A stretch of 52,398 nt of DNA from Candidatus Heimdallarchaeota archaeon (GTDB lineage: Archaea; Asgardarchaeota; Heimdallarchaeia; Hodarchaeales; Hodarchaeaceae). The notes beneath the pieces were generated by a model, which saw only the letters and a list, made by a program, of their open reading frames with translations, did not search any database and had not been told where the DNA came from. Both the position numbers and the translations under genes were made by a program. This document shows positions 1-52,398 of this stretch, one piece after another. The stretch lies in NCBI GenBank assembly GCA_020351745.1, contig CP070665.1, positions 910,345-962,742 of the forward strand. The letters run 5' to 3'. Each line of letters opens with the position of its first letter. Within the stretch, counting starts at the first letter, position 1.

Positions 1-476
1 TGGGGTATGGTAGCTCCACAAGAAGGGCATTTACGACGGTTGTCAAAGAAACTACTGCTTGAACTAAAGAATTTCTCCTTTTCTTTTTCCTCATCTGATT
101 GAAAGGAGGAGGGATTAAAAGGTGAGAAGGATGATGGGGTTGAATCTTCAGGTATAGATGATGTAAATGAACTTTCTGATGGAGAAAAACCAACATCGGT
201 ATGAGAGAGGTTTAAACGGGTTGAAAGGTCGTTAAGACGGCTCGTTATTTGAGACATGTAAGGAATGAATGGGCAATTTATGACTCCATTTTCTTCTAAG
301 GTAGTATGAGAAGATATCGACTGAGGTGGAAAAAGCTTGAATCCTATTTTCAGTCCTTCAGAACTCTCTGTTATTGCAATTCCTTGTTCTAACAACCCCC
401 GAATGACTTCTTTGGCCGAATATACCCGCCCTTTAATGATAATTTGGCCTGAAATCTGATCAAAAGGATTATTCAT
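1..476 (-). CDS. hypothetical protein, N-terminal part only (runs off the left edge)
   Basis: Not in the ORF track because there is no stop inside the window. My translation of the minus strand from ATG 476..474 is open all the way to position 1: MNNPFDQISGQIIIKGRVYSAKEVIRGLLEQGIAITESSEGLKIGFKLF...FFDNRRKCPSCGATIP. The middle is Ser/Pro-rich and a CPSCG motif sits at the edge. No family recognised. Confidence 0.4.
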   Translation of the reverse strand, partial: MNNPFDQISGQIIIKGRVYSAKEVIRGLLEQGIAITESSEGLKIGFKLFPPQSISSHTTLEENGVINCPFIPYMSQITSRLNDLSTRLNLSHTDVGFSPSESSFTSSIPEDSTPSSFSPFNPSSFQSDEEKEKEKFFSSSSSFFDNRRKCPSCGATIP

Positions 477-795
477 ACTAAAGAGTCCTCGAACTTAAAG
501 TGTAATCATTGAATTAGAGAATACATAACATTAAGGTAATATCACATAGATTCTTCACAATGTAAAATTCTTCCAGCACTGAATCTATTGTGATCTGTAG
601 ATTAATCATATAAAAATATCTAAAAATGAATTAATTGAGAAGAGATCATTAGAACTTCTAATTGAATTCATTAATAATTAAAACATGATGCAATTTTTCG
701 ACATATTTTTAGGAGGTTTTTTAAATACATAAGCTGATGTGCTAATAGTAACAAAATGAATAAATTATGATCATATAGAATTTAGAGGTGAAAGA

Positions 796-1038
796 ATGCC
801 CGCTGCTTTTGTTTTAGTTAATGCTGAGATCGGATCAGAAGATGAAGTCCTTGAGGACTTGAAGTCCACGAAAGGTGTGGTTGGTGCATGGATCGTGTAT
901 GGCGTTTATGATATTGTAGCCAAAGTTGAAGCCGATACAATGGACGAGCTGAAAGAGATCATTACAACAAACATTCGCGGACTAGATAATGTCCGTTCAA
1001 CTCTGACCATGATCGTGGTTGAAGGGGCCAACGAATAA
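796..1038 (+). CDS. stand-alone Lrp/AsnC-type ligand-binding (RAM) domain protein
   Basis: 80 aa. AFVLVNAE...VYGVYDIVAKVEADTMDELKEIITTNIRGLDNVRSTLTMIV follows the beta-alpha-beta-beta-alpha-beta pattern of small AsnC-family RAM-domain proteins. A GAGGTGA RBS-like motif lies just upstream of the ATG. Confidence 0.7.
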   Translation: MPAAFVLVNAEIGSEDEVLEDLKSTKGVVGAWIVYGVYDIVAKVEADTMDELKEIITTNIRGLDNVRSTLTMIVVEGANE

Positions 1039-1185
1039 AATTTATCATTCTTCTTGACTGGGTCTTAATGACGGCGTTAGAACCACAGAGTCCAGTCTTT
1101 TACTTTTTTATAATTTTAATTTTAGCGGCCTAACAGTCTACCACATTATCATCGTTTTTTGCATAAAAAGACAGTGGATTTCTCT

Positions 1186-1890
1186 ATGAAACAAATTATA
1201 CATGGAATAACTTGGATGCTTGGTCAAGGCTTAGACTGCAACGTTTACATTATTGAGTCTAAAGGAAAATCCCTGATGATTGATTCTGGATTAGGAGCGA
1301 GAATGACATTCGGCTTTGGAGACCAAAAAAGTAGCATTAAAATATTGGAAAATGCGATTATCAATAGGAAAATTAATCAAATTTTCTTGACGCATGGTCA
1401 CATTGATCATGTCGGAGGTATCATGGCGCTCCAATCAAAACTTGATCTAGATGTGATAACTTCAGAAATAGAAGCCCAACACTTGAAATCTGGAGATAGC
1501 TCTTATATCGAACCATTTATGGCTTCAAAATGTTCTCCCATTGATATATCTCAAGAAGTTTTTGAAGGAGATGTCTTGCACGTAGGTAATTTCTCTTTCA
1601 GAGTGTTACACACCCCTGGCCATACCCATGGATCGATTTCTTTATGGGATGAGAAAAATCAAATCTTGATTAGTGGGGATACTGTTTTTCCACAGGGATC
1701 TTTTGGCCGAACTGATTTACACACAGGAAATAGTAAAGATTTAGTGGAATCACTAAGACGCTTATCAGAATTAGATATTAATGTTCTTCTTCCTGGACAT
1801 ATGCCTCCAGTTATTTCTACCTCTGGATCTCCTCTTAATTCAGTTAAGCAGTCATTCCAAAACGCTCGAATGATGCTGACGCACTATTGA
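1186..1890 (+). CDS. MBL-fold metallo-hydrolase
   Basis: Has the HxHxDH motif (LTHGHIDHVGG), a later HTPGHTHGS and a GDT motif. The track ORF begins at TTG 1159. I prefer ATG 1186 (MKQIIHGITW), but the start is uncertain. Confidence 0.8.
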   Translation: MKQIIHGITWMLGQGLDCNVYIIESKGKSLMIDSGLGARMTFGFGDQKSSIKILENAIINRKINQIFLTHGHIDHVGGIMALQSKLDLDVITSEIEAQHLKSGDSSYIEPFMASKCSPIDISQEVFEGDVLHVGNFSFRVLHTPGHTHGSISLWDEKNQILISGDTVFPQGSFGRTDLHTGNSKDLVESLRRLSELDINVLLPGHMPPVISTSGSPLNSVKQSFQNARMMLTHY

Positions 1891-2373
1891 GATAATTTGA
1901 TCGCACGTTACATCAACTGAATATTTGTCATTATAAATCTCAATGATGTTTTGATCCGAAAAAAATTCAATAGCCTCATAATATACGATATTCATGATTT
2001 CGGCTTCAATATTTGCCTCGATTTTATCTTCTGGATAATTTCGAGAAATTAATCGTTGTCTAAGGACGTCAACATGACAACGCAGAACGATAATAAGATC
2101 AAAAACGTTTTTAAGCGGGATTATACCACCCACTAAGCAAATCCGCCTTTTTTTGGTTATCATCGTTTCTAAATAAGGAGTAATCAGATCATCATCAATA
2201 ATTACTGAATCTCGATTAATATCATAACCAAGATAGAATCCTTTCTCAAGAACTAAGGTATTTAAATCTAAATATTCAAGTGACAATAGTTTTGTAAGCT
2301 TCTTGGCCACACTAGTCTTTCCTGTTCCTGTTACTCCAGTAATGTATAAGCGAAATGGAGAATGAGGACTCAT
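1852..2373 (-). CDS. P-loop NTPase, adenylate-kinase-like (Fap7/AK6-like)
   Basis: 173 aa with an N-terminal Walker A (ITGVTGTGKTSVAKKL). Size and layout resemble archaeal Fap7/AK6-type kinases. Its 3' end overlaps the convergent MBL gene by 39 nt. Confidence 0.55.
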   Translation of the reverse strand: MSPHSPFRLYITGVTGTGKTSVAKKLTKLLSLEYLDLNTLVLEKGFYLGYDINRDSVIIDDDLITPYLETMITKKRRICLVGGIIPLKNVFDLIIVLRCHVDVLRQRLISRNYPEDKIEANIEAEIMNIVYYEAIEFFSDQNIIEIYNDKYSVDVTCDQIISIVRQHHSSVLE

Positions 2374-2470
2374 AAGATCGACCTAGAAAGGAATGATATT
2401 TTCTTTATCTTTAAAACTTATTCTTTATCTAAAGAATTTTGGATTGTAATAAACTATTTGGGTTTTTATT

Positions 2471-4951
2471 GTGGGCGCAACCATTTCAATTTTAGCTGAA
2501 AAACCTTCTATTGCCCGAGCTCTAGTTAGAGCTTTTTCTATTGTCTATAAACTCAAATTTAAAAGTCGAAAAGGCAAAACAAGATACAATTACATCTTTG
2601 AAAGCTCTATCGATAACCAAAACATTAGTTTTAGAATTGAAAAGGATGAATACCGTCTTCGGAAAGAAGATCGTCTTATCATCTCAAGTGTTACTGGACA
2701 TATCCTCAATTATGATTATCTTCCTCCGTTTGACAAAGATACAAATTGGCATAATTCAGACCCCTTAGACTTGATAGAACTAGAACCAATAGAGGTACCG
2801 ATTCGAGCGAATATGCTATTACATGTTGAGGAAATAGGAAAAGAATCTGACGTTGTTGTTATTGCCACTGATTGGGATGGCCATGGTGAGTCGATAGGAC
2901 GTCAAATCCTTGAAATAGCTACGCGTTCTAATAAAAAAATACATCATGGTCGAATGCATTTTACTAGTACGAATCCTATCAGTTTAATGAAAGCATTTGA
3001 GCTTCAGACAGATTTAAACTGGGATTGGATTAAACAAGTGGATTCTCTTAGAAAACAGGATTTACGAATGGGTTCCTCAATAACTCGCTTTTTAACAGTC
3101 GGAATCCAAAATCGCGGCATTCAAAATAGGATAATTTCATATGGTCCTTGCCAGACAAGTGTTCTATGGTTAATAACAAATAGATTTCTAGAAAACAGGA
3201 GTTTTTCTCCTGAAAAATTTTGGAAGGTCTCTGTTAAGATATCTACATCAGAAGGGCCTTTATTTCTCAATTGGAAAGGAAACCCTGTAACTGATGAGAA
3301 AATTGTCGAGGATCTGATATCAGAACTAGGAAATGCCAGGGAAGGAACTATTACTGATTATAACGAGGAACAGGGGATTATCAAACGCCCTCTACCATTA
3401 GATACTGATACTCTCGAAGCAGAATGTTCTCAGTTCTTTAGAATTAGTCCAAAACAAATTGCTGATATTGCTGAGAGATTATACAACAATGGCTTGATAA
3501 CATACCCTCGAACAGAGAGTTCCTTCTATCTTGAAAAGGATCTGACAAAATTAGCACAGAAGTTTACCTCTCATGATGATTTTGGTCTCGTAGCAGAAGA
3601 GTGTATCAAACGGGGAGGTGTCCAAAATCCCAGTAAGGGGAGATTTACAAAAGATCATGAACCAATAAAACCAGTAAAAGCGGTAAACCGATCTGAAATT
3701 GAAAAAATCTTTAAAAAATCGCCTGCAATGATCAATCATGCTTGGAATATCTATTCTTATGTTGTATGGAGATTTTTAGCTACTATTCATTCTGAAGCTA
3801 CGGTCGTGAATCAATATATTATTCTTACTGCTGCATCAGAAGAATTTATTGTTAAAGGACGAAGGATTGTTAATCTCGGTTATTTAAAATTCTATAAATT
3901 TAAGAAAATTAAGGGAAAGGAATTACCACGGTTAGAAAAAGGGAGAAAGCAAGTAATCGAAGCTTTTAAACATCAAGGATTCACAACACCTCCCTCATTA
4001 TGGAGTGAATCTCAATTAATCCGTGAAATGGCTAAATTAAACCTTGGAACTGATGCCACGAGAGCATCGCACATTGATACTGTTCAAAAAAGGATGTATA
4101 CAATAAATCAAGGGCCACGAAGGATTTTGGTTCCAACTTCTCTGGGTATGGCTTTATATCAAGTCTTAACACAGAATGCGAAAGATCTCATTATTCCAGA
4201 AATACGAGGAAAAGTCGAATCTTGGACACAACAAATTCGAGACCACGAAAAAACTCCTGAAGATATTGATAATCTTGTTATTGAATTGACAACTCGTGGT
4301 TTACAAAGAATGAAAGCAAATCAAGAGGAGATTTTCTCAACTTTAGTTCAGAGTATAGAATCAATGACTGGAATTGGTAAAGTTTTAGGTGTCTGTTCAG
4401 AATGTCAAGGAAACCTTGTTCTTCATCAAGGAAAAGGAGATTCTCGATTTTTAAAATGCTCCAATCCTCTTTGCAAGACGAGTTTTCCTCTCCCAAAAAA
4501 AGGGGATTTATCAATAGTAGAAAATGAGAATTGTCGCATTTGTAATGGAACTCCATTATTAGTCTCCAGTAAATCTTATAGTTGGGTCATGTGCCCTATA
4601 TGCTGGACAAGAGAAGCTATAAACGATCGGCCATGGTTTTGCACTGACTGTAATCGAACTGATTGTCCCTTTTCGGGGTCTTGGGAAGTCCCCTCTCCTG
4701 AACAATATCTGGGTAATTGTCCTGACTGTGGGGGAGATGTTCTAATAAAATTTGATCAACAGATTACCCAAGTGATTTGCAACAAATGTAATCGAACTTG
4801 GAAAGCCCCGAATCTTCGTAAAGGAACATCAATCACCCTTAGTGATCCCTGTGAGAAATGTGGACATCAAACATTATATGTTATTAAACGAGGGAAAAAA
4901 CCATACAGGTTATGCGTATTCTGCTCCCTGTTTTTTTTCCAAGATAAGTGA
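2471..4951 (+). CDS. topA: DNA topoisomerase, type IA, with C-terminal zinc-ribbon repeats
   Basis: Has the N-terminal EKPS motif (ILAEKPSIARAL), a Toprim DxDxxG-like segment (VIATDWDGHGESIGRQI), the active-site Tyr context (GLITYPRTES), and at least four CxxC...CxxC zinc ribbons in the last ~200 aa. The start is GTG. Confidence 0.85.
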   Translation: MGATISILAEKPSIARALVRAFSIVYKLKFKSRKGKTRYNYIFESSIDNQNISFRIEKDEYRLRKEDRLIISSVTGHILNYDYLPPFDKDTNWHNSDPLDLIELEPIEVPIRANMLLHVEEIGKESDVVVIATDWDGHGESIGRQILEIATRSNKKIHHGRMHFTSTNPISLMKAFELQTDLNWDWIKQVDSLRKQDLRMGSSITRFLTVGIQNRGIQNRIISYGPCQTSVLWLITNRFLENRSFSPEKFWKVSVKISTSEGPLFLNWKGNPVTDEKIVEDLISELGNAREGTITDYNEEQGIIKRPLPLDTDTLEAECSQFFRISPKQIADIAERLYNNGLITYPRTESSFYLEKDLTKLAQKFTSHDDFGLVAEECIKRGGVQNPSKGRFTKDHEPIKPVKAVNRSEIEKIFKKSPAMINHAWNIYSYVVWRFLATIHSEATVVNQYIILTAASEEFIVKGRRIVNLGYLKFYKFKKIKGKELPRLEKGRKQVIEAFKHQGFTTPPSLWSESQLIREMAKLNLGTDATRASHIDTVQKRMYTINQGPRRILVPTSLGMALYQVLTQNAKDLIIPEIRGKVESWTQQIRDHEKTPEDIDNLVIELTTRGLQRMKANQEEIFSTLVQSIESMTGIGKVLGVCSECQGNLVLHQGKGDSRFLKCSNPLCKTSFPLPKKGDLSIVENENCRICNGTPLLVSSKSYSWVMCPICWTREAINDRPWFCTDCNRTDCPFSGSWEVPSPEQYLGNCPDCGGDVLIKFDQQITQVICNKCNRTWKAPNLRKGTSITLSDPCEKCGHQTLYVIKRGKKPYRLCVFCSLFFFQDK

Positions 4952-5015
4952 ATTTCGTTATTTTCAGGATTTTTAGAATGGCAAAATATTAATTGAGTTA
5001 TTTAAGGTATTTCAG

Positions 5016-5421
5016 CTCTAGGTTATTTAAACTGATATAAGATATAGCAATTCTATTCATAAGAGGTCATTAACTAGCTCGTTGCCGCCATTAGTCTCCA
5101 TTCTGTAGCCTGTAACCCGACAGCCTCTATCCTATCAGCTGTAAAAGCCTTTGGGAGTAATTTTTTTCAGGATATTGTATGCCATTGCACTTATTCCCTT
5201 ATTTGACTGAGTAATCCCTGATACCGTCAATTAAAGATCTTTTATTGGGGGTTTGCAATCAAACTGGTTTCCCACTATTTCCCTCTTCTCTTACCTCTTT
5301 ACCCCTATTTTCTCTCCTAAAAACTTCTCTGCTCTTGTTCGTTCATCTCTTGGGTTCTTCCCACTTTGAACCTTGTGATTTACTCATCTGATTTCATTTT
5401 TTTTCAATTTTATTGCTTCAA
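5016..5421 (+). repeat. non-coding element, copy A of a diverged inverted pair (partner 40738-41142)
   Basis: Aligning this stretch by eye with the reverse complement of 40738-41142 gives long identical blocks: aactagctcgttg, ctgtaacccgacagc (5110-5124), atcagctgtaaaagc (5134-5148), tcaggatattgta and tttccctcttctcttac. There are substitutions and indels between the blocks. No ORF of 60 aa or more lies here. The 3' half is CT-rich. Confidence 0.8.
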
Positions 5422-5444
5422 ACAACTTTAGCTTCTGGAGAATC

Positions 5445-5500
5445 AATGATATAAAATACTATAATTTATAAGTTTCAAGAATAAAATGATATAAAATACT
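5445..5500 (+). promoter_or_regulatory. perfect 16-nt direct repeat (aatgatataaaatact x2, 40-nt period) with a TATA-like core, upstream of the 5567 CDS
   Basis: The identical 16-mers sit at 5445-5460 and 5485-5500, that is 67-122 nt upstream of the ATG at 5567. They contain tataaaata, which resembles an archaeal TATA box. The promoter role is an inference. Confidence 0.45.
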
Positions 5501-5566
5501 TTAATTAATTCTTATGATAACCACCAACAACTTACTGAGACGTTGAGACTCTTTTTGGTGAAATAA

Positions 5567-7999
5567 ATGAGTACAGAACAGCTAGGAAAGGATCCTGCGC
5601 CTTCAGCGATTCGTTACCTTGTATTGGCTAGCGCTTTTACTTGCTTTATAACGGCTATATCTTTCGTCCAAGCTCAATTTGGCACAAGTACTCAAGAGGA
5701 GCTATTTTATCAACAAGCAATTGGTGGTTTCACTTTGATTTCTGTTTTCACAATGGTAGAATGGTTTCTTTTAGGACGTTCCCGTAAAATGGTTGGCCCT
5801 TATGGTTTTGCACTCGTATTTGAGATTTTTAAAACTATATTACTCAATTTTGCGACAATAGAGTTCATGGAAACTATCTCAGGGGCTTCTTCGCCATTTT
5901 TCCTACACCAAATGATCTCATTAGCTATCATCTTCATGCTTGCATTAACTAAAGTTGCTCGTACTAGAATTGACCAACTTGCGCAGAAGGATATCAGTAG
6001 GAACCTATTAAATCTATTACCAACACTTCTAATTATTGCGTTATTCATGGGAACTTATATCACAGAAATTGTGGGATTAGGAACACCTAGACAAAGTACT
6101 CGTTTTGAGGATTATAAGGATAAGAACATCAATTGGGAATTATATAATACTCCAACTTGGGATGCTACCTATCTTCTTGAGAATCTTCTTGACCAATTCA
6201 CCGCAGGATTACTGAATCCATATGCTGCTCTATTCAACGTCTCAAGTGATCAATCTGATGAAACTTATCCACCAGCTTATTGGAGGATAGGCAGTCTCGA
6301 AACTTATGAGCGGCATGGTACTACTAGTGGGACTGATGTGATCGGATGGTGGCGTTATGATCCATTAGGTTATCGATCGTTATCTCCTTATGAAACAGGT
6401 ACACCTTACTCTCAGGAAATTGCTGAATCGGAACGAACAGCTCGATTCACGGTTCAAGTTCCCTTAGATTACAGTACTGAGTTGGTAGATGTCTCGGTAC
6501 ACAATTCATTTCCTAATTGTCTCCCTACAACTTGGAATGGTGAATCTGGTTCATTTGTCGATGCTAATTCCTTTAGGTTATATGATGCAAGTGATAACCC
6601 TTTGACATTAGACTCATTTGAATCACAGGAGATTTATCCTGGTGATTATAGCCCTTCATTCAATGATCTATTAGGAATCTATGCTGATGTTACGATAGAT
6701 GATGATACATCGAGTGAAGAGGGAATATTCGAATACACTATGGATTATCAGAATTTTAGTAAAATTATTACTGATGCTGCACTGTTTTCAAAAACTAAAG
6801 ATGATTATGAAGATATTTTATCCCCAACGGATTGGGCTAATATTCAGGATATTTACTTACAATACCCCAATACACCATCAGAACTGCCAACCAGCGGATA
6901 TGTTCATACTGGTGGAGGTGTACCCATCCAAGATTATGAAGACTGGGCACCATTTGTTGTGGGTAATGCTTCTGAATGCACTAGTGAAAATCAGACTGTG
7001 TTTTCTCAAGCACTTGCAGAAATGCAGCGATTATCTCCTGAATATTACATAAACACAGACCCTCGAGTGACTGCGGCAATAGGTCTTCCGTCAAGCCCAA
7101 CCCCCATATCTGTTGTCAATTCAACTGGAAGACTTGGACTTGGGTTTGATTTTGACATGTGGTTAGGAAACCAAGACCCACTTAATCAAGGTATACCTAT
7201 GGCACATCCAGAAGATAATGAAGACTACAATGAATGGTTCCTTTTTAATGGGAATGGCGTTTCACTTCATTTTGCTTCGCTTTTCGTTACTTTGATGCGG
7301 ATACGGGGAATTCCAAGTCGTATAGTTGTGGGATATTTGGGAGGAGAAGCTTCAGATGATGGCTCGAAGCGAGTAATCACAAACATGATGCTTCACGCGT
7401 GGGCTGAAGTCCTTATTCCCATAGAAGAGGTACTTACCGTTCCGCCTTTTTTTGATCCGCGAGTGCAATGGGTCAGTTTTGATCCTCTCGTCAATTTCTT
7501 ATCAGATGTACTTCCTATTGGTACTCCTATAGACATTCCTGCTTTATCTACAGTAGCTAATACTGTCTTGATTGATCCGAATTGGCCTCACCAAGATTTT
7601 GGGCCTGTACAATCATCAGCTGTTATAGGTTTGGCTGCATCGGACGATCTTGATAGAAAATTGAATTTTCAGCAATCCCTTAATGTTTCTGTTCGTCTTA
7701 TGATGATCACTGATCCGATTAACCCCATTGGGGTTGGAACTTGGACAACCTGGCAGCCAAGCTGTGACTATCTTGATCAAGAGGTTTCTTTTTATTTAGA
7801 TACATCCCCTACTTTGACTTCTGCGAATGTATCGATGGGAGCCTCTTCAATTAATGCTTCGGGTATTGCCAGTGTTAGTTTTGATTATGATGTTTTTGAG
7901 CACGGTGATACTGTTTGGTTTTTCGCTGTAGTTATTTTTGATGAAGGTACTGCTCACGAACTTGTAAAAACTGCCAGGACTCTTTCACATAGTGTATAA
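5567..7999 (+). CDS. membrane-anchored transglutaminase-like protein (Ser in place of the expected Cys)
   Basis: 810 aa. The N-terminal ~170 aa are hydrophobic (about 5 TM segments). The core region NGNGVSLHFASLFVTLMRIRGIPSRIVVGYLGG...HAWAEV...FDP matches the transglutaminase-like G-x-C-x-x-F-A...R-x-x-G-I-P-x-R...H-A-W pattern, but with Ser where Cys is expected. Confidence 0.7.
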   Translation: MSTEQLGKDPAPSAIRYLVLASAFTCFITAISFVQAQFGTSTQEELFYQQAIGGFTLISVFTMVEWFLLGRSRKMVGPYGFALVFEIFKTILLNFATIEFMETISGASSPFFLHQMISLAIIFMLALTKVARTRIDQLAQKDISRNLLNLLPTLLIIALFMGTYITEIVGLGTPRQSTRFEDYKDKNINWELYNTPTWDATYLLENLLDQFTAGLLNPYAALFNVSSDQSDETYPPAYWRIGSLETYERHGTTSGTDVIGWWRYDPLGYRSLSPYETGTPYSQEIAESERTARFTVQVPLDYSTELVDVSVHNSFPNCLPTTWNGESGSFVDANSFRLYDASDNPLTLDSFESQEIYPGDYSPSFNDLLGIYADVTIDDDTSSEEGIFEYTMDYQNFSKIITDAALFSKTKDDYEDILSPTDWANIQDIYLQYPNTPSELPTSGYVHTGGGVPIQDYEDWAPFVVGNASECTSENQTVFSQALAEMQRLSPEYYINTDPRVTAAIGLPSSPTPISVVNSTGRLGLGFDFDMWLGNQDPLNQGIPMAHPEDNEDYNEWFLFNGNGVSLHFASLFVTLMRIRGIPSRIVVGYLGGEASDDGSKRVITNMMLHAWAEVLIPIEEVLTVPPFFDPRVQWVSFDPLVNFLSDVLPIGTPIDIPALSTVANTVLIDPNWPHQDFGPVQSSAVIGLAASDDLDRKLNFQQSLNVSVRLMMITDPINPIGVGTWTTWQPSCDYLDQEVSFYLDTSPTLTSANVSMGASSINASGIASVSFDYDVFEHGDTVWFFAVVIFDEGTAHELVKTARTLSHSV

Positions 8000-8335
8000 A
8001 TGAGATATTCCAAGTTTGAAGTCTTAATCTCGTTAAAAATCTATATTTCAGTAAGGATTCCAAGGTATTAACCCTCCTAGATGTATTTTTGGGGAAGAAA
8101 TTAATTTGTCAGTTAAGGTTATGGGTTTTCTTTTTAGAAGCCCTCTTTTTCCTCCTTTATTCTTCTATTCTATTAAGTGAAATAATAATGTATTCCCAAA
8201 ATTTGATCAAAAGAGAAATAAATAATTATAAAAACGAAGCCCATATATCTTTTTCACTAGATAATCCTCAATTCCTCACTGTTCAAGTAGGAATGCGGTT
8301 AAAAAAGAATAGTAGTACTGGAGAATGAATGAAAA

Positions 8336-8692
8336 ATGTCAAAAGACAAGATTTATGGATATGGGATCTTTTTTCTAACAATTATTTTCTTAATTCTGTA
8401 CGTATTATATGTGCCTGTCCAACAATATTTTGGAAGTATGATAGGTACCACAAAAGGGCCTCTATATGATTTAATTAACTCTGCTGATGGGACTCTGAAT
8501 CCTCTACACATTACAGTGATAGATGGTTTACTTTGGCCGGTTTTTCTTGCAACTTTAATGATTGGGTTCATAATCGCCTGGATTGGTATCACGATGGCCA
8601 CCACACCTCCTCCAGAACCTATTGATCTCGATGATCTTAATCTTGATGAGGAGGAGTTTGAAGAAGAGGAAGAGGAAGAAGAAAAGGATTAA
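8336..8692 (+). CDS. small membrane protein with an acidic C-terminal tail
   Basis: 118 aa with two hydrophobic segments, ending in DLDDLNLDEEEFEEEEEEEEKD. No family recognised. Confidence 0.5.
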   Translation: MSKDKIYGYGIFFLTIIFLILYVLYVPVQQYFGSMIGTTKGPLYDLINSADGTLNPLHITVIDGLLWPVFLATLMIGFIIAWIGITMATTPPPEPIDLDDLNLDEEEFEEEEEEEEKD

Positions 8693-8875
8693 TGATTGAG
8701 AGTACAACTCCAAACCGCTTTTTTCTCTTTTTTCCTGCTGTTTCTTATCAGGAGATTGAGATTTTCTAAATGAATTTTTTACATTATACATTCTGAATTA
8801 AATAAGCCATCTATCGGTCTTAATTGGATCTTGTACTATTTCTAATAAATGAAATCGTTTGTACTTACTTTTTGA

Positions 8876-9931
8876 TTACCATTTAGGATCTGGGATTCCT
8901 AACATATTATCAAGTAAGTTAGGAAAATAGATTGCAATGAAAAAAAGAAGAACTATTGTTGCTCCTATTAATAAAAGCTGTTTATCAAAGAACAACCGTT
9001 CAGCTCTACGGCCTATAATACTATTACTAGATACTAGATATAGATACCGGAAAATTGCGAATGTAAACAAAGGAAGCGCGAGTACTATGAATACTGTTTC
9101 GTACGGATGACGATCTACTAAATAGATGAAAACAGCTAAGAGTTCAATTGCAGAAACAGTTGTCAAACTCTGATCTAAAAGTTCTGGGGTATACATATCA
9201 AAGACTTGTTTATGTAAACTTGCTTTTTCTTCTAATACTACTAGGTCACCCTTGCGTTTGGCTAATGAAAGCATCATTGCTGTTATAAAACAAAGAATAA
9301 TAAGCCAAGGAGAGACAGATACAGCAATAAGCACAGCACCTGCGATTGCTCGCCAAACATAGTTGACAGAAATCATAATTGTGTCCGCAAAAACAATTCG
9401 TTTTAATAACAGAGAATAAACTTGGCTAGTAATAAAAAAACCTCCTAAAACCAAAATATAAGCTGTTTTTGAGGGAATTGAAACACTAGCATGCTCTATT
9501 TCACTTTCTTGACTTATTGGGTAAAATGAGATTTCTTCTAGGTTGAATTGGTGCAAAGGTGAAGGGGGGAGAATAATTAAAATTATTATTATGAGAACAC
9601 CCAAGAGAAGAGCGACTAATAAACCTAAATTGGTAGAAACCTTTCCAGAAGGAAAAGGGCGATTATGCTTTTCAGGATGATGACGATCTCGTTCTCGATC
9701 CCGAAAATCATTTATTAGATAGTTTAAGGAGGAAGTAAGACAAAGCGCGATAAAAGCCAGAATTATTGGTAACCAAAGATCAATTCTAAATAGATTTCTA
9801 GAGAAGAAAAGACCAAAGAAGACAAGAAAATTCTTATAATATTGATGTGGCCTTAAAAGAACAATTATTGCATGTATTCGGTCATTTAAAGTAATTTTAG
9901 GATGTTCTCGTGTTGTAAGCTTTGGTGACAT
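8876..9931 (-). CDS. UbiA-family prenyltransferase (motif resembles the phosphoribosyl/prenyl-transferase subgroup)
   Basis: Polytopic membrane protein. The first Asp-rich motif is NYLINDFRDRERDRHHPEKHNRPFPSG (NxxxDxxxD followed by HPxKxxRP). Confidence 0.75.
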   Translation of the reverse strand: MSPKLTTREHPKITLNDRIHAIIVLLRPHQYYKNFLVFFGLFFSRNLFRIDLWLPIILAFIALCLTSSLNYLINDFRDRERDRHHPEKHNRPFPSGKVSTNLGLLVALLLGVLIIIILIILPPSPLHQFNLEEISFYPISQESEIEHASVSIPSKTAYILVLGGFFITSQVYSLLLKRIVFADTIMISVNYVWRAIAGAVLIAVSVSPWLIILCFITAMMLSLAKRKGDLVVLEEKASLHKQVFDMYTPELLDQSLTTVSAIELLAVFIYLVDRHPYETVFIVLALPLFTFAIFRYLYLVSSNSIIGRRAERLFFDKQLLLIGATIVLLFFIAIYFPNLLDNMLGIPDPKW

Positions 9932-9984
9932 TGCCTCATCAGCTCGTATGTCTGAATGAATATTTTTACTACCTTGATTCTCTT

Positions 9985-10356
9985 CTACTTTTTATGAAAC
10001 TGCAGGAGTTCAAAAAGAATTATACCAGGATCCAAATCATCTCCAATAGCTGCTAAAACATTGTTGGTATCCGTTCGTAAAGCAATAAGATAGCGATTAG
10101 CTCTTCCTTCTTTAGCCACGATCCCGCGATTGTTTCGTAAAATCATTTCATATATTTCATTATTAGAAAGCCGAATTGGCATTGGAGGCATATCAGGCTG
10201 AAGAACAGCTAGGAGATTTGAGTTAGTAAGAGCATCCCCAAGAGATTTATCACCTATCTTCCCGATCACTCCTTTATTTATCTCAAAATGCATGAGTACT
10301 TTTAATTTAAGCTCTTTTTGGATATGATTCAAAGGATATGATGATTTTTGCGACAT
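9985..10356 (-). CDS. small cytosolic protein, possible profilin-like (or roadblock-like) fold
   Basis: 123 aa with an ATG start. The C-terminal pattern IYEMILRNNRGIVAKEGRANRYLIALRTDTNNVLAAIGDDLDPGIILFELLQF resembles the profilin pattern KYMVI...VIRGKKG...V.KT...L.IG.Y.E...PG........L..YL as I recall it. The assignment is tentative. Confidence 0.45.
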   Translation of the reverse strand: MSQKSSYPLNHIQKELKLKVLMHFEINKGVIGKIGDKSLGDALTNSNLLAVLQPDMPPMPIRLSNNEIYEMILRNNRGIVAKEGRANRYLIALRTDTNNVLAAIGDDLDPGIILFELLQFHKK

Positions 10357-10470
10357 ATGTATCCTTTATAGAAGAGTTGAGAAGATTGTAAAAAATGTTT
10401 TATTAACTAAAGAAAAATATCATATTTTCAATTTAAACTACGGTAAAAACCTGTTCTATAAAAAAAAGAA

Positions 10471-10890
10471 ATGAGGATCCTTTTTTTGGTGACTTTGACA
10501 TCATATCAACGATTTGAGCTTGTTATAATTCCGAGTTCTTTTCTGTTTGGTCAAATTCTAATATTGATAATTGGATTAAACACCATTGGAAGTGAAACAT
10601 GGTTTATAATTGGGATTCCAGTTCTAATGGGTTTAACAGTCAGCCTCTTTATTGGCTATTTTTTGAAACGAAAAAACATGGTTCATGAGATGGACCAATT
10701 AGAGTCATTATTTCGAGTATTAGTTTTAACAGGAGGCGGAGTTTTAATCCCATTATTATTGGCTCAAGTTTTTAACCTTTTTACCTATTATTACATCTTT
10801 TCGATTCTGTCTCTCATTTTTTCAATATTAGGGGGAACTATGAGCATTTCATGTTTTCTCTTATTCTTCTACTCACGACCTATTCATTAA
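10471..10890 (+). CDS. hypothetical integral membrane protein
   Basis: 139 aa with four hydrophobic segments and an ATG start. No family recognised. Its 3' end overlaps the convergent gene by 11 nt. Confidence 0.45.
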   Translation: MRILFLVTLTSYQRFELVIIPSSFLFGQILILIIGLNTIGSETWFIIGIPVLMGLTVSLFIGYFLKRKNMVHEMDQLESLFRVLVLTGGGVLIPLLLAQVFNLFTYYYIFSILSLIFSILGGTMSISCFLLFFYSRPIH

Positions 10891-11581
10891 CTTTTAAAAT
10901 AATTCGTGCGTCCACAACTGATACTCCCTTTTCTGTAGCAAAAACTGGATTTAAATCAAGTTCTTCGATCTCTGTGTGTCTATCAATAAACTCAGATGTC
11001 TTCATCAGTAAATCAACAAGAGATTTTTTATTTACAGGAGGTTGTCCACGGATTCCGTCCAGTATTTTTGCTGCCTTAATTTCAGAAAGCATTTCTGTTG
11101 CATCCTCGCGTTCTATGGGAATCAAACGGAAAACAACATCCTTCAAAACCTCAACATAAATCCCACCTAAACCAAATGCCAAGATTGGTCCGAACATGGG
11201 ATCAAGAGTAGAACCCACTAATAGTTCAACCCCAGATTCCATCTTTTCAACAACATATCCTTCTATCTTTGCATTAGTGGCTTTTTGAGCAATTTTCTGC
11301 TGCATTATTTCATATTGCTCTTTAAGATCACGGTCATTTCTGATTCCAGTAATGACACCCCCAATATCTGATTTATGAATAATTTCTTGAGAACTAACTT
11401 TTAGTACAACAGGAAATCCAATTTTTTTAGCTTCGGCCAGAATCTCATCCAAATTAGTTCCAAAACCTGTTGGATTAATGGGAAATCCTTCTTGCAATAA
11501 TATTCTCTTTGATTCTTGAACAGTAAGGACTTTTTTCCTTTGTTGTATTGCTTTTTCTAGTAATTGTTGAGCTTCAGACAA
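10880..11581 (-). CDS. ADP-forming acetyl-CoA synthetase beta-subunit-like ATP-grasp protein
   Basis: 233 aa. SKRILLQEGFPINPTGF...EAKKIGFPVVLKVSSQEIIHKSDIGGV...LDLNPVFA is the typical ATP-grasp domain of NDP-forming acyl-CoA synthetases. The start is TTG. No alpha subunit is adjacent. Confidence 0.7.
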   Translation of the reverse strand: MSEAQQLLEKAIQQRKKVLTVQESKRILLQEGFPINPTGFGTNLDEILAEAKKIGFPVVLKVSSQEIIHKSDIGGVITGIRNDRDLKEQYEIMQQKIAQKATNAKIEGYVVEKMESGVELLVGSTLDPMFGPILAFGLGGIYVEVLKDVVFRLIPIEREDATEMLSEIKAAKILDGIRGQPPVNKKSLVDLLMKTSEFIDRHTEIEELDLNPVFATEKGVSVVDARIILKVNE

Positions 11582-11733
11582 CCTTTCTCCATCTCTTCAT
11601 CATAATTTTTTTAAAACTAAGCCAAGAAACTGCTTTATTTTAATGGTAGATAGACACTTTAGCTACATTTTGAAGTTTTTGATTTACTTCAAGGAAAAAG
11701 ACTTCTCATTAGCAATTTTGTAATACCACTTAA

Positions 11734-12639
11734 TCAGTAATCCGAAGGTATCAACTTAATCATAACTTTTGTCACTCCATGAATCCGTATCCCATCGCGA
11801 CTTTCTCCTTGTAAAATTGTAGCAAATTCAGTGTCTTCACCCAATAAGTCACAGTAATCAGAAATAATAGCATATATTGCCGCTTGGGTTCCTAAACTCC
11901 GAACTCCTGCTAGAACAAGAACCCAATAATTTTTTGCTTCAGGATTTTGAAACAAAGCGATTAATCCATGAGCAGGGTGAGAAAAATTTCTATTATGGCT
12001 TATAATTCGATTTTCACTGAAATAGATATCAAATTTAGACTTAAGAACCTCGTTATAAAATGCTGTCAAAGTGTTGGTGATATGTCCTCCGATTAATATC
12101 AAGTTAGTCTTTTTATTGCCATTAACTTTGTTATAGTTCAAGTCTGTACTTACATAATGGGGAACGAAGCCTTTTTGCATTGTAATGTGATTTCCTAAAT
12201 ACCAACAGAGCTCCCCAGTAAGAAATCCATCACGAGAAATCGCATCATACCTTCCATGTGGTTCCGCACTACCAACTACAATTTTACCCACGAATTTTCC
12301 GTTATTACAAAAATTCTTAGAAAAAATCTTATCAAATGTTGTTTTACTGTCATTAACGTCTTGTTTCGATAAAGACAACATAAACTGATTAGCTATGGGT
12401 TTAAAAAGTTTAGCACGACCACGTTTGATTGGGCGAACTCCAACTGGTATAAGTAAACCTGCCTCTCGCAGTTGAGTCAAATGATAATGAACCTTCTGTT
12501 CCGACAATCCTAATATTTTGGCAATGCTTTTTGCATAAAGTGTTTCGTCATTAGATAAAAGTTTCATTATCTGCCATCGGATATTGTGGGCTAAAACCTG
12601 TGCTTTTTTCGGCGAAATATTGTACAAATTCCGTATCAA
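11734..12639 (-). CDS. winged-helix (ArsR-like) transcription regulator with an uncharacterised C-terminal domain
   Basis: The N-terminus AQVLAHNIRWQIMKLLSNDETLYAKSIAKILGLSEQKVHYHLTQLREAGLL is a classic ArsR-type HTH. The ~200-aa C-terminal domain is not recognised. The track start is TTG. Confidence 0.65.
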   Translation of the reverse strand: MIRNLYNISPKKAQVLAHNIRWQIMKLLSNDETLYAKSIAKILGLSEQKVHYHLTQLREAGLLIPVGVRPIKRGRAKLFKPIANQFMLSLSKQDVNDSKTTFDKIFSKNFCNNGKFVGKIVVGSAEPHGRYDAISRDGFLTGELCWYLGNHITMQKGFVPHYVSTDLNYNKVNGNKKTNLILIGGHITNTLTAFYNEVLKSKFDIYFSENRIISHNRNFSHPAHGLIALFQNPEAKNYWVLVLAGVRSLGTQAAIYAIISDYCDLLGEDTEFATILQGESRDGIRIHGVTKVMIKLIPSDY

Positions 12640-12983
12640 TTAAATAACATCCCCTCGGAAGATTTTTGTAAGATTTTAAGATATGTATAAGTTTTTCCAA
12701 GGATTACTGATCCAAATTAAACTAGATCAGTGGGAGATTAAGATTAGTTATATCGCTTTTCTCTCCGATTAAAAATAGTTTTCATGAAAACAAGTGAATT
12801 AAAGCCTATTTGTTCCTCTTTAGAATTGTAGTAATACTTCTTGAGATGTTTATTATCTCTTAACTTCAGGAAAAGCTAAAGCATAAACATTTAAATCCTT
12901 TCATTGGTATATCATATAGTTTCATTATTCTCTTAATTACGAACCATTCTATTCAAATGAAAATCAGGGTTGAAGCTCAGAAA

Positions 12984-14813
12984 ATGTGTGGAATCATTGC
13001 AATCACAACAAGTTCAAAAGCCAATGTCTCGAAAATGATCACTACCAGTTTAAAAAAGCTTGAATATCGTGGCTATGACAGTGTGGGAATTGCTACCATT
13101 AATAATGGGAAAATTGAGATGTTAAAAGATATTGGGACTATTGATAAAGTCAATAAAAGATTATCTTTAGAGAGCCTTCCAGGAACGATTGGAATTGGCC
13201 ATACTCGCTGGGCTACTCACGGCTCAATCAGCCAAGAAAATGCTCATCCGCACTCTGATTGCACAGGAAATACTATAGTTGTCCATAATGGGATTATTGA
13301 AAATTATCTAGAACTGAGGAATACTCTCCAAGAAAATGGCCATAGATTTTCATCAGAAACTGACTCTGAAGTTATTGCTCATCTTATGGAGGAAGAATTA
13401 AAAAAAAATAATCAAAAATTATCAGTTATTAATGCTTTTAAGAGGGTTTTGACTAAAATAGAAGGAACTTATGCAATCACCTTAATCCATTCCGGAGAAC
13501 CCGATACAATCTTTTTAGCCCGAAAGGACAGCCCCTTGGTGATTGGTGTCCGAGAAGATACGAAATTTGCTGCAAGTGATATTCCAGCTTTTCTGGAATA
13601 TACAAAAAAGGTAATCGTTCTGAAAAATGGTGAAATTGCCACCTTAACTCCTCAAGCCGTCTATATTGAGAAAAATGGCTTTAGAGTTCAACCAAAACCT
13701 GTTATTATATCTTGGACCGCCGAGAGCGCTCAAAAAAGTGGTTATCCCCATTTCATGCTGAAAGAAATCCATGAACAACCAATTGCTCTTAAAAATACTC
13801 TGAATACAGACCCAGCTGCGATTATGAAGGCCTCTAACAAAATATTAAAAGCAGAAAGAATTATATTTTTGGCTTGTGGGACAAGCTATCACGCAGCATT
13901 GACTGGCTACAATCAACTTCATCGGATTCTTGGGAAAAAACCATTGTATAAAGTAATTGCTTCAGAATATGAAACCTACTCTCATCTGATTGATGAAGAT
14001 ACTTTAATCATTGCTATTAGTCAATCTGGTGAAACTCTGGATGTGATGAAAGGATTAACACCTGCTCGTAAACTGGGTGCCTCAATTATTTCAGTAGCAA
14101 ATGTTATTGACTCCTCCATTCCACGTTATAGTCATATTTCTCTTTATACGAAAGCTGGACCAGAGATCGGGGTTGCTGCAACCAAAACCCATACTGCACA
14201 GGTAGCTCTCCTCGCACGGTTAGCACTTCAAGTAGAACATGATATTGGTCTTACAAACAGAAGTGAATTCACTCAAAATCTTGAGGATCTCATCACAGAA
14301 GCACCTCAAATAACTCGTACAATCATCAATCAAAATGAATTCAAAGCTAAAAGATTAGCATCAAGGATTTCAAATCAAAACCATGCTTATTTTCTCGCAA
14401 GGGGTTTTAATATGCCTATAGCCCTAGAAGGAGCTTTGAAACTTAAAGAAATTTCGTATATCCACGCAGAAGCATTTCCTGCGGGTGAAAGTAAGCACGG
14501 ACCTATTGCAATTGTAGAACCAAATTTTCCAGTAGTCATGATTGCTCCAAATGATTGGACTGCTAAAAAGATGCTAAGCAATACTGAAGAAATGCTTGCA
14601 CGAGGTGCATACATCATTTCTGTAACAGAACAAGACCACACCATTATTGAACGATCTGATTATTCTTTTATTCTGCCCGTAACATCTTTGTCACTACTTA
14701 GGCCCTTAACTCATATATTACCTCTGCAAATGCTTGCATACTACACCGCTGTTCGACGTGGTTTTGATCCTGACAAACCAAAGAATTTAGCCAAAACGGT
14801 AACAGTTGAATAG
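12984..14813 (+). CDS. glmS: glutamine--fructose-6-phosphate aminotransferase (isomerising)
   Basis: MCGIIAI begins the N-terminal nucleophile glutaminase domain, followed by two SIS domains (GTSYHAA, SQSGET) and a C-terminal ...KPKNLAKTVTVE. The start is moved to ATG 12984 because the Ntn Cys must follow the initiator Met. The track ORF starts 27 nt upstream. Confidence 0.92.
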   Translation: MCGIIAITTSSKANVSKMITTSLKKLEYRGYDSVGIATINNGKIEMLKDIGTIDKVNKRLSLESLPGTIGIGHTRWATHGSISQENAHPHSDCTGNTIVVHNGIIENYLELRNTLQENGHRFSSETDSEVIAHLMEEELKKNNQKLSVINAFKRVLTKIEGTYAITLIHSGEPDTIFLARKDSPLVIGVREDTKFAASDIPAFLEYTKKVIVLKNGEIATLTPQAVYIEKNGFRVQPKPVIISWTAESAQKSGYPHFMLKEIHEQPIALKNTLNTDPAAIMKASNKILKAERIIFLACGTSYHAALTGYNQLHRILGKKPLYKVIASEYETYSHLIDEDTLIIAISQSGETLDVMKGLTPARKLGASIISVANVIDSSIPRYSHISLYTKAGPEIGVAATKTHTAQVALLARLALQVEHDIGLTNRSEFTQNLEDLITEAPQITRTIINQNEFKAKRLASRISNQNHAYFLARGFNMPIALEGALKLKEISYIHAEAFPAGESKHGPIAIVEPNFPVVMIAPNDWTAKKMLSNTEEMLARGAYIISVTEQDHTIIERSDYSFILPVTSLSLLRPLTHILPLQMLAYYTAVRRGFDPDKPKNLAKTVTVE

Positions 14814-14901
14814 ATGGCGTATCCGGACTATTATTATGATTCCTTACCAGAATGTGATCATGCTACAGCTTCAGCATTTTCAATGGTGCATCAATAACTT
14901 C

Positions 14902-15234
14902 TTATTGGAGTAGAGCTTCCAGTTTTTCAGAACGATCAGATTTCCCTTCCTCTTCTTCCTCTTCTACTGGAATTCTATAGAACTTGTTTTCATTTCCTAC
15001 CTGCACACAGATAGCTCCTGGAAGATGGTGCCTGGGATCCAACTTTTCGGAAAACTCGTGAAAATGATCTACAATTTCATCTCTAGTCTCTGAAACTGCA
15101 ATTACTCGGCTGCCATACAGTAACACCCATTTCCCTTTACATATTGCTTTTCTTAGAAGAGCCTGTATGCTCCAATAAGATTTTTCCTCTTGAAGATAGT
15201 GGTCTAGGAGTGTCAAATGATTTCTTCCATACAA
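14902..15234 (-). CDS. hypothetical small protein
   Basis: 110 aa with a TTG start. The KGKWVLLYGSRVIAVSETRDEIVDHF pattern occurs in small archaeal proteins of unknown function. The tail is acidic. Weak call. Confidence 0.4.
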   Translation of the reverse strand: MYGRNHLTLLDHYLQEEKSYWSIQALLRKAICKGKWVLLYGSRVIAVSETRDEIVDHFHEFSEKLDPRHHLPGAICVQVGNENKFYRIPVEEEEEEGKSDRSEKLEALLQ

Positions 15235-15461
15235 TTGATGACAATTGCACTAAAAGGAAAAAAATCATGTTACTTCCTGATTAGCTATTAAAAAAGCTTA
15301 TGGTTGTATATTTTTTCTCATGAAAAAAAAGCGCAATAAGAACCTGAAATATTTAATTAATTGCCATTGAATGAATATTGGGACGAATTGGCAAATAGAA
15401 TTGATTTTTTCTCTTATCTATCATCTCTCTGGGGTTCACTTTGAAAGGATAAAAAGAAAAA

Positions 15462-16010
15462 TCAAATTGGTTCGAAAAGAATCCAAAAATGTAAAGCCAA
15501 ACCCAAAAATAGGCTCATAAAAACGAGACGAATTGCGGAGCCAATGATCCGTTCACGAATTGTACGATCTTTACTAGTTTCTACAAAGAAAACCAACCAC
15601 AGAGTTGATAAAATACCTAGAATTGAGAAAATAAGTGCAAGACCATAATAAAGATTAGTATCAAATAAATAAACATCGGTTCCAAATATGTTTATATGGG
15701 GATCCCAAGGAGGAAATTCAGCAGTATCTGTTGTATTTGTCTCTTCGGTTGTTATTGCTGTTGTATTAGTTGTTGTTGTATTAGTAGGAGTTGTGGTTGT
15801 ATTTGTTATATCATCTTGCAAAACAACCTTTTTAATCTTAATTTCAAACGATGAGATGTCTGTTTCAGAAGCGTATTTACCTTTATAAGATGGATATTGA
15901 TCATTCTCCGAATTTTGTACAGAGAAAATCATTGAGCTGGAGACGACATTGATAAGGATAATCACTGAAATAATGCAAATTGATAGGCATCGAATGTGTT
16001 TTAAGGGCAT
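15462..16010 (-). CDS. secreted or membrane protein with a Thr/Asn-rich linker
   Basis: Has an N-terminal signal or anchor (LSICIISVIILINVV), a TNTTTTPTNTTTTNTTAITTEETNTTDT linker that looks like a glycosylation region, and two C-terminal TM segments. Confidence 0.5.
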   Translation of the reverse strand: MPLKHIRCLSICIISVIILINVVSSSMIFSVQNSENDQYPSYKGKYASETDISSFEIKIKKVVLQDDITNTTTTPTNTTTTNTTAITTEETNTTDTAEFPPWDPHINIFGTDVYLFDTNLYYGLALIFSILGILSTLWLVFFVETSKDRTIRERIIGSAIRLVFMSLFLGLALHFWILFEPI

Positions 16011-16625
16011 TATTTTTTCTTACTCCAAGGATTGGGCTCAGATTTGAACCTTTTTCATCGAATTTTGCTTAAAGGAATCTTCTTTAAAAGGTAGTTGCAT
16101 TTTGTTATTTCTTTTCCATTTACGCTTTATTAGAGAAAAAGTCTATGATCCTTTTTCTTTCTAAGATAGAGAGATTTCTTTGTCTAAAGCACCATTTATC
16201 TTTTGAAATATGTTTCTAAGCTAGATACTCTTATCAAATCCAATTACATAACATATCTTAGTGAGACTTAGACAAAACAAGCCATACAAAAAATTATCGC
16301 GAAGAAAGAAGATATATTTGCTTTATTCTCAAAAACGGCATTGACTTACTTCAGGAGTGGAAACAAACAAATATAGGTAGTCATTTGATTAAGGAAAGGG
16401 AGAAGCCTTTAAAAGTACCGATTGATAATATATAGAATTCTTAGCTCTTATTCTAATTCAATTGGTTATCAGAAAAATCAATAGTAGAGAAAGTAACAAT
16501 ATGACTCCTTAAATATTTAACAATCCTTAAGAATTACCATTAAACTATCTTAAATAGAAGGAAAAACCTACAAAATTTAGTATGTGTCTTCTTGAGAAAA
16601 AAAGAGAAATATAGCTCAATCTTAG

Positions 16626-16718
16626 GCGCTGATAGTCTAGTCTGGTTAGGACTCCAGCCTTCCATTCTCATTAAAGAGGAGATAGCTGGCTACCCGGGTT
16701 CAAATCCCGGTCGGCGCA
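16626..16718 (+). tRNA. tRNA-Gly(TCC) with one canonical (37/38) intron of ~19 nt
   Basis: Hand fold: acceptor GCGCTGA/TCGGCGC, D arm GTCT..GGAC, anticodon arm CCAGC-CTTCCA[ttctcattaaagaggagat]A-GCTGG, T arm CCGGG-TTCAAAT-CCCGG, discriminator A. No encoded CCA. Confidence 0.9.
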
Positions 16719-16738
16719 TTTTAATCTCGAAATTTCTT

Positions 16739-17980
16739 TTAGGAGGGAACATATCTTAAAATTGCGCAGATTCCTCCGAAACTTTGTATTTGTCGTCCTT
16801 CTTCTGTTTGTGGATTGATTATTTCAATGGTAGCACCTGTTTTTTCAGCTAAGTCTCCTAGATCCATAATAAGATCTTTGCTATTAACTTCCCAATTAAT
16901 AACCTTACATTGATGACACTGTTGTTTTTGGAAAACGGATATATAGTTCCCTACTTCAGCTGGTTTCAGTGTTTTCTCTTCCCTATATCCGCAATTCTGA
17001 CATTCACTTTCTACTCGAACTAAATCGATTCCCTTAGAAACTAGTAGGACATCAACAGCTCCCATTAGAAGATTTTCACGCACCTCCTTCTCTCCATAAT
17101 TAGCTTTTCCCTCCATTAAAGCATTTAAAAATTGATGAACCAGTCGTTTTTCTTCTATAAGGACAACACCTTCTAAGATGTCGTCTGATTCAGCCACAAG
17201 TTCGTTAATTCCGCTCTTATCTCCTCCATATCCTAAATCTTTTATTCCCACTATTTTATCCTTCAGTCTGTTATCAAAATGTTCAACAACTTGATCCTTT
17301 ATTTGACCTGGCCCACCAATAATCACCCCTTTTAATTCAGACTGAGCTTCTTCAATGAAAATCTGCTTCATATCATCTGCGACGCGTTTTAGAAATCGTG
17401 CAACAGCTTCTTCACGTAATCTGGCGAAGCGGACGCTACTCTGACCTCCTTTACGATGTTTTTTTGCAGCTCCACTTCGGGTGCTCTTTACAATCTCGAT
17501 TTGATCCCCTTTTAGAGTTCCTATTGTAGCTTTAGCACTATCTATAGCTAATAAAGCGTATGTATCTTTTTCAACTAAGCGATCAATTAAATGGTCAACA
17601 TGAAAGCGATTATCACATACGTATAACTTACGAGATATTGGATCAGGAGGTTCAAACACATAAGATTCGAGCTTATAGTCTTTATGACCAGAATCAGCAG
17701 TTGCTCCTGCAAAGATTGCTATGCCTGATGCTGGTGATTTATGCCCGTATAGTTTGAGTTTTCCAATTACATTTCTTAACGCTGAAACAACATTCTTCTG
17801 GGTGAACTTGCTACGAATGTTAGTCGCGGTACCCACTTCATCTGTTAATTCTTGGACAAAATCAGCGATAGCTCTGTTAGGAGGCACATATAACGATATT
17901 AAACAAGTACTGCCATCTGGAGATTCCTTTTTTTGTAAGTTAGTGAGCATTTTCTCAAGTTTATACTGCTTAAAGCTCAT
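16739..17980 (-). CDS. prf1: peptide chain release factor aRF1
   Basis: Has the GGQ motif (HRKGGQSSVRF), YxCxxxF (YVCDNRF) and a NIKS-region variant (TATNIRSKF). The C-terminal domain carries a CxxC...CxxC insert. ATG start. Confidence 0.9.
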   Translation of the reverse strand: MSFKQYKLEKMLTNLQKKESPDGSTCLISLYVPPNRAIADFVQELTDEVGTATNIRSKFTQKNVVSALRNVIGKLKLYGHKSPASGIAIFAGATADSGHKDYKLESYVFEPPDPISRKLYVCDNRFHVDHLIDRLVEKDTYALLAIDSAKATIGTLKGDQIEIVKSTRSGAAKKHRKGGQSSVRFARLREEAVARFLKRVADDMKQIFIEEAQSELKGVIIGGPGQIKDQVVEHFDNRLKDKIVGIKDLGYGGDKSGINELVAESDDILEGVVLIEEKRLVHQFLNALMEGKANYGEKEVRENLLMGAVDVLLVSKGIDLVRVESECQNCGYREEKTLKPAEVGNYISVFQKQQCHQCKVINWEVNSKDLIMDLGDLAEKTGATIEIINPQTEEGRQIQSFGGICAILRYVPS

Positions 17981-18055
17981 CCCATATCACGTATATTGAT
18001 CTTTAACAAATTCCTCAATATTTATTGATTTCAGTGTTGTATAAAAAAACCCTAG

Positions 18056-19057
18056 TCAGCCGATGATAGCTGAATATTTGGGAAAATTACCCATAAATTC
18101 CTTAATTGTCAGTTGTTGCCAATCACAAGCTGGTGAGTATTCTACAAAATCAATACTGAGAACATTAGCAGAGTTTTTATGACATAATAGCACAATTTCT
18201 CTTAGAGTAGCAAAAATTTCATTAGATTGGTTTTTTAAGCTGATTTTCTTGTTTTTTTCAAAAGTTTCTAGATTTGGGAAAAAATGTAAGTATTTTCCTA
18301 ATAGAAGTGGTGTGTTTGAATGATTTTCAAAATTCTTTTCTTTAAACATCTGTTCTATATTCATTGAATGGCCAATGATTTTGTTTCTATGCCAATAATT
18401 CGAATAACCTAAAAATGCTGTGTGAGAAAGCCGATAATAATCTAAATCTATACTTAAGTATATTTTTTTACCTCTTAACCAAGCATGAAGACCATGGCTA
18501 GATATTAGTTTTTTCACATTTGGCTCAATGAAGGCGAAAAGAGAAGTAGCATTTTCAATATCATGACTAGTATCGGCCCATCCCCCAATCACAGTAGTAA
18601 TACTTGCAAGCTCTTTAGTAATCCATGCTCCATGCATTTTTTGGGAATCTGATAAATCAAGATGAGCATCAATTGTAATAATACCGAAGTCGTCTCCAAA
18701 TTTTTCCCAATAATCTAAAGCAATGTATCGAGAGGGAGCATGGGATGTTGCGATATTAATGAGATGGCGATTATCCTCCCAACCTATCTCAGAAATATCC
18801 TTAAAGCTCTTGGTACCAAAAATTCTTTCATGGGTAGAACTTTTGAGTAGAGTGTGGAAACTTTTCATGAAATATGAATCAATAAGACCAGAAAAATTGA
18901 TATATGGGTATTTTTTCTTTAATTCTTGAATTTTAATTACAGTCCAGTACTCTTCAGCCCAGAATAATGATGTTCCATATGTTTGAGGTAGAACACAATG
19001 AGGAAATCCTATTGAAGCATTTGAATAACCATTAAAAGAGAGATTGGGGATTGTCAT
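18056..19057 (-). CDS. divergent arginase/agmatinase-fold (ureohydrolase superfamily) protein
   Basis: Has the motifs IITIDAHLDLS and IYLSIDLDYY (DAHxD and DxDxxD-like metal ligands) and a C-terminal SIDFVEYSP. The first GGDHS-type motif is not recognisable. Lies 7 nt downstream of pyrH. Confidence 0.45.
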   Translation of the reverse strand: MTIPNLSFNGYSNASIGFPHCVLPQTYGTSLFWAEEYWTVIKIQELKKKYPYINFSGLIDSYFMKSFHTLLKSSTHERIFGTKSFKDISEIGWEDNRHLINIATSHAPSRYIALDYWEKFGDDFGIITIDAHLDLSDSQKMHGAWITKELASITTVIGGWADTSHDIENATSLFAFIEPNVKKLISSHGLHAWLRGKKIYLSIDLDYYRLSHTAFLGYSNYWHRNKIIGHSMNIEQMFKEKNFENHSNTPLLLGKYLHFFPNLETFEKNKKISLKNQSNEIFATLREIVLLCHKNSANVLSIDFVEYSPACDWQQLTIKEFMGNFPKYSAIIG

Positions 19058-19064
19058 ATGCGTT

Positions 19065-19745
19065 TCATTTATTCTGAATTACTGTTCCAACTGTTTTTCC
19101 ATTGATTGCTTGCTTAATTTTATCGACGGCCTTTTCTACAACAATGATTCGAATATTAGTGCGTTCACAAATTTTAGCAGCAATAAGAGTAAATGGGGCA
19201 TTTGATCCAGCACTCAAAGATAATGGAGATACAATTTCATAAAATTCATTGTAAGTCAATTCCTCGTATTTTTTCGCATCAGAATATTGTTTCGGATCTT
19301 TATCATAAATTCCATCAACGTTCGTGACGTTTACAAGGATGGGAGAACCGTATAAATCAGCTAGAATAGCTGCATCTTCATCAGTTTTAATGGCTGTTAA
19401 AAATCCTCCAGAAATGCCGACATCATGCGTCTGAAGATCTTCAGTCAATTTTTTCACAGTAGTAGGCAAAATGGGTGAGCAATATCCTTTAAAATAGTAG
19501 GTTAATAATTGGGCATTAAGCCAAGTTGCGGCAATTCCCATATAGTCCCGTTCACCTTCAGTTAATCCATCAGGTAATCCTGAAATGTATTGTCGAGCAA
19601 CTTTCCCACCACCACATACAATCATAAATTTGTACTGGTGAACGAGCTCTTTAATCGCTACAGAAAAATCTTCAAGGAACTTGCGATCAATATTACCAGG
19701 ATTGATGACACTTCCCCCCAAAGACAGTGTAATCAAAGGTTTCAT
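19065..19745 (-). CDS. pyrH: uridylate kinase (archaeal type)
   Basis: Amino-acid kinase fold: LSLGGSVI, MIVCGGGKVARQY, and a C-terminal GTVI. The start is set at ATG 19745 (MKPLITLSLGG). The track ORF extends 12 codons further upstream. Confidence 0.85.
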   Translation of the reverse strand: MKPLITLSLGGSVINPGNIDRKFLEDFSVAIKELVHQYKFMIVCGGGKVARQYISGLPDGLTEGERDYMGIAATWLNAQLLTYYFKGYCSPILPTTVKKLTEDLQTHDVGISGGFLTAIKTDEDAAILADLYGSPILVNVTNVDGIYDKDPKQYSDAKKYEELTYNEFYEIVSPLSLSAGSNAPFTLIAAKICERTNIRIIVVEKAVDKIKQAINGKTVGTVIQNK

Positions 19746-19917
19746 CTTTTTAATCTCCAAAAGTATCAATATATTATCCATTTAATTCTCTTTTTTTGAT
19801 TTCTCTCTTTTGAAAAAAGCATCCCAAGCATACTCCCTCATGAATCTAATCTATTCTCTTGTGTCCCATCGATTGATAGGGAACTAAGTGATATTTCTCC
19901 ATTAACGTATCAGAATA

Positions 19918-20076
19918 TGCCGAGGGTGCGATTTGAACGCACGACAACTGGATATCCATCACACAGATGAATCTGGGACTTCAGTCCAGCGCTGACGGGA
20001 ACCAATGCCATCATAAGATGGCTATCCTCCCGGGTTTCTCATTTGCTCATGAGAGCAAACTCTAAGCTACCTCGGC
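19918..20076 (-). tRNA. tRNA-Phe(GAA) with three introns (two in the D-arm region, one at 37/38)
   Basis: The reverse complement reads GCCGAGG TA GCTTAG[27 nt]CCCGGGA[34 nt]AGC G CTGGA CTGAAG[25 nt]A TCCAG TTGTC GTGCG TTCAAAT CGCAC CCTCGGC A. Arithmetic: 159-86 = 73 nt mature. The exact D-arm exon borders are ambiguous because short sequences repeat at the junctions. Confidence 0.8.
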
Positions 20077-20162
20077 AGGGGTAAATACGAAGTAATTCGA
20101 TCAATACTAGCAAGTGATTAAAAATTTTTACATATTTATTGGAAGAGAAACTTAGAGTATTA

Positions 20163-20351
20163 TTAATCAATTCGACGACGTTTATTAAAATTTTTTCGTA
20201 CCCATGAATATCGTCGTAATTTGGGGTTTGGATATCCACAGTAGGCGCATTGACGTTTACGTTTATGGTAGGATCGATTTCCACATCTTCGACATTGCAT
20301 ATGAGTCCGTTTAGCGGTGTGTTTTCCGCGTGCTGCAGTTCCTTTTGTCAA
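20163..20351 (-). CDS. rpl37e: 50S ribosomal protein L37e
   Basis: MTKGTAARGKHTAKRTHMQCRRCGNRSYHKRKRQCAYCGY has the conserved MTKGT N-terminus and a C4 zinc ribbon. The initiation codon is TTG (20351..20349). Confidence 0.92.
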   Translation of the reverse strand: MTKGTAARGKHTAKRTHMQCRRCGNRSYHKRKRQCAYCGYPNPKLRRYSWVRKNFNKRRRID

Positions 20352-20398
20352 TTTTCACAACTCGTAAGTTTTTTGGTTCTTAAACAGATTTTCTCTTC

Positions 20399-20638
20399 CT
20401 AAGGGGGAGAGATAAGGATCACATTGTCTCCTCGGAGGATGATGTTTCCTAGTGTTTCAGTTACCGATTCTTGATCATTCTCATCTTTTGGAGGGTAGAT
20501 CATCTCCGCATCTTCAAGGTACAAATTAAGGTGTGGATCGTAGCTGCGTAATATCCCGCGGATTTCACGATGCCCTCTAACTTTGAGGATTACTTTCTTG
20601 TTGAGAGCCGCTGTTAATACATCTAAAGGTCTACTCAT
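20399..20638 (-). CDS. Sm-like (LSm) archaeal protein
   Basis: 79 aa. Sm1 (VILKVRGHREIRGILRSYDPHLNLYLEDAE) and Sm2 (ILRGDNVILISP) are present. The LSm-L37e gene pair is conserved in archaea. Confidence 0.9.
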   Translation of the reverse strand: MSRPLDVLTAALNKKVILKVRGHREIRGILRSYDPHLNLYLEDAEMIYPPKDENDQESVTETLGNIILRGDNVILISPP

Positions 20639-20683
20639 AATGAATCACTTGGTTACAAGGGGGAGTATTTCAATGAAAAGGAA

Positions 20684-20823
20684 TGCTCCGACCGGGATTT
20701 TCCGTACACAAACAACTTGTTTGTACATTTTGAACCCGGGTCTTTCCGCTTGGGATCAAGATCGAATTCAGCCAGATTCGGGGCGAAAGCCCGGAATGAT
20801 GGGCCGAGCTACACTATCGGAGC
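20684..20823 (-). tRNA. tRNA-Glu(TTC) with a 31-nt T-loop intron and a second ~34-nt insertion 3' of the anticodon
   Basis: The reverse complement reads GCTCCGA TA GTGTAGCTCGGCCCATCAT T CCGGG CTTTCGC CCCGA...[34 nt]...AGAC CCGGG TTCAAA[31 nt]T CCCGG TCGGAGC A. The D arm matches the archaeal tRNA-Glu consensus. The splice sites of the second insertion could not be placed unambiguously. Confidence 0.75.
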
Positions 20824-21033
20824 AAAACCTCACGAACTACCGCCTTTATTGGCAATACAACCCCCCTTGCTTCAAATTAAAAAGCTTTGTTAATAAGATG
20901 TCAAATAGCGAAACAAGAGCTTTAAAAGTGAATTAAGAATATTTATCCAGCTATTCGATAAATTAGAAATACTTAATTATTTAAAAAAACCTCTTTCTCT
21001 AATATAGGATCTAATGATAAGGTGTTCAATAGT

Positions 21034-21387
21034 ATGGTCTCTCCACGCAATCGAAAAAGGAGAAGAAGATCTTTGGAACGCCAAGAAATCCAGTTATTAG
21101 CACAAGACGCTGTAAAATTTATAATTGAGGAGAGTTTAAAAATTCGCTTAACAGATCCTCAAAGATCTCAAGAGCTGTTTCGCACAGCCCGAAAAATCGG
21201 AAAAAGAGGACGGTTTCATCTTCCACATAAGTATCGCTTCTTGTTTTGTCGGTCATGTTATTATCCTTTAAGTATTAAAACAGCAAAAATTCGTTTAAAT
21301 AGTAAAAAACAGCAAATTCACTATCTTTGTTTGAACTGTAAGAAAGAACAACGATTTGGTTATTTGTACAGTAGAAAAAAAGAATGA
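21034..21387 (+). CDS. rnp4: RNase P protein component 4 (Rpp21/Rpr2 family)
   Basis: Basic N-terminus, helical region, then a zinc ribbon FCRSCYYPL...LCLNCKKEQRF. The start is set at ATG 21034; the track uses GTG 21022. Confidence 0.8.
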   Translation: MVSPRNRKRRRRSLERQEIQLLAQDAVKFIIEESLKIRLTDPQRSQELFRTARKIGKRGRFHLPHKYRFLFCRSCYYPLSIKTAKIRLNSKKQQIHYLCLNCKKEQRFGYLYSRKKE

Positions 21388-21397
21388 AGGAATAATT

Positions 21398-21724
21398 ATG
21401 TTTGTAGCGATTTATACAACTTTTGACAGCTTGAAGGAAGCAAAGGCCTTTGGTCATCTCTTGATTGAAAAAAAACTGGCAGCGTGTGTAAATTTAATTC
21501 ATGATGTTCATTCAATTTACCGTTGGAAAGGGAAAATCGAAGAGGCAACAGAAATAATCCTATGGTGCAAAACCCAAGATTCCTTGATCGAAGAGATCCA
21601 AGCCATGATCCAAGAGTCTCATCCATATGATCTACCAGCTTTTGTGGTTTATCCGATTCACTCAGGAAGCGAGGCTTATCTAAAATGGATAGCTGAAGAA
21701 ACCCAACCTCTAGACATCAACTGA
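21398..21724 (+). CDS. cutA: divalent-cation tolerance protein CutA
   Basis: MFVAIYTTFDSLKEAKAFGHLLIEKKLAACVNLIHDVHSIYRWKGKIEEATEIILWCKT...HPYDLPAFVVYPI is the canonical CutA1 pattern. The start is set at ATG 21398. Confidence 0.85.
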   Translation: MFVAIYTTFDSLKEAKAFGHLLIEKKLAACVNLIHDVHSIYRWKGKIEEATEIILWCKTQDSLIEEIQAMIQESHPYDLPAFVVYPIHSGSEAYLKWIAEETQPLDIN

Positions 21725-22765
21725 AACCTTAAATCGATTATTAATCTTCTCCGTATGAATTACAACTCCTAATATTTCTTGAATCAACCCAATATTTGTT
21801 TTAGTATGATTTGATAAATAAGAAGTGTAAAAAACACTAGGATTGCATGCTGTTGCCATGATAGGCAAAACTTGGTCTGCTAAAAATGGATCGACAGTAC
21901 TCTGACTGTTTAATGAAACGATATAACGTTCGTAGGCCTTTAGACCAACCTTTTCAGCAGATAACTTACGTTCACCAACAAAATCCCCGCTTAATATGCT
22001 ATTTCCCATTCTTGAGTATATTAATACCCCAGATCCTGGATTATTTGCATTTACATATTCACTTTTGATTTTTGATTCGATATTCTGTTTTAATAAAACG
22101 GATGCGATTGTTTTTGCTTGTCTTTCTGCAACTCGTGCTTTTTGAAGGTGTTTTGAAGCAATTGACAGAGTATTAACCAATTCTGGTCTTTGGAATATAT
22201 CAAGATTCAATCCTTTTGGACAGGAAGGAGACCTCATAATAGCTGAAACCCTTGCTCCTCCCTTCGGATAAAAACCGTGACGATTGATATTTAGTGTAAG
22301 TTCAAAATTCATTTGACGAAAGATTTCCCAAGTTACATGATTTATGTAAGGAATACTAGGTGCCCATTTTCCAAAAGTAGCTCCCCCCTGAAACTCGACT
22401 TTTAGTGTGTGATTCTTAATCCCAAGGATAGCCAGCTGAAGAGACTGTAAAATTAATCCCAAACTACCTGCCGTGGAAACATGAATTTTCAAATGAGATC
22501 TCCATGAATTTGCTGGAGTGAAAGAAATGGTTTTTGATCTAAGATAATCTCCTTCTAATTCACCTCCACAAAAATTAGCTAGTGCACGAACCCCTACAAG
22601 ATGTTGTGTTTGGAGCCCAGGTTTCGGACGATTTTTTCGGATATTCACAATTTTAACAGGTTCTTGTGTTACGAGAGCAAGAGATGTTACTAATCGAAGA
22701 ATAGATCCTCCTCCTTCTCCTAAACTTCCATCATAGACTTGCAAATAGTTACCTCTGATAAACAA
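21710..22765 (-). CDS. rtcA: RNA 3'-terminal phosphate cyclase family protein (Phe at the position of the expected His nucleophile)
   Basis: The N-terminus is DGSLGEGGGSILRL...IRKNRPKPGLQTQHL. The C-terminus is VDPFLADQVLP...SNHTKTNIGLIQEILG. TTG start. In the D-x-H-L-A-D-Q motif the His position is Phe (codon 21884-21886). Confidence 0.85.
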   Translation of the reverse strand: MFIRGNYLQVYDGSLGEGGGSILRLVTSLALVTQEPVKIVNIRKNRPKPGLQTQHLVGVRALANFCGGELEGDYLRSKTISFTPANSWRSHLKIHVSTAGSLGLILQSLQLAILGIKNHTLKVEFQGGATFGKWAPSIPYINHVTWEIFRQMNFELTLNINRHGFYPKGGARVSAIMRSPSCPKGLNLDIFQRPELVNTLSIASKHLQKARVAERQAKTIASVLLKQNIESKIKSEYVNANNPGSGVLIYSRMGNSILSGDFVGERKLSAEKVGLKAYERYIVSLNSQSTVDPFLADQVLPIMATACNPSVFYTSYLSNHTKTNIGLIQEILGVVIHTEKINNRFKVSVDV

Positions 22766-22842
22766 TAATACATGATCTTAAAGAGAGTGGCCGAAGTTAC
22801 AATTAAAACATTATATGAGTTACCTTTTCACAGGAAAAGACG

Positions 22843-23004
22843 CTATCCAGCTCGCTCTTTTCGCTTGGGTCGCAGTCTTTTAGAGCGACATCGTCGACAT
22901 TTAGTTGCACCTGGAGGGTTTCGCGCATAACACTTTCTACAAATCATCATATCAAGTAATACCTTTCGAACAATGTCTCGTTTCTCAGGATCTGTGACTG
23001 GCAT
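22843..23004 (-). CDS. rpl40e: 50S ribosomal protein L40e
   Basis: Below the track's size cut-off. My translation is MPVTDPEKRDIVRKVLLDMMICRKCYARNPPGATKCRRCRSKRLRPKRKERAG*. It has the CxxC...CxxC zinc ribbon and the LRPK tail typical of L40e. Confidence 0.85.
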   Translation of the reverse strand: MPVTDPEKRDIVRKVLLDMMICRKCYARNPPGATKCRRCRSKRLRPKRKERAG

Positions 23005-23672
23005 TGTATTGGGTTCCTTTTCAGCGAGTAACTTTGTATTAAGTTCCTTTTCTGTGGATCACCTATCATCATATTATCAAAAAATAATTTCTGGAATTGG
23101 AGATGAAATGTGACTATCTTAAGGGATTTTACGTAAATTTAAATTCTTTCTTGTTAGATAGAAGCCGAAATTAGAGGAGAAACATAAATCTCTGGATTCT
23201 TTGTTCTATCAACTTTTTAGATAACCAAAAATAACTACAATTGCATGAGAATCAGTTCATGGAGAACTTTAGGGTAGTAATAACAAGAATTATAACAATA
23301 AAACTATCTCATGGAAGATATACTGCATTGAAGTACAAAAATCATTTCTTTTCTCTCCTACTAACGAAATCAGCTAAATTTATTTGGAAAACATACCTCA
23401 TGTTTTTTAATATTCTTGTGGTTAATTATTCATGCTCTATTAATTAATTATCAAGGTAGGTCAGTATATCTTTTAACCAAGATTTTTTGGAAATCCCCCC
23501 GCCCCCTCTATTTCGAGTGCAGAAAACGAGAAATAACGACAAAAAAGGGGAATAATTCCAAATCGCAACCTGGATTGTGTTTAATTATCACTGTACTATT
23601 TCCAGAAAACATTAATAAAGGAGAAAAAACCAAAGAAAACGTGAAGCAAAAATTCAGAAAAGGTGATTTCCA

Positions 23673-23960
23673 ATGCAATATTACATGAGTGTATCAGAGA
23701 TCCAAAATCGTGTAAAAACCTTGATTAACCATTTCACAGGAAGTTATAATGTCAAATCACCATTTTTTAATACAAGATTAGTGAAATCTCTCCAAAAAAT
23801 GGTGGATCCCAATCTTTTAAACAATGAAAAGGTAGCGGAAGAAATCATAACGACTTTTTTAAATGCGATTATTTTAGCTGGACAATTGGGTATTGATATC
23901 GAAACAAAGGTGAATGAATATCTTATACAGCTAGAGAGAGAAGCTATCTTTGCTATGTAA
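23673..23960 (+). CDS. hypothetical small helical protein
   Basis: 95-aa ORF with an ATG start and a predicted all-alpha character. No motif recognised. Coding status uncertain. Confidence 0.35.
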   Translation: MQYYMSVSEIQNRVKTLINHFTGSYNVKSPFFNTRLVKSLQKMVDPNLLNNEKVAEEIITTFLNAIILAGQLGIDIETKVNEYLIQLEREAIFAM

Positions 23961-23995
23961 GTTATAAAGATTACTTTTCTTAAAATTATTGATGT

Positions 23996-25114
23996 TTATG
24001 CAAAGAGAGAGATAATTGAATCTAGTGTAATGATACCCAACACTAGGCTACCTAAGACACTTAAAACTAAACACCCTAGTCCACCAAAGATAGGTAAAGG
24101 AAGACCAGGCAATGCGCGCTCCTTTTTTAATAATCTGAATGTATAAAACGCTCCTACAAAAAGTCCAACGAGTGCTGCAATGAGAGGAATTGGAGTAGCT
24201 AATCCATCACCTATCACAACAGCAGCGCTGATTAGCATGCTAAAAAATGCAAAATCACCTAAGCCAATATTTATTAAAGGAGTAGAATAAACAGGGAGAG
24301 CTGGTAACAAAGGCACTTTCTCATATTCCCCCTCATTATAGGAAGCCATGTTACTTTCGTTTTGTTCAGCAACTTCGCGGCCATGGTCAATAATTCCTTT
24401 TAATGGACCACGAAACACAGCATAAATGTCATACAATGATAAGCCTACTAAGATGAGAACTGTAGTAAGTAGGCCAAGATGTATAGCTAGCATTGAGCCA
24501 ATCATTGCTCCAAAAAATATCATCATCAGATTTCGGAGCCAAATCTTATCAAAACTCTGAATTCCAAATGAGATCGTGCCAAGTAAACCCAAGAGTATAG
24601 CAAATATGTACAATAGCATTTCAATCATGAAAATCTGTTGTGTTCCGATTGTTACGCTCCAATCGAAAGAATAATTAATCCAATCCTGAATGAGTGGAGG
24701 AAGAATAGTCCAGGACAGGTTTAAAACTTCAAATAGAACAATGGCTCCATAGAATAGCCCAAAAACAAACCAGCTAAATCCCATCATCGCTGCAAAGAAA
24801 TAAACTAAAAGTTGCATGAATCCTTTCTTTATTATAACCAGAACAATTAATCCCCCAATAAATGCCAATGTAACATAAAAAAGCATATTTAGTATTGCTC
24901 CCAAAGCGATTCCACCTGGATCCTCTGGATTTTCGGGAATTGGGGAAATATCTGGAATTTCTGCGGTTGGATCTTGCTCTTGTACCAACGTGTAATAATC
25001 GAGTGTAAATATGGATAAAATAATTGCAATAAGGAGTACAAAAACTATAGGCTGTATAAACGCCTGTAACTTTGCTTCGGGGGTTTCGTGGTTTTCGGTT
25101 ATTCTTTCACTCAT
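23996..25114 (-). CDS. presenilin/signal-peptide-peptidase-like intramembrane aspartyl protease (A22 family)
   Basis: Polytopic membrane protein with the two catalytic motifs LSLYDIYAVF (YD) and NIGLGDFAFFS (GxGD), plus a C-terminal PAL-like ALPGLP segment. Confidence 0.75.
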   Translation of the reverse strand: MSERITENHETPEAKLQAFIQPIVFVLLIAIILSIFTLDYYTLVQEQDPTAEIPDISPIPENPEDPGGIALGAILNMLFYVTLAFIGGLIVLVIIKKGFMQLLVYFFAAMMGFSWFVFGLFYGAIVLFEVLNLSWTILPPLIQDWINYSFDWSVTIGTQQIFMIEMLLYIFAILLGLLGTISFGIQSFDKIWLRNLMMIFFGAMIGSMLAIHLGLLTTVLILVGLSLYDIYAVFRGPLKGIIDHGREVAEQNESNMASYNEGEYEKVPLLPALPVYSTPLINIGLGDFAFFSMLISAAVVIGDGLATPIPLIAALVGLFVGAFYTFRLLKKERALPGLPLPIFGGLGCLVLSVLGSLVLGIITLDSIISLFA

Positions 25115-25181
25115 TTGCTTTCACGAAAGACGTGAACATAAAGTGAAAATAAAAATACTGGAACGAGAACTATACAAACAA

Positions 25182-26183
25182 ATGAATAATCTCGAGAATT
25201 TAGGAGAATCTAGCGTTATTAATCTCCTACAAATATATATTGACCGTTCTGATCTTCTTGGTACTAATGAAGATGCTTATCTTTATAAGAATATCCTTCC
25301 TTATATCCTAGTTAATGTAGACACAATGTCTAGGGATTCTGATTTTCTACCAAAGCAGACATGGAAACAGTTAGGAGCGAAGTTAGTAACCATAACATTT
25401 TCGGATCTAGTAGCGAAAGGGGCAACGCCTGATTTATTCTTATCCTCGTTGGTCTTAGAGGGTTCAATGAAAGAAGATGAACTTAAAGAATTGGTGTCAG
25501 CAATCCAAAAAACAAGCCATCAATATGGCGCGAGATACCTAGGAGGCGATTTAGGCTCTTCAACCGAAACAGTTTTGACAGGAGTGGGACTTGGTTCCAT
25601 CAAAAAGGGAAATATTTTAACTAGAAGAGATGCAAAAAAAGGAGATTTGGTTTGCGTTACAGGGTATTTTGGATTGACTACTATAGGATTAGATTATCTT
25701 TTATCTCCAATGAATAGAAAATATGATCCCATTCCAGATGAACTTCTCGAACTTAGCATGAAACTGCTTCATGAACCTCAACTAAGACTTACTGAGGGAT
25801 TGTTACTGAGTAAAAATAGTTTGGCAACTTCCTCAATTGATAGTTCAGATGGATTAGCTATTTCATTACACTGGCTATCACAGGCCTCCAATGTCGGTAT
25901 TATAGTGAATAACCTCCCCATATATCCTGAGTTGGAATCATTTCTCGAATCATTTGATATGATTCAGGATGTGTCACTGTTTGGTGGTGAAGAATATGAG
26001 TTAATTTTTACTGTTCCCCCCTCTAAATTAGAGAAGTTAAAACACATTTTCAGGAAACATAAATGTCAATTCTTTATCATTGGTGAATGTGTTGATTCCA
26101 AGGGTGTTTTTGTTTCTCAAAAAGAAAGTCTTACACCTGTACCAATGAAAGGATGGGATACTTTCCGAAAGGAAGTACTTTGA
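25182..26183 (+). CDS. thiL: thiamine-monophosphate kinase (AIR-synthase-related family)
   Basis: MNNLENLGESSVINLL...NEDAYL...VDTMSRDSDF...YLGGDLGSS...SSIDSSDGLAISL matches the ThiL/PurM-like pattern. The start is moved to ATG 25182 because the track's 5' extension overlaps the opposite-strand protease gene. Confidence 0.72.
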   Translation: MNNLENLGESSVINLLQIYIDRSDLLGTNEDAYLYKNILPYILVNVDTMSRDSDFLPKQTWKQLGAKLVTITFSDLVAKGATPDLFLSSLVLEGSMKEDELKELVSAIQKTSHQYGARYLGGDLGSSTETVLTGVGLGSIKKGNILTRRDAKKGDLVCVTGYFGLTTIGLDYLLSPMNRKYDPIPDELLELSMKLLHEPQLRLTEGLLLSKNSLATSSIDSSDGLAISLHWLSQASNVGIIVNNLPIYPELESFLESFDMIQDVSLFGGEEYELIFTVPPSKLEKLKHIFRKHKCQFFIIGECVDSKGVFVSQKESLTPVPMKGWDTFRKEVL

Positions 26184-26217
26184 AGTTTAAGAATAATCAA
26201 TCTGCTAAACAAGAGGA

Positions 26218-26290
26218 TGCGCCGACCGGGATTTGAACCCAGGTCACCTGTGTGGCAGACAGGAGTCTTACCAGGCTGGACTATCGGCGC
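26218..26290 (-). tRNA. tRNA-Gly(GCC), no intron
   Basis: The reverse complement reads GCGCCGA TA GTCC AGCCTGGTA AGAC T CCTGT CTGCCAC ACAGG TGAC CTGGG TTCAAAT CCCGG TCGGCGC A (73 nt). Confidence 0.92.
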
Positions 26291-26522
26291 TTGATTTTTT
26301 TTTCCATTATAAATGATTTATGTAGAATTTTTCTTCTATTTAAGGCTCCATTGGAGCAGAAGTTGCGTATTACCACCGTTTTCCTTCTTTTCATTAATTT
26401 TTTTATTAAATTCTTATGAAGTAGCGATCATCTGAGAAAAAAATAATTAAGACTTTTGACTTAAAGATGTTATAATCGCAACTAATATGTATTCCAAGTC
26501 CAAAACATGCCCTTTCAGAGGT

Positions 26523-27329
26523 TTAATGGGAGATTTGGTCATTTTTATTCATTTTTTCCTGAAGATTAAGCTCTATCCATTTCAATACGCCCATCAATGT
26601 AGTTAATTCGCGTCCTGTAACATATCCTCGGGAAAGAACGTTCGAAAATGCTTGTAGTGCAATATAGTATTTTTCAGGGCGGTATTTCGTCGTTTTAATC
26701 AATTGTTCAAAGTAATTCAGCAATAATTGCCTTTCTTTATAAGAAGCAATACGATGTTTTGGTTTAACTTTAGAATTATCCTGATTATTTTCTTGAAACT
26801 TTTGAGAAAGAAAGTAGAGTATAATGGCAACAGCATGTGACAGATTCATAACAGGATAGGATGAGTGCGTGGGAATAGATACTAGTAGATCACATAATCC
26901 GATTTCTTTATTAGATAATCCATATTGTTCTCTCCCAAAAACGATCGCTAGCTTGCTGCTATCAAATTCCTCCCTCAATAATTGATTTGGGGGGATAGTC
27001 ACTCTATTTAAGTTGTAATCACCCCCAACTCGAGCTGTGGTACCGATCACAAGCTTAAAATCTTCACGTATCTGCTGAAGATTTGTAATTAGAAGAGCTT
27101 GATTTATTATAATCTCAGCACGACGGGCTACAATCTTAATCTCGGGATCTGATAAATCAAGACGAGGATTAGCTATGATAAGGTTTGAAAAACCAAAGTT
27201 CATCATCACACGAGCAATATTCCCTAGGTTTTGAGGTTTGCTAGGTTCCACCAAAATCACAGACAAAGAATCCCAGCAATTCCTTTTTTTTAACGTAGCA
27301 GGGTGAGATTTATTGTTCACTCTTATCAT
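26523..27329 (-). CDS. SpoU/TrmH-class RNA 2'-O-methyltransferase, TrmJ-like
   Basis: ILVEPSKPQNLGNIARVMMNFGFSNLIIANPR...AIVFGREQYGLSN...IPTHSSYPVMNLSHAVAIILY has the SPOUT knot motifs. The start is set at ATG 27329; the track uses TTG 27353. Confidence 0.75.
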   Translation of the reverse strand: MIRVNNKSHPATLKKRNCWDSLSVILVEPSKPQNLGNIARVMMNFGFSNLIIANPRLDLSDPEIKIVARRAEIIINQALLITNLQQIREDFKLVIGTTARVGGDYNLNRVTIPPNQLLREEFDSSKLAIVFGREQYGLSNKEIGLCDLLVSIPTHSSYPVMNLSHAVAIILYFLSQKFQENNQDNSKVKPKHRIASYKERQLLLNYFEQLIKTTKYRPEKYYIALQAFSNVLSRGYVTGRELTTLMGVLKWIELNLQEKMNKNDQISH

Positions 27330-27610
27330 CTCAATACTACAACGACTCTTCAATATCCAATCTTGAGTAGGATAAAGTCATACTCGCTATTTGAGGGGAT
27401 TTATATGAATACAAGGATTAATACTACTCCAAGAATTTGGAACAAGTAGATATGACTAAAATATATAATATCAGCTCATTTTAAGGTAGTGCATTCTCTT
27501 TTAAAGAACTTAAAGCTTCAACTACTAAAAGTCACACCTTAAAAAAGATAAAAATTGATAATCATCACGCAAATCTTGCCTCCTAGGCGGCATTACTACA
27601 CCTCTAGAAT

Positions 27611-27769
27611 GCGGGGGTAGCCAAGCCAGGTCAAAGGTGGCATTTATTGGGCTAGATGATAGCTTAGCATATCATAATAGCGCCGTCCAAAGGCGCTGGA
27701 CTTAAGATCGCTTTTCGATAAGCAATCCAGTCATATAGATGTACGTGGGTTCAAATCCCATCCCCCGCA
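27611..27769 (+). tRNA. tRNA-Leu(TAA), type II, with two introns (D loop ~56 nt; 37/38 ~18 nt)
   Basis: GCGGGGG TA GCCAAGCCAGGTC[56 nt]AAAGGCG CTGGA CTTAAG[atcgcttttcgataagca]A TCCAG TCATATAGATGTAC GTGGG TTCAAAT CCCAT CCCCCGC A. Arithmetic: 159-74 = 85 nt mature. The exon junction sequence is duplicated (GGTCAAAGG / GTCCAAAGG). Confidence 0.85.
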
Positions 27770-27779
27770 TATTTCATTA

Positions 27780-29108
27780 TCAATGGAAGGACTTATCGCC
27801 GTTTTTTCTCTCACCAATCAGGTAATTAGGACCAGCTTCTGTTACAAGTATTTTCAAAACCTGACCTAATGAAATCTTTTCACCCTCAACCAATATTGGT
27901 ATATATGACGTATTTCTACCAATAAATTGATTCGTGTGTTTCCCATAATCATAAATTAGTATTATTCCCTCCCACCCAATCCATCTTCTCAGCTCTCTCT
28001 GAGTGATGTCGCGAGTCAGTTCAGTTAATTCTCTGCTTCGATTAGCTTTTATTTTCGTTGGAATCTTGGGAGAAAGTTGTGAGGCTAAAGTTCCAGGACG
28101 ATCTGTGTATTTGGAAATATTTACAATAATAGGCCTTACTTCTTGTAGAAGTCGCTTTGTTGCCTCGTAATCTTTTTGAGACTCTCCAGGAAAACCAACC
28201 ATTATATCAGTCGCGAATACTAATTCATCAATTTCTTGTCGTAATTGTTTAACAAGGTCAATGAAATATTTACCAGTTTCTTTCCTTTTCATTTTTTGAA
28301 GAATAGAATCAGATCCAACCTGAATTGGCAGATGAAGAAAAGAAAAAACCTTGAAAGTGCGTAATTGTTGAACTAAAGGAGTTAAAAATCTTTTCAATGT
28401 TATAGGAGTCATCATCCCTAACCGTATGAAGAAGTCTCCTTTTAAACGTGCAATGGATTCAATGAGAGTCGGAATATACAGCTTGGGAGAGAAATCCCAG
28501 CCATAGGTGCCAATGTCTTGTGATGTGAGTCTTATTTCTTTACTTCCTCTTTCTATTGCAAGTTGAATTTCTGTTAAAATTGATTCTTGTGAGCGTGAGC
28601 GAACTTTGCCCTTAATATTTCTTACAATACAAAAAGCGCACGACCCCAAACATCCCCGAGAGATTTCTACTGTTGTAATAACGGGATTATATCGTAAACG
28701 ATCATCTGTGTATAACTGTGACCAAGTATGAGGAGCACTAGTCTTAATCTCTTGAACAGGATGGTTATTTAAGAGATCTATAATACAATTAGCTGCTTCT
28801 GGAAAAAGAACTCTTGCATTTGGTAAGTTTTTTGAAACCCAATCACGCATAACAACAGGTAGACAGCCTGTTACAACTATATCTTTAGTTTTTGATAAAG
28901 ATAATAATTTACTCTTCATTCTATGTTCTGTATTTTGCTTCACGACACATGTATTAACAATTATAACTTCAGTATCTTCTACAGAATCAGAGATTATATA
29001 TCCATGTCTTTCCAATATTCCCATCAAGCCCTCTGCAATTGCATGATTAGCACTACAGCCATAATTTAGGACGCTAACAAGTTTTTTACTCTTTTCTATT
29101 GTTTTCAT
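27780..29108 (-). CDS. radical-SAM methylthiotransferase, MiaB/MtaB (CDKAL1-like) family
   Basis: Has the N-terminal UPF0004 domain (NYGCSANH...NTCVV), the radical SAM cluster GCLGSCAFCIV, and a C-terminal TRAM-like segment. The start is set at ATG 29108 (MKTIEKSKKL). The track's GTG 29219 extension would overlap the RHH ORF. Confidence 0.85.
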   Translation of the reverse strand: MKTIEKSKKLVSVLNYGCSANHAIAEGLMGILERHGYIISDSVEDTEVIIVNTCVVKQNTEHRMKSKLLSLSKTKDIVVTGCLPVVMRDWVSKNLPNARVLFPEAANCIIDLLNNHPVQEIKTSAPHTWSQLYTDDRLRYNPVITTVEISRGCLGSCAFCIVRNIKGKVRSRSQESILTEIQLAIERGSKEIRLTSQDIGTYGWDFSPKLYIPTLIESIARLKGDFFIRLGMMTPITLKRFLTPLVQQLRTFKVFSFLHLPIQVGSDSILQKMKRKETGKYFIDLVKQLRQEIDELVFATDIMVGFPGESQKDYEATKRLLQEVRPIIVNISKYTDRPGTLASQLSPKIPTKIKANRSRELTELTRDITQRELRRWIGWEGIILIYDYGKHTNQFIGRNTSYIPILVEGEKISLGQVLKILVTEAGPNYLIGERKNGDKSFH

Positions 29109-29212
29109 TTCAGTATGATCCAAACTACCGAGCTGAGCAAAACCTTTTTTTAAGATCTGAGAGAGAATTACAATGGTGCAAATTTTTCTAGAAGGTGTGA
29201 AAAATTCGAACT

Positions 29213-29341
29213 GTGACACTTTATGTGGAAGAAGAACTTATAGATGCCATGGCTGAGCTTGTTAGAAATGGAAAATATCCAAATCGTTCCGAATTTGTAC
29301 GGTCAGCCATCCGTGATCTAATTGACAAGTATTCTTCCTGA
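29213..29341 (+). CDS. small ribbon-helix-helix (CopG/NikR-like) protein
   Basis: Not in the track. The frame is open from 29201. From GTG 29213 it reads (M)TLYVEEELIDAMAELVRNGKYPNRSEFVRSAIRDLIDKYSS*. The beta-strand, helix, and G-x-Y-x-(S/N)RSEF(V/I)R-x-A-I pattern is typical of RHH proteins. The start codon is uncertain. Confidence 0.5.
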   Translation: MTLYVEEELIDAMAELVRNGKYPNRSEFVRSAIRDLIDKYSS

Positions 29342-29370
29342 ATGACATTTTTTGGGAAAAATGAGGGAAA

Positions 29371-30309
29371 TTAAAGTTTAGAGTTTTCTTCAATCCAGCT
29401 ACTAATAAGAGGAATAACGCTCACTGTTGTTAGACCGCTAATATCTGTTTCTATAGTATCAGTTGTGATAATAAGAGTAGGATTTACTTCTTGCATAAGT
29501 GAAAAGCTAGTAGGGGAATGAACAGCATGAATATAGGCAAATATTACCTCTTTTGCACCTTTCTTTTTCAAAATTTGCGCGGCACCAATCATAGTCTTTC
29601 CTGAGCTAACCAAATCGTCAATAATAACGACAGATCGATTTTCTATCTCAAAAGGTATACCTATTAATTTTTGAGAAATTTCTCCTGTTTCTGGATCTCT
29701 GTATTTTTGAATAGCAGCAAAGAAAGAGGTATTTAGTATTTTTGCGATTTCTTTCGCAAGAAAAAGCGCACCTTCATCTGGCGCGAGGCAAATTGTCTCT
29801 TGAGGATTCGTTAAACGTGATTTCAATGTAGTTCCTAATATTGGAATAGCAGAAAGATCACTAGCATGAGAGTTAGAAAAAAATTGATTTATATCGACTT
29901 TTCCATAAGTGTGTGAATTAAATGTGACAAAGTCATTGATACCAGCGGCCTCTAGAGCTAAGGCTAGAAAAAGACTTGAAATGGGCTCACCTTTCCGAGA
30001 TTCTCTATCTTGTCTTGAATACAGATGATACGGCATGATACAAGAAATTCTTTCAGGATTGTATCGTTTCACGTTGTAAATTGTCCAAAAGAGGGAAATT
30101 AAATATTGGTTCCTTGGTTGATTTGATTCCAACTGCATAGCAATGACAGCGTGGCTTCCCTTCAGCTGATTTTCATCAGATATCAATAAACGTGGACATA
30201 CTTCATCATCAGGAAAAATTCTTTCTTCAATTTCAATAAAAACTGATTTTGTTACAACCTTCGCGATTTTACCTGCAAAATTGGACTTTCCTATTATAGT
30301 AACTACCAT
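29371..30309 (-). CDS. prs: ribose-phosphate pyrophosphokinase
   Basis: Has the PRPP-binding loop VVIIDDLVSSGKTM, YSRQDR, and N- and C-terminal PRT-like halves. ATG start. Confidence 0.85.
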   Translation of the reverse strand: MVVTIIGKSNFAGKIAKVVTKSVFIEIEERIFPDDEVCPRLLISDENQLKGSHAVIAMQLESNQPRNQYLISLFWTIYNVKRYNPERISCIMPYHLYSRQDRESRKGEPISSLFLALALEAAGINDFVTFNSHTYGKVDINQFFSNSHASDLSAIPILGTTLKSRLTNPQETICLAPDEGALFLAKEIAKILNTSFFAAIQKYRDPETGEISQKLIGIPFEIENRSVVIIDDLVSSGKTMIGAAQILKKKGAKEVIFAYIHAVHSPTSFSLMQEVNPTLIITTDTIETDISGLTTVSVIPLISSWIEENSKL

Positions 30310-30485
30310 AATCGGGTAACTCCAAAAAAGGCATTCAATATTTGTTTTTCTATAATTAGATTATCAACCAGCTTACAAGAAAAATAACATTAATCTTAAT
30401 TTGGTTTTTTCTGATTACTTTTTCCTTGATTAATCATCTTCATGAATGCTATGGTGACATTATATAGCTGAACTGGCAGAAAAAG

Positions 30486-31751
30486 ATGGAAACTTTGGCA
30501 GTTAATGATGACCATATTGATGAAACAAAGAAAGATAACACTCGTGCATGGTTTACTGGAAATGTTTTATTGCTAGGTTTTGTTTCCTTCTTTGCAGATA
30601 TTTCTGGAGAAATGATGACTCCTGTCTTACCTCTTTTTATCGCTGCTTTGGGTGGTTCTAGCTTTATAATTGGATTTATTGGTGGTTTAGGGGATGCTGT
30701 GGCTAATATTGTGAAAGTTCTTTCTGGATACTTGGCTGATAAGACAGGAAGAAGAAAAGAATTAATTGCAGTTGGTTATGGTATTCCTTTTTTCGCAAAG
30801 CTTGGAATAGGCTTGTCAAACTCTTGGGAGCAAGTACTAGTCTTGAAACCAACAGAAAGATTGGGAAAAGGGATTAGAGGCGCTCCCCGTGACTCTCTAC
30901 TGGCTGATTCAATTCCATTTGAACTGAGAGGGAAAGCTTTTGGTTTTCATCGAATGATGGACACGGCAGGTGCTATTATCGGGTCATTCCTTGCTTTAAT
31001 AATTACTCTTCTCTTCTTTAATGTCTTAGTAACAGAGCTTGGAATTCTAAAACTTATTATTATCATTTCTGCATTTATTTCACTACTTGCTGTCTTTCCG
31101 ATTTTTTTCCTTTCAGAATCAGCAGGAGTCGCTCCTAGGGAAAAACGGCTTAAAGTAAGCTTAATCCAAAATATTAAAGATTTACCGCAAATTTACCATA
31201 AATTCCTTGTAATCTCAATAATTTTTGGATTAGCCAACTTTACCATCCTTCTGTTCATCCTCCATTCAAAAACTGTTGTTTTAGGAATAGATAAAACAGC
31301 ATCACCTCTAGTCCAAATAACTATCCCAATTGTTATTTTTATTTGGTTTAATATTATCTATACGGTTCTGTCTATCCCTTTTGGTGGTTGGTCTGACAAA
31401 TATGGACGTAAACCTGTTTTTGCAATTGGTTTGACTCTATTTGCCATTACATGTTTTGGTTTTCTTTTTACAAATAATATAATATTGCTTTTCTTATTCT
31501 TCGGAATATATGGTGCTTTTAACGCTGCAACAGATGGTATCCAAAAAGCATTTGTTGTAGATTTGCTTCCTCAGGATCTTAAAGGAACTGGAATAGGATT
31601 ATTGCAAACTCTGATGGGATTCGCGGGCATTATGGGTGGAATGATTGCTGGATACTTATATGACTTGGAAGTTAATCTTGCATTTGTTTATGGAGGGATT
31701 ATGGCAATTATTGCGCTAGTATTATTGTTGATAATAAGATTTCCTTCCTAA
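30486..31751 (+). CDS. MFS transporter
   Basis: About 12 TM segments. MFS signature-like loops LADKTGRRK and WSDKYGRKP follow TM2 and TM8. Confidence 0.8.
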   Translation: METLAVNDDHIDETKKDNTRAWFTGNVLLLGFVSFFADISGEMMTPVLPLFIAALGGSSFIIGFIGGLGDAVANIVKVLSGYLADKTGRRKELIAVGYGIPFFAKLGIGLSNSWEQVLVLKPTERLGKGIRGAPRDSLLADSIPFELRGKAFGFHRMMDTAGAIIGSFLALIITLLFFNVLVTELGILKLIIIISAFISLLAVFPIFFLSESAGVAPREKRLKVSLIQNIKDLPQIYHKFLVISIIFGLANFTILLFILHSKTVVLGIDKTASPLVQITIPIVIFIWFNIIYTVLSIPFGGWSDKYGRKPVFAIGLTLFAITCFGFLFTNNIILLFLFFGIYGAFNAATDGIQKAFVVDLLPQDLKGTGIGLLQTLMGFAGIMGGMIAGYLYDLEVNLAFVYGGIMAIIALVLLLIIRFPS

Positions 31752-31870
31752 GAAAGAACTACCTCCTAAAACCAGTACTTTTAAATGTTAAGTTTAAAAT
31801 TCGGACCATATCTACAGAAGTATTTACCACTACGACTTGAAAATCATTATGAAAAATTCTGATATTAAAG

Positions 31871-31974
31871 CGGGCGCAGAGGGATTTGAACCCCCGACCA
31901 ACAGGTATCTTCAGGATAAATAGTAAATTTAATCATTAAAAGCCTGTCGCTCTACCTGGCTGAGCTATGCGCCC
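31871..31974 (-). tRNA. tRNA-Lys(TTT) with a canonical 30-nt intron
   Basis: The reverse complement reads GGGCGCA TA GCTC AGCCAGGTA GAGC G ACAGG CTTTTA[30 nt]A CCTGT TGGTC GGGGG TTCAAAT CCCTC TGCGCCC G. Confidence 0.9.
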
Positions 31975-31983
31975 TTAAGTTCT

Positions 31984-32091
31984 TGGCGCCCCGGTCGGGA
32001 TTTGAACCCGAGTCGGATGGGTTCAGCAGACTGTCAAACTTGACAAGGCTTTGACAGCCATCAATGCTAGACCAGACTACACCACCGGGGC
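31984..32091 (-). tRNA. tRNA-Asp(GTC) with a canonical 30-nt intron; CCA encoded
   Basis: The reverse complement reads GCCCCGG TG GTGTAGTCTGGTCTAGCAT T GATGG CTGTCA[30 nt]C CCATC CGAC TCGGG TTCAAAT CCCGA CCGGGGC G CCA. Confidence 0.9.
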
Positions 32092-32289
32092 TACATACTA
32101 AACGAAGACTTGTTTCATATTATTGCTTAATAGGCGTCCAAGTCTGCCCCTTCTTTCTCAATTTTTTAAATTAATCCTCTCCTAAAGATGTTATAATCTA
32201 GTTCCTGCATAACCTTAAAATCCTAGAGCCAATGCAAAGAAAATTGTTGGATACTACTTAGTGAAAAGTAATAACCCCTAATCACACAC

Positions 32290-32509
32290 GCTGGGGTGGC
32301 TTAAACGATGATAGTCTTATTATCGTGGCAAAGCCTGGTATAATAATATGTCTATAGTCAAAATGCCGATAGCGCGGGACTCATAATCTGAGAATGATTC
32401 TCACAACTTTATAAGGGCAAGATTCGCGCTTTCAGACGGGACATCCCGAAGTCGGGGGTTCGAAACTGGGTAAGTTGCGATTTACCCAACGAAAAGCCCC
32501 CCCCCAGCA
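32290..32509 (+). tRNA. elongator-type tRNA-Met(CAT) with four introns (29, 29, 57 and 31 nt)
   Basis: GCTGGGG TG GCT[29]A AGCCTGGTA[29]TAGC G CGGGA CTCATA[57]A TCCCG AAGTC GGGGG TTCGAA[31]G CCCCC CCCCAGC A. Arithmetic: 220-146 = 74 nt. The spliced product has perfect acceptor, D (GCTA/TAGC), anticodon (CGGGA/TCCCG) and T (GGGGG/CCCCC) stems. Confidence 0.8.
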
Positions 32510-32608
32510 TCTACTTAGATTTTCAATAAATATATATTCATATGTTAGCATCAGAGCTCAGTCATTATCAAAAACTACCTTAATTGAAGTCTAAAGCAAA
32601 TCTCTAGT

Positions 32609-32748
32609 GCTCCGATAGTGTAGCTTGGCCCATCATTCAGGGCTCTCAATGAGATCTACCATATAGGGGATTCTCAGGAGTTCCCCTGTGACCCGGGTTC
32701 AAAAGACACAAACAAGGTGTTTGTGTACGGAAAATCCCGGTCGGAGCA
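32609..32748 (+). tRNA. tRNA-Glu(CTC) with two introns (37/38, 34 nt; T loop 59/60, 31 nt)
   Basis: GCTCCGA TA GTGTAGCTTGGCCCATCAT T CAGGG CTCTCA[34]C CCCTG TGAC CCGGG TTCAAA[31]T CCCGG TCGGAGC A. Arithmetic: 140-65 = 75 nt. Confidence 0.87.
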
Positions 32749-32799
32749 TTCCTCTTTCTTCTCTAGAATTTCCTTTCAAATGCTGATTCCCAATAAGAA

Positions 32800-34161
32800 C
32801 TAACCAAACATTCCCTCTAAACCTGGCGGAATCCCTCCTGGAGGAGCTCCGCGGCGTCCTCGCATCTTCCGCATCATTTTTAATTGTTTTACCGCTTGAT
32901 TAAATTGATTTAAAAGAAGTTTCACTTCTTGAGGGGAAGTACCTGACCCTTTCGCAATTCTCTGGATACGTTTACCTTTAATCACCCGAGCATTATCCAA
33001 TTCTTCTTCTGTCATTGAATTACATATTGCAATGAACCGTTTTACATTTTTTTGACCTTCTGCTTCTAATGTTGGTTGCTTTCCGGTCAGTGCACTGACT
33101 CCTGGAATTTTTGAAACTATTTTTCCGATAGATGATTGTTTACTCGCACTCTCCAATTGTATTTTGAAATGTCGTAAAGTTAGCTTCCCTTTTTTGAAAG
33201 CATCGCGAAGCTCTGCCGTATCTTCCTCGTCAAATGCTTCATTTACACTTTGTAATAGCCCCTCGATATCTCCCATACCTAATAGAGAGCCAACGAAGCG
33301 GGTCGGATTGAATTCCTCCATATCTTGGATTTTTTCCCCATCACCATAGAATCGGATTTTTGCTCCTGTTATTGCAACAGCAGAGACAGCTCCTCCACCT
33401 TTGGCTGAACCATCAAGTTTTGTTAAAATAATTGATCCAATAGGTGTCGCACGATTGAAAGCATCAGCCTGTGCTTGAGCTTGCTGTCCTATCGTCGCAT
33501 CAACCACTAAAATAATCTCAGTAGGTTTAGCAATTTTCGCAATTTCCTGCATTTCCTTTAATAAAGATTTCTCCTCCTTATGTCGCCCAGCAGTATCTAT
33601 TAAAACGAGATTGATATTTTTTTTCTCCTTAAAATGATTTAATCCCTTTTTAATAACTTTAGAAGATTTCTTTTCCTTTACATCCCCATAAACTTCTACA
33701 TTAATTGGAGCAAGATATTGTTGAAGTTGATCTAAAGCACCTGGTCTAAATGTGTCTCCCCCTACAACTCCTACTTTATACCCTCGTTTCTGGAAATAAT
33801 TTGCAATTTTACCAATGGATGTTGTTTTACCTGATCCTTGAATACCTATAAACATCACAATTGACAATTCGTTTGGGTCTAGCCGCATAGGAGCAAAACG
33901 TTTACCTAAGAGGTTAGTTAATTCATCATAAATTACCTTTAGAGTATAATCACGACGACTGACTCCAAGTGGAATTTGATCCTTTAACGCTCTTTCCCGC
34001 ACCTTTTCAGTCATACTTAGAGCCAAATCTAGATTAACATCACCAGAAAGAAGGGCATTTTCCAAATCCCTACAAAACTCATCAATTAATTCTTTATCTA
34101 CAATAGGGGCCCCACGGATCTTCATAATAGCATTTTGTAAAGAATTTCTCAATTCACGCAT
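32800..34161 (-). CDS. srp54: signal recognition particle protein SRP54
   Basis: Has N, G and M domains: [26 protein letters not shown], and a Met-rich C-terminus with a basic RGRRG tail. The start is set at ATG 34161; the track uses TTG 34170. Confidence 0.9.
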
Positions 34162-34424
34162 GTTTTCCAAACCGCATTAATTCATCTCTTTTTATTAAGG
34201 GCCAATATAATAGTTCCTCATTAATATTTGTATAGATCACCTGGTTTTATTTTATGTTATCATTAAATCTCTTCAAAAGGGGATTTAAACAGATTTTCAA
34301 GTTTCTATAAATCAGTCCAGATAAACCATGAATAATCACATAAATAGACATTCCCATAATGACTGGTTTTTGTAACTAGAAATAAATAAACCATATATTA
34401 GTTATAAATGCCCTTAAATTCAGT

Positions 34425-34955
34425 TTACATTTTATCTAGGAGGTAATTGAGAATCGTAATCGTTTGGGAGCTTAAATATAAATGAGAACCTAAAGATAAT
34501 GTAGGTAACTTTGTAAATAAATGCCTGTCTTCCTCTAGAAATCCAACTTGGTCCCCAATTAAGAAAGAATCATGATCTTTGAGTAGATGAATAGAATAAT
34601 CTCCTGTGATATCAAAAACAACGATTTTCCGATTTTTAATAAAATTATCAAGATTTTCACTGTAAAACCTTATTCCTAAGAATTTACGGCCTTGAAAGAT
34701 TTTTTTCAAAAGTCCTGCAATTGCCCGTTCATCTGGATTTATCCCCCGTACTTTATCGCCTTGAATTTCTAGAATTTTCCCATTAATCCGGAAATAAACT
34801 TCAAAAATAACATCTTTCCTAAAATCATTTGAAAGAAAGAAAGCAGCGGTAATACAACGACATAATACATCCAATCGGCCGTATCCAGTCAATGAATTGA
34901 GAGAAAGAGGTTTGGAAGTATCTATGCTGTTTGATATTATTAAAAAACGCCTCAT
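34425..34955 (-). CDS. trmY: tRNA (pseudouridine54-N1)-methyltransferase TrmY-like SPOUT protein
   Basis: MRRFLIISNS...GYGRLDVLCRCITAAFFLSNDFRKDVIF...NPDERAIAGLLKK...FLIGDQVGFLEED...LSLGSHLYLSSQTITILNYLLD is collinear with the Mj1640/TrmY family as I recall it. Confidence 0.7.
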   Translation of the reverse strand: MRRFLIISNSIDTSKPLSLNSLTGYGRLDVLCRCITAAFFLSNDFRKDVIFEVYFRINGKILEIQGDKVRGINPDERAIAGLLKKIFQGRKFLGIRFYSENLDNFIKNRKIVVFDITGDYSIHLLKDHDSFLIGDQVGFLEEDRHLFTKLPTLSLGSHLYLSSQTITILNYLLDKM

Positions 34956-35188
34956 ACTAATTTCTCAACTTCAGATTTTTACACTATTAAAGATCATTTT
35001 TGAGATGACTATTTGAAAAATTTGTTTATTTGCTTATTCTTTCATTGGAAAAAAGTAAAAAAATTTCGGTTAAATGGGAAAATAATACCATTGGAGGATT
35101 AAATCCATAATTTCGGCAATGAATTAGCCAAAAATTAAAAATTGCTTTTGAATTAATTCAAGTTGATTGTAGCTGAAGGGCTTTATAA

Positions 35189-36544
35189 ATGGAATCATCA
35201 ATCCTTGGTAAGGTTAGCCAATTAGTCAGGGATATACATTGCTGCAACTCGTGTCTAGGTCGGCAATTTGGTAATCTATTATCAGGATTGTCGAATGCTA
35301 AACGAGGTGAAGCGCTGAAAATATTACTCCTAATGGATTGGGAAAATAATTATCGTTTATTAACAATAGATCCCCCAGACTCGTCATCTCTTCTATCTAA
35401 AGACTTTAATATTGGATCATTGTCAATTCAACGATTTTTTCCTGAAACTCAACCTGTTGACTTGCCTTGTGACATTTGTCAAGATGTCCTTTCTTCCCAT
35501 AAGCTGAAAACTTTGACAACAGATGCCCTCAAAGCGTTAGATGAATATGAATTTTCCACTTTTCTTGTGGGTAGTCAATTCCCTCCTTCTATAATAGATA
35601 AGGAAGATACTATTCGTGGCACCTATAATCTCGAGTTTGGAGAATCAATTAAGTCTGAATTTAATCGAGAAATCGGAAAACGATTGCAAGATCAAATTAA
35701 TTATGCTTTAGTAGAATTTAAAGCCCCAGACGTTGTTTTAACTTTTGATTTGATCAATGACCAAATAAAAATTAAAAGTAATCCCCTATTTATCTTGGGT
35801 AGGTATAGAAAATTCAAACGTGGAATTCCTCAATCCAAATGGTTTTGTCGAAAGTGTCACGGTAAAGGATGTAAATACTGTAATTTTTCAGGTAAGATGT
35901 ATCAAGAATCAGTAGAAGAATTCATATCAAAACCTATCCTATCAGCGGCTAAAGGTAGAGCTAGTAAGTTTCATGGTTCAGGACGAGAAGATATTGATGC
36001 ACGGATGTTAGGAAGTGGACGTCCATTTGTTCTTGAGATTTCTGAACCTAAGAAGAGAAATCTCAATTTTAAATTGCTAGAGAGAAAAATTAATGAAAAT
36101 GCAGCTGGAAAAGTGGAGATTGAAATTGAGGGATTAACAAACAGAACTAAAGTTAGAGAACTAAAGACACGATCTAGTAGGAACGCAAAAGGGTACCGGG
36201 TGATTATTTCTCTGAAAACTCCATTAAAATTAGGGGAATCAGAAAGTTTATCCATAGAAGACGAATTCTCTGACTTACTTATCCAACAGCGGACTCCATT
36301 ACGAGTAGCTCACAGACGAGCTGATAAAGTTAGATCAAGAAGAATTAATTCATTTCGAATTGAGAAGATAGAACCACATCAATTGACAGTCTATATAGTT
36401 TGTGAAGGAGGACTATATGTAAAAGAACTAATCAGTGGAGATGAGGGGAGAACCCAACCAAACCTCTCTGAACGTCTTAACATTACTGCAGAAGTTACAC
36501 AACTCGATGTCATTGAAGTTTTTGATGATAAAAACTCCCTATAA
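35189..36544 (+). CDS. pus10: tRNA pseudouridine synthase Pus10
   Basis: Has the N-terminal zinc module CCNSCLGRQF...CDICQD, a THUMP-like region, an internal CRKCHGKGCKYC, and the catalytic region GSGREDIDARMLGSGRPFVLE. Transcribed divergently from trmY. Confidence 0.82.
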   Translation: MESSILGKVSQLVRDIHCCNSCLGRQFGNLLSGLSNAKRGEALKILLLMDWENNYRLLTIDPPDSSSLLSKDFNIGSLSIQRFFPETQPVDLPCDICQDVLSSHKLKTLTTDALKALDEYEFSTFLVGSQFPPSIIDKEDTIRGTYNLEFGESIKSEFNREIGKRLQDQINYALVEFKAPDVVLTFDLINDQIKIKSNPLFILGRYRKFKRGIPQSKWFCRKCHGKGCKYCNFSGKMYQESVEEFISKPILSAAKGRASKFHGSGREDIDARMLGSGRPFVLEISEPKKRNLNFKLLERKINENAAGKVEIEIEGLTNRTKVRELKTRSSRNAKGYRVIISLKTPLKLGESESLSIEDEFSDLLIQQRTPLRVAHRRADKVRSRRINSFRIEKIEPHQLTVYIVCEGGLYVKELISGDEGRTQPNLSERLNITAEVTQLDVIEVFDDKNSL

Positions 36545-36687
36545 CAGGTCTTTGAAGAATCCATAAATAATGAAAGAAACTCAAAAATATGTTAAGAAAA
36601 CTCCTTTCTAATGGTGTCACTGAAGCCGATAGCTCTCTGAGGACTCAAAAATCGAAAATTAACTTGCATACTAAGGAGTAACATAAA

Positions 36688-36981
36688 ATGGTCAAAAAAT
36701 CAAAAGGTACGAACTTTAGGACACGCAGAATATTCTCCAAACATCCAAGGAAACGCGGCTTACCTTCTCTATCCCGAACACTTGCGAATTATAAAGTAAA
36801 CTCCAAAGTTAATATTGTTATTGAACCCAGCGTCCAAAAAGGACGGCCCCATAGGAGATTTCATGGGAAAACTGGAAAAATTCTTGAAAAACGCGGACAA
36901 TCTTATCTAATTCAAGTCTCTGATGGAAAGAGCTACAAGAAAATAATTGCACGACCCGAACACCTGAAAGCACAACAATGA
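36688..36981 (+). CDS. rpl21e: 50S ribosomal protein L21e
   Basis: MVKKSKGTNFRTRRIFSKHPRKRGL...HRRFHGKTGKI is the canonical L21e pattern. A strong AAGGAG RBS lies 9 nt upstream. Confidence 0.92.
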   Translation: MVKKSKGTNFRTRRIFSKHPRKRGLPSLSRTLANYKVNSKVNIVIEPSVQKGRPHRRFHGKTGKILEKRGQSYLIQVSDGKSYKKIIARPEHLKAQQ

Positions 36982-37015
36982 ATAGCTTATTCTAATTGAG
37001 GATTGGTAGCTAAAA

Positions 37016-37414
37016 ATGGTAAGAAAAGTTATTGAAGAGAAACCTATTCCTCTGGGGCAAGTGCATGATTTATTGAAAATACGAGAAGAAACAGGTATTA
37101 ATTACGTACAACGAGTCACTGCTCAACATGCTGAAAAACTTTCTCGGGTTGCTGCTTATTCAGAGGAAGTGATCCAAACTCTAAAAGATGAGTTTGAACT
37201 TCCTCGTATACTTGTAGTCCAAATTGTTAATATAAATCCTAAGACGCCAGTTGACATAAGAGCTGTAACTGGCGATCGTCTGTCAGAAGACCAGATTGAA
37301 CAGCTTCTTACACGATATTCAGAATTTATTGCAACTCTTAAACAAGCTGTTGAAACAGACGAAGAACCTAAGGATGAAGTGGAGGAAACAGAAGAAAGTT
37401 TTGAGGATCTCTAA
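37016..37414 (+). CDS. rpoF: DNA-directed RNA polymerase subunit F (Rpo4/Rpb4-like)
   Basis: 132 aa with an acidic C-terminus. It sits immediately downstream of rpl21e, which is a conserved archaeal gene order, and the size and helical pattern fit. Sequence motifs are weak. Confidence 0.65.
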   Translation: MVRKVIEEKPIPLGQVHDLLKIREETGINYVQRVTAQHAEKLSRVAAYSEEVIQTLKDEFELPRILVVQIVNINPKTPVDIRAVTGDRLSEDQIEQLLTRYSEFIATLKQAVETDEEPKDEVEETEESFEDL

Positions 37415-37628
37415 TTTTTTTCTATAAAGGAGCTAGCAAGGAAACTCAAGAATTCATCTGTGAGTGAAATTCTCAAGAGGATTGATCAGTAGCCTTTTTT
37501 GAGAAGCAATGGAATAGTGGATGGAAGTAGGAGAGACAGAACATGATTAGAATCTCTTAGTCAAAAGATGAGGAAAAAATTACATGGTTTGATTAAACTG
37601 CTGATCCATTGTTTTAAAAACCAGAAAA

Positions 37629-37704
37629 TAGGGACGGGGGGATTTGAACCCCCGATCACCCGATCCCGAACCGGGAATCTTACACCAGACTAGACCACGT
37701 CCCT
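37629..37704 (-). tRNA. tRNA-Pro(CGG), no intron
   Basis: The reverse complement reads AGGGACG TG GTCT AGTCTGGTGTA AGAT T CCCGG TTCGGGA TCGGG TGATC GGGGG TTCAAAT CCCCC CGTCCCT A. It has an A1:U72 pair. Confidence 0.88.
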
Positions 37705-37917
37705 ATCTTAATTTATTATCAATAAAACTTGTTTTACAAGGCTTCCACTTCAATAAACACAAAGTGTGATTGTGATTTAAGTTTTTCTGGTTTCACAATA
37801 TCTAAGAAAGCTATAATGTCTTTTCGACGGTTAATTACAACCTTAATTGGGCATTATATTGGGATCCATCCTCCTTAAAAATTTGCATTAAAGATTGATG
37901 TAAGATGATATATTTTC

Positions 37918-38484
37918 ATGATAATCATGAATGTATCTACGGGAATTTCAAGAATGACATCTTTTCCTGATTATGTTTCTTGTATTCGTCTACTTCTACG
38001 TTACTCGACACCTTCAAATGTTATTTCTCATTCAATACAAACAGCTCAAACAGCACTCAGAGTTGCAGAACGAATAAAGGCACAGAATTATTTAATAAGC
38101 TGCGATTTCATTCTAGCTGGTGCTCTACTTCATGATATTGGGCGCTGTAAATCGCATCGCATAGATCATGGAATCATAGGTGCCCGACTACTACGAAAAG
38201 AAAATCTTCCTGAAGAAGTAGCGAGAATCGCAGAGAATCATTTATTTGCTGGAATTGCTAAACATGAAGCAATTAAGCTTGGATTACCTTTTCAAGATTA
38301 TCTCCCAGTGACTTTAGAGGAAAAGATAATAACATATGCCGATAATGTTTCAAAAAAAGAACCTTTATTATCCATTGATGAAGTAATTGATCGATACAGC
38401 AAATATCTCACCCAATCACACCCAATTCTCAAGAGGGTGCGACTTTTACATTTAGAAATTGAGGCGTTATTAAATAATAAGTAA
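37918..38484 (+). CDS. HD-domain metal-dependent phosphohydrolase
   Basis: Has H...HD (LLHDIGRCKSH) plus a downstream H and D (ENHLFAG, YADNV). Confidence 0.75.
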   Translation: MIIMNVSTGISRMTSFPDYVSCIRLLLRYSTPSNVISHSIQTAQTALRVAERIKAQNYLISCDFILAGALLHDIGRCKSHRIDHGIIGARLLRKENLPEEVARIAENHLFAGIAKHEAIKLGLPFQDYLPVTLEEKIITYADNVSKKEPLLSIDEVIDRYSKYLTQSHPILKRVRLLHLEIEALLNNK

Positions 38485-38497
38485 GGAAAGAGAAATA

Positions 38498-39520
38498 TTG
38501 AGAGCAATCCCTTTTTATGACAAATTTATTGAATTCCTTCGTGAATATCAGGATATGGTAATTTTGGTTATGCATTCCCAAGCTGATCCTGATGCGGTAG
38601 GATCAGCTATTGCCTTAACCCATTTAATTCGTGTTATAAATCCTAATCTAATTATTCGTACTCTTGAACCAGAGCTGAGTACTTTAGGACAAAATCTACT
38701 TGACATTTCTTATTTTCAATTTCATCCTATCAAGATTGATCAGGTTACCCCTCCATCATTAATTATCCTTCTTGATACCAATTACATTGATTCTAATTTA
38801 ATCGCTTCAAAAAATCATTTTGCAATTATAGATCATCATACACGTACCATCTTGGAAGTAGAAGTAGCGTTTGATTTTCAACTTGATACGTTCAGAGCAA
38901 CTGCTGAAATCATTGCATCTTTGTACTATCATGCAGAGATTTCTCCTACTCCGCAGATCATTAAGGGCCTTCTTGCAGGAATTGTCTTTGATACAAGAAG
39001 ATTTTTGTATGCTGATCGTGAATTATTCGAATGTGTCAATTTTCTTCTTCGTGATGATTCTGATGTCTATTCTGAAACTCTAAACCTTTTCTCTTCCTCT
39101 CGCTCTTACTCGGAAAAGTTGGCTTGTATTAGAGCGGCTCAACGTATGAAACGACACCAAATTTATGACAAGATCTTGCTTTTCTCTTATGTAAGTTCAT
39201 TTGAGGCGGCAGCGGCTCGTTCACTGATCTTTTTAGGAGGAGATATAGCCATAGTTATTGCCAATCGGAAACAGGAAACCCGAATAAGCTTCCGTACGTC
39301 TCAGGATTTTCCAAAGGAAACAGGTTTATCTCTCGGAAAAGATATCATTCCTAATTTAATAAATCGTTTTGGAGGAACTGGAGGTGGGCACGATAGCGCA
39401 GCAGGATACAACTCAACGTTATTAGAGATTCGATCTGTGAAAAAATATCTTTTCCATCTTTTTAAGACAATGTTAGAAATGAAAAATCAAGAAAGGGATA
39501 AAGTATCCTCTTTGCAATAG
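38498..39520 (+). CDS. DHH-family phosphoesterase (NrnA/RecJ-like core)
   Basis: Has the DHH motifs HSQADPDAVGSAIAL (I), LLDTN (II), IIDHH (III) and the DHHA1 motif GGTGGGHDSAAG. TTG start. Confidence 0.75.
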   Translation: MRAIPFYDKFIEFLREYQDMVILVMHSQADPDAVGSAIALTHLIRVINPNLIIRTLEPELSTLGQNLLDISYFQFHPIKIDQVTPPSLIILLDTNYIDSNLIASKNHFAIIDHHTRTILEVEVAFDFQLDTFRATAEIIASLYYHAEISPTPQIIKGLLAGIVFDTRRFLYADRELFECVNFLLRDDSDVYSETLNLFSSSRSYSEKLACIRAAQRMKRHQIYDKILLFSYVSSFEAAAARSLIFLGGDIAIVIANRKQETRISFRTSQDFPKETGLSLGKDIIPNLINRFGGTGGGHDSAAGYNSTLLEIRSVKKYLFHLFKTMLEMKNQERDKVSSLQ

Positions 39521-39554
39521 ATTCGTATTCTAATAAGCTAGCAGTTCCATTCCT

Positions 39555-39878
39555 TCAAGATAAGAGGAACATCGAGCGAACATAATCATATTCTTCCTTG
39601 GTGAGGTGAAAAGTGTTATATTTGTCTTCTCGAAGCGCGATTTGGACAGCAATATTATGTTTACATTGGGATACCTGATTGTTCAGGACATTATGCTGAA
39701 AATCGTAACAACGACACCAATAAGGATCTATCATAATAAGGTATTCTCTTGTTTTTCCCACAACGACCCATCTCTCCACTTTTCGATCGTTGTTTTCGCT
39801 TATAATATATCTCTTTACACTGTAATTTTTTACTAATTCCTTGGCCTCTTTTAACCGATTGGAAAACTTAGAGGTCAA
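39555..39878 (-). CDS. SWIM zinc-finger protein
   Basis: 107 aa. CRCYDFQHNVLNNQVSQCKHNIAV matches the CxCx(n)CxH SWIM signature. Its start overlaps the stop of the upstream coiled-coil gene by 4 nt. Confidence 0.65.
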   Translation of the reverse strand: MTSKFSNRLKEAKELVKNYSVKRYIISENNDRKVERWVVVGKTREYLIMIDPYWCRCYDFQHNVLNNQVSQCKHNIAVQIALREDKYNTFHLTKEEYDYVRSMFLLS

Positions 39879-40477
39879 TTATTTTTCACCATTCTTAGTA
39901 AAAAATCAACTGCTTCCTTTAATTCCTCTGATTGTGCCAGTTCGCTTTTCAGATTCGAGATCCGTTGATTATAAACTTCTTCTGGGATTTCCTCAATCTC
40001 TTTCCTTACAGAAAGCTCTTCAATACTATATTTTAAAGATTGAGCTCCTTTTGAAGCCCCCTGTTTCATTTCTCTTAATTTTTCAGTAGTTTGATTAATT
40101 TGTTGTGCTATAGCCTCTTTTTCTCCTAAATATTCATTTTTAAGAGATTCATAAACTGTAGCTTGAATCTCCCCTTTTTTTTCATTTAATTTCTTCAAAC
40201 GCTCTTGTAGCTTCGTTTGGTTGTCTATAAGATCCAAGAAAGGATGTTCTAAAGGTCCATGGTTCTCCCTGTCTTTAGTTAATTTCGCGATCCCTTGATC
40301 AAGTTTATTTATTTCTTCACTAACATCAATCTCCTCGATCTCAGCACGAATTTTGAGCTTTTCTGTTTTGATTTTCAGGTCTTTAAGCTCTTCTTCTATT
40401 TTAACTCTTTTAGCCACTTTTTTCAAAGAATTTGGAGTTATATCCATCTTTTCAGCTGTCATTTTTAGAGTCACCAC
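39875..40477 (-). CDS. coiled-coil protein, unknown function
   Basis: 200 aa, rich in Lys, Glu and Leu with heptad character throughout. ATG start. Translationally coupled to the SWIM gene. Lies downstream (same orientation) of repeat copy B. Confidence 0.55.
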   Translation of the reverse strand: MVTLKMTAEKMDITPNSLKKVAKRVKIEEELKDLKIKTEKLKIRAEIEEIDVSEEINKLDQGIAKLTKDRENHGPLEHPFLDLIDNQTKLQERLKKLNEKKGEIQATVYESLKNEYLGEKEAIAQQINQTTEKLREMKQGASKGAQSLKYSIEELSVRKEIEEIPEEVYNQRISNLKSELAQSEELKEAVDFLLRMVKNN

Positions 40478-40737
40478 AGGAGAAATATAAACTGAATGAA
40501 TTATTTTTTGATTTAATAAAATTGTTTCCTTGGGGGATTAAATTGAGTCTCCGAAAAACTATTATCATTTGATACGCAGTCCTTTTGATCTCTTTGTTGA
40601 TCCAAACAGAGAATTTCGCATTATTGTAGATCTAAGCGATGATAAGGGCTTATTTGTCTTTAATATTATGAAAGATAGTGTTATAAGATGTAAAATAGAG
40701 TGGAAAGGGTTCTTTCGTTTCAGATAAAAATAATGAA

Positions 40738-41142
40738 TTGAAAGAATAAAATTAATAAAAAATTGTGATCAAATGAGAGAATCAAAAGGCTCAAAATGGG
40801 GAGAAAGCAGGGGATGACAGAACACGAGCGAAGAAGTAGTGGGGAGAGAAAACCATATTAGAGAAGTAAGAGAAGAGGGAAAAGGTGTGAAAATGAATTG
40901 ATTGAAAGCTCAGTATGAAAGCTTTAACTAATAGTAATAGAGATCAGCCTGTCAATTCAGGGAATAAGACCAGTAGTGTACAATATCCTGATAAAGGATA
41001 TTCCCAAAAGCTTTTACAGCTGATGGGATAGATGCTGTCGGGTTACAGCTCACACAATGGAGAATAACGACGACAACGAGCTAGTTGATGGCCTCCTGTG
41101 AATGAAATTGCTATTTCTTTTATCAGTTTTAATAACCTGAGT
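40738..41142 (-). repeat. non-coding element, copy B of the diverged inverted pair (partner 5016-5421)
   Basis: Its reverse complement aligns with 5016-5421 across the full ~405 nt. The identical blocks include gctgtcgggttacag (41034-41048) and gcttttacagctgat (41010-41024). The plus strand is purine-rich. No ORF of 60 aa or more lies here. Confidence 0.8.
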
Positions 41143-41326
41143 TTTATCTCTAAGTACACTAATCTTATATGATGATCATTAAGGTATTTCAATCAAATTA
41201 AAATAAGATTTTTAATTTCTTTACTAATGTTTGCAATAAACATTTTCGTGAGAACATCTCCTAGTCCCAAAATAATCATATCAGCTGTAAATTAGCTAGA
41301 TCTTATTAAATCAGAAGGATTCTGTC

Positions 41327-44300
41327 TTGACATCGAAAGTCCAAATAGGTAAAATTGTAAGAATTTCTGGCCCTGTAGTGGAAATTAGTGGCATGAATCG
41401 TGCTCAACTTTATGAAATCGTTAGAGTTGGCGAAGAACAGTTAATTGGAGAGATTATCCGAATAAATCAATCTGGAGATAGACACATCTCAACTGTTCAA
41501 GTTTATGAAGAGACTACGGGTTTAAAACCTAGGGAGGAAGCAATAGCAACGGGGAAACCTCTAAGCGTTGAGCTCGGGCCAGGGTTAATAACCCGAATTT
41601 ATGATGGTATTCAGCGACCTCTACCAGCTCTCCAATTAGAAGAAGGTGATTTCATTACTCGTGGTCTCACATCTGCCCCGTTAGACCTGGATAAAAAATG
41701 GGATTTTAAACCATTAGTAACTAAAGGAGATACAATCAATGGGGGTTCGCATATTGGAGAAGTACGAGAATCTAGAATGGTAAATCACAAAATAATGATT
41801 CCTCCTGATATAGATATTGCAAAAGTTACTAATATCGCCACTCCTGATAAGTATTCAATATCAGAGACAATTGCCAAAATAGATGTAAAAGGGCTTTATA
41901 CTTCTGTACCAATCACAATGAAGCAAACATGGCCAGTTAGAAATGCACGTCCATTTAAAAGGAAACTGGAAGCAAATATTCCATTAATCACGGGCCAACG
42001 TATATATGACACTTTTTTTCCAATTGCCAAAGGAGGGGTGGCTGCCATACCAGGAGGATTTGGGACAGGGAAGTGTGTAACAGGTGATACGCCTGTTCTT
42101 TTAGAATCGGGTGATAGTATCCCGATCAAGCAAATTTATGATTATCATATGAAGAATAATGGCATTATCGAGGAAGATTCAGAAAATGAAACATTAATTC
42201 GTCTGAAAAATCCCTTATCAGTGATATCATTTAACGGAACAAAATACAGCTCACAGAAAGCCACTCACGTTTATCGTGGAAAAACAAATTCTATTGTAAA
42301 AATTAAAACAAGAAGTGGAAGGGTTGTTGAAATCACTCCTATCCATAAACTCTTCAAGTTCAATGGTGAATCCATTGAGGAAACAGCAGCAAAAGATCTA
42401 AAAATTGGAGACAATCTCATTGTTCCTCGAAAGATAAGCATCGAGGGTGAAGAAACAAAATTCCATTGTTATGATGTTGATCTCTCTCTACGAGTAATTG
42501 ATCAGCAAGCATTGCAACAAATGATAAGCTTAATCAAATACCTTAAGCAAACAATGACCTTAAAGCAAATAGCTGTAAAATTAAATGTTTCTTATGATGT
42601 TTTCATTGGATACTGGTTGCTTAAAAATAAACCTACCCTGAACTTCTTAAAGAACCTTGCTAAATTAGCAAAGGCTCCCTTAATACCTGTAAAACTTGTA
42701 AAATCAGAGCGTCAATCAGATCCGTTTCAGATACCCAATTCATTCACAAAAGAATTAGCTGAATGGTTAGGGCTTTTTGTAGCTGATGGTCATATTAAAG
42801 GTAAAAAAGGAGGAATTTATCTATATAATAATAACAACCAAATTCTTCAGCGATTCACTATTTTAACTGAAATTATCTTTGACATAGATGTTGAAATCGG
42901 TCAAGACGATTCAGAAAGGACTCCCTACGCGTGTATACGAAACGAGTCGCTTAAAAAATTCCTTTATTATCTCGGAATTCCAAAAGAGAAGAAAACATAC
43001 AATGTGAGGATACCTCAAGTAATCCGAAAGGGTTCAGATGACTTATTAGTACATTTCCTTGTAGGATATTTTGCAGGAGATGGATCTTTTTATCGTTATA
43101 CAGTCGAATTTAGTACTGTTAGTAAGAACCTCTTTAGTGATTTAGGATATTTATTAACACGTCTAGGTCTTATTTATAGAGCAAAGAAAAAAGGAAACTC
43201 CTTTATTTATCACCTTGACGGAAAAGAGGCTGAGATCCTTGCAGGAATATTTAAATTGACTGATGTTCATCAATACAACAAATTAAACCCACTCTATTCA
43301 TATGCTGCAAAGAATACACAGCATTTCATTGGTCGTGACGTTGTACCAATAGGTAATCAAGTTCTGGTTCGATTACACCATGAAGTTAAAGAAAATGCTG
43401 GTTATGACATACTTCGACAGAATAAAGGCATTCGATTGAGTAATTACATTAAGAAAGGGCAAATTCCTACGCTTTCAACCTTACAACAAATTTCAAATAC
43501 TTTAGAGGAACATCAAATTAATATCCCAACAAATAAAACTCTTGATGCTGTTATCCGCCTTTCACAAGAAGTTTTTTTTGACAAAATAATATCAATCGAA
43601 CTCATCGAAGAAACAACACCTGTTTATGATCTTACTGTTGATATAACACACAATTTTGTTGGTGGAATACTACCTTTCACACTACACAATACTGTGTCTC
43701 AGCATCAATTAGCCAAATGGTCTGATGCAACTGTGGTTGTTTACGTCGGTTGTGGGGAACGTGGTAACGAGATGGCCGAGGTTTTGAAGGATTTCCCAGA
43801 TCTGGAAGACCCACGATCTGGGGAAAAGCTAATGCAACGCACTGTTCTTATTGCAAACACCTCTAATATGCCTGTCGCGGCACGAGAAGCGTCAATATAC
43901 TTGGGTATTACTATTGCTGAATATTATCGCGATATGGGGTATGATGTTGCTTTAATGGCGGATTCAACAAGTCGTTGGGCTGAAGCTCTACGAGAAATTT
44001 CAGGTCGTTTGGAGGAAATGCCTGGAGAAGAAGGTTACCCAGCCTATCTTGCGTCCAGAATAGCAGAATTTTATGAACGGGCTGGGAGAGTTGAAACACT
44101 TTCTAGTCACAAGGCCAGTATATCCGCCATCGGAGCAGTCTCTCCTGGAGGAGGAGATTTCTCAGAACCAGTGACTCAAAATACCCTGAAAACAGTAAGA
44201 GTCTTCTGGGCATTAAGCTATCCATTAGCACGCTCCAGACATTTTCCTGCAATCTCTTGGTTGGAGAGTTATAGCCTTTATATTGATTCATTAACCGATT

Positions 44301-44734
44301 GGTATCATGAAAACATTGCACCAGACTTTAACATGCGCAGAGAAGAGGCAATGGCACTTCTCCAGAAAGAAAAGGAATTACAAGAGATTGTACAGTTGAT
44401 AGGTCCCGACGCATTACCTGAATCAGAGAAAATCATCCTTCAGGCTGCTAAAATGATTCGGGAAGATTTTCTCCAGCAAAGCGCTTATTCTGATGACTCT
44501 TATTGTGCTCTAGATAAGCAGTACAAAATGCTCTACATAATCATGCAATTTTATCATAAGATGCGTGAAAACCATAATGCAGGAGTTCCTCTTGAAAAAA
44601 TGACTTCTCTTCCCGTTTTATCTGATATAGCTAGTCTAAAATGGGCTTTTGACGAGGAATTCAATGGATTATATGAAAAATGCTTAGGTTTTGTTCAAAA
44701 TGAGATGAAACCAAGTGATTTTGGGATTGCGTGA
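41327..44734 (+). CDS. atpA: A-type (A1A0/V-type) ATP synthase catalytic subunit A, interrupted by an intein
   Basis: The exteins read ...[10 protein letters not shown]|[32 protein letters not shown]...[36 protein letters not shown]..., which is canonical subunit A (596 aa after splicing). TTG start. No other atp genes lie in the window. Confidence 0.9.
42074..43690 (+). mobile_element. intein (539 aa) with a LAGLIDADG homing-endonuclease domain, inserted in the P-loop of AtpA
   Basis: It begins [10 protein letters not shown] (block A), has TPIH (block B) and two LAGLIDADG motifs ([10 protein letters not shown] and [12 protein letters not shown]), and ends FTLHN followed by Thr. Removing it restores the GTGKT Walker A. 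Confidence 0.88.
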
Positions 44735-44737
44735 TAT

Positions 44738-45382
44738 ATGGCACCTATAGTGTCTTTAGCTCCTGGACATGAGAATGTAACCTTAGCACTGGTGACACTT
44801 TTCCTGGTTTTCATGTTCTACAGCCTACTTTATCCTTTTTTAACATTTCTTATTCCCATTCTGTTCTTAGGATTATGTGGCCATCTCTTTTTCTTCAGGG
44901 ATCCTGATCGCAAGATTAACAGTGATCCCCAATCAATATTAGCTCCTGCAGATGGAAAAGTTTACGAAATAAATGCTTCTGAAGGGGTTATCAGAATTCG
45001 GCTGTCTCTTTTCGATGTCCATATTACTCGAAATCCCGTTTCAGGGAACATTACAGACATTAACAGACAGGAAGGAAAACATTGGCCATTTGTTTCTTTC
45101 ATTAGACGAGGAACGAAGGAAAATGCTCGTCAAACAATTCAAATTGCAAATTCAATAGGTGAATTTTTTGTTGTTCAAATTGTTGGGACCATTGCACGGC
45201 GCTGTAGAAGTTATGTTTCTCTTGGTGATCAAATTCAGCAGGGTGAACGACTTGGAATGATTTATTACGGTAGTGAAGTAGATATTCATTTTCCCCCTGA
45301 AAAATTTGAAATTATGGTCAAAGAAAAAAGTAAAGTAATCGCAGGACAAACACCGATAGCAAGATTGAAACATTTAATCTAA
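44738..45382 (+). CDS. psd: phosphatidylserine (archaetidylserine) decarboxylase proenzyme
   Basis: 214 aa with N-terminal TM segments. FFRDPDR...APADGKV...GERLGMIYYGSEVDIHFP contains the G-S self-cleavage site typical of short PSD-family proteins. It starts 3 nt after the atpA stop. Confidence 0.8.
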   Translation: MAPIVSLAPGHENVTLALVTLFLVFMFYSLLYPFLTFLIPILFLGLCGHLFFFRDPDRKINSDPQSILAPADGKVYEINASEGVIRIRLSLFDVHITRNPVSGNITDINRQEGKHWPFVSFIRRGTKENARQTIQIANSIGEFFVVQIVGTIARRCRSYVSLGDQIQQGERLGMIYYGSEVDIHFPPEKFEIMVKEKSKVIAGQTPIARLKHLI

Positions 45383-45406
45383 GAAGCTCTTCTTATGGTG
45401 TGAATT

Positions 45407-46132
45407 TTGTCATCACTCAATAAATTTATTCTTCTGGCGTTCTTATTAACCGCTTTGAATGCCTTATGTGGTATTGGTGGAATTATAGTGTCTATATATT
45501 TTTCTAACGACCTTCCTTACCTCGCAATGCAGCTACTGATTTTTGGGGCAATCTTTGACTTTCTTGATGGTAGAGTTGCAAAAATGGCGCCAATAAGCTC
45601 TACATTGGGAGCATACTTTGATTCAATAGGAGATGTCATTACATTTGCTATTCTTCCAGGTATTATGCTACTTAATTCGCCGATGATTGGAAATGATATC
45701 GCAGAGTTTAATTCGATTTTATCATTATTTATTGCTGGATTCTATTCTTTTTGCGGTTGGGCTCGTTTAATGCGTTTTGCAACCCATCCTACAGAAATTC
45801 ATTTTGATGGCCTTCCTTCCCCTGCGGCAGCACTATTAGTCGGATCTAGTGCTGTCCTCGCAAACCTCTCAGAGATGTCCTGGCTTTTTTGGGCAAATGG
45901 AATAACTCTCACATTGATAGCAATTATAACTGGTTTCTTGATGATATTAACTGTAAAATACCCCACACCAAAACGTGGTAAAACACCCGATATGGTAGCA
46001 ATTGGTATCGCAGGTCTGGTTGTAATTACTTTTGTGTTTTTCCCTTTTTATGGAACTCTTAGTGCTGTTCTTTTTATTGCAATCCTTTATACAGCATTTG
46101 GGCCTTTATATCTCATAAAAACAAAGAAATAA
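45407..46132 (+). CDS. pssA: CDP-alcohol phosphatidyltransferase (archaetidylserine synthase-like)
   Basis: Has the DFLDGRVAKM...GAYFDSIGDVITF signature, D(x)2DG(x)2AR...G(x)3D(x)3D, in a polytopic membrane protein. TTG start. Confidence 0.8.
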   Translation: MSSLNKFILLAFLLTALNALCGIGGIIVSIYFSNDLPYLAMQLLIFGAIFDFLDGRVAKMAPISSTLGAYFDSIGDVITFAILPGIMLLNSPMIGNDIAEFNSILSLFIAGFYSFCGWARLMRFATHPTEIHFDGLPSPAAALLVGSSAVLANLSEMSWLFWANGITLTLIAIITGFLMILTVKYPTPKRGKTPDMVAIGIAGLVVITFVFFPFYGTLSAVLFIAILYTAFGPLYLIKTKK

Positions 46133-46155
46133 TTGGAAGAATGTTACCATTGACT

Positions 46156-47124
46156 CTAATTACTTCGTAAAAAATCTAAGACTATCAATGTAAGAGTATC
46201 CTCTACTTCGGCTTTTTGGTATAAAATCTTCAGAAAATTATTCAAATCAGCCAAATTTGGATGTCGAGTCCTTAACAATAGAGAATATTCTTGGTTTGTC
46301 CGATAAATATTTCTTACTCGGTTATCTGGGATACAAAAGTCAATTGTTAATTTATATTTTCCTAAGGGTGCCTTAACTTGGATATATGCATGGATGTATT
46401 TTCCCTGCCAGTAAGGTGTATACACAGAGTAACCAAGGATAAAGTTCTCGTTCTTCCATTTCGTCAATTTCCGATAAATTGCAGGTTGATTAACGTGGAG
46501 GTTTTTAGCTATCTTGTAAGTAGAAGGCGGAAAATCATATGTATCTCCTAACTTCTGAATTTCGAGTAATATTTTCAGTTCGCCAGATTTCAATTTTCTT
46601 TTTAACGTCGTAACAGGGAATCCCTGTTCTTTGTGAACTTTGATAACTTCAATCATCTGGTATTTCTGAAAACCTGTCTCACCAATAAGTTCGTAAAGAT
46701 GATCTAGTGAGTTTAGAAATTCTGTAGCATTTGGAAAATGAAACCGGCAAATCAATGAGAAATCTCCTGTGATTCCCTCTAAAGTACTCAACAAGTTCTG
46801 ATTGTAGTTATTTAATAATTCATTTACTACTAGTGGTTCATTCGGATTTGTCTTTAAAAGGAGAAAAAAAATGCGCTGTTGGTGTGACAAAGGATTTAGC
46901 ACAAGCTGCCATGATTTTATTAAGCCATTTTTTCTCATAATCAGTATTTGTTTTCGTAACCACGTTGATGAAATCCCAATTTCGGCAGCAATACCCCTAA
47001 GCGAAGAACGTCGTCTGGTGCTTAAAGCATACAAGATTTTTTCGATGATCTCGTTGGATTTCCGATTTTTCAAAGGACTCACTTGGTGAGATATGATTTG
47101 TTTTTTATCTATATTTATATACAA
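46156..47124 (-). CDS. tandem Lrp/AsnC-like transcription regulator (two HTH + effector-domain modules)
   Basis: 322 aa with two HTH segments (SLRGIAAEIGISSTWLRKQILIMRKNGLI and STYKIAKNLHVNQPAIYRKLTKWKNENFI). Each is followed by a ~70-aa RAM-like region. Confidence 0.6.
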   Translation of the reverse strand: MYINIDKKQIISHQVSPLKNRKSNEIIEKILYALSTRRRSSLRGIAAEIGISSTWLRKQILIMRKNGLIKSWQLVLNPLSHQQRIFFLLLKTNPNEPLVVNELLNNYNQNLLSTLEGITGDFSLICRFHFPNATEFLNSLDHLYELIGETGFQKYQMIEVIKVHKEQGFPVTTLKRKLKSGELKILLEIQKLGDTYDFPPSTYKIAKNLHVNQPAIYRKLTKWKNENFILGYSVYTPYWQGKYIHAYIQVKAPLGKYKLTIDFCIPDNRVRNIYRTNQEYSLLLRTRHPNLADLNNFLKILYQKAEVEDTLTLIVLDFLRSN

Positions 47125-47209
47125 TATTGATTTTATAACATTTTTTCAGGCCAATATGTATTAAACGAAAATTCTTGCTATAAATCTTGAAGAAAAATCT
47201 CAGAAAGGT

Positions 47210-48574
47210 TTGGTAAGAGGTAGTTTTATTTTGACGATTGAAACTGTAAAAGGAGAAAAGTATGAAATCAGGGATCTTTCCTTGAAAGATGAAGGATTAA
47301 GAACCATGGAATGGGCAGCAAGTCGAATGCCAGTTCTTCAACTTATTAAAAAGCGATTTGAAGATGAGAAACCGTTTAAAGGAGTACGGATCGGAGCATG
47401 TCTTCATGTCACAAAAGAAACATCCCAATTGTGTGAAGCATGGCTAGCAGGTGGAGCAGAAGTTTATCTCTGTGCATCAAATCCATTATCATCACAGGAT
47501 GAGATCACTGCTGCACTTGTTTCAAAAGGTGTCCATGTACATGCATGGAAATTTATGGACACAGAAGGTTACTATCGAGCTATTGGGAATATCATTAAGG
47601 CTCGGCCCCATGTTACAATCGATGATGGCGCAGATCTAGTCTCAATTCTTCACAAACTGAAGCGAGGGGAAACGGATGAGGAAGTTGAAATTGTTAGAAA
47701 AATCATTGGCGATACAACTGATATCATTGATGGTGTGTGGGGTGGAGCAGAAGAAACCACAACAGGAATTATCCGTCTCCAAGCAATGGCAGATGATGGA
47801 GCTCTACTCTATCCCATTATGGCAACAAACTCCTCGCCAAGTAAAAATTTATTTGATAATGTTTATGGGACTGGTCAATCCAGTATTGATGGAATCCTCA
47901 GAGCAACAGCAGATCTAATTGCTTCTAAAGTATTTGTAGTTGCTGGGTATGGTCATTGTGGAAAAGGGGTCGCAATGCGCGCGAAAGGCATGGGGGCAAG
48001 ACGGGTGATCGTCACAGAAATTGAACCGCATGCTGCTCTACAAGCTGTCATGGAAGGCATGGAAGTGATGCCCATGATCGAAGCATCAAAGATTGCTGAT
48101 ATTATTATCACTGCGACTGGTTGTAAGGATGTCGTGCGCAAAGAACACTTTGAAGTAATGAAGGACAATTGTAGTGTTTGTAATACTGGTCATTTCAATA
48201 TAGAAGTAAATATTGAAGATCTAGATGCTTTAGCTTCAAACAAAGTTCGAATACGTCAATTTGTTGATCAATATGTTTTAGGCGATGGCCGAAGAATCAA
48301 TCTATTAGGTGAAGGCAGATTAATCAATCTTGCTGCAGCAGAAGGGCATCCAAGTGAGATTATGGATCTTTCCTTCGCCTTACAAGCTTTAGCCAGTGAA
48401 CATATTGTTAAACATAAAAAAGAGTTGATAGAACAAGGTGGGAAAGTAGTTCAAATCCCCAGTGAAATTGATAATAGGGTCGCTTCTTTGAAGTGCCAAT
48501 CTTTAGGTATTGAACTTGATGTTCTTACTCCTGGACAGAAGGAGTATATTTCAAGCTGGCGTGTTGGAACTTAA
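47210..48574 (+). CDS. ahcY: adenosylhomocysteinase
   Basis: YEIRDLSLKDEGLRTMEWA...DDGADL...EETTTG...the NAD-binding GYGHCGKGVAMRAKGMGA...GHFNIE. There is no in-frame ATG near the N-terminus. The start is either TTG 47210 or TTG 47231, and the latter is preceded by GAGGT. Confidence 0.9.
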   Translation: MVRGSFILTIETVKGEKYEIRDLSLKDEGLRTMEWAASRMPVLQLIKKRFEDEKPFKGVRIGACLHVTKETSQLCEAWLAGGAEVYLCASNPLSSQDEITAALVSKGVHVHAWKFMDTEGYYRAIGNIIKARPHVTIDDGADLVSILHKLKRGETDEEVEIVRKIIGDTTDIIDGVWGGAEETTTGIIRLQAMADDGALLYPIMATNSSPSKNLFDNVYGTGQSSIDGILRATADLIASKVFVVAGYGHCGKGVAMRAKGMGARRVIVTEIEPHAALQAVMEGMEVMPMIEASKIADIIITATGCKDVVRKEHFEVMKDNCSVCNTGHFNIEVNIEDLDALASNKVRIRQFVDQYVLGDGRRINLLGEGRLINLAAAEGHPSEIMDLSFALQALASEHIVKHKKELIEQGGKVVQIPSEIDNRVASLKCQSLGIELDVLTPGQKEYISSWRVGT

Positions 48575-48649
48575 ATATTTTCTTTACTGCTCATTCGAAA
48601 GAAGGATAATAAAGAAATAACAATTGATGAGTAATTAGTATGGAATGAA

Positions 48650-48922
48650 TCATCGCTTAGAGTGAAAATTTTTTTTGAATATCTGAATAATATCTTCGGA
48701 ATTCTCTGGTATTTTCCAGATTTTGCGAGGATTGGTTGATTCAACCTCCCAAATGAGTCCCATCCTTTTCAATTTCCTAGTTCTTGCTTCAATCCATTTA
48801 CAAGACTTACCAATAGTTAATGAGCGAAGTTTTGGATGATATAATAGGTCACGATTAGTACGTGGTTTGTGATCACCAAGAATAGCTAAAATGTTTATGT
48901 AAGTTCTTTCTGAGATTTCTAT
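48650..48922 (-). CDS. possible small winged-helix protein lacking a canonical start codon
   Basis: Not in the track. The minus-strand frame is open from 48949 to the stop at 48652..48650: ...EIEISERTYINILAILGDHKPRTNRDLLYHPKLRSLTIGKSCKWIEARTRKLKRMGLIWEVESTNPRKIWKIPENSEDIIQIFKKNFHSKR*. It has a wHTH-like helix-turn-helix-wing pattern. There is no ATG, GTG or TTG until codon ~69. The nominal start is placed at ATA 48922, which overlaps the truA stop. Confidence 0.35.
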   Translation of the reverse strand: MEISERTYINILAILGDHKPRTNRDLLYHPKLRSLTIGKSCKWIEARTRKLKRMGLIWEVESTNPRKIWKIPENSEDIIQIFKKNFHSKR

Positions 48923-49749
48923 TTCTCTTGTACATGAGTAGTAAAGAAATCATATAACGCTGCTTTTGTCTTAGCTGCTAATAAGTGTTCATTCAATGTT
49001 TGCTGAAATGATCGAAGACTTTTATGATCATACTGAAACTGCACATCCTTATATTGGACATTTTCCAATACTAAATTCTCAGGTGGAGCAGCTTTGGGTT
49101 TAAACTTAACAATTTTTGATTCTAGAAGATGATTGGTATATTCTGAATCACATTTACCATTATTTAATTCAATTAAGTGACCAACAATTCTCCGAACCAT
49201 TTGCCAGAGAAACGACTTGCATGATATTCGAATTTGGTAGGTACAACCATCTAAAGGTAAGATTTCAGCACCTTCGATTGTTTTAATTGTTTCTTTTTCT
49301 TTCTTATTATCTCTCTTCGCAAAGTTACGAAAATCGTGTTTTCCTATCAACATTGTTAGAGTTTTACGGGCAAGAGGATAGTCAAAATCTTTACTAATAG
49401 TCAAAAAGTATGAGTATGTGCGTAAAATTGCGTCTCGTCTGGGGTGAAAGTCAGAAGAAACCTTTTCGAAGCCTAAGGCACAAATTGAATCAGGAAGATA
49501 AAAATTAATTTCTGATAAAATTGGATCTTTTTTGGATATTAATGATACAACCTGGTTAATCGCTCCAACCCCACGATCAGTGCGACTAGCAAAACGAATC
49601 TGAGACTCTTTCTCTGAAACAATTAATCGTGCGTTTTTGAATGCTGAAATTACAAGCGTGAATATGTTCTGAGAGTCATGCAATTGGCTACTGAATCCTG
49701 AGTAATTCAACATAGGTAAGTAGCCAAAACAAATTGCGTACTTCGGCAT
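48919..49749 (-). CDS. truA: tRNA pseudouridine synthase A
   Basis: Has the catalytic Asp motif FASRTDRGVGAINQV and FLWQMVRRIVG. ATG start. Confidence 0.85.
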   Translation of the reverse strand: MPKYAICFGYLPMLNYSGFSSQLHDSQNIFTLVISAFKNARLIVSEKESQIRFASRTDRGVGAINQVVSLISKKDPILSEINFYLPDSICALGFEKVSSDFHPRRDAILRTYSYFLTISKDFDYPLARKTLTMLIGKHDFRNFAKRDNKKEKETIKTIEGAEILPLDGCTYQIRISCKSFLWQMVRRIVGHLIELNNGKCDSEYTNHLLESKIVKFKPKAAPPENLVLENVQYKDVQFQYDHKSLRSFQQTLNEHLLAAKTKAALYDFFTTHVQEK

Positions 49750-49842
49750 TAGATTTCTCCAGTTTTTCTTTTCTTCATGATCTGTTGAATTTGTACCTTG
49801 TTCTCTTCAAAAAATTCTATCAAAAGATTCCTAATTTCCGTT

Positions 49843-50853
49843 TTATTGTTCATAGATAGTAAATACAAATGTAATTGAGGAAAAGTTTTGATCCCAGAAT
49901 GCTTGGAGTTGGTTTTTTTGATTTTCATGAAGTAAATCTTCTTTCCCGCAAATTAGGAGAAGAGGAACTTCTTGAAAATTCTGGGAGATCTGATTTAAAA
50001 GATTTATTTGGGAAATAAGGGAAGTCTCCTGGGTGAAATCAAAAATGAAGACTATAGCTGTTGCTAAGGTTTTTAAAGCTGCGATAGCTCGCAATTCAAT
50101 CTCTTTCATTTCAGTTAATGATCTATCTAAAATTCCAGGAGTATCAACAATTTGGCACGAAATATGACTAATTGGCCGTTTTGATGTGGAAGATGCAAAG
50201 ATAGGGATTTTCAAATGACCTAGGGTCACTTCTTTAGTAGTAAAAGGATAAGCTCCTATTTCAGGTGTTGCAGATGTTACTGCATTCACTAAAGAACTTT
50301 TTCCAACATTTGGATATCCTGCGATACATATGGTGGGTTGATCTAAATCAATTCCAGGCATTCCACGCATACGGGCTCTTACGCCTTCTATAAATTCTAA
50401 TCTAGCGTCCAACTTAATGATAACTGATTTCATTCTACCAAAAGCCGCCCTACGAATGTTTTTAGCAGCTAAAACTGATCTTGCATTCCAAACATCCCCA
50501 AGGTGCTCACGTTTGATCTTCCAAACAACATCAGCGGCACCAGAAAAAGATCCTAAGGTTTTTCGTATTCTGTCTAATCCGAAACTAAGATCTAAGATTT
50601 CTACATAAAAGCCAGTAATATTCTCTGCATCCAAGCGAGGGAAATCTTCTACAATTCTGAATAAGCGATTTCGTAATTCTTTGGATAGTAGTTCAATTCG
50701 AGTAGCTTCTTTTTTCCGAATTCTTTGCATTGGAGGAACACTGTCAGATGTTCCTCTGATTGACGTCTTCATAACACTGTTCTGTGCCATCAAAAATAGC
50801 TTATCAGCTCTAGGGACAGGAATAATAGAACGAAAAGGGTTTGTAGATGGCAT
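49843..50853 (-). CDS. Nog1-type GTP-binding protein
   Basis: Has a NOG1-like N-terminal helical domain followed by G1 GYPNVGKSSLVN, G2 FTT, G3 DTPG and a CGKED-type G4. The start is set at ATG 50853; the track uses TTG 50859. Confidence 0.75.
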   Translation of the reverse strand: MPSTNPFRSIIPVPRADKLFLMAQNSVMKTSIRGTSDSVPPMQRIRKKEATRIELLSKELRNRLFRIVEDFPRLDAENITGFYVEILDLSFGLDRIRKTLGSFSGAADVVWKIKREHLGDVWNARSVLAAKNIRRAAFGRMKSVIIKLDARLEFIEGVRARMRGMPGIDLDQPTICIAGYPNVGKSSLVNAVTSATPEIGAYPFTTKEVTLGHLKIPIFASSTSKRPISHISCQIVDTPGILDRSLTEMKEIELRAIAALKTLATAIVFIFDFTQETSLISQINLLNQISQNFQEVPLLLICGKEDLLHENQKNQLQAFWDQNFSSITFVFTIYEQ

Positions 50854-50894
50854 AATCAAACATCCGAGACTTAGATTGACTTTAGAAAGCGATT

Positions 50895-51419
50895 TCAGTC
50901 AGATTCATGAATGATATCCTGTAGACGGTTTAATCCATCTATTGATTCTATTACATCCCAAACTGCTTTAGGAACCATATGATGCCATTTGGTACCTTCA
51001 GCCATTTGTTTCCGAATTTGAGCACCTTTATAATCAGTACGGTTAAAAGGACCAGTGGGTCTTACTTCCATTCCTGCTTCCATAAACAATCGGCGAGTAA
51101 GACTGTTATTCGTATACACTCGTGTGAAGGGAGGGCAATAGCTGCATAAATGACTCACCCAAACAGAATTTCGATGTATATCGGGAATGGTAACCATATA
51201 AACACGTTCCAGCTGAATGTCTGCTTCTTTCATTGCTGCACGAATCATCAGAAGTCTTTCACCAGCAGTGAAGGGATCAGAAACAGTGTGAGACTGTTGA
51301 GTACTACCAATGGCGATTACTATTTCTTCCTCTTGTTCTAAAATATGCTGAACAGCCTTTAAATGACCCTTGTGGAATGGATTAAACCTTCCAACAAAAA
51401 GTCCCCGTCCTTTATTCAT
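50895..51419 (-). CDS. nadM: nicotinamide-nucleotide adenylyltransferase (archaeal NadM type)
   Basis: RGLFVGRFNPFHKGHL is the (H/T)xGH nucleotidyltransferase motif. Length of 174 aa fits, and there is a C-terminal ISxT-like region. Confidence 0.85.
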   Translation of the reverse strand: MNKGRGLFVGRFNPFHKGHLKAVQHILEQEEEIVIAIGSTQQSHTVSDPFTAGERLLMIRAAMKEADIQLERVYMVTIPDIHRNSVWVSHLCSYCPPFTRVYTNNSLTRRLFMEAGMEVRPTGPFNRTDYKGAQIRKQMAEGTKWHHMVPKAVWDVIESIDGLNRLQDIIHESD

Positions 51420-52227
51420 TCTTTTTGGCCTCTAATTGCCTTTCTTTTTGTTTAATTGCTTCTTCTATGGAAATATCGCCTAATGCTACAGATTGTGCTA
51501 GTTCTGCATCTAAAGTAATCCGATTATTTGATAAATTTCGGCTCCATTTTTGGATTTCCTTTATTCTACCATTGGGTATGAAACTTCTTACCAGGTGATT
51601 TTTTATTTTCCCTGAACGATGAGCAATAGTAATTGCAGCTGTTTCATCAGAACCAAAAGGTTCTGCTGGTGGTATTTTTTTGGAGCTTGAATAAGCTTCT
51701 TGTACTATCTCTAGTTTAATGCTATCTTGATTTCCAAAAACAGTAAAAAGTTTGTTAAAAACTACTTGTGATACAGAAGTAGGTTGATCACCAATACGAA
51801 TAACCACCTTTTCACTAGGAAATAGGATTAAATATTCCTCTATTTTTTTAGTTAATTGAGGTAATCTACTCGTTTCTGCAGCTAAAATCATTCCATCACA
51901 AATTGCTGCCAATCCTATGTGTTCCCCAGGGTCAACACCCACAATTAATAGTTTAAATTTTGGTTCTTTTTTTCTTGCAATAATCCCAATAATTTTTATA
52001 ACGAGATGTGGGTGAATCTGATCGAAACTGAGTTGGAGAATTGGAGAACCACTTAAGTTATTATTCGAGTCTTGTGTTGTGATAATTAGGTCAAACTTTT
52101 GAAAAGGAATAGGCTGATTAAGTGCAAAAAATTTGGCACTTAAAGGGGAACCTTCGAATAACTTTGATAATTTGTGATAAAAACGCATGTCATCTGTTTG
52201 AATGGCAATTCGATAATTTATTGGCAA
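51412..52227 (-). CDS. hypothetical protein with a possible RNase-H-fold (RuvC/YqgF-like) core
   Basis: LLIVGVDPGEHIGLAAI resembles the first beta-strand and Asp motif of RuvC-like nucleases. The rest is unrecognised. The start is TTG 52227 or ATG 52188. Its stop overlaps the nadM start by 8 nt. Confidence 0.45.
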   Translation of the reverse strand: MPINYRIAIQTDDMRFYHKLSKLFEGSPLSAKFFALNQPIPFQKFDLIITTQDSNNNLSGSPILQLSFDQIHPHLVIKIIGIIARKKEPKFKLLIVGVDPGEHIGLAAICDGMILAAETSRLPQLTKKIEEYLILFPSEKVVIRIGDQPTSVSQVVFNKLFTVFGNQDSIKLEIVQEAYSSSKKIPPAEPFGSDETAAITIAHRSGKIKNHLVRSFIPNGRIKEIQKWSRNLSNNRITLDAELAQSVALGDISIEEAIKQKERQLEAKKNE

Positions 52228-52398
52228 TTCGAACCCCGATATCAGTGAAACAACTTATTGATCCTTTTTACATCCAAGATAATATAGATCTTTCACAGAT
52301 TATTTTAAACGAAATCGATTAATTTTTTTAAATGCTTACTAGGGAATATTAATATAAATTAAAGAAGTCCAAGTAATGGATAATCCACTCATTTCTCT

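Follow-up and report, generated by a model that had tools for sequence, protein, structure and literature searches.

The question raised by this locus is whether 159 nt on the minus strand, at which the standard tRNA annotators report nothing, form a gene for phenylalanine tRNA and, if so, where each of its interruptions begins and ends. The window (the whole stretch of 52,398 nt that was analysed) belongs to a 1.39-Mb contig of 36% G+C, from an assembly rated 71.5% complete, and near-identical DNA is present in sediment and mangrove metagenomes. At the locus itself ARAGORN called no gene, with its intron search on or off, and the Rfam tRNA model (RF00005) did not match the genomic sequence even at E <= 10 in a 600-nt slice. 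Neither program returned a single-intron or intron-free tRNA there, the kind of better fold that an earlier note on this DNA had named as an objection to its own reading, in which three introns, including two in the D arm, interrupt a tRNA-Phe(GAA) gene. Over the whole 1.39-Mb contig, ARAGORN with intron search found only 21 tRNA genes, 12 of them intron-bearing and none for Phe, and therefore the standard tools overlook many of this genome's tRNA genes; most of its tRNA set is invisible to them. The Rfam tRNA count in the window was five. Judged by its sequence and by that of its relatives, the gene is real and conserved, its source is a Hodarchaeales-type Asgard archaeon, and three short introns interrupt it. 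We put at roughly 85% the probability of the reading developed below, by which the locus would be the single tRNA-Phe(GAA) gene, with a precursor of 159 nt (plus leader) that carries three bulge-helix-bulge (BHB) introns and is spliced to 74 nt.

Read from its 5' end at 20076 to the discriminator A at 19918, the complete pre-tRNA-Phe(GAA) gene (window 20076..19918, minus strand, 159 nt) begins GCCGAGG-TA-GCTT-AG and ends GTGCG-TTCAAAT-CGCAC-CCTCGGC-A, with no encoded CCA. Its exons measure 15, 8, 15 and 36 nt. Exon 1 (20062..20076, minus strand; tRNA positions 1-15) comprises GCCGAGG, U8 A9, GCUU and A14 G15, with a mean identity of 96.7% to its orthologs, and is followed at 15/16 by intron 1 (20035..20061, minus strand; pre-tRNA 16-42, 27 nt). 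Exon 2 is a micro-exon of 8 nt, CCCGGGAG (20027..20034, minus strand), which provides positions 16, 17, 17a and 18-22, among them G18 G19 G20 A21 G22; its mean identity to 19 orthologs is 99.3%, and in an intron-free ortholog its letters run unbroken into both flanking exons. Intron 2 (19994..20026, minus strand; pre-tRNA 51-83, 33 nt) lies at 22/23 and splits the 3' strand of the D stem between G22 and A23. Exon 3 (19979..19993, minus strand; positions 23-37) contains the D-stem AGC, G26, CUGGA and C32 U33 G34 A35 A36 G37 at 99.6% identity, and intron 3 (19954..19978, minus strand; pre-tRNA 99-123, 25 nt) occupies the canonical 37/38 site. Exon 4 (19918..19953, minus strand; positions 38-73) holds A38, the 3' strand of the anticodon stem, the variable loop UUGUC, the T arm, the 3' strand of the acceptor and A73; its mean identity is 96.6%, and the 36-mer is 100% identical in three relatives (G009, G015 and G007). 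A T-loop intron, found in some of the orthologs, is absent from the tRNA-Phe of this genome. A split or permuted tRNA gene was rejected, as the four exons are colinear within the 159 nt. The 3' CCA is genome-encoded in tRNA-Phe genes of other families (five loci) and not in this genus.

Once the three introns are removed, the product of 74 nt, starting GCCGAGGUAGCUUAGCCCGGGAGAGCG, has stems of 7, 4, 5 and 5 bp and a 7-nt anticodon loop with GAA; this cloverleaf is essentially its own minimum-energy fold, and ARAGORN calls every spliced version tRNA-Phe(gaa). The acceptor stem is GCCGAGG/CCTCGGC, the T arm GTGCG-TTCAAAT-CGCAC and the D arm GCUU-AGCCCGGGA-GAGC, and the anticodon arm, after 25 nt are taken out, is CTGGA-CTGAAGA-TCCAG, as the earlier note had also read it. 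Direct reading of the product finds G15-C48 and, among the positions whose tertiary and identity roles are established for the tRNA-Phe of yeast and E. coli, U8, A14, G18 G19, G20, A21, G53-C61, U54 U55 C56, G37 and A73. With the Rfam tRNA model, an intron-free ortholog (from genome G024) scores 66 bits and orthologs with the 37/38 intron only score 55-57 bits. Within its own contig the mature sequence matches this locus only, and the same single-locus match is seen in four relatives, including two single-contig assemblies, one of them the complete chromosome CP070695.1. A framework scan of the 1.39-Mb contig (acceptor, T arm and GAA anticodon, with the D region free and a 37/38 intron optional) recovered this gene alone, with the proviso that it would miss a copy carrying a T-loop intron; it was used in place of a permissive regular-expression scan for the GAA anticodon, which had been uninformative.

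The earlier note had held the exact splice sites to be ambiguous; they are no longer so, because orthologs that lack an intron, together with class-wide counts of the uninterrupted junctions, fix them. When the DNA of 40 relatives was searched, most genomes of the genus gave a full-length match, at 74-97% identity, and 21 congeneric orthologs, this gene included, were parsed. Introns at 15/16, 22/23 and 37/38 are found in 11 of them (this gene included), the same three with an additional intron at 59/60, in the T loop, in six, 22/23 with 37/38 in two, 22/23 with 37/38 and 59/60 in one, and 22/23 with 59/60 in one. With two to four introns in five sets, all 21 give a 74-nt product in which D arm, anticodon arm and variable loop are the same, so that the comparison with orthologous tRNA-Phe genes, which the earlier note had proposed, arrives at one cloverleaf of 74 nt. 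Other families of the class have a tRNA-Phe with one intron or none, and the intron-free G024 gene reads GCTT-AGCGGGA-GAGC-G-CTGGA-CTGAAGA-TCCAG, with D and anticodon arms as in the 74-nt product. Four orthologs free of intron 1 (G010, G006, G016 and G001) read GCTT-AG-CCCGGGAG or GCTT-AG-ACCGGGAG, with a 9-nt D loop; intron 3 is absent from the G006 gene and from more distant orthologs, which read CTGAAGATCCAG. The uninterrupted junction of intron 2, GGGAG-AGCGCYGGACTGAAG, has a single occurrence in each of 17 class genomes out of 83 and none in the 22 genus genomes, and is reproduced by removal of pre-tRNA 51-83 only. No other deletion of 27, 33 or 25 nt reproduces the sequence of the orthologs without the intron concerned. 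Of the 83 class genomes 39 contain the 15-mer of exon 3, and within the genus 21 of 22 do, once each except in G012 (three times), and the same 15-mer read backward, as a control, gave one match in total. That the gene is a tRNA-Phe(GAA) whose three introns include two in the D arm is thus borne out by the ARAGORN calls on spliced sequences and by orthologs that, without intron 1, intron 3 or any intron, have the same mature sequence.

The intron at 59/60, with a central helix TTCA/TGAA, is present in the tRNA-Phe of eight congeneric genomes. A central strand TGAA or TGGA is common to these T-loop introns, and the rest differs greatly by subgroup, a divergence that points to gains made separately or else to rapid turnover at the one site. 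For intron 1, an aRF1 tree was consulted on the polarity of gain and loss; the base of the genus was unresolved in it, and therefore no call is made between gain and loss. A search for copies of the introns elsewhere in the genome returned only chance matches of 12-18 nt. Genome G012 has a truncated tRNA-Phe (contig C424, 5188-5317; locus L010) that consists of the first 130 nt with all three introns, passes into unrelated sequence right after the anticodon stem and lacks a T arm. The same short contig contains, about 1.8 kb from it and oriented the other way, a different tRNA-Phe with four introns (L035/L036), which is cut off by the contig end. An integration scar, a split gene or an assembly chimera could each account for this arrangement, and that genome is rated 6% contaminated.

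The BHB geometry applied here places each cut after base 2 of a 3-nt bulge and forms the 4-bp central helix from exon bases 5 to 2 before the 5' cut and intron bases 5 to 2 before the 3' cut. When all pairs of cut sites in the 159 nt were scanned blindly for this geometry, many chance motifs scored equal to or better than the true junctions, and the real pairs 15/42 and 98/123 failed the filter of four central pairs out of four; the junctions were therefore set by comparison of orthologs, and motif scoring was dropped. This outcome agrees with a recent preprint, in which chance relaxed motifs are frequent and D-arm introns are missed by annotators (Goswami et al., 2026, 10.64898/2026.10.13.758758). 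In the motif of intron 1, bases G10-U13 of the D stem's 5' strand (20067-20064) are paired in the central helix with an intronic GAGA at pre-tRNA 37-40 (20040-20037), a stretch that copies the D stem's 3' strand. The central pairs in this genome are C-G, U-A and U-G with a G-A mismatch (three of four), and the fourth pair is G-C or G-U in nine of 17 orthologs, which have four of four. The inner hairpin has 8 bp (20060-20053 with 20048-20041), the TTTGCTC/GAGCAAA hairpin described in the earlier note is confirmed, the bulges are AG|A (A14 G15 | A16) and AA|C, and there is no outer helix.

An improbable alternative is that intron 1 of this genome starts and stops one base further in, at pre-tRNA 17-41 (25 nt), and leaves a 76-nt tRNA with an 11-nt D loop, AGAACCCGGGA. 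In this register, where T36 can pair with A14, the central helix has its strict 4 bp and the 3-nt bulges are GA|G and AA|A; the blind scan ranked the register third (four of four central pairs, 7-bp inner and 1-bp outer helix); its 76-nt product is also still called tRNA-Phe by ARAGORN. However, the pair 14-36 is available in only seven of 17 orthologs, whereas the pair 17-36 of the 16-42 intron is kept in all 17 (GC in 10, GU in five, AU in two), with changes on both sides. The alternative register would also make position 42 part of the mature tRNA, and at this position all four bases (A, T, C and G) occur in orthologs that have otherwise identical exons. Against it stand, further, the 9-nt D loop of the orthologs that lack intron 1 and the minimum-energy fold, which uses the bulge at positions 14-16. 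The evidence thus favors an intron 1 of 27 nt at 15/16, the size that the earlier note had given it.

The selective record of the gene bears on a second alternative, namely that the locus is a decaying tRNA pseudogene, or that its D-arm insertions are retained expansions rather than introns. This view would draw on the silence of the standard tools and on a warning in the Goswami preprint that some D-arm insertions may not be introns. The exons have mean identities of 96.6-99.6% to those of this gene, as against 79%, 63% and 61% for introns 1, 2 and 3, and 60 of 74 exon columns are invariant, compared with 15 of the 85 columns in the introns. In each of the 20 aligned sequences every one of the 21 cloverleaf pairs is kept, six of them with changes on both sides; none of 500 shuffles reached the observed value on any of five measures of covariation, and in controls with the 3' partner slid by 1-3 columns only 35-42% of cells pair. 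Under the model of the precursor, pairing is seen in 92% of cells, and 15 pairs are changed on both sides, again beyond all 500 shuffles. RNAalifold, which was given no model, recovered the acceptor, anticodon and T stems, the intron 1 hairpin from pair 17-36 and the CGGG/CCCG helix of intron 2, and the pre-tRNA of this genome folds at z = -4.3, with none of 200 shuffles folding as well. These comparisons indicate strong purifying selection on the exons and compensatory change in the stems, and this speaks against decay and against expansion alike. A pseudogene is further at odds with a single-copy locus that is the sole GAA-anticodon framework found, and with the conservation of both its synteny and a promoter-like element. 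Were the insertions retained, a D stem would be impossible, with its 3' strand split and G18 G19 locked in a helix. Either form of this alternative is therefore very unlikely.

In the motif of intron 2, the central helix, exon CGGG (C17a-G20; 20032-20029) with intronic CCCG (19999-19996), has four standard pairs in 20 of 20 sequences, three of them invariant and one a G-U in a single sequence. The bulges are AG|G (A21 G22 | G) and UC|A (A23), the flanking helices have 1 bp each, and the GCCAUC/GAUGGC hairpin of 6 bp (20022-20017 with 20012-20007) is present as the earlier note had it (GCCATC/GATGGC). The same note had assigned sizes of 27, 34 and 25 nt to the introns, had set the second at the junction of the D stem with position 26 and had given the mature tRNA 73 nt. 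The first and third sizes stand; by the intron-lacking orthologs the second intron is of 33 nt and lies inside the 3' strand of the D stem, at 22/23, and the mature tRNA therefore has 74 nt rather than 73. The 34-nt version, with a D arm GCUU-AGCCCGGG-AAGC, has in its favor that U13-A22 would be Watson-Crick and that ARAGORN also accepts the 73-nt product. It would, however, take out the invariant G22 and leave the product short of one base of the A21/G22 position pair, and it conflicts with the intron-free and intron-2-free orthologs, which read GGGAGAGCG, as well as with the 4-bp CGGG/CCCG helix, which sets the 5' cut after pre-tRNA G50. We consider it extremely unlikely and retain the 33-nt intron.

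At intron 3 the outer helix is the anticodon stem (5 bp), and the 3' bulge is AU|A (A38). Its central helix in this genome has three of four pairs (C-G, U-G and G-U, with A-A) and is fully Watson-Crick (TCAG) in five orthologs; positions 94/120 and 95/119 vary on one side with pairing kept. The minimum-energy fold for this genome has a different local structure at intron 3. All three motifs are relaxed BHB forms in this gene. A second role for at least one of the introns as a box C/D guide RNA, such as the intron of Haloferax pre-tRNA-Trp has, is hardly credible, for the Rfam match to C/D RNA sR33 (window 19983-20054, minus strand) is weak at 13.6 bits against a gathering score of 37 (E = 3.6), the UGAUGG-like words in introns 2 and 3 are respectively not conserved (in the intron 2 hairpin) and explained by central-helix pairing, and the orthologs show no conserved set of C, D', C' and D boxes whose guide would match a tRNA or rRNA site.

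Upstream of the gene, in an alignment of 19 orthologs, a BRE/TATA-like element, GTAAAAATTTTTAATCAC (20114..20131, minus strand), is nearly invariant between variable flanks. Its centre lies some 45 nt upstream of where the mature tRNA begins; by comparison with the archaeal TATA consensus it may be the promoter, and its position implies a leader of roughly 20 nt. Between this element and the tRNA 5' end, about nine orthologs of the closest group conserve AATTACTTCGTATTTAC (20082-20099, minus strand), above expectation for a leader. An ORF of 81 aa that overlaps the 5' end of the gene (20039..20284, minus strand) was treated as spurious because the frame does not stay open in a 97%-identical relative, and its length ranges from 17 to 128 codons among orthologs. 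In the congeneric genomes the ortholog is syntenic and single-copy, and in most of them it adjoins aRF1. The genes for an RNase P Rpr2/Rpp21 subunit (21022-21387, plus strand) and for RtcA, the RNA 3'-phosphate cyclase (21710-22765, minus strand), lie 1-3 kb from tRNA-Phe, and together with the tRNA genes they form a small cluster of tRNA-processing and tRNA genes.

The genome also encodes candidates for the cleavage step, two paralogs with the EndA domain (PF01974), of 183 and 210 aa. Their two loci are on contig C1, near 1263952-1264206 and 1334924-1335184. The 183-aa protein aligns over its full length, at 1e-42, with the catalytic alpha chain of the alpha/beta enzyme of Aeropyrum pernix (3P1Z_B), and its K39 is aligned with K44 of that chain, a residue that we take to lie in the crenarchaeal-specific loop that broadens the substrate range. 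The 210-aa paralog shows, by eye, no histidine in the segment aligned with the His-containing motif of alpha, and its best matches are EndA-like and structural chains (4FZ2, 5X89 and 3IEY_B). By these alignments the set is a catalytic alpha with a presumptive structural beta paralog. Non-canonical introns are cut only by EndA of the alpha/beta and epsilon types (PMC5829648), and by analogy with that report the substrate range of the present enzyme may well include them. A search for the ligase RtcB on the 1.39-Mb contig, from an assembly that is 71.5% complete, returned none; all four congeneric genomes that were tested have RtcB, at E ~1e-162.

Taken together, the present data allow a model to be drawn of how the tRNA might be made. 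In the precursor the fold would block the D arm: intron 1 would occupy its 5' strand, intron 2 would tie up G18-G20, and its 3' strand is split. EndA (alpha with beta) would cut six times, after the second base of each 3-nt bulge, and RtcB would make three joins, turning exons of 15, 8, 15 and 36 nt into the 74-nt tRNA; only after joining could the D arm GCUU-AGCCCGGGA-GAGC form, and CCA would be added after splicing. The analysis establishes the anatomy of the gene, the junctions fixed by comparison, the conservation, the covariation and the presence of the enzymes, and we infer the cleavages, the ligations and their order. Searches for RNA runs that contain the locus or its surroundings found none. 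The only precursor contacts of the 8-nt exon 2 are those with intron 2. The gene might thus, as a tentative prediction of the model, call for an ordered pathway or for coupled cutting and joining by EndA and RtcB around this exon, because both D-arm motifs cut at once would lose it. In the predicted folds of partly spliced forms each remaining motif persists, and removal of intron 1 gives intron 2 an outer helix of 2 bp, so that intron 1 first is one candidate order. Asgard archaea are often placed closest to the eukaryotes, and ordered or coupled splicing, if true, would then hold in that archaeal group. The five intron sets among the 21 congeneric genomes would, on the same condition, be a natural series for the gain and loss of introns and for the order of their splicing.

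The known workings of archaeal tRNA introns are unchanged by this gene. What is gained is a tRNA gene defined to the base and validated by comparison that standard annotators miss, and but for which the genome would seem to be without tRNA-Phe. Its orthologs form a series of 0 to 4 introns (15/16, 22/23, 37/38 and 59/60) around one mature sequence and would offer substrates for Asgard EndA on relaxed motifs and very short exons. [quoted passage not shown] The present gene resembles them in its multiple BHB introns, including those of the D arm, and in an alpha EndA most similar to the crenarchaeal enzyme of A. pernix. It differs in phylum and in the absence of related intron copies elsewhere in this genome, whereas recurrence in different genes is reported for Thermoproteales.

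Closer parallels exist within the Asgard archaea. In three genomes of Atabeyarchaeia and Freyarchaeia, 92-95% of tRNA genes contain introns, in many cases several and non-canonical ones (Valentin-Alvarado et al., 2024, PMC11291895). tRNAscan-SE misses 30% of such insertions, mostly those of the D arm, and a single gene can have as many as five insertions (Goswami et al., 2026). The same preprint presents, in its Fig. 2a, a tRNA-Phe(GAA) of Atabeyarchaeia-1 with three extra stretches, one of them a 21-nt insertion in the D arm, and reports mostly fewer than one insertion per gene for several lineages of Heimdallarchaeia; Hodarchaeales are unmentioned in it, and a literature search on tRNA introns in Hodarchaeales found nothing. 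Multi-intron Asgard tRNAs, D-arm introns and a tRNA-Phe with three insertions are therefore already published, and this gene adds a lineage in which such a load is less documented. That two introns stand so close together, which the earlier note had called unusual, is overstated for this lineage, since D-arm introns are common in Asgard archaea and up to five insertions per gene are on record (Goswami et al., 2026). Like the genes of Atabeyarchaeia, Freyarchaeia and Jordiarchaeia, the present one has several short insertions at canonical and non-canonical positions, those of the D arm being missed by standard annotators; its genome likewise has two EndA paralogs, and in both cases splicing is predicted from the genes. 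Unlike them, it comes from a Hodarchaeales-type genus of the Heimdallarchaeia, with two D-arm introns 8 nt apart, and heavy interruption of the D arm thereby reaches beyond Atabeyarchaeia and Jordiarchaeia; and, unlike in those cases, its junctions are placed to the exact base through 21 congeneric orthologs that carry five different sets of introns.

Follow-up and report, generated by a model that had tools for sequence, protein, structure and literature searches.

Is the 220-base segment at 32290-32509 (+) of the window, the whole 52,398-nucleotide stretch of DNA analysed here, a working tRNA gene divided by four introns, and how could so fragmented a precursor be matured? An earlier note, made from the sequence alone, had proposed a tRNA-Met gene carrying inserts of 29, 29, 57 and 31 nt, and the sequence in the window matches that description.

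Locus, exons and spliced product

Excision of the four inserts leaves 74 nt, called by ARAGORN as tRNA-Met(cat) with a full cloverleaf, both with the junctions of the earlier note and with the revised junctions used here; this central proposal stands, and the 14 orthologues described below agree with it. The unspliced gene received no ARAGORN call and no Rfam match even at E ≤ 10. Across the window, ARAGORN called only two uninterrupted tRNAs and five tRNAs reached the Rfam gathering score, with 32290-32509 in neither set. G+C content is 65% in the exons, 28-44% in the introns and 36% in the window. The exons and introns are as follows:

32290-32303, + strand: exon 1, tRNA positions 1-14, GCTGGGGTGGCTTA; acceptor 5′ strand, U8, G9, D-stem 5′ strand and A14
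32304-32332, + strand: intron 1, 29 nt, at 14/15 in the D loop; relaxed HBh′ motif
32333-32341, + strand: exon 2, tRNA positions 15-22 including 17a, GCCTGGTAT; invariant in 14 of 14 orthologues
32342-32370, + strand: intron 2, 29 nt, at 22/23; weak, relaxed motif
32371-32385, + strand: exon 3, tRNA positions 23-37, AGCGCGGGACTCATA; D-stem 3′ strand, G26, anticodon-stem 5′ strand and anticodon loop with CAU
32386-32442, + strand: intron 3, 57 nt, at the canonical 37/38 site; hBHBh′ motif whose outer helix h is the anticodon stem
32443-32464, + strand: exon 4, tRNA positions 38-59, ATCCCGAAGTCGGGGGTTCGAA; conserved
32465-32495, + strand: intron 4, 31 nt, at 59/60 in the T loop; canonical hBHBh′ motif whose outer helix h is the T stem
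32496-32509, + strand: exon 5, tRNA positions 60-73, GCCCCCCCCCAGCA; G60, T-stem 3′ strand, acceptor 3′ strand and A73

Splicing at 14/15, 22/23, 37/38 and 59/60 joins 32303 to 32333, 32341 to 32371, 32385 to 32443 and 32464 to 32496. The product has a 7-nt anticodon loop, CUCAUAA, with U33, the anticodon CAU and A37, a T loop reading TTCGAAG, and A73 as discriminator; CCA is not encoded. The five exons follow one another in tRNA order on a single strand over 220 nt, and we rejected a split or permuted tRNA gene on these grounds. Group I or II introns and mobile-element insertions were likewise rejected, given inserts of 29-57 nt that gave no Rfam match at E ≤ 10.

Upstream of the gene, one further element was recorded:

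32264-32274, + strand: A/T-rich box, AAAAGTAATAA, 16-26 nt upstream of position 1

It is a possible archaeal promoter element. The window, L079 and L001 share the upstream block ...aaag.aataacccctaatca..., which L003-L006 retain more loosely.

The window also encodes archaeal SRP54, Pus10, an intein-containing A/V-type ATPase subunit A, a topoisomerase, eRF1, RtcA and the RNase P subunit Rpp21. SRP54 (32800-34170, − strand) shares 95% identity with a protein of a metagenome-assembled genome (MAG) labelled Promethearchaeota and 77-90% with those of MAGs labelled Hodarchaeota, Hermodarchaeota or Heimdallarchaeota; because its closest relatives are in Asgard-labelled MAGs, we assign the host to the Asgard archaea and not to Thermoproteales. 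No gene for the splicing endonuclease EndA lies within the 52-kb window, and E-value scans of its two largest ORF-poor gaps (22700-24050 and 40400-41400) gave no Rfam match. Other multi-intron tRNA genes share the window with the tRNA-Met gene, and tRNA genes near the locus include Phe-, Leu- and Glu(UUC)-like ones. At least four further interrupted tRNA genes in the window were also missed by ARAGORN and Rfam. Because routine finders miss interrupted genes, this seemingly essential one included, tRNA sets of Hodarchaeales and Heimdallarchaeia MAGs likely look falsely incomplete.

Orthologues and junction placement

For comparison, we aligned 14 distinct sequences (alignment A1), comprising the window gene and 13 loci from Asgard MAGs labelled Hodarchaeota or Heimdallarchaeota and from metagenome contigs. 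Nine of these were located near SRP54 (L001, L003-L006, L008, L009, L012 and L014) and four were added by a metagenome scan (L075, L079, L082 and L098). The scan used GGACTCATAATCTGAGA and returned 38 matches, six of them tRNA-Met orthologues and the others chance hits or an unrelated repeated element. A further metagenome contig, L109, holds only a 5′ part and differs in sequence from the 32290-32509 gene. The orthologues mostly adjoin SRP54, and tRNA-Glu comes after them. The intron sets are:

Introns 1, 2, 3 and 4: window gene, L079, L001, L003, L004, L005, L006
Introns 1, 3 and 4: L012
Introns 1 and 3: L008, L009, L075
Introns 2 and 3: L014, L082
Intron 3 only: L098

Every insert is precisely present or absent, and all 14 genes reduce to essentially one 74-nt exon sequence. 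Intron 1 is found in 11 of the 14 and missing precisely from L014, L082 and L098, intron 2 in nine (missing precisely from L008, L009, L012, L075 and L098), intron 3 in all 14 at a length of 49-62 nt, and intron 4 in eight, with precise absence from the other six. The one-intron orthologue (L098:1953-2082) is recognized by Rfam as a tRNA at 50.6 bits, against a gathering score of 29. Identity among the seven four-intron genes is 98.6% for exons against 77-84% for introns. Exon 1 is the same in 14 of 14 orthologues and is joined directly to exon 2 in L014, L082 and L098. Exon changes within stems are compensatory: pair 28-42 is converted from G-C to A-U in L014 and L082 (G28 to A with C42 to U), and T-stem pair 50-64 undergoes the same exchange in L098. 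Uninterrupted T loops read TTCAAAG or TTCAAAC. In the combined structure on A1, 93.3% of cells are paired versus 41-49% when partners are slid, and ten pairs have changed on both sides, a number equalled in none of 500 shuffles.

These presence and absence patterns also fix the junctions. For intron 1, the sole junction yielding the same product in all orthologues is 14/15, with exon 1 ending at 32303 and exon 2 starting at 32333, and this product matches the uninterrupted GCTTAGCC of L014, L082 and L098. Since the orthologues fix 14/15, intron 1 belongs to the D loop rather than to the D stem, which in the spliced product carries a U13·U22 mismatch. The earlier note had located the 37/38 and T-loop introns properly; its D-stem site for the first insert and its D-loop site for the second gave way to 14/15 and 22/23, and with the former went its statement that all four stems are perfect. 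Two other placements of intron 1 were rejected. A junction at 12/13, in the D stem, produces A13 and a perfect stem in the window but U or G at position 14 in L004, L008 and L009, where A14 is near-universal in tRNA, and it also conflicts with the intron-less orthologues reading GCTTAGCC. A junction at the GTGGC repeat (exon bases 7-11, recurring at the intron 3′ end) makes D-stem sequences vary among orthologues. For intron 2, the four registers from 20/21 to 23/24 are equivalent in sequence because an ATA repeat flanks the insert, and 22/23 was picked by bulge-helix-bulge (BHB) geometry.

That geometry was applied as a single rule, in which the last six exon bases and the last six intron bases each provide four bases of the central helix H and two bulge bases. 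Placing the junction two nucleotides after H on both strands gives exactly the junctions set independently by the intron-less orthologues for introns 1, 2 and 4, and the rule is thereby calibrated on these genes. By chance, three or more of the four H pairs would form at every one of the four junctions with a probability of about 1e-3.

Splicing motifs and alternative folding

According to the earlier note, a lack of BHB-like structure at two or more junctions would have counted against the four-intron gene; three or more of the four junctions carry such a structure, in BHB or relaxed BHB form. The hairpins that it had reported in the first, third and fourth inserts are real.

Intron 4 has the canonical form. 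Its H pairs 32459-32462 (UUCG) with 32490-32493 (CGAA), flanked by bulges AA↓A and AA↓G (arrow, junction), and is complete at four of four base pairs in all eight carriers, with the covariants UUCG/CGAA, UUCA/UGAA and UUCA/UGAG. The inner helix h′ pairs 32467-32473 with 32482-32488 over 7 bp, including compensatory pairs, and corresponds to the TGGGTAA/TTACCCA hairpin; the local fold has z = −4.01. Intron 1 has no outer helix and a 3-bp H between 32299-32301 (GCU) and 32327-32329 (GGC), with a 5′ bulge UA↓A. Its h′ (32305-32313 with 32318-32326), the ACGATGATA/TATTATCGT hairpin, measures 6-10 bp across orthologues, with compensatory double changes in five pairs, and the local fold reaches z = −4.67.

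Intron 3 forms H between 32380-32383 (CUCA) and 32437-32440 (CGGG), 3 bp in the window, with bulges UA↓A and AC↓A. Across orthologues this helix takes the form CUCA/NGRG with 3-4 bp, including changes from U·G to U-A and from an A×C mismatch to A-U. Its h′ (32387-32393 with 32430-32436, UCUGAGA/UUUCAGA) has 7 bp throughout the four-intron group and is weaker elsewhere. The helix h, the 3′ bulge and H were recovered both by local minimum-free-energy folding and in the RNAalifold consensus. TGAGAA/TTCTCA is a conserved hairpin inside the intron, pairing 32389-32394 with 32398-32403.

A second structure in intron 3 pairs it with the preceding exon:

32371-32430, + strand: alternative exon-intron helix, exon 3 32371-32378 AGCGCGGG with intron 3 32423-32430 UUCGCGCU

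As the MAFFT alignment A1 misaligns the CGCGC element in five sequences and understates this helix, we used an alignment-free check, which found a perfect complement of 5-7 bp in 14 of 14 orthologues. In L014 and L082, the G28-to-A change is matched by C to U in the intron and is thus compensatory here too. The helix appears within the minimum-free-energy fold in six of ten orthologues and in that of the whole precursor, which has −79.1 kcal/mol compared with −63.8 kcal/mol for the constrained conformer with all BHB motifs. According to these models, it would compete with the D stem and the anticodon stem and would block the intron 3 motif. The invariant CGCGCU of intron 3 could pair with tRNA positions 23-28, which run from the D-stem 3′ strand through G26 into the anticodon stem, as a folding switch that sets splicing order. 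By keeping the D stem apart it would let the weak motifs of introns 1 and 2 form, and the intron 3 BHB would stay unformed until the other introns are removed. We consider such a switch unlikely, although the helix might set splicing order by analogy to the red alga Cyanidioschyzon merolae, where the 37/38 intron is spliced last. If the switch is true, the Hodarchaeales orthologues with one to four introns would be a natural system for testing the maturation of multi-intron precursor tRNAs.

Several further proposals for intron 3 were rejected. GGGC (32415-32418) is invariant among orthologues, but pairing with D-loop GCCU, T-stem GCCC or anticodon-stem CCC shows no covariation and would in every case require a pseudoknot. 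The haloarchaeal tRNA-Trp intron is a precedent for a box C/D guide RNA, but AAUGAUU, the sole C-box-like sequence, lacks conservation, and the conserved CGCGCU has no CUGA after it. A manual check for a nested intron found no H-helix match at the required positions, and an internal TATA box (TTTATAA, 32408-32414) is not conserved among orthologues.

Intron 2 has the poorest motif. Its H, 32336-32339 (UGGU) with 32365-32368 (GCCG), consists of two G-C and two G·U pairs, both bulges read AU↓A, and h′ and flanks offer only 2-3 bp. The local fold (z = +0.18) is no more stable than shuffles. The GCCG arm is invariant in nine of nine carriers and the adjacent intron bases vary. Since intron 2 has little beyond a central helix and loose flanks, its removal would depend more than that of the other introns on relaxed specificity or folding context. 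One may therefore ask whether just three inserts are ordinary EndA introns, the second being removed context-dependently or inefficiently as a maturation bottleneck. It may then be excised only once the other introns have gone or when the exon 3/intron 3 helix assists. The 4-bp H with its two G·U pairs, the lack of significant local structure, a precursor minimum-free-energy fold dominated by alternative helices and the ordered splicing of multi-intron tRNAs documented in C. merolae (PMC3728597) all point that way. We nevertheless hold this to be unlikely: the GCCG arm is unchanged in its nine carriers, the junction fits the same two-nucleotide rule as the other introns, and relaxed hBH and HBh′ substrates are cut by (alpha-beta)2 EndA (PMC6379350). 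Our preferred reading remains that all four inserts are introns.

Processing, identity and known systems

Taken together, these results make it very probable that 32290-32509 is a working tRNA(CAU) gene of a Hodarchaeales-like Asgard archaeon, with four introns that are spliced at BHB-type junctions. Following the established course of tRNA splicing in archaea, we infer that the gene would be transcribed as a precursor of ~220 nt, that EndA would cut two nucleotides 3′ of each strand of the 4-bp central helix at every junction, in eight cuts, and that an RtcB-type ligase would join the five exons; CCA would be added post-transcriptionally because it is not encoded. Asgard archaea are reported to encode (alpha-beta)2 EndA with an L1 specificity loop (Kaneta et al. 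2018, PMC5829648), and BHB, hBH and HBh′ RNAs are known as substrates, with (alpha-beta)2 and epsilon2 enzymes broad in specificity (PMC6379350). A broad-specificity splicing endonuclease in the host, as the earlier note had implied, is hence a reasonable inference.

The product is most likely elongator tRNA-Met. CAU is common to Met, initiator Met and Ile2 tRNAs, and ARAGORN does not separate them. Archaeal initiators have A1-U72 and A54, unlike the G1-C72 and T54 of the spliced tRNA. The same architecture could alternatively produce tRNA-Ile2, in which C34 of CAU becomes agmatidine and AUA is read, and G1-C72 and T54, which speak only against an initiator, do not bear on this choice. The acceptor/D region, GCUGGGGUGGCU, presumably resembles archaeal elongator tRNA-Met (GCCGGGGUGGCU...) and not the GGGCC... 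start that we take to be typical of tRNA-Ile, a likeness that serves as a lead only. A four-intron Ile2-CAT is tabulated for Freyarchaeia (PMC11291895), yet we regard Ile2 as quite unlikely here and retain elongator tRNA-Met.

A decaying pseudogene with accumulated insertions, tRNA-Met being supplied by a separate intact gene, might account for the silence of standard tRNA finders at the locus, the poor intron 2 motif and a gene known here from a 52-kb window of its genome, but exons near-invariant over at least seven species-level genomes while introns diverge, the compensatory nature of the few exon stem changes, intron helices that covary in ways preserving BHB geometry and conserved synteny with SRP54 and tRNA-Glu make it hardly credible. 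Chance is excluded and decay very unlikely because exons are conserved, inserts are precise and stem changes compensate.

The four-intron gene can be set against several known systems. Its intron 3 is like the canonical archaeal 37/38 BHB in comprising the anticodon stem, a 3-nt bulge, H with positions 32-35, a second 3-nt bulge and an intron helix; it differs in its length (57 nt), its extra TGAGA/TCTCA hairpin, GGGC, and CGCGCU complementary to exon positions 23-28. Among nuclear tRNAs of C. merolae, single genes likewise have their D region, 37/38 site and T loop interrupted by ectopic introns with BHB-like junctions, and removal of the 37/38 intron last was shown experimentally (Soma et al. 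2013, PMC3728597). That host is a eukaryote whose genes hold at most three introns and are in part permuted as well, unlike the colinear gene here.

Reviews up to 2019 describe multi-intron tRNAs with two or three introns (PMC4390854, PMC6379350). In the account that these reviews give of Thermoproteales, the multi-intron tRNAs are alike in having short introns with BHB or relaxed BHB motifs in the D loop or stem, anticodon loop and T loop, and share a broad-specificity (alpha-beta)2 EndA and rapid intron turnover (Sugahara et al. 2008, via PMC6379350 and PMC4390854). They differ, within the same account, in a maximum of three introns per gene and in belonging to another phylum; the genome here is AT-rich (36% GC).

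The closest parallels are Asgard archaea, in which multi-intron tRNAs are abundant (PMC11291895). Introns interrupt 92-95% of tRNA genes in Atabeyarchaeia and Freyarchaeia (Valentin-Alvarado et al. 2024, PMC11291895), and Supplementary Data 4 of that study (Nat Commun) has intron-4 columns (PMC11291895). Both tRNAscan-SE and R2DT give four introns for Freyarchaeia Arg-TCT and Ile2-CAT, and R2DT does so for Leu-GAG and Atabeyarchaeia Trp-CCA (PMC11291895). Given these entries, four is the known maximum and already occurs in Asgard archaea. The earlier suggestion that four introns stand at or beyond the known limit was thus overtaken by data tabulated in 2024 (PMC11291895), and the upper limit per tRNA is not moved by our gene. 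Like the tRNA-Met described here, those tRNAs have an Asgard host in which most tRNA genes are interrupted, many at non-canonical positions, by up to four introns. Our gene belongs to another Asgard class (Hodarchaeales/Heimdallarchaeia-like) and represents another isoacceptor. The study by Valentin-Alvarado et al. (2024) is confined to coordinates; it analyses neither motifs nor covariation nor orthologues, and its text draws no attention to the genes with four introns. A literature search found no paper on tRNA introns in Hodarchaeales.

The high tRNA intron load of Atabeyarchaeia and Freyarchaeia appears to extend to the branch labelled Hodarchaeota or Heimdallarchaeota. With the orthologue series of {3}, {1,3}, {2,3}, {1,3,4} and {1,2,3,4}, intron gain and loss can be dated directly, and the substrates that a broad-specificity EndA must accept can be defined.

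Conserved elements within the tRNA-Met gene and a partial copy

In all 14 tRNA-Met orthologues, a segment of exon 3 and a segment of intron 3 (32371-32378 and 32423-32430 in the window) form a perfect complement of 5-7 bp, with one compensatory change among the orthologues. The resulting helix is an alternative to the D stem and the anticodon stem of the tRNA, with which it competes. A second conserved element, GGGC at 32415-32418, usually present as AAGGGC, is likewise invariant (14 of 14) within otherwise variable, AT-rich intron 3 surroundings; no convincing pairing partner for it was found in the D loop, the T stem or the anticodon stem. The motif GTGGC occurs twice in the gene, at exon bases 7-11 (32296-32300) and at 32325-32329, where it forms the final bases of intron 1 ahead of the 3' bulge. 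Because of this repeat, MAFFT misplaced the exon in intron-less orthologues. The repetition may simply result from the GGC-GCU pairing requirement in the H helix of intron 1.

The reverse strand of metagenome contig Ga0209536_100500801 (L109), read from base 152, reproduces the 5' part of tRNA-Met (positions 1 to ~49), introns 1 and 3 included. Neither a T arm nor a 3' acceptor strand was found within ~1.3 kb 3' of this copy, which could represent either a split tRNA gene or a truncated pseudogene. The metagenome scan for tRNA-Met orthologues additionally picked up ~12 contigs (L078, L081, L084, L085, L087, L088, L095, L096, L101 and similar ones) that share a conserved element, acaaagaacagcctccatatgg ... 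GGACTCATAATCTGAGAattagacc. These contigs were retrieved because the element contains the 17-mer search pattern by chance; it is not a tRNA and is unrelated to tRNA-Met.

Protein-coding genes of the window

RNA-maturation genes are abundant in the window (21022-22765, 26523-29219, 34425-36544 and 48919-49749) and include those for the RNase P component Rpp21, the RNA 3'-phosphate cyclase RtcA, a SpoU methylase, a MiaB-like tRNA methylthiotransferase, an RNA methyltransferase (PF04013), Pus10 and a pseudouridine synthase of the TruA type. Neither EndA nor RtcB was seen among the window genes. One further open reading frame is of unusual length:

41327-44734, plus strand: A/V-type ATP synthase subunit A, 1,135 aa, roughly double the usual size

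The match to the ATPase falls into two stretches, one on either side of an insert for which intein-containing RFC models give a match, and the reading frame therefore probably harbors an intein.

Further interrupted tRNA genes

Besides tRNA-Met, the following tRNA or tRNA-like genes with inserts were located in the window:

19918-20076, minus strand: tRNA-Phe(GAA)-like gene, 159 nt, with perfect acceptor stem and T arm
20684-20823, minus strand: second Glu-type gene, anticodon apparently UUC, 140 nt
27611-27769, plus strand: tRNA-Leu(UAA)-like gene, 159 nt
31871-31974, minus strand: Lys-type tRNA gene, anticodon loop CUUUUAA, with a canonical 31-nt intron
32609-32749, plus strand: tRNA-Glu(CUC) gene, 141 nt, located 99 nt 3' of tRNA-Met

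The tRNA-Glu(CUC) gene, called neither by ARAGORN nor by Rfam, contains two introns, at 37/38 and in the T loop at 59/60. Intron content varies among its orthologues in related contigs: the T-loop intron is missing in L006, L014 and L082, a D-loop intron is present in L014 and L082, and an insert 3' of the anticodon arm replaces the 37/38 intron in L012, L014 and L082. Within the window, the second Glu-type gene shares the acceptor stem of tRNA-Glu(CUC) and carries a near-identical T-loop intron, while the anticodon-region inserts of the two genes differ. The Phe-like gene appears to hold roughly three inserts, of which two lie in the D region and one in the anticodon loop, and the Leu-like gene about two, one in each of these regions. 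Standard tools called neither of these two genes nor the second Glu-type gene. The Lys-type tRNA provides a further intron presence/absence difference between relatives, as its counterpart with the same CUUUUAA anticodon loop in the related contig L075 (61-134, minus strand) is intron-less.

Follow-up and report, generated by a model that had tools for sequence, protein, structure and literature searches.

The window analysed here, a stretch of 52,398 nucleotides with a G+C content of 36%, is archaeal and codes for SRP54, Pus10, RtcA and an A-ATPase A subunit bearing an intein. Comparison of its SRP54 with a protein collection gave a top identity of 95%, and the best matches were MAGs labelled Hodarchaeota, Hodarchaeales or Promethearchaeota; judged by these matches, the host is a Hodarchaeales-like Asgard archaeon. 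The window contains at least 11 tRNA genes, two of which are detected by ARAGORN and five by Rfam. The genes for tRNA-Met(CAT), tRNA-Glu(CTC) and tRNA-Glu(TTC) went unrecognised by both programs in their unspliced form, the practical lesson being that tRNA genes with T-loop introns escape standard tRNA finders altogether. The features considered below, with introns as predicted, are the following.

32290..32509, + strand: tRNA-Met(CAT) gene, five exons and four introns; spliced product called Met(cat) by ARAGORN, 74 nt
32304..32332, + strand: Met intron 1, 29 nt, D-loop (about 14/15); boundaries ± 1-2 nt; without counterpart in L011
32342..32370, + strand: Met intron 2, 29 nt, junction of D-loop and D-stem (about 21/22); boundaries ± 1-2 nt; missing in L011 and L013
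32387..32443, + strand: Met intron 3, 57 nt, anticodon loop (canonical region); kept in all orthologues
32454..32464, + strand: Met T-stem 5' strand GGGGG and T-loop bases 54-59, TTCGAA
32465..32495, + strand: Met T-loop intron, 31 nt, position 59/60; missing in the L011, L013 and L016 orthologues
32496..32501, + strand: Met G60 (third base of the 3' bulge) and T-stem 3' strand CCCCC
32609..32748, + strand: tRNA-Glu(CTC) gene, three exons and two introns; spliced product of 75 nt called Glu(ctc) by ARAGORN
32650..32683, + strand: Glu(CTC) intron adjoining the anticodon, 34 nt; ARAGORN i(41,34)
32704..32734, + strand: Glu(CTC) T-loop intron, 31 nt, position 59/60; found in all relatives
20684..20823, - strand: tRNA-Glu(TTC) gene, three exons and two introns; spliced product of 75 nt called Glu(ttc) by ARAGORN
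20744..20777, - strand: Glu(TTC) non-canonical intron, 34 nt, about 43/44 (anticodon stem/variable region)
20698..20728, - strand: Glu(TTC) T-loop intron, 31 nt, position 59/60; 4 differences from the Glu(CTC) copy
31987..32091, - strand: tRNA-Asp(GTC), T-loop intact; orthologues in MAG8 (L030), L048 and L049 have a Glu-family T-loop intron
27611..27769, + strand: tRNA-Leu(UAA)-like gene, T-loop intact; 33-nt T-loop intron in the orthologues of L001 and DZ3S.51
26218..26290, - strand: tRNA-Gly(GCC), without introns; the L011 orthologue has a 32-nt T-loop intron

To compare these genes with their orthologues, syntenic loci were reached via SRP54 relatives, in lineages spanning 95% to 72% SRP54 identity, and both the Met and Glu exons and the gene order were found to be conserved. 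The first-pass annotation of this DNA had assigned the three genes to Met, Glu(CTC) and Glu(TTC), which the fully spliced sequences bear out, and had described the Met gene with one intron, a number that we correct to four (29, 29, 57 and 31 nt). According to ARAGORN on the spliced sequence, a valid Met tRNA requires excision of introns 1 and 2 as well. The Met exon frame is anchored by the single-intron orthologue of L011, which ARAGORN calls directly and in which a 56-nt intron is the counterpart of intron 3. Judged by its anticodon, the tRNA-Met(CAT) is the elongator Met or possibly Ile2. When the T-loop insert was removed from the Glu(CTC) gene, ARAGORN called a tRNA-Glu(ctc) with a 34-nt intron. 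The exon frame of Glu(TTC) was set by the intron-poor orthologue of L037, and its second intron was placed with the Glu(TTC) orthologue of H. mangrovi, which has no second intron; placement by brute-force excision was abandoned, ARAGORN tolerating nearly any excision 3' of the anticodon.

All three genes carry an insert of 31 nt at one T-loop position, in each case between TTCRAA and base 60, as the first-pass annotation had it. The structure that we propose for this site is an archaeal bulge-helix-bulge (BHB) motif, in which the 5-bp T-stem would form the outer helix, the exon bases U54-U55-C56-R57 would pair with insert positions -3 to -6 (A-A-G-Y) in a central helix of 4 bp, and the insert's own hairpin of 7-10 bp would provide the inner helix. 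One 3-nt bulge would consist of A58-A59 and the first base of the insert, and the second, on the opposite strand, of insert bases -2 and -1 and base 60. A splicing endonuclease would then cleave between the second and third bases of each bulge, that is at 59|60, and ligation would restore a T-loop of 7 nt. Cuts made in silico at these bulges restore canonical tRNAs with a 7-nt T-loop in all three genes (ARAGORN). Cleavage by EndA in vivo, and with it excision of the introns, is predicted from this motif; no gene for the endonuclease lies within the 52-kb window.

The suggested mapping of a BHB to 59/60 holds in that the two 3-nt bulges and the 4-bp helix can be formed by every T-arm and insert. 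For the first 16 T-arm/insert sequences the BHB form lies within 0-1.5 kcal/mol of the minimum free energy (MFE), the exception being the Met sequence of L006 at 3.7, and for the Leu sequence of L001 the two are equal. Since the unconstrained MFE structure usually extends or shifts the helices and for most sequences differs from the BHB fold, the MFE alone is no test of the motif. The Met motif is strict: the central helix is UUCG/CGAA and the bulges are AA|A and AA|G. Its insert reads A, C, a hairpin of 7-9 bp (TGGGTAA(G)...(T)TTACCCA), A, CGAA and AA, where CGAA pairs with U54-G57, the terminal AA belongs to the bulge, TTCG is the exon strand of the central helix and A58-A59 lie within the 5' bulge. 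The motif of the window's Glu genes is relaxed, with three Watson-Crick pairs and an A-G mismatch as the fourth central pair; the Glu(CTC) insert reads AG, a 9-bp hairpin ACACAAACA/TGTTTGTGT, AC, GGAA and AA, with GAA paired to U54-C56 and the G opposite A57. Relatives with a TGAA tail have a canonical fourth central pair and thus four pairs in all. By sequence, splicing of the Glu genes anywhere from 56/57 to 59/60 would give equivalent products, and 59/60 is assigned because the BHB geometry selects that position.

The motif is also supported by covariation. On a gapless alignment of 22 sequences (A3), 95.5% of the cells were paired, compared with 81.3 ± 1.8 in shuffles, none of 500 of which reached the observed value, and controls with slid partners had at most 74% of cells paired. 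The flanking T-stem helix was paired in 100% of cells, with covariation. Four pairs show double-sided changes on A3, among them 57:-6 (A-U n=8, G-C n=5), and in the Met lineage this pair switches between G:C and A:U at least two times on the SRP54 tree. The shared recognition module that had been suggested for the three inserts can be identified as the BHB motif, supported by its fold and by covariation with exon base 57. When the window was searched with filters disabled, a covariance model built from T-arm and insert returned exactly three sites (54-58 bits). As these three were among the training members, the search is informative only on the absence of a fourth site, and none was found in the window: the next hits, at no more than 17 bits, were intact T-arms of seven other tRNA genes.

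To learn which properties belong to T-loop inserts in general, we searched collections of genomes and metagenomes with gene-specific exon anchors; an all-tRNA pattern with 14-16 specified bases was estimated to give thousands of chance hits. The Glu genome scan fixed only the exon sequence and left the insert free (32 hits), the exon-anchored metagenome scan for Asp was likewise free in the insert (8 hits), and a split-T-arm scan over 551 kb required only complementarity of the T-stem and the acceptor stem. The last of these located T-loop inserts of Heimdallarchaeia in Met, Glu, Leu, Pro, Gly, Asp, Lys and Ser-like tRNAs, as well as inserts in Micrarchaeota and two other bins. We tabulated 59 distinct inserts of the T-loop, drawn from several phyla and many kinds of tRNA: G stands at -5 in 59/59 and A at -4, -3 and -2 in 57-58, and the last base is variable. 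This tail recurs in unrelated tRNAs and in distant archaea, Micrarchaeota among them, also for inserts from the scan with only the exon fixed. The base at -6 follows exon base 57: C occurs solely with G57 (8 of 10 G57 cases, the remaining two being G-U), and of the 49 inserts next to A57, 32 have T, 17 have G (all from one Glu lineage) and none has C. The first-pass annotation had all three inserts beginning with A, which is true of these three and does not extend to the class (A 27, T 21 and G 11 of 59). It had also given their common end as ACG(G)AAAA, which would make one G an insertion; read back from the 3' splice site, the tail is instead A|CGAA|AA in Met and C|GGAA|AA in Glu.

Because the exon partner TTCR is near-universal in tRNAs, every intron at 59/60 is bound to have YGAA at its end, followed by the two bases of the bulge. 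The tail is thus imposed by exon pairing, and shared ends reflect a constraint of position and are no evidence of homology. As for size, inserts of Heimdallarchaeia are 29-33 nt long with a mode of 31 nt (31 of 49), so that an equal length of 31 nt is to be expected. On these counts the look-alike ends of the Met and Glu inserts read as a property of the class.

A common origin of the Met and Glu inserts had been proposed from their shared ends, architecture and length. This was not borne out, as the similarity of the cores is at background. With the 6-nt tail removed, alignment of the Met and Glu cores scores -9 and -6, which places them at the 35th percentile among pairs of inserts from different tRNAs; in the 5' halves, 3-4 of 12 bases agree, the background mean being 4.2; and the ends and length of the two are no more alike than among the 59/60 inserts of unrelated tRNAs. 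Thus, although the two families occupy the same position and the Met insert varies in presence among relatives, as in a transposed group, they show no similarity beyond the splice motif. The clade to which the window belongs and neighbouring lineages (L001, L003, L006, L009, L018, L022, L045 and bin272) carry the Met insert, which is missing from the orthologues of three deeper lineages, L011, L013 and L016; in SZ4, another Heimdall lineage, the Met T-loop holds a different insert of 33 nt. The check for the insert in related lineages, which had been suggested, thus finds the Met insert absent from some; the Glu(CTC) insert occurs in all relatives.

The alternative that survives best is that the Met and Glu introns are nevertheless homologous, one having been copied from the other by transposition or gene conversion, after which the hairpin diverged and selection kept the ends and the length. 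Position and length are indeed identical, the clade with the Met insert had the Glu insert beforehand, which makes a gain from a resident donor possible, transfer between families is known in the group (Glu/Asp, below), and a T-loop intron is intrinsically portable given its universal exon partner. Insert hairpins also change fast: orthologous Pro inserts at 88% SRP54 identity have little in common beyond their ends, so that an old Met-Glu transfer followed by divergence is compatible with the lack of similarity. Nevertheless, we regard this homology as unlikely. Outside the constrained tail the similarity does not exceed background, the ends and the length are accounted for without homology, and the two hairpins lie in different registers, offset by one column. 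Furthermore, the Met hairpin core was confined to Met genes in the 551 kb scanned, and the hairpin GGTAA...TTACC is well conserved throughout its clade, which speaks against very rapid early divergence. The Met intron is accordingly placed, by sequence comparison, in a separate lineage of the 59/60 class. We assign a probability of roughly 0.85 to the reading that the three inserts are archaeal BHB introns at 59/60, that their ends are set by position and that the Met intron represents a lineage of its own.

The two Glu inserts present a different case. They had been described as near-identical, and they differ at 4 of 31 positions; a 27-nt pattern derived from them matched only these two sites in the window (chance expectation 0). 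We compared the inserts in all 8 genomes having 31-nt inserts in both isoacceptors, and in 8/8 the CTC insert is nearest, or tied nearest, to the TTC insert of its own genome, with a mean of 2.5 differences within genomes and 9.3-10.0 between genomes. H. mangrovi shows the same likeness of CTC and TTC, yet with a completely different hairpin. The likeness of the two Glu inserts is thus due to concerted evolution of paralogues, and gene conversion between the identical 3' halves of the isoacceptor genes would be a mechanism able to keep the copies alike. The other introns of these genes lie at distinct positions, that of CTC adjoining the anticodon and that of TTC at about 43/44, and the two 34-nt sequences are unrelated (24/34 positions differ). 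Since these introns are unrelated and differently placed, homogenisation is limited to the shared 3' half.

Evidence for sharing across amino-acid families comes from tRNA-Asp. The Asp(GTC) genes of ten lineages, the window and the sister of MAG8 among them, have an intact T-loop, and inserts of 29-30 nt were found in three Heimdall-type Asp genes only, those of MAG8/L030, L048 and L049, the latter two being metagenomic. As tested by a fixed-register comparison of 5' halves against an empirical background, all three Asp inserts agree with one or another Glu insert at 10/12 bases; the maximum among 606 other cross-family pairs was 8/12, and none of 5000 shuffles reached the observed total. The Glu(TTC) insert of the window is a best match for two of the three. 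This test replaced a global alignment of whole cores, which was suggestive only (1 of 200 shuffles scored higher) and in which hairpin symmetry inflates the scores. Glu and Asp thus combine similarity beyond the splice motif with presence restricted to certain lineages in the recipient, as expected of a transposed group, and by their sequences T-loop introns are shared between these two families. A single transfer may underlie all three Asp genes. Because the T-arms of Asp and Glu are one base pair apart, short-tract conversion via the T-arm would be a plausible route.

Presence of T-loop introns differs even between genomes merely 5% apart in SRP54. The Pro insert was found in clade B only, the Gly insert in L011 only and the Leu insert in L001 and DZ3S.51 only. 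The Leu(UAA) insert of L001, absent from the window and four lineages, was considered as a recent gain, and this was rejected on finding it also in DZ3S.51, of another clade; the history of the Leu insert comprises at least three events, and the direction of change is not polarisable. Base G57 goes along with the Leu insert, as it does with the Met insert. The Pro insert of L006 was likewise rejected as an orthologue of the window's Pro gene, lying on the opposite strand with a different D-loop, and counts as a member of the class only. The earlier suggestion that introns spread between tRNA genes is consequently upheld for the lineage, in which gain, loss and transfer (Glu/Asp) are seen, and not for the Met/Glu pair on which it was based.

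These observations raise the wider idea, which we hold tentatively and at somewhat less than even odds, that the T-loop introns of Heimdallarchaeia are a self-contained portable cassette that spreads between tRNA genes with rapid turnover. Because the exon half GTTCRAA is universally conserved, a copy would be spliceable at once in any tRNA T-loop, and its spread might proceed via the conserved T-arm, by gene conversion of short tracts, or take some other route of transposition. If this is true, one process would account for the uniform size of about 31 nt, the sharing from Glu to Asp and the homogenisation of the Glu paralogues, as well as for the patchy inserts in Met, Leu, Pro, Gly, Lys and Ser-like tRNAs, and the Met intron would be an old, diverged copy.

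Two further explanations deny that the inserts are introns. They could stay in the RNA as retained expansions of the T-loop, or the genes could be decaying pseudogenes, as the failure of ARAGORN and Rfam to recognise the unspliced genes might suggest. A 31-nt insertion in the T-loop would, however, abolish the interaction of the T-loop with the D-loop, and we consider this explanation very improbable: the exons show little or no variation among relatives while compensatory changes accompany the drift of the inserts, synteny is kept, the insert ends covary with exon base 57 as a splicing motif demands, and ARAGORN, Rfam and the covariance model found no other Met(CAT) or Glu tRNA genes in the window. 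Least probable of all is that the inserts go back to a mobile element, as its remnants or footprints, or to an integrase target site, without any link to splicing, since, despite their patchy presence in close relatives and the frequent targeting of 3' parts of tRNA genes by archaeal integrative elements, they measure merely 29-33 nt, have no terminal repeats beyond what the BHB requires, occupy one exact nucleotide position in every gene, always form the splice motif with the exon, and have flanks free of integrase or element genes in the window and the syntenic loci.

In sum, the inserts are BHB introns of the ordinary kind: their position, though non-canonical, is a known one, and the host lineage is new. 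For BHB introns in general, the shared ends are set by the exon and only similarity of the interior can serve as an argument for homology; an attractive but misleading inference of common origin is corrected in this way. The present data document T-loop introns across many tRNA species of Hodarchaeales-like Asgard archaea, debated close relatives of eukaryotes, and T-arm minihelices offer concrete substrates for probing the specificity of the Asgard splicing endonuclease. Moreover, the sharing between Glu and Asp extends intron transposition from Thermoproteales to a second, distant lineage.

Introns at 59/60 have reportedly been described in tRNAs of Thermoproteales, by Marck and Grosjean in 2003 and by Sugahara and co-workers in 2008. 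They are documented in pre-tRNA-Cys(GCA) and pre-tRNA-Pro(GGG) of Micrarchaeum/ARMAN-2, and the ARMAN-2 endonuclease has been shown to cut one such intron in vitro (PMC3239211). The junction of the permuted tRNAs of Thermofilum pendens and C. merolae is at 59/60 too (PMC3218864). The introns described here share with the known ones the nucleotide position, the T-stem as outer helix, the 3-nt bulges and the central helix of 4 bp, and our exon-anchored genome scan recovered Micrarchaeota Glu T-loop inserts with a tail of the TGAA type. They differ in their host, Hodarchaeales/Heimdallarchaeia, in which several tRNA species carry inserts, and in their uniform length of 29-33 nt, the Cys intron of ARMAN-2 having 13 nt and a relaxed hBH motif. 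An (alpha-beta)2 EndA with a broad-specificity L1 loop has been predicted for Asgard archaea (PMC5829648), and by analogy with these other Asgard archaea an EndA able to cut outside the anticodon loop is predicted for the present genome.

Our literature search found no paper on tRNA introns of Hodarchaeales or Heimdallarchaeia. For other Asgard classes, the tRNA genes of Atabeyarchaeia and Freyarchaeia are described, in the part of the paper available to us, as intron-rich with many non-canonical positions (PMC11291895); multiple introns per gene at non-canonical sites are found here as well, the Met gene of the window having four, whereas T-loop introns, sequence families and turnover are not analysed in that part. 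Transposition of tRNA introns was proposed for Thermoproteales (Fujishima 2010, as reported in PMC4090602 and PMC4033280). To the extent that this work is described there, Glu and Asp fit its pattern of similar introns at one position in different families with patchy presence; in contrast to it, our case concerns an Asgard lineage, the Met/Glu pair does not conform, about 0.55 Mb was surveyed, and Glu(CTC) and Glu(TTC) resemble each other as paralogues under ordinary concerted evolution do. Finally, by established BHB geometry the T-loop introns would have the same layout as the canonical intron at 37/38: a 5-bp stem with a 7-nt loop, a 5' cut 6 nt past the stem, a 3' cut 1 nt ahead of the stem, and pairing of loop bases 1-4 with the 3' part of the intron. 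The difference is the site in the T-arm, where the partner TTCR is near-invariant whereas anticodon loops are variable, and because of this nearly invariant partner a T-loop intron needs no tailoring to its host gene.

We found several introns in two class-II tRNA genes of the window, for neither of which ARAGORN or Rfam gave a call in the window search:
27611-27769, plus strand: Leu(UAA)-like class-II tRNA gene, 159 nt, several introns
19918-20076, minus strand: Ser-like class-II tRNA gene, 159 nt, several introns
Both have an intact T-loop. T-loop inserts, intron-like inserts at position 59/60, are present in the orthologues of the Leu(UAA)-like gene in L001 (a compared locus) and DZ3S.51 (a further relative, from another clade than L001), and in the orthologue of the Ser-like gene in H. 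mangrovi (L037). Furthermore, tRNA-Glu(TTC) contains a second intron, which most Hodarchaeales have kept; in H. mangrovi it is missing, and the gene has an intron in the D-loop instead. About 900 nt separate tRNA-Glu(TTC) from the gene encoding RtcA, and the neighbourhood is alike in the compared loci L006 and L009:
20744-20777, minus strand: second intron of tRNA-Glu(TTC), at a non-canonical site close to 43/44, in the anticodon stem / variable region
21710-22765, minus strand: RtcA, RNA 3'-phosphate cyclase

The SRP54 gene, used to reach the syntenic loci in relatives, and the tRNA cluster are adjoined by two genes for RNA-modifying enzymes:
34425-34955, minus strand, and 35189-36544, plus strand: Pus10 and PF04013 RNA methyltransferase
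This layout is kept in every relative compared. Both families target T-loop positions 54/55, and the proximity of their genes to the T-loop introns is probably a coincidence.

The gene for the A-type ATPase A subunit contains an intein:
41327-44734, plus strand: A-type ATPase A subunit of 1135 aa, with an intein carrying a LAGLIDADG domain
The intein was found in L003 as well, and the subunits of L006 and L009 (594-597 aa) are devoid of it.

The region is otherwise syntenic, with insertions setting the relatives apart:
L009, 1117-1866: IS605 OrfB/TnpB-like gene adjoining atpA
L013, 3660-5543: 627-aa ORF without a Pfam match, in the interval between SRP54 and the tRNA cluster
The intein was found in L003 as well, and the subunits of L006 and L009 (594-597 aa) are devoid of it.

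T-loop inserts of 19-33 nt also occur on L023 (CAZENX010000017.1), from a bin labelled Methanosarcinales, in four tRNA genes that lie within 8 kb. As this would be unusual for Methanosarcinales, the label may be wrong.

tRNA-Met(CAT) contains introns in the D-loop (29 nt), D-arm (29 nt), anticodon loop (57 nt) and T-loop (31 nt):
32290-32509, plus strand: tRNA-Met(CAT) gene, four introns
Comparison of orthologues revealed two introns in L013 and one in L011. Since the counts are four, two and one, introns of this gene accumulated or were lost step by step. The maximum per archaeal tRNA gene was given as three in a 2011 paper (PMC3239211).
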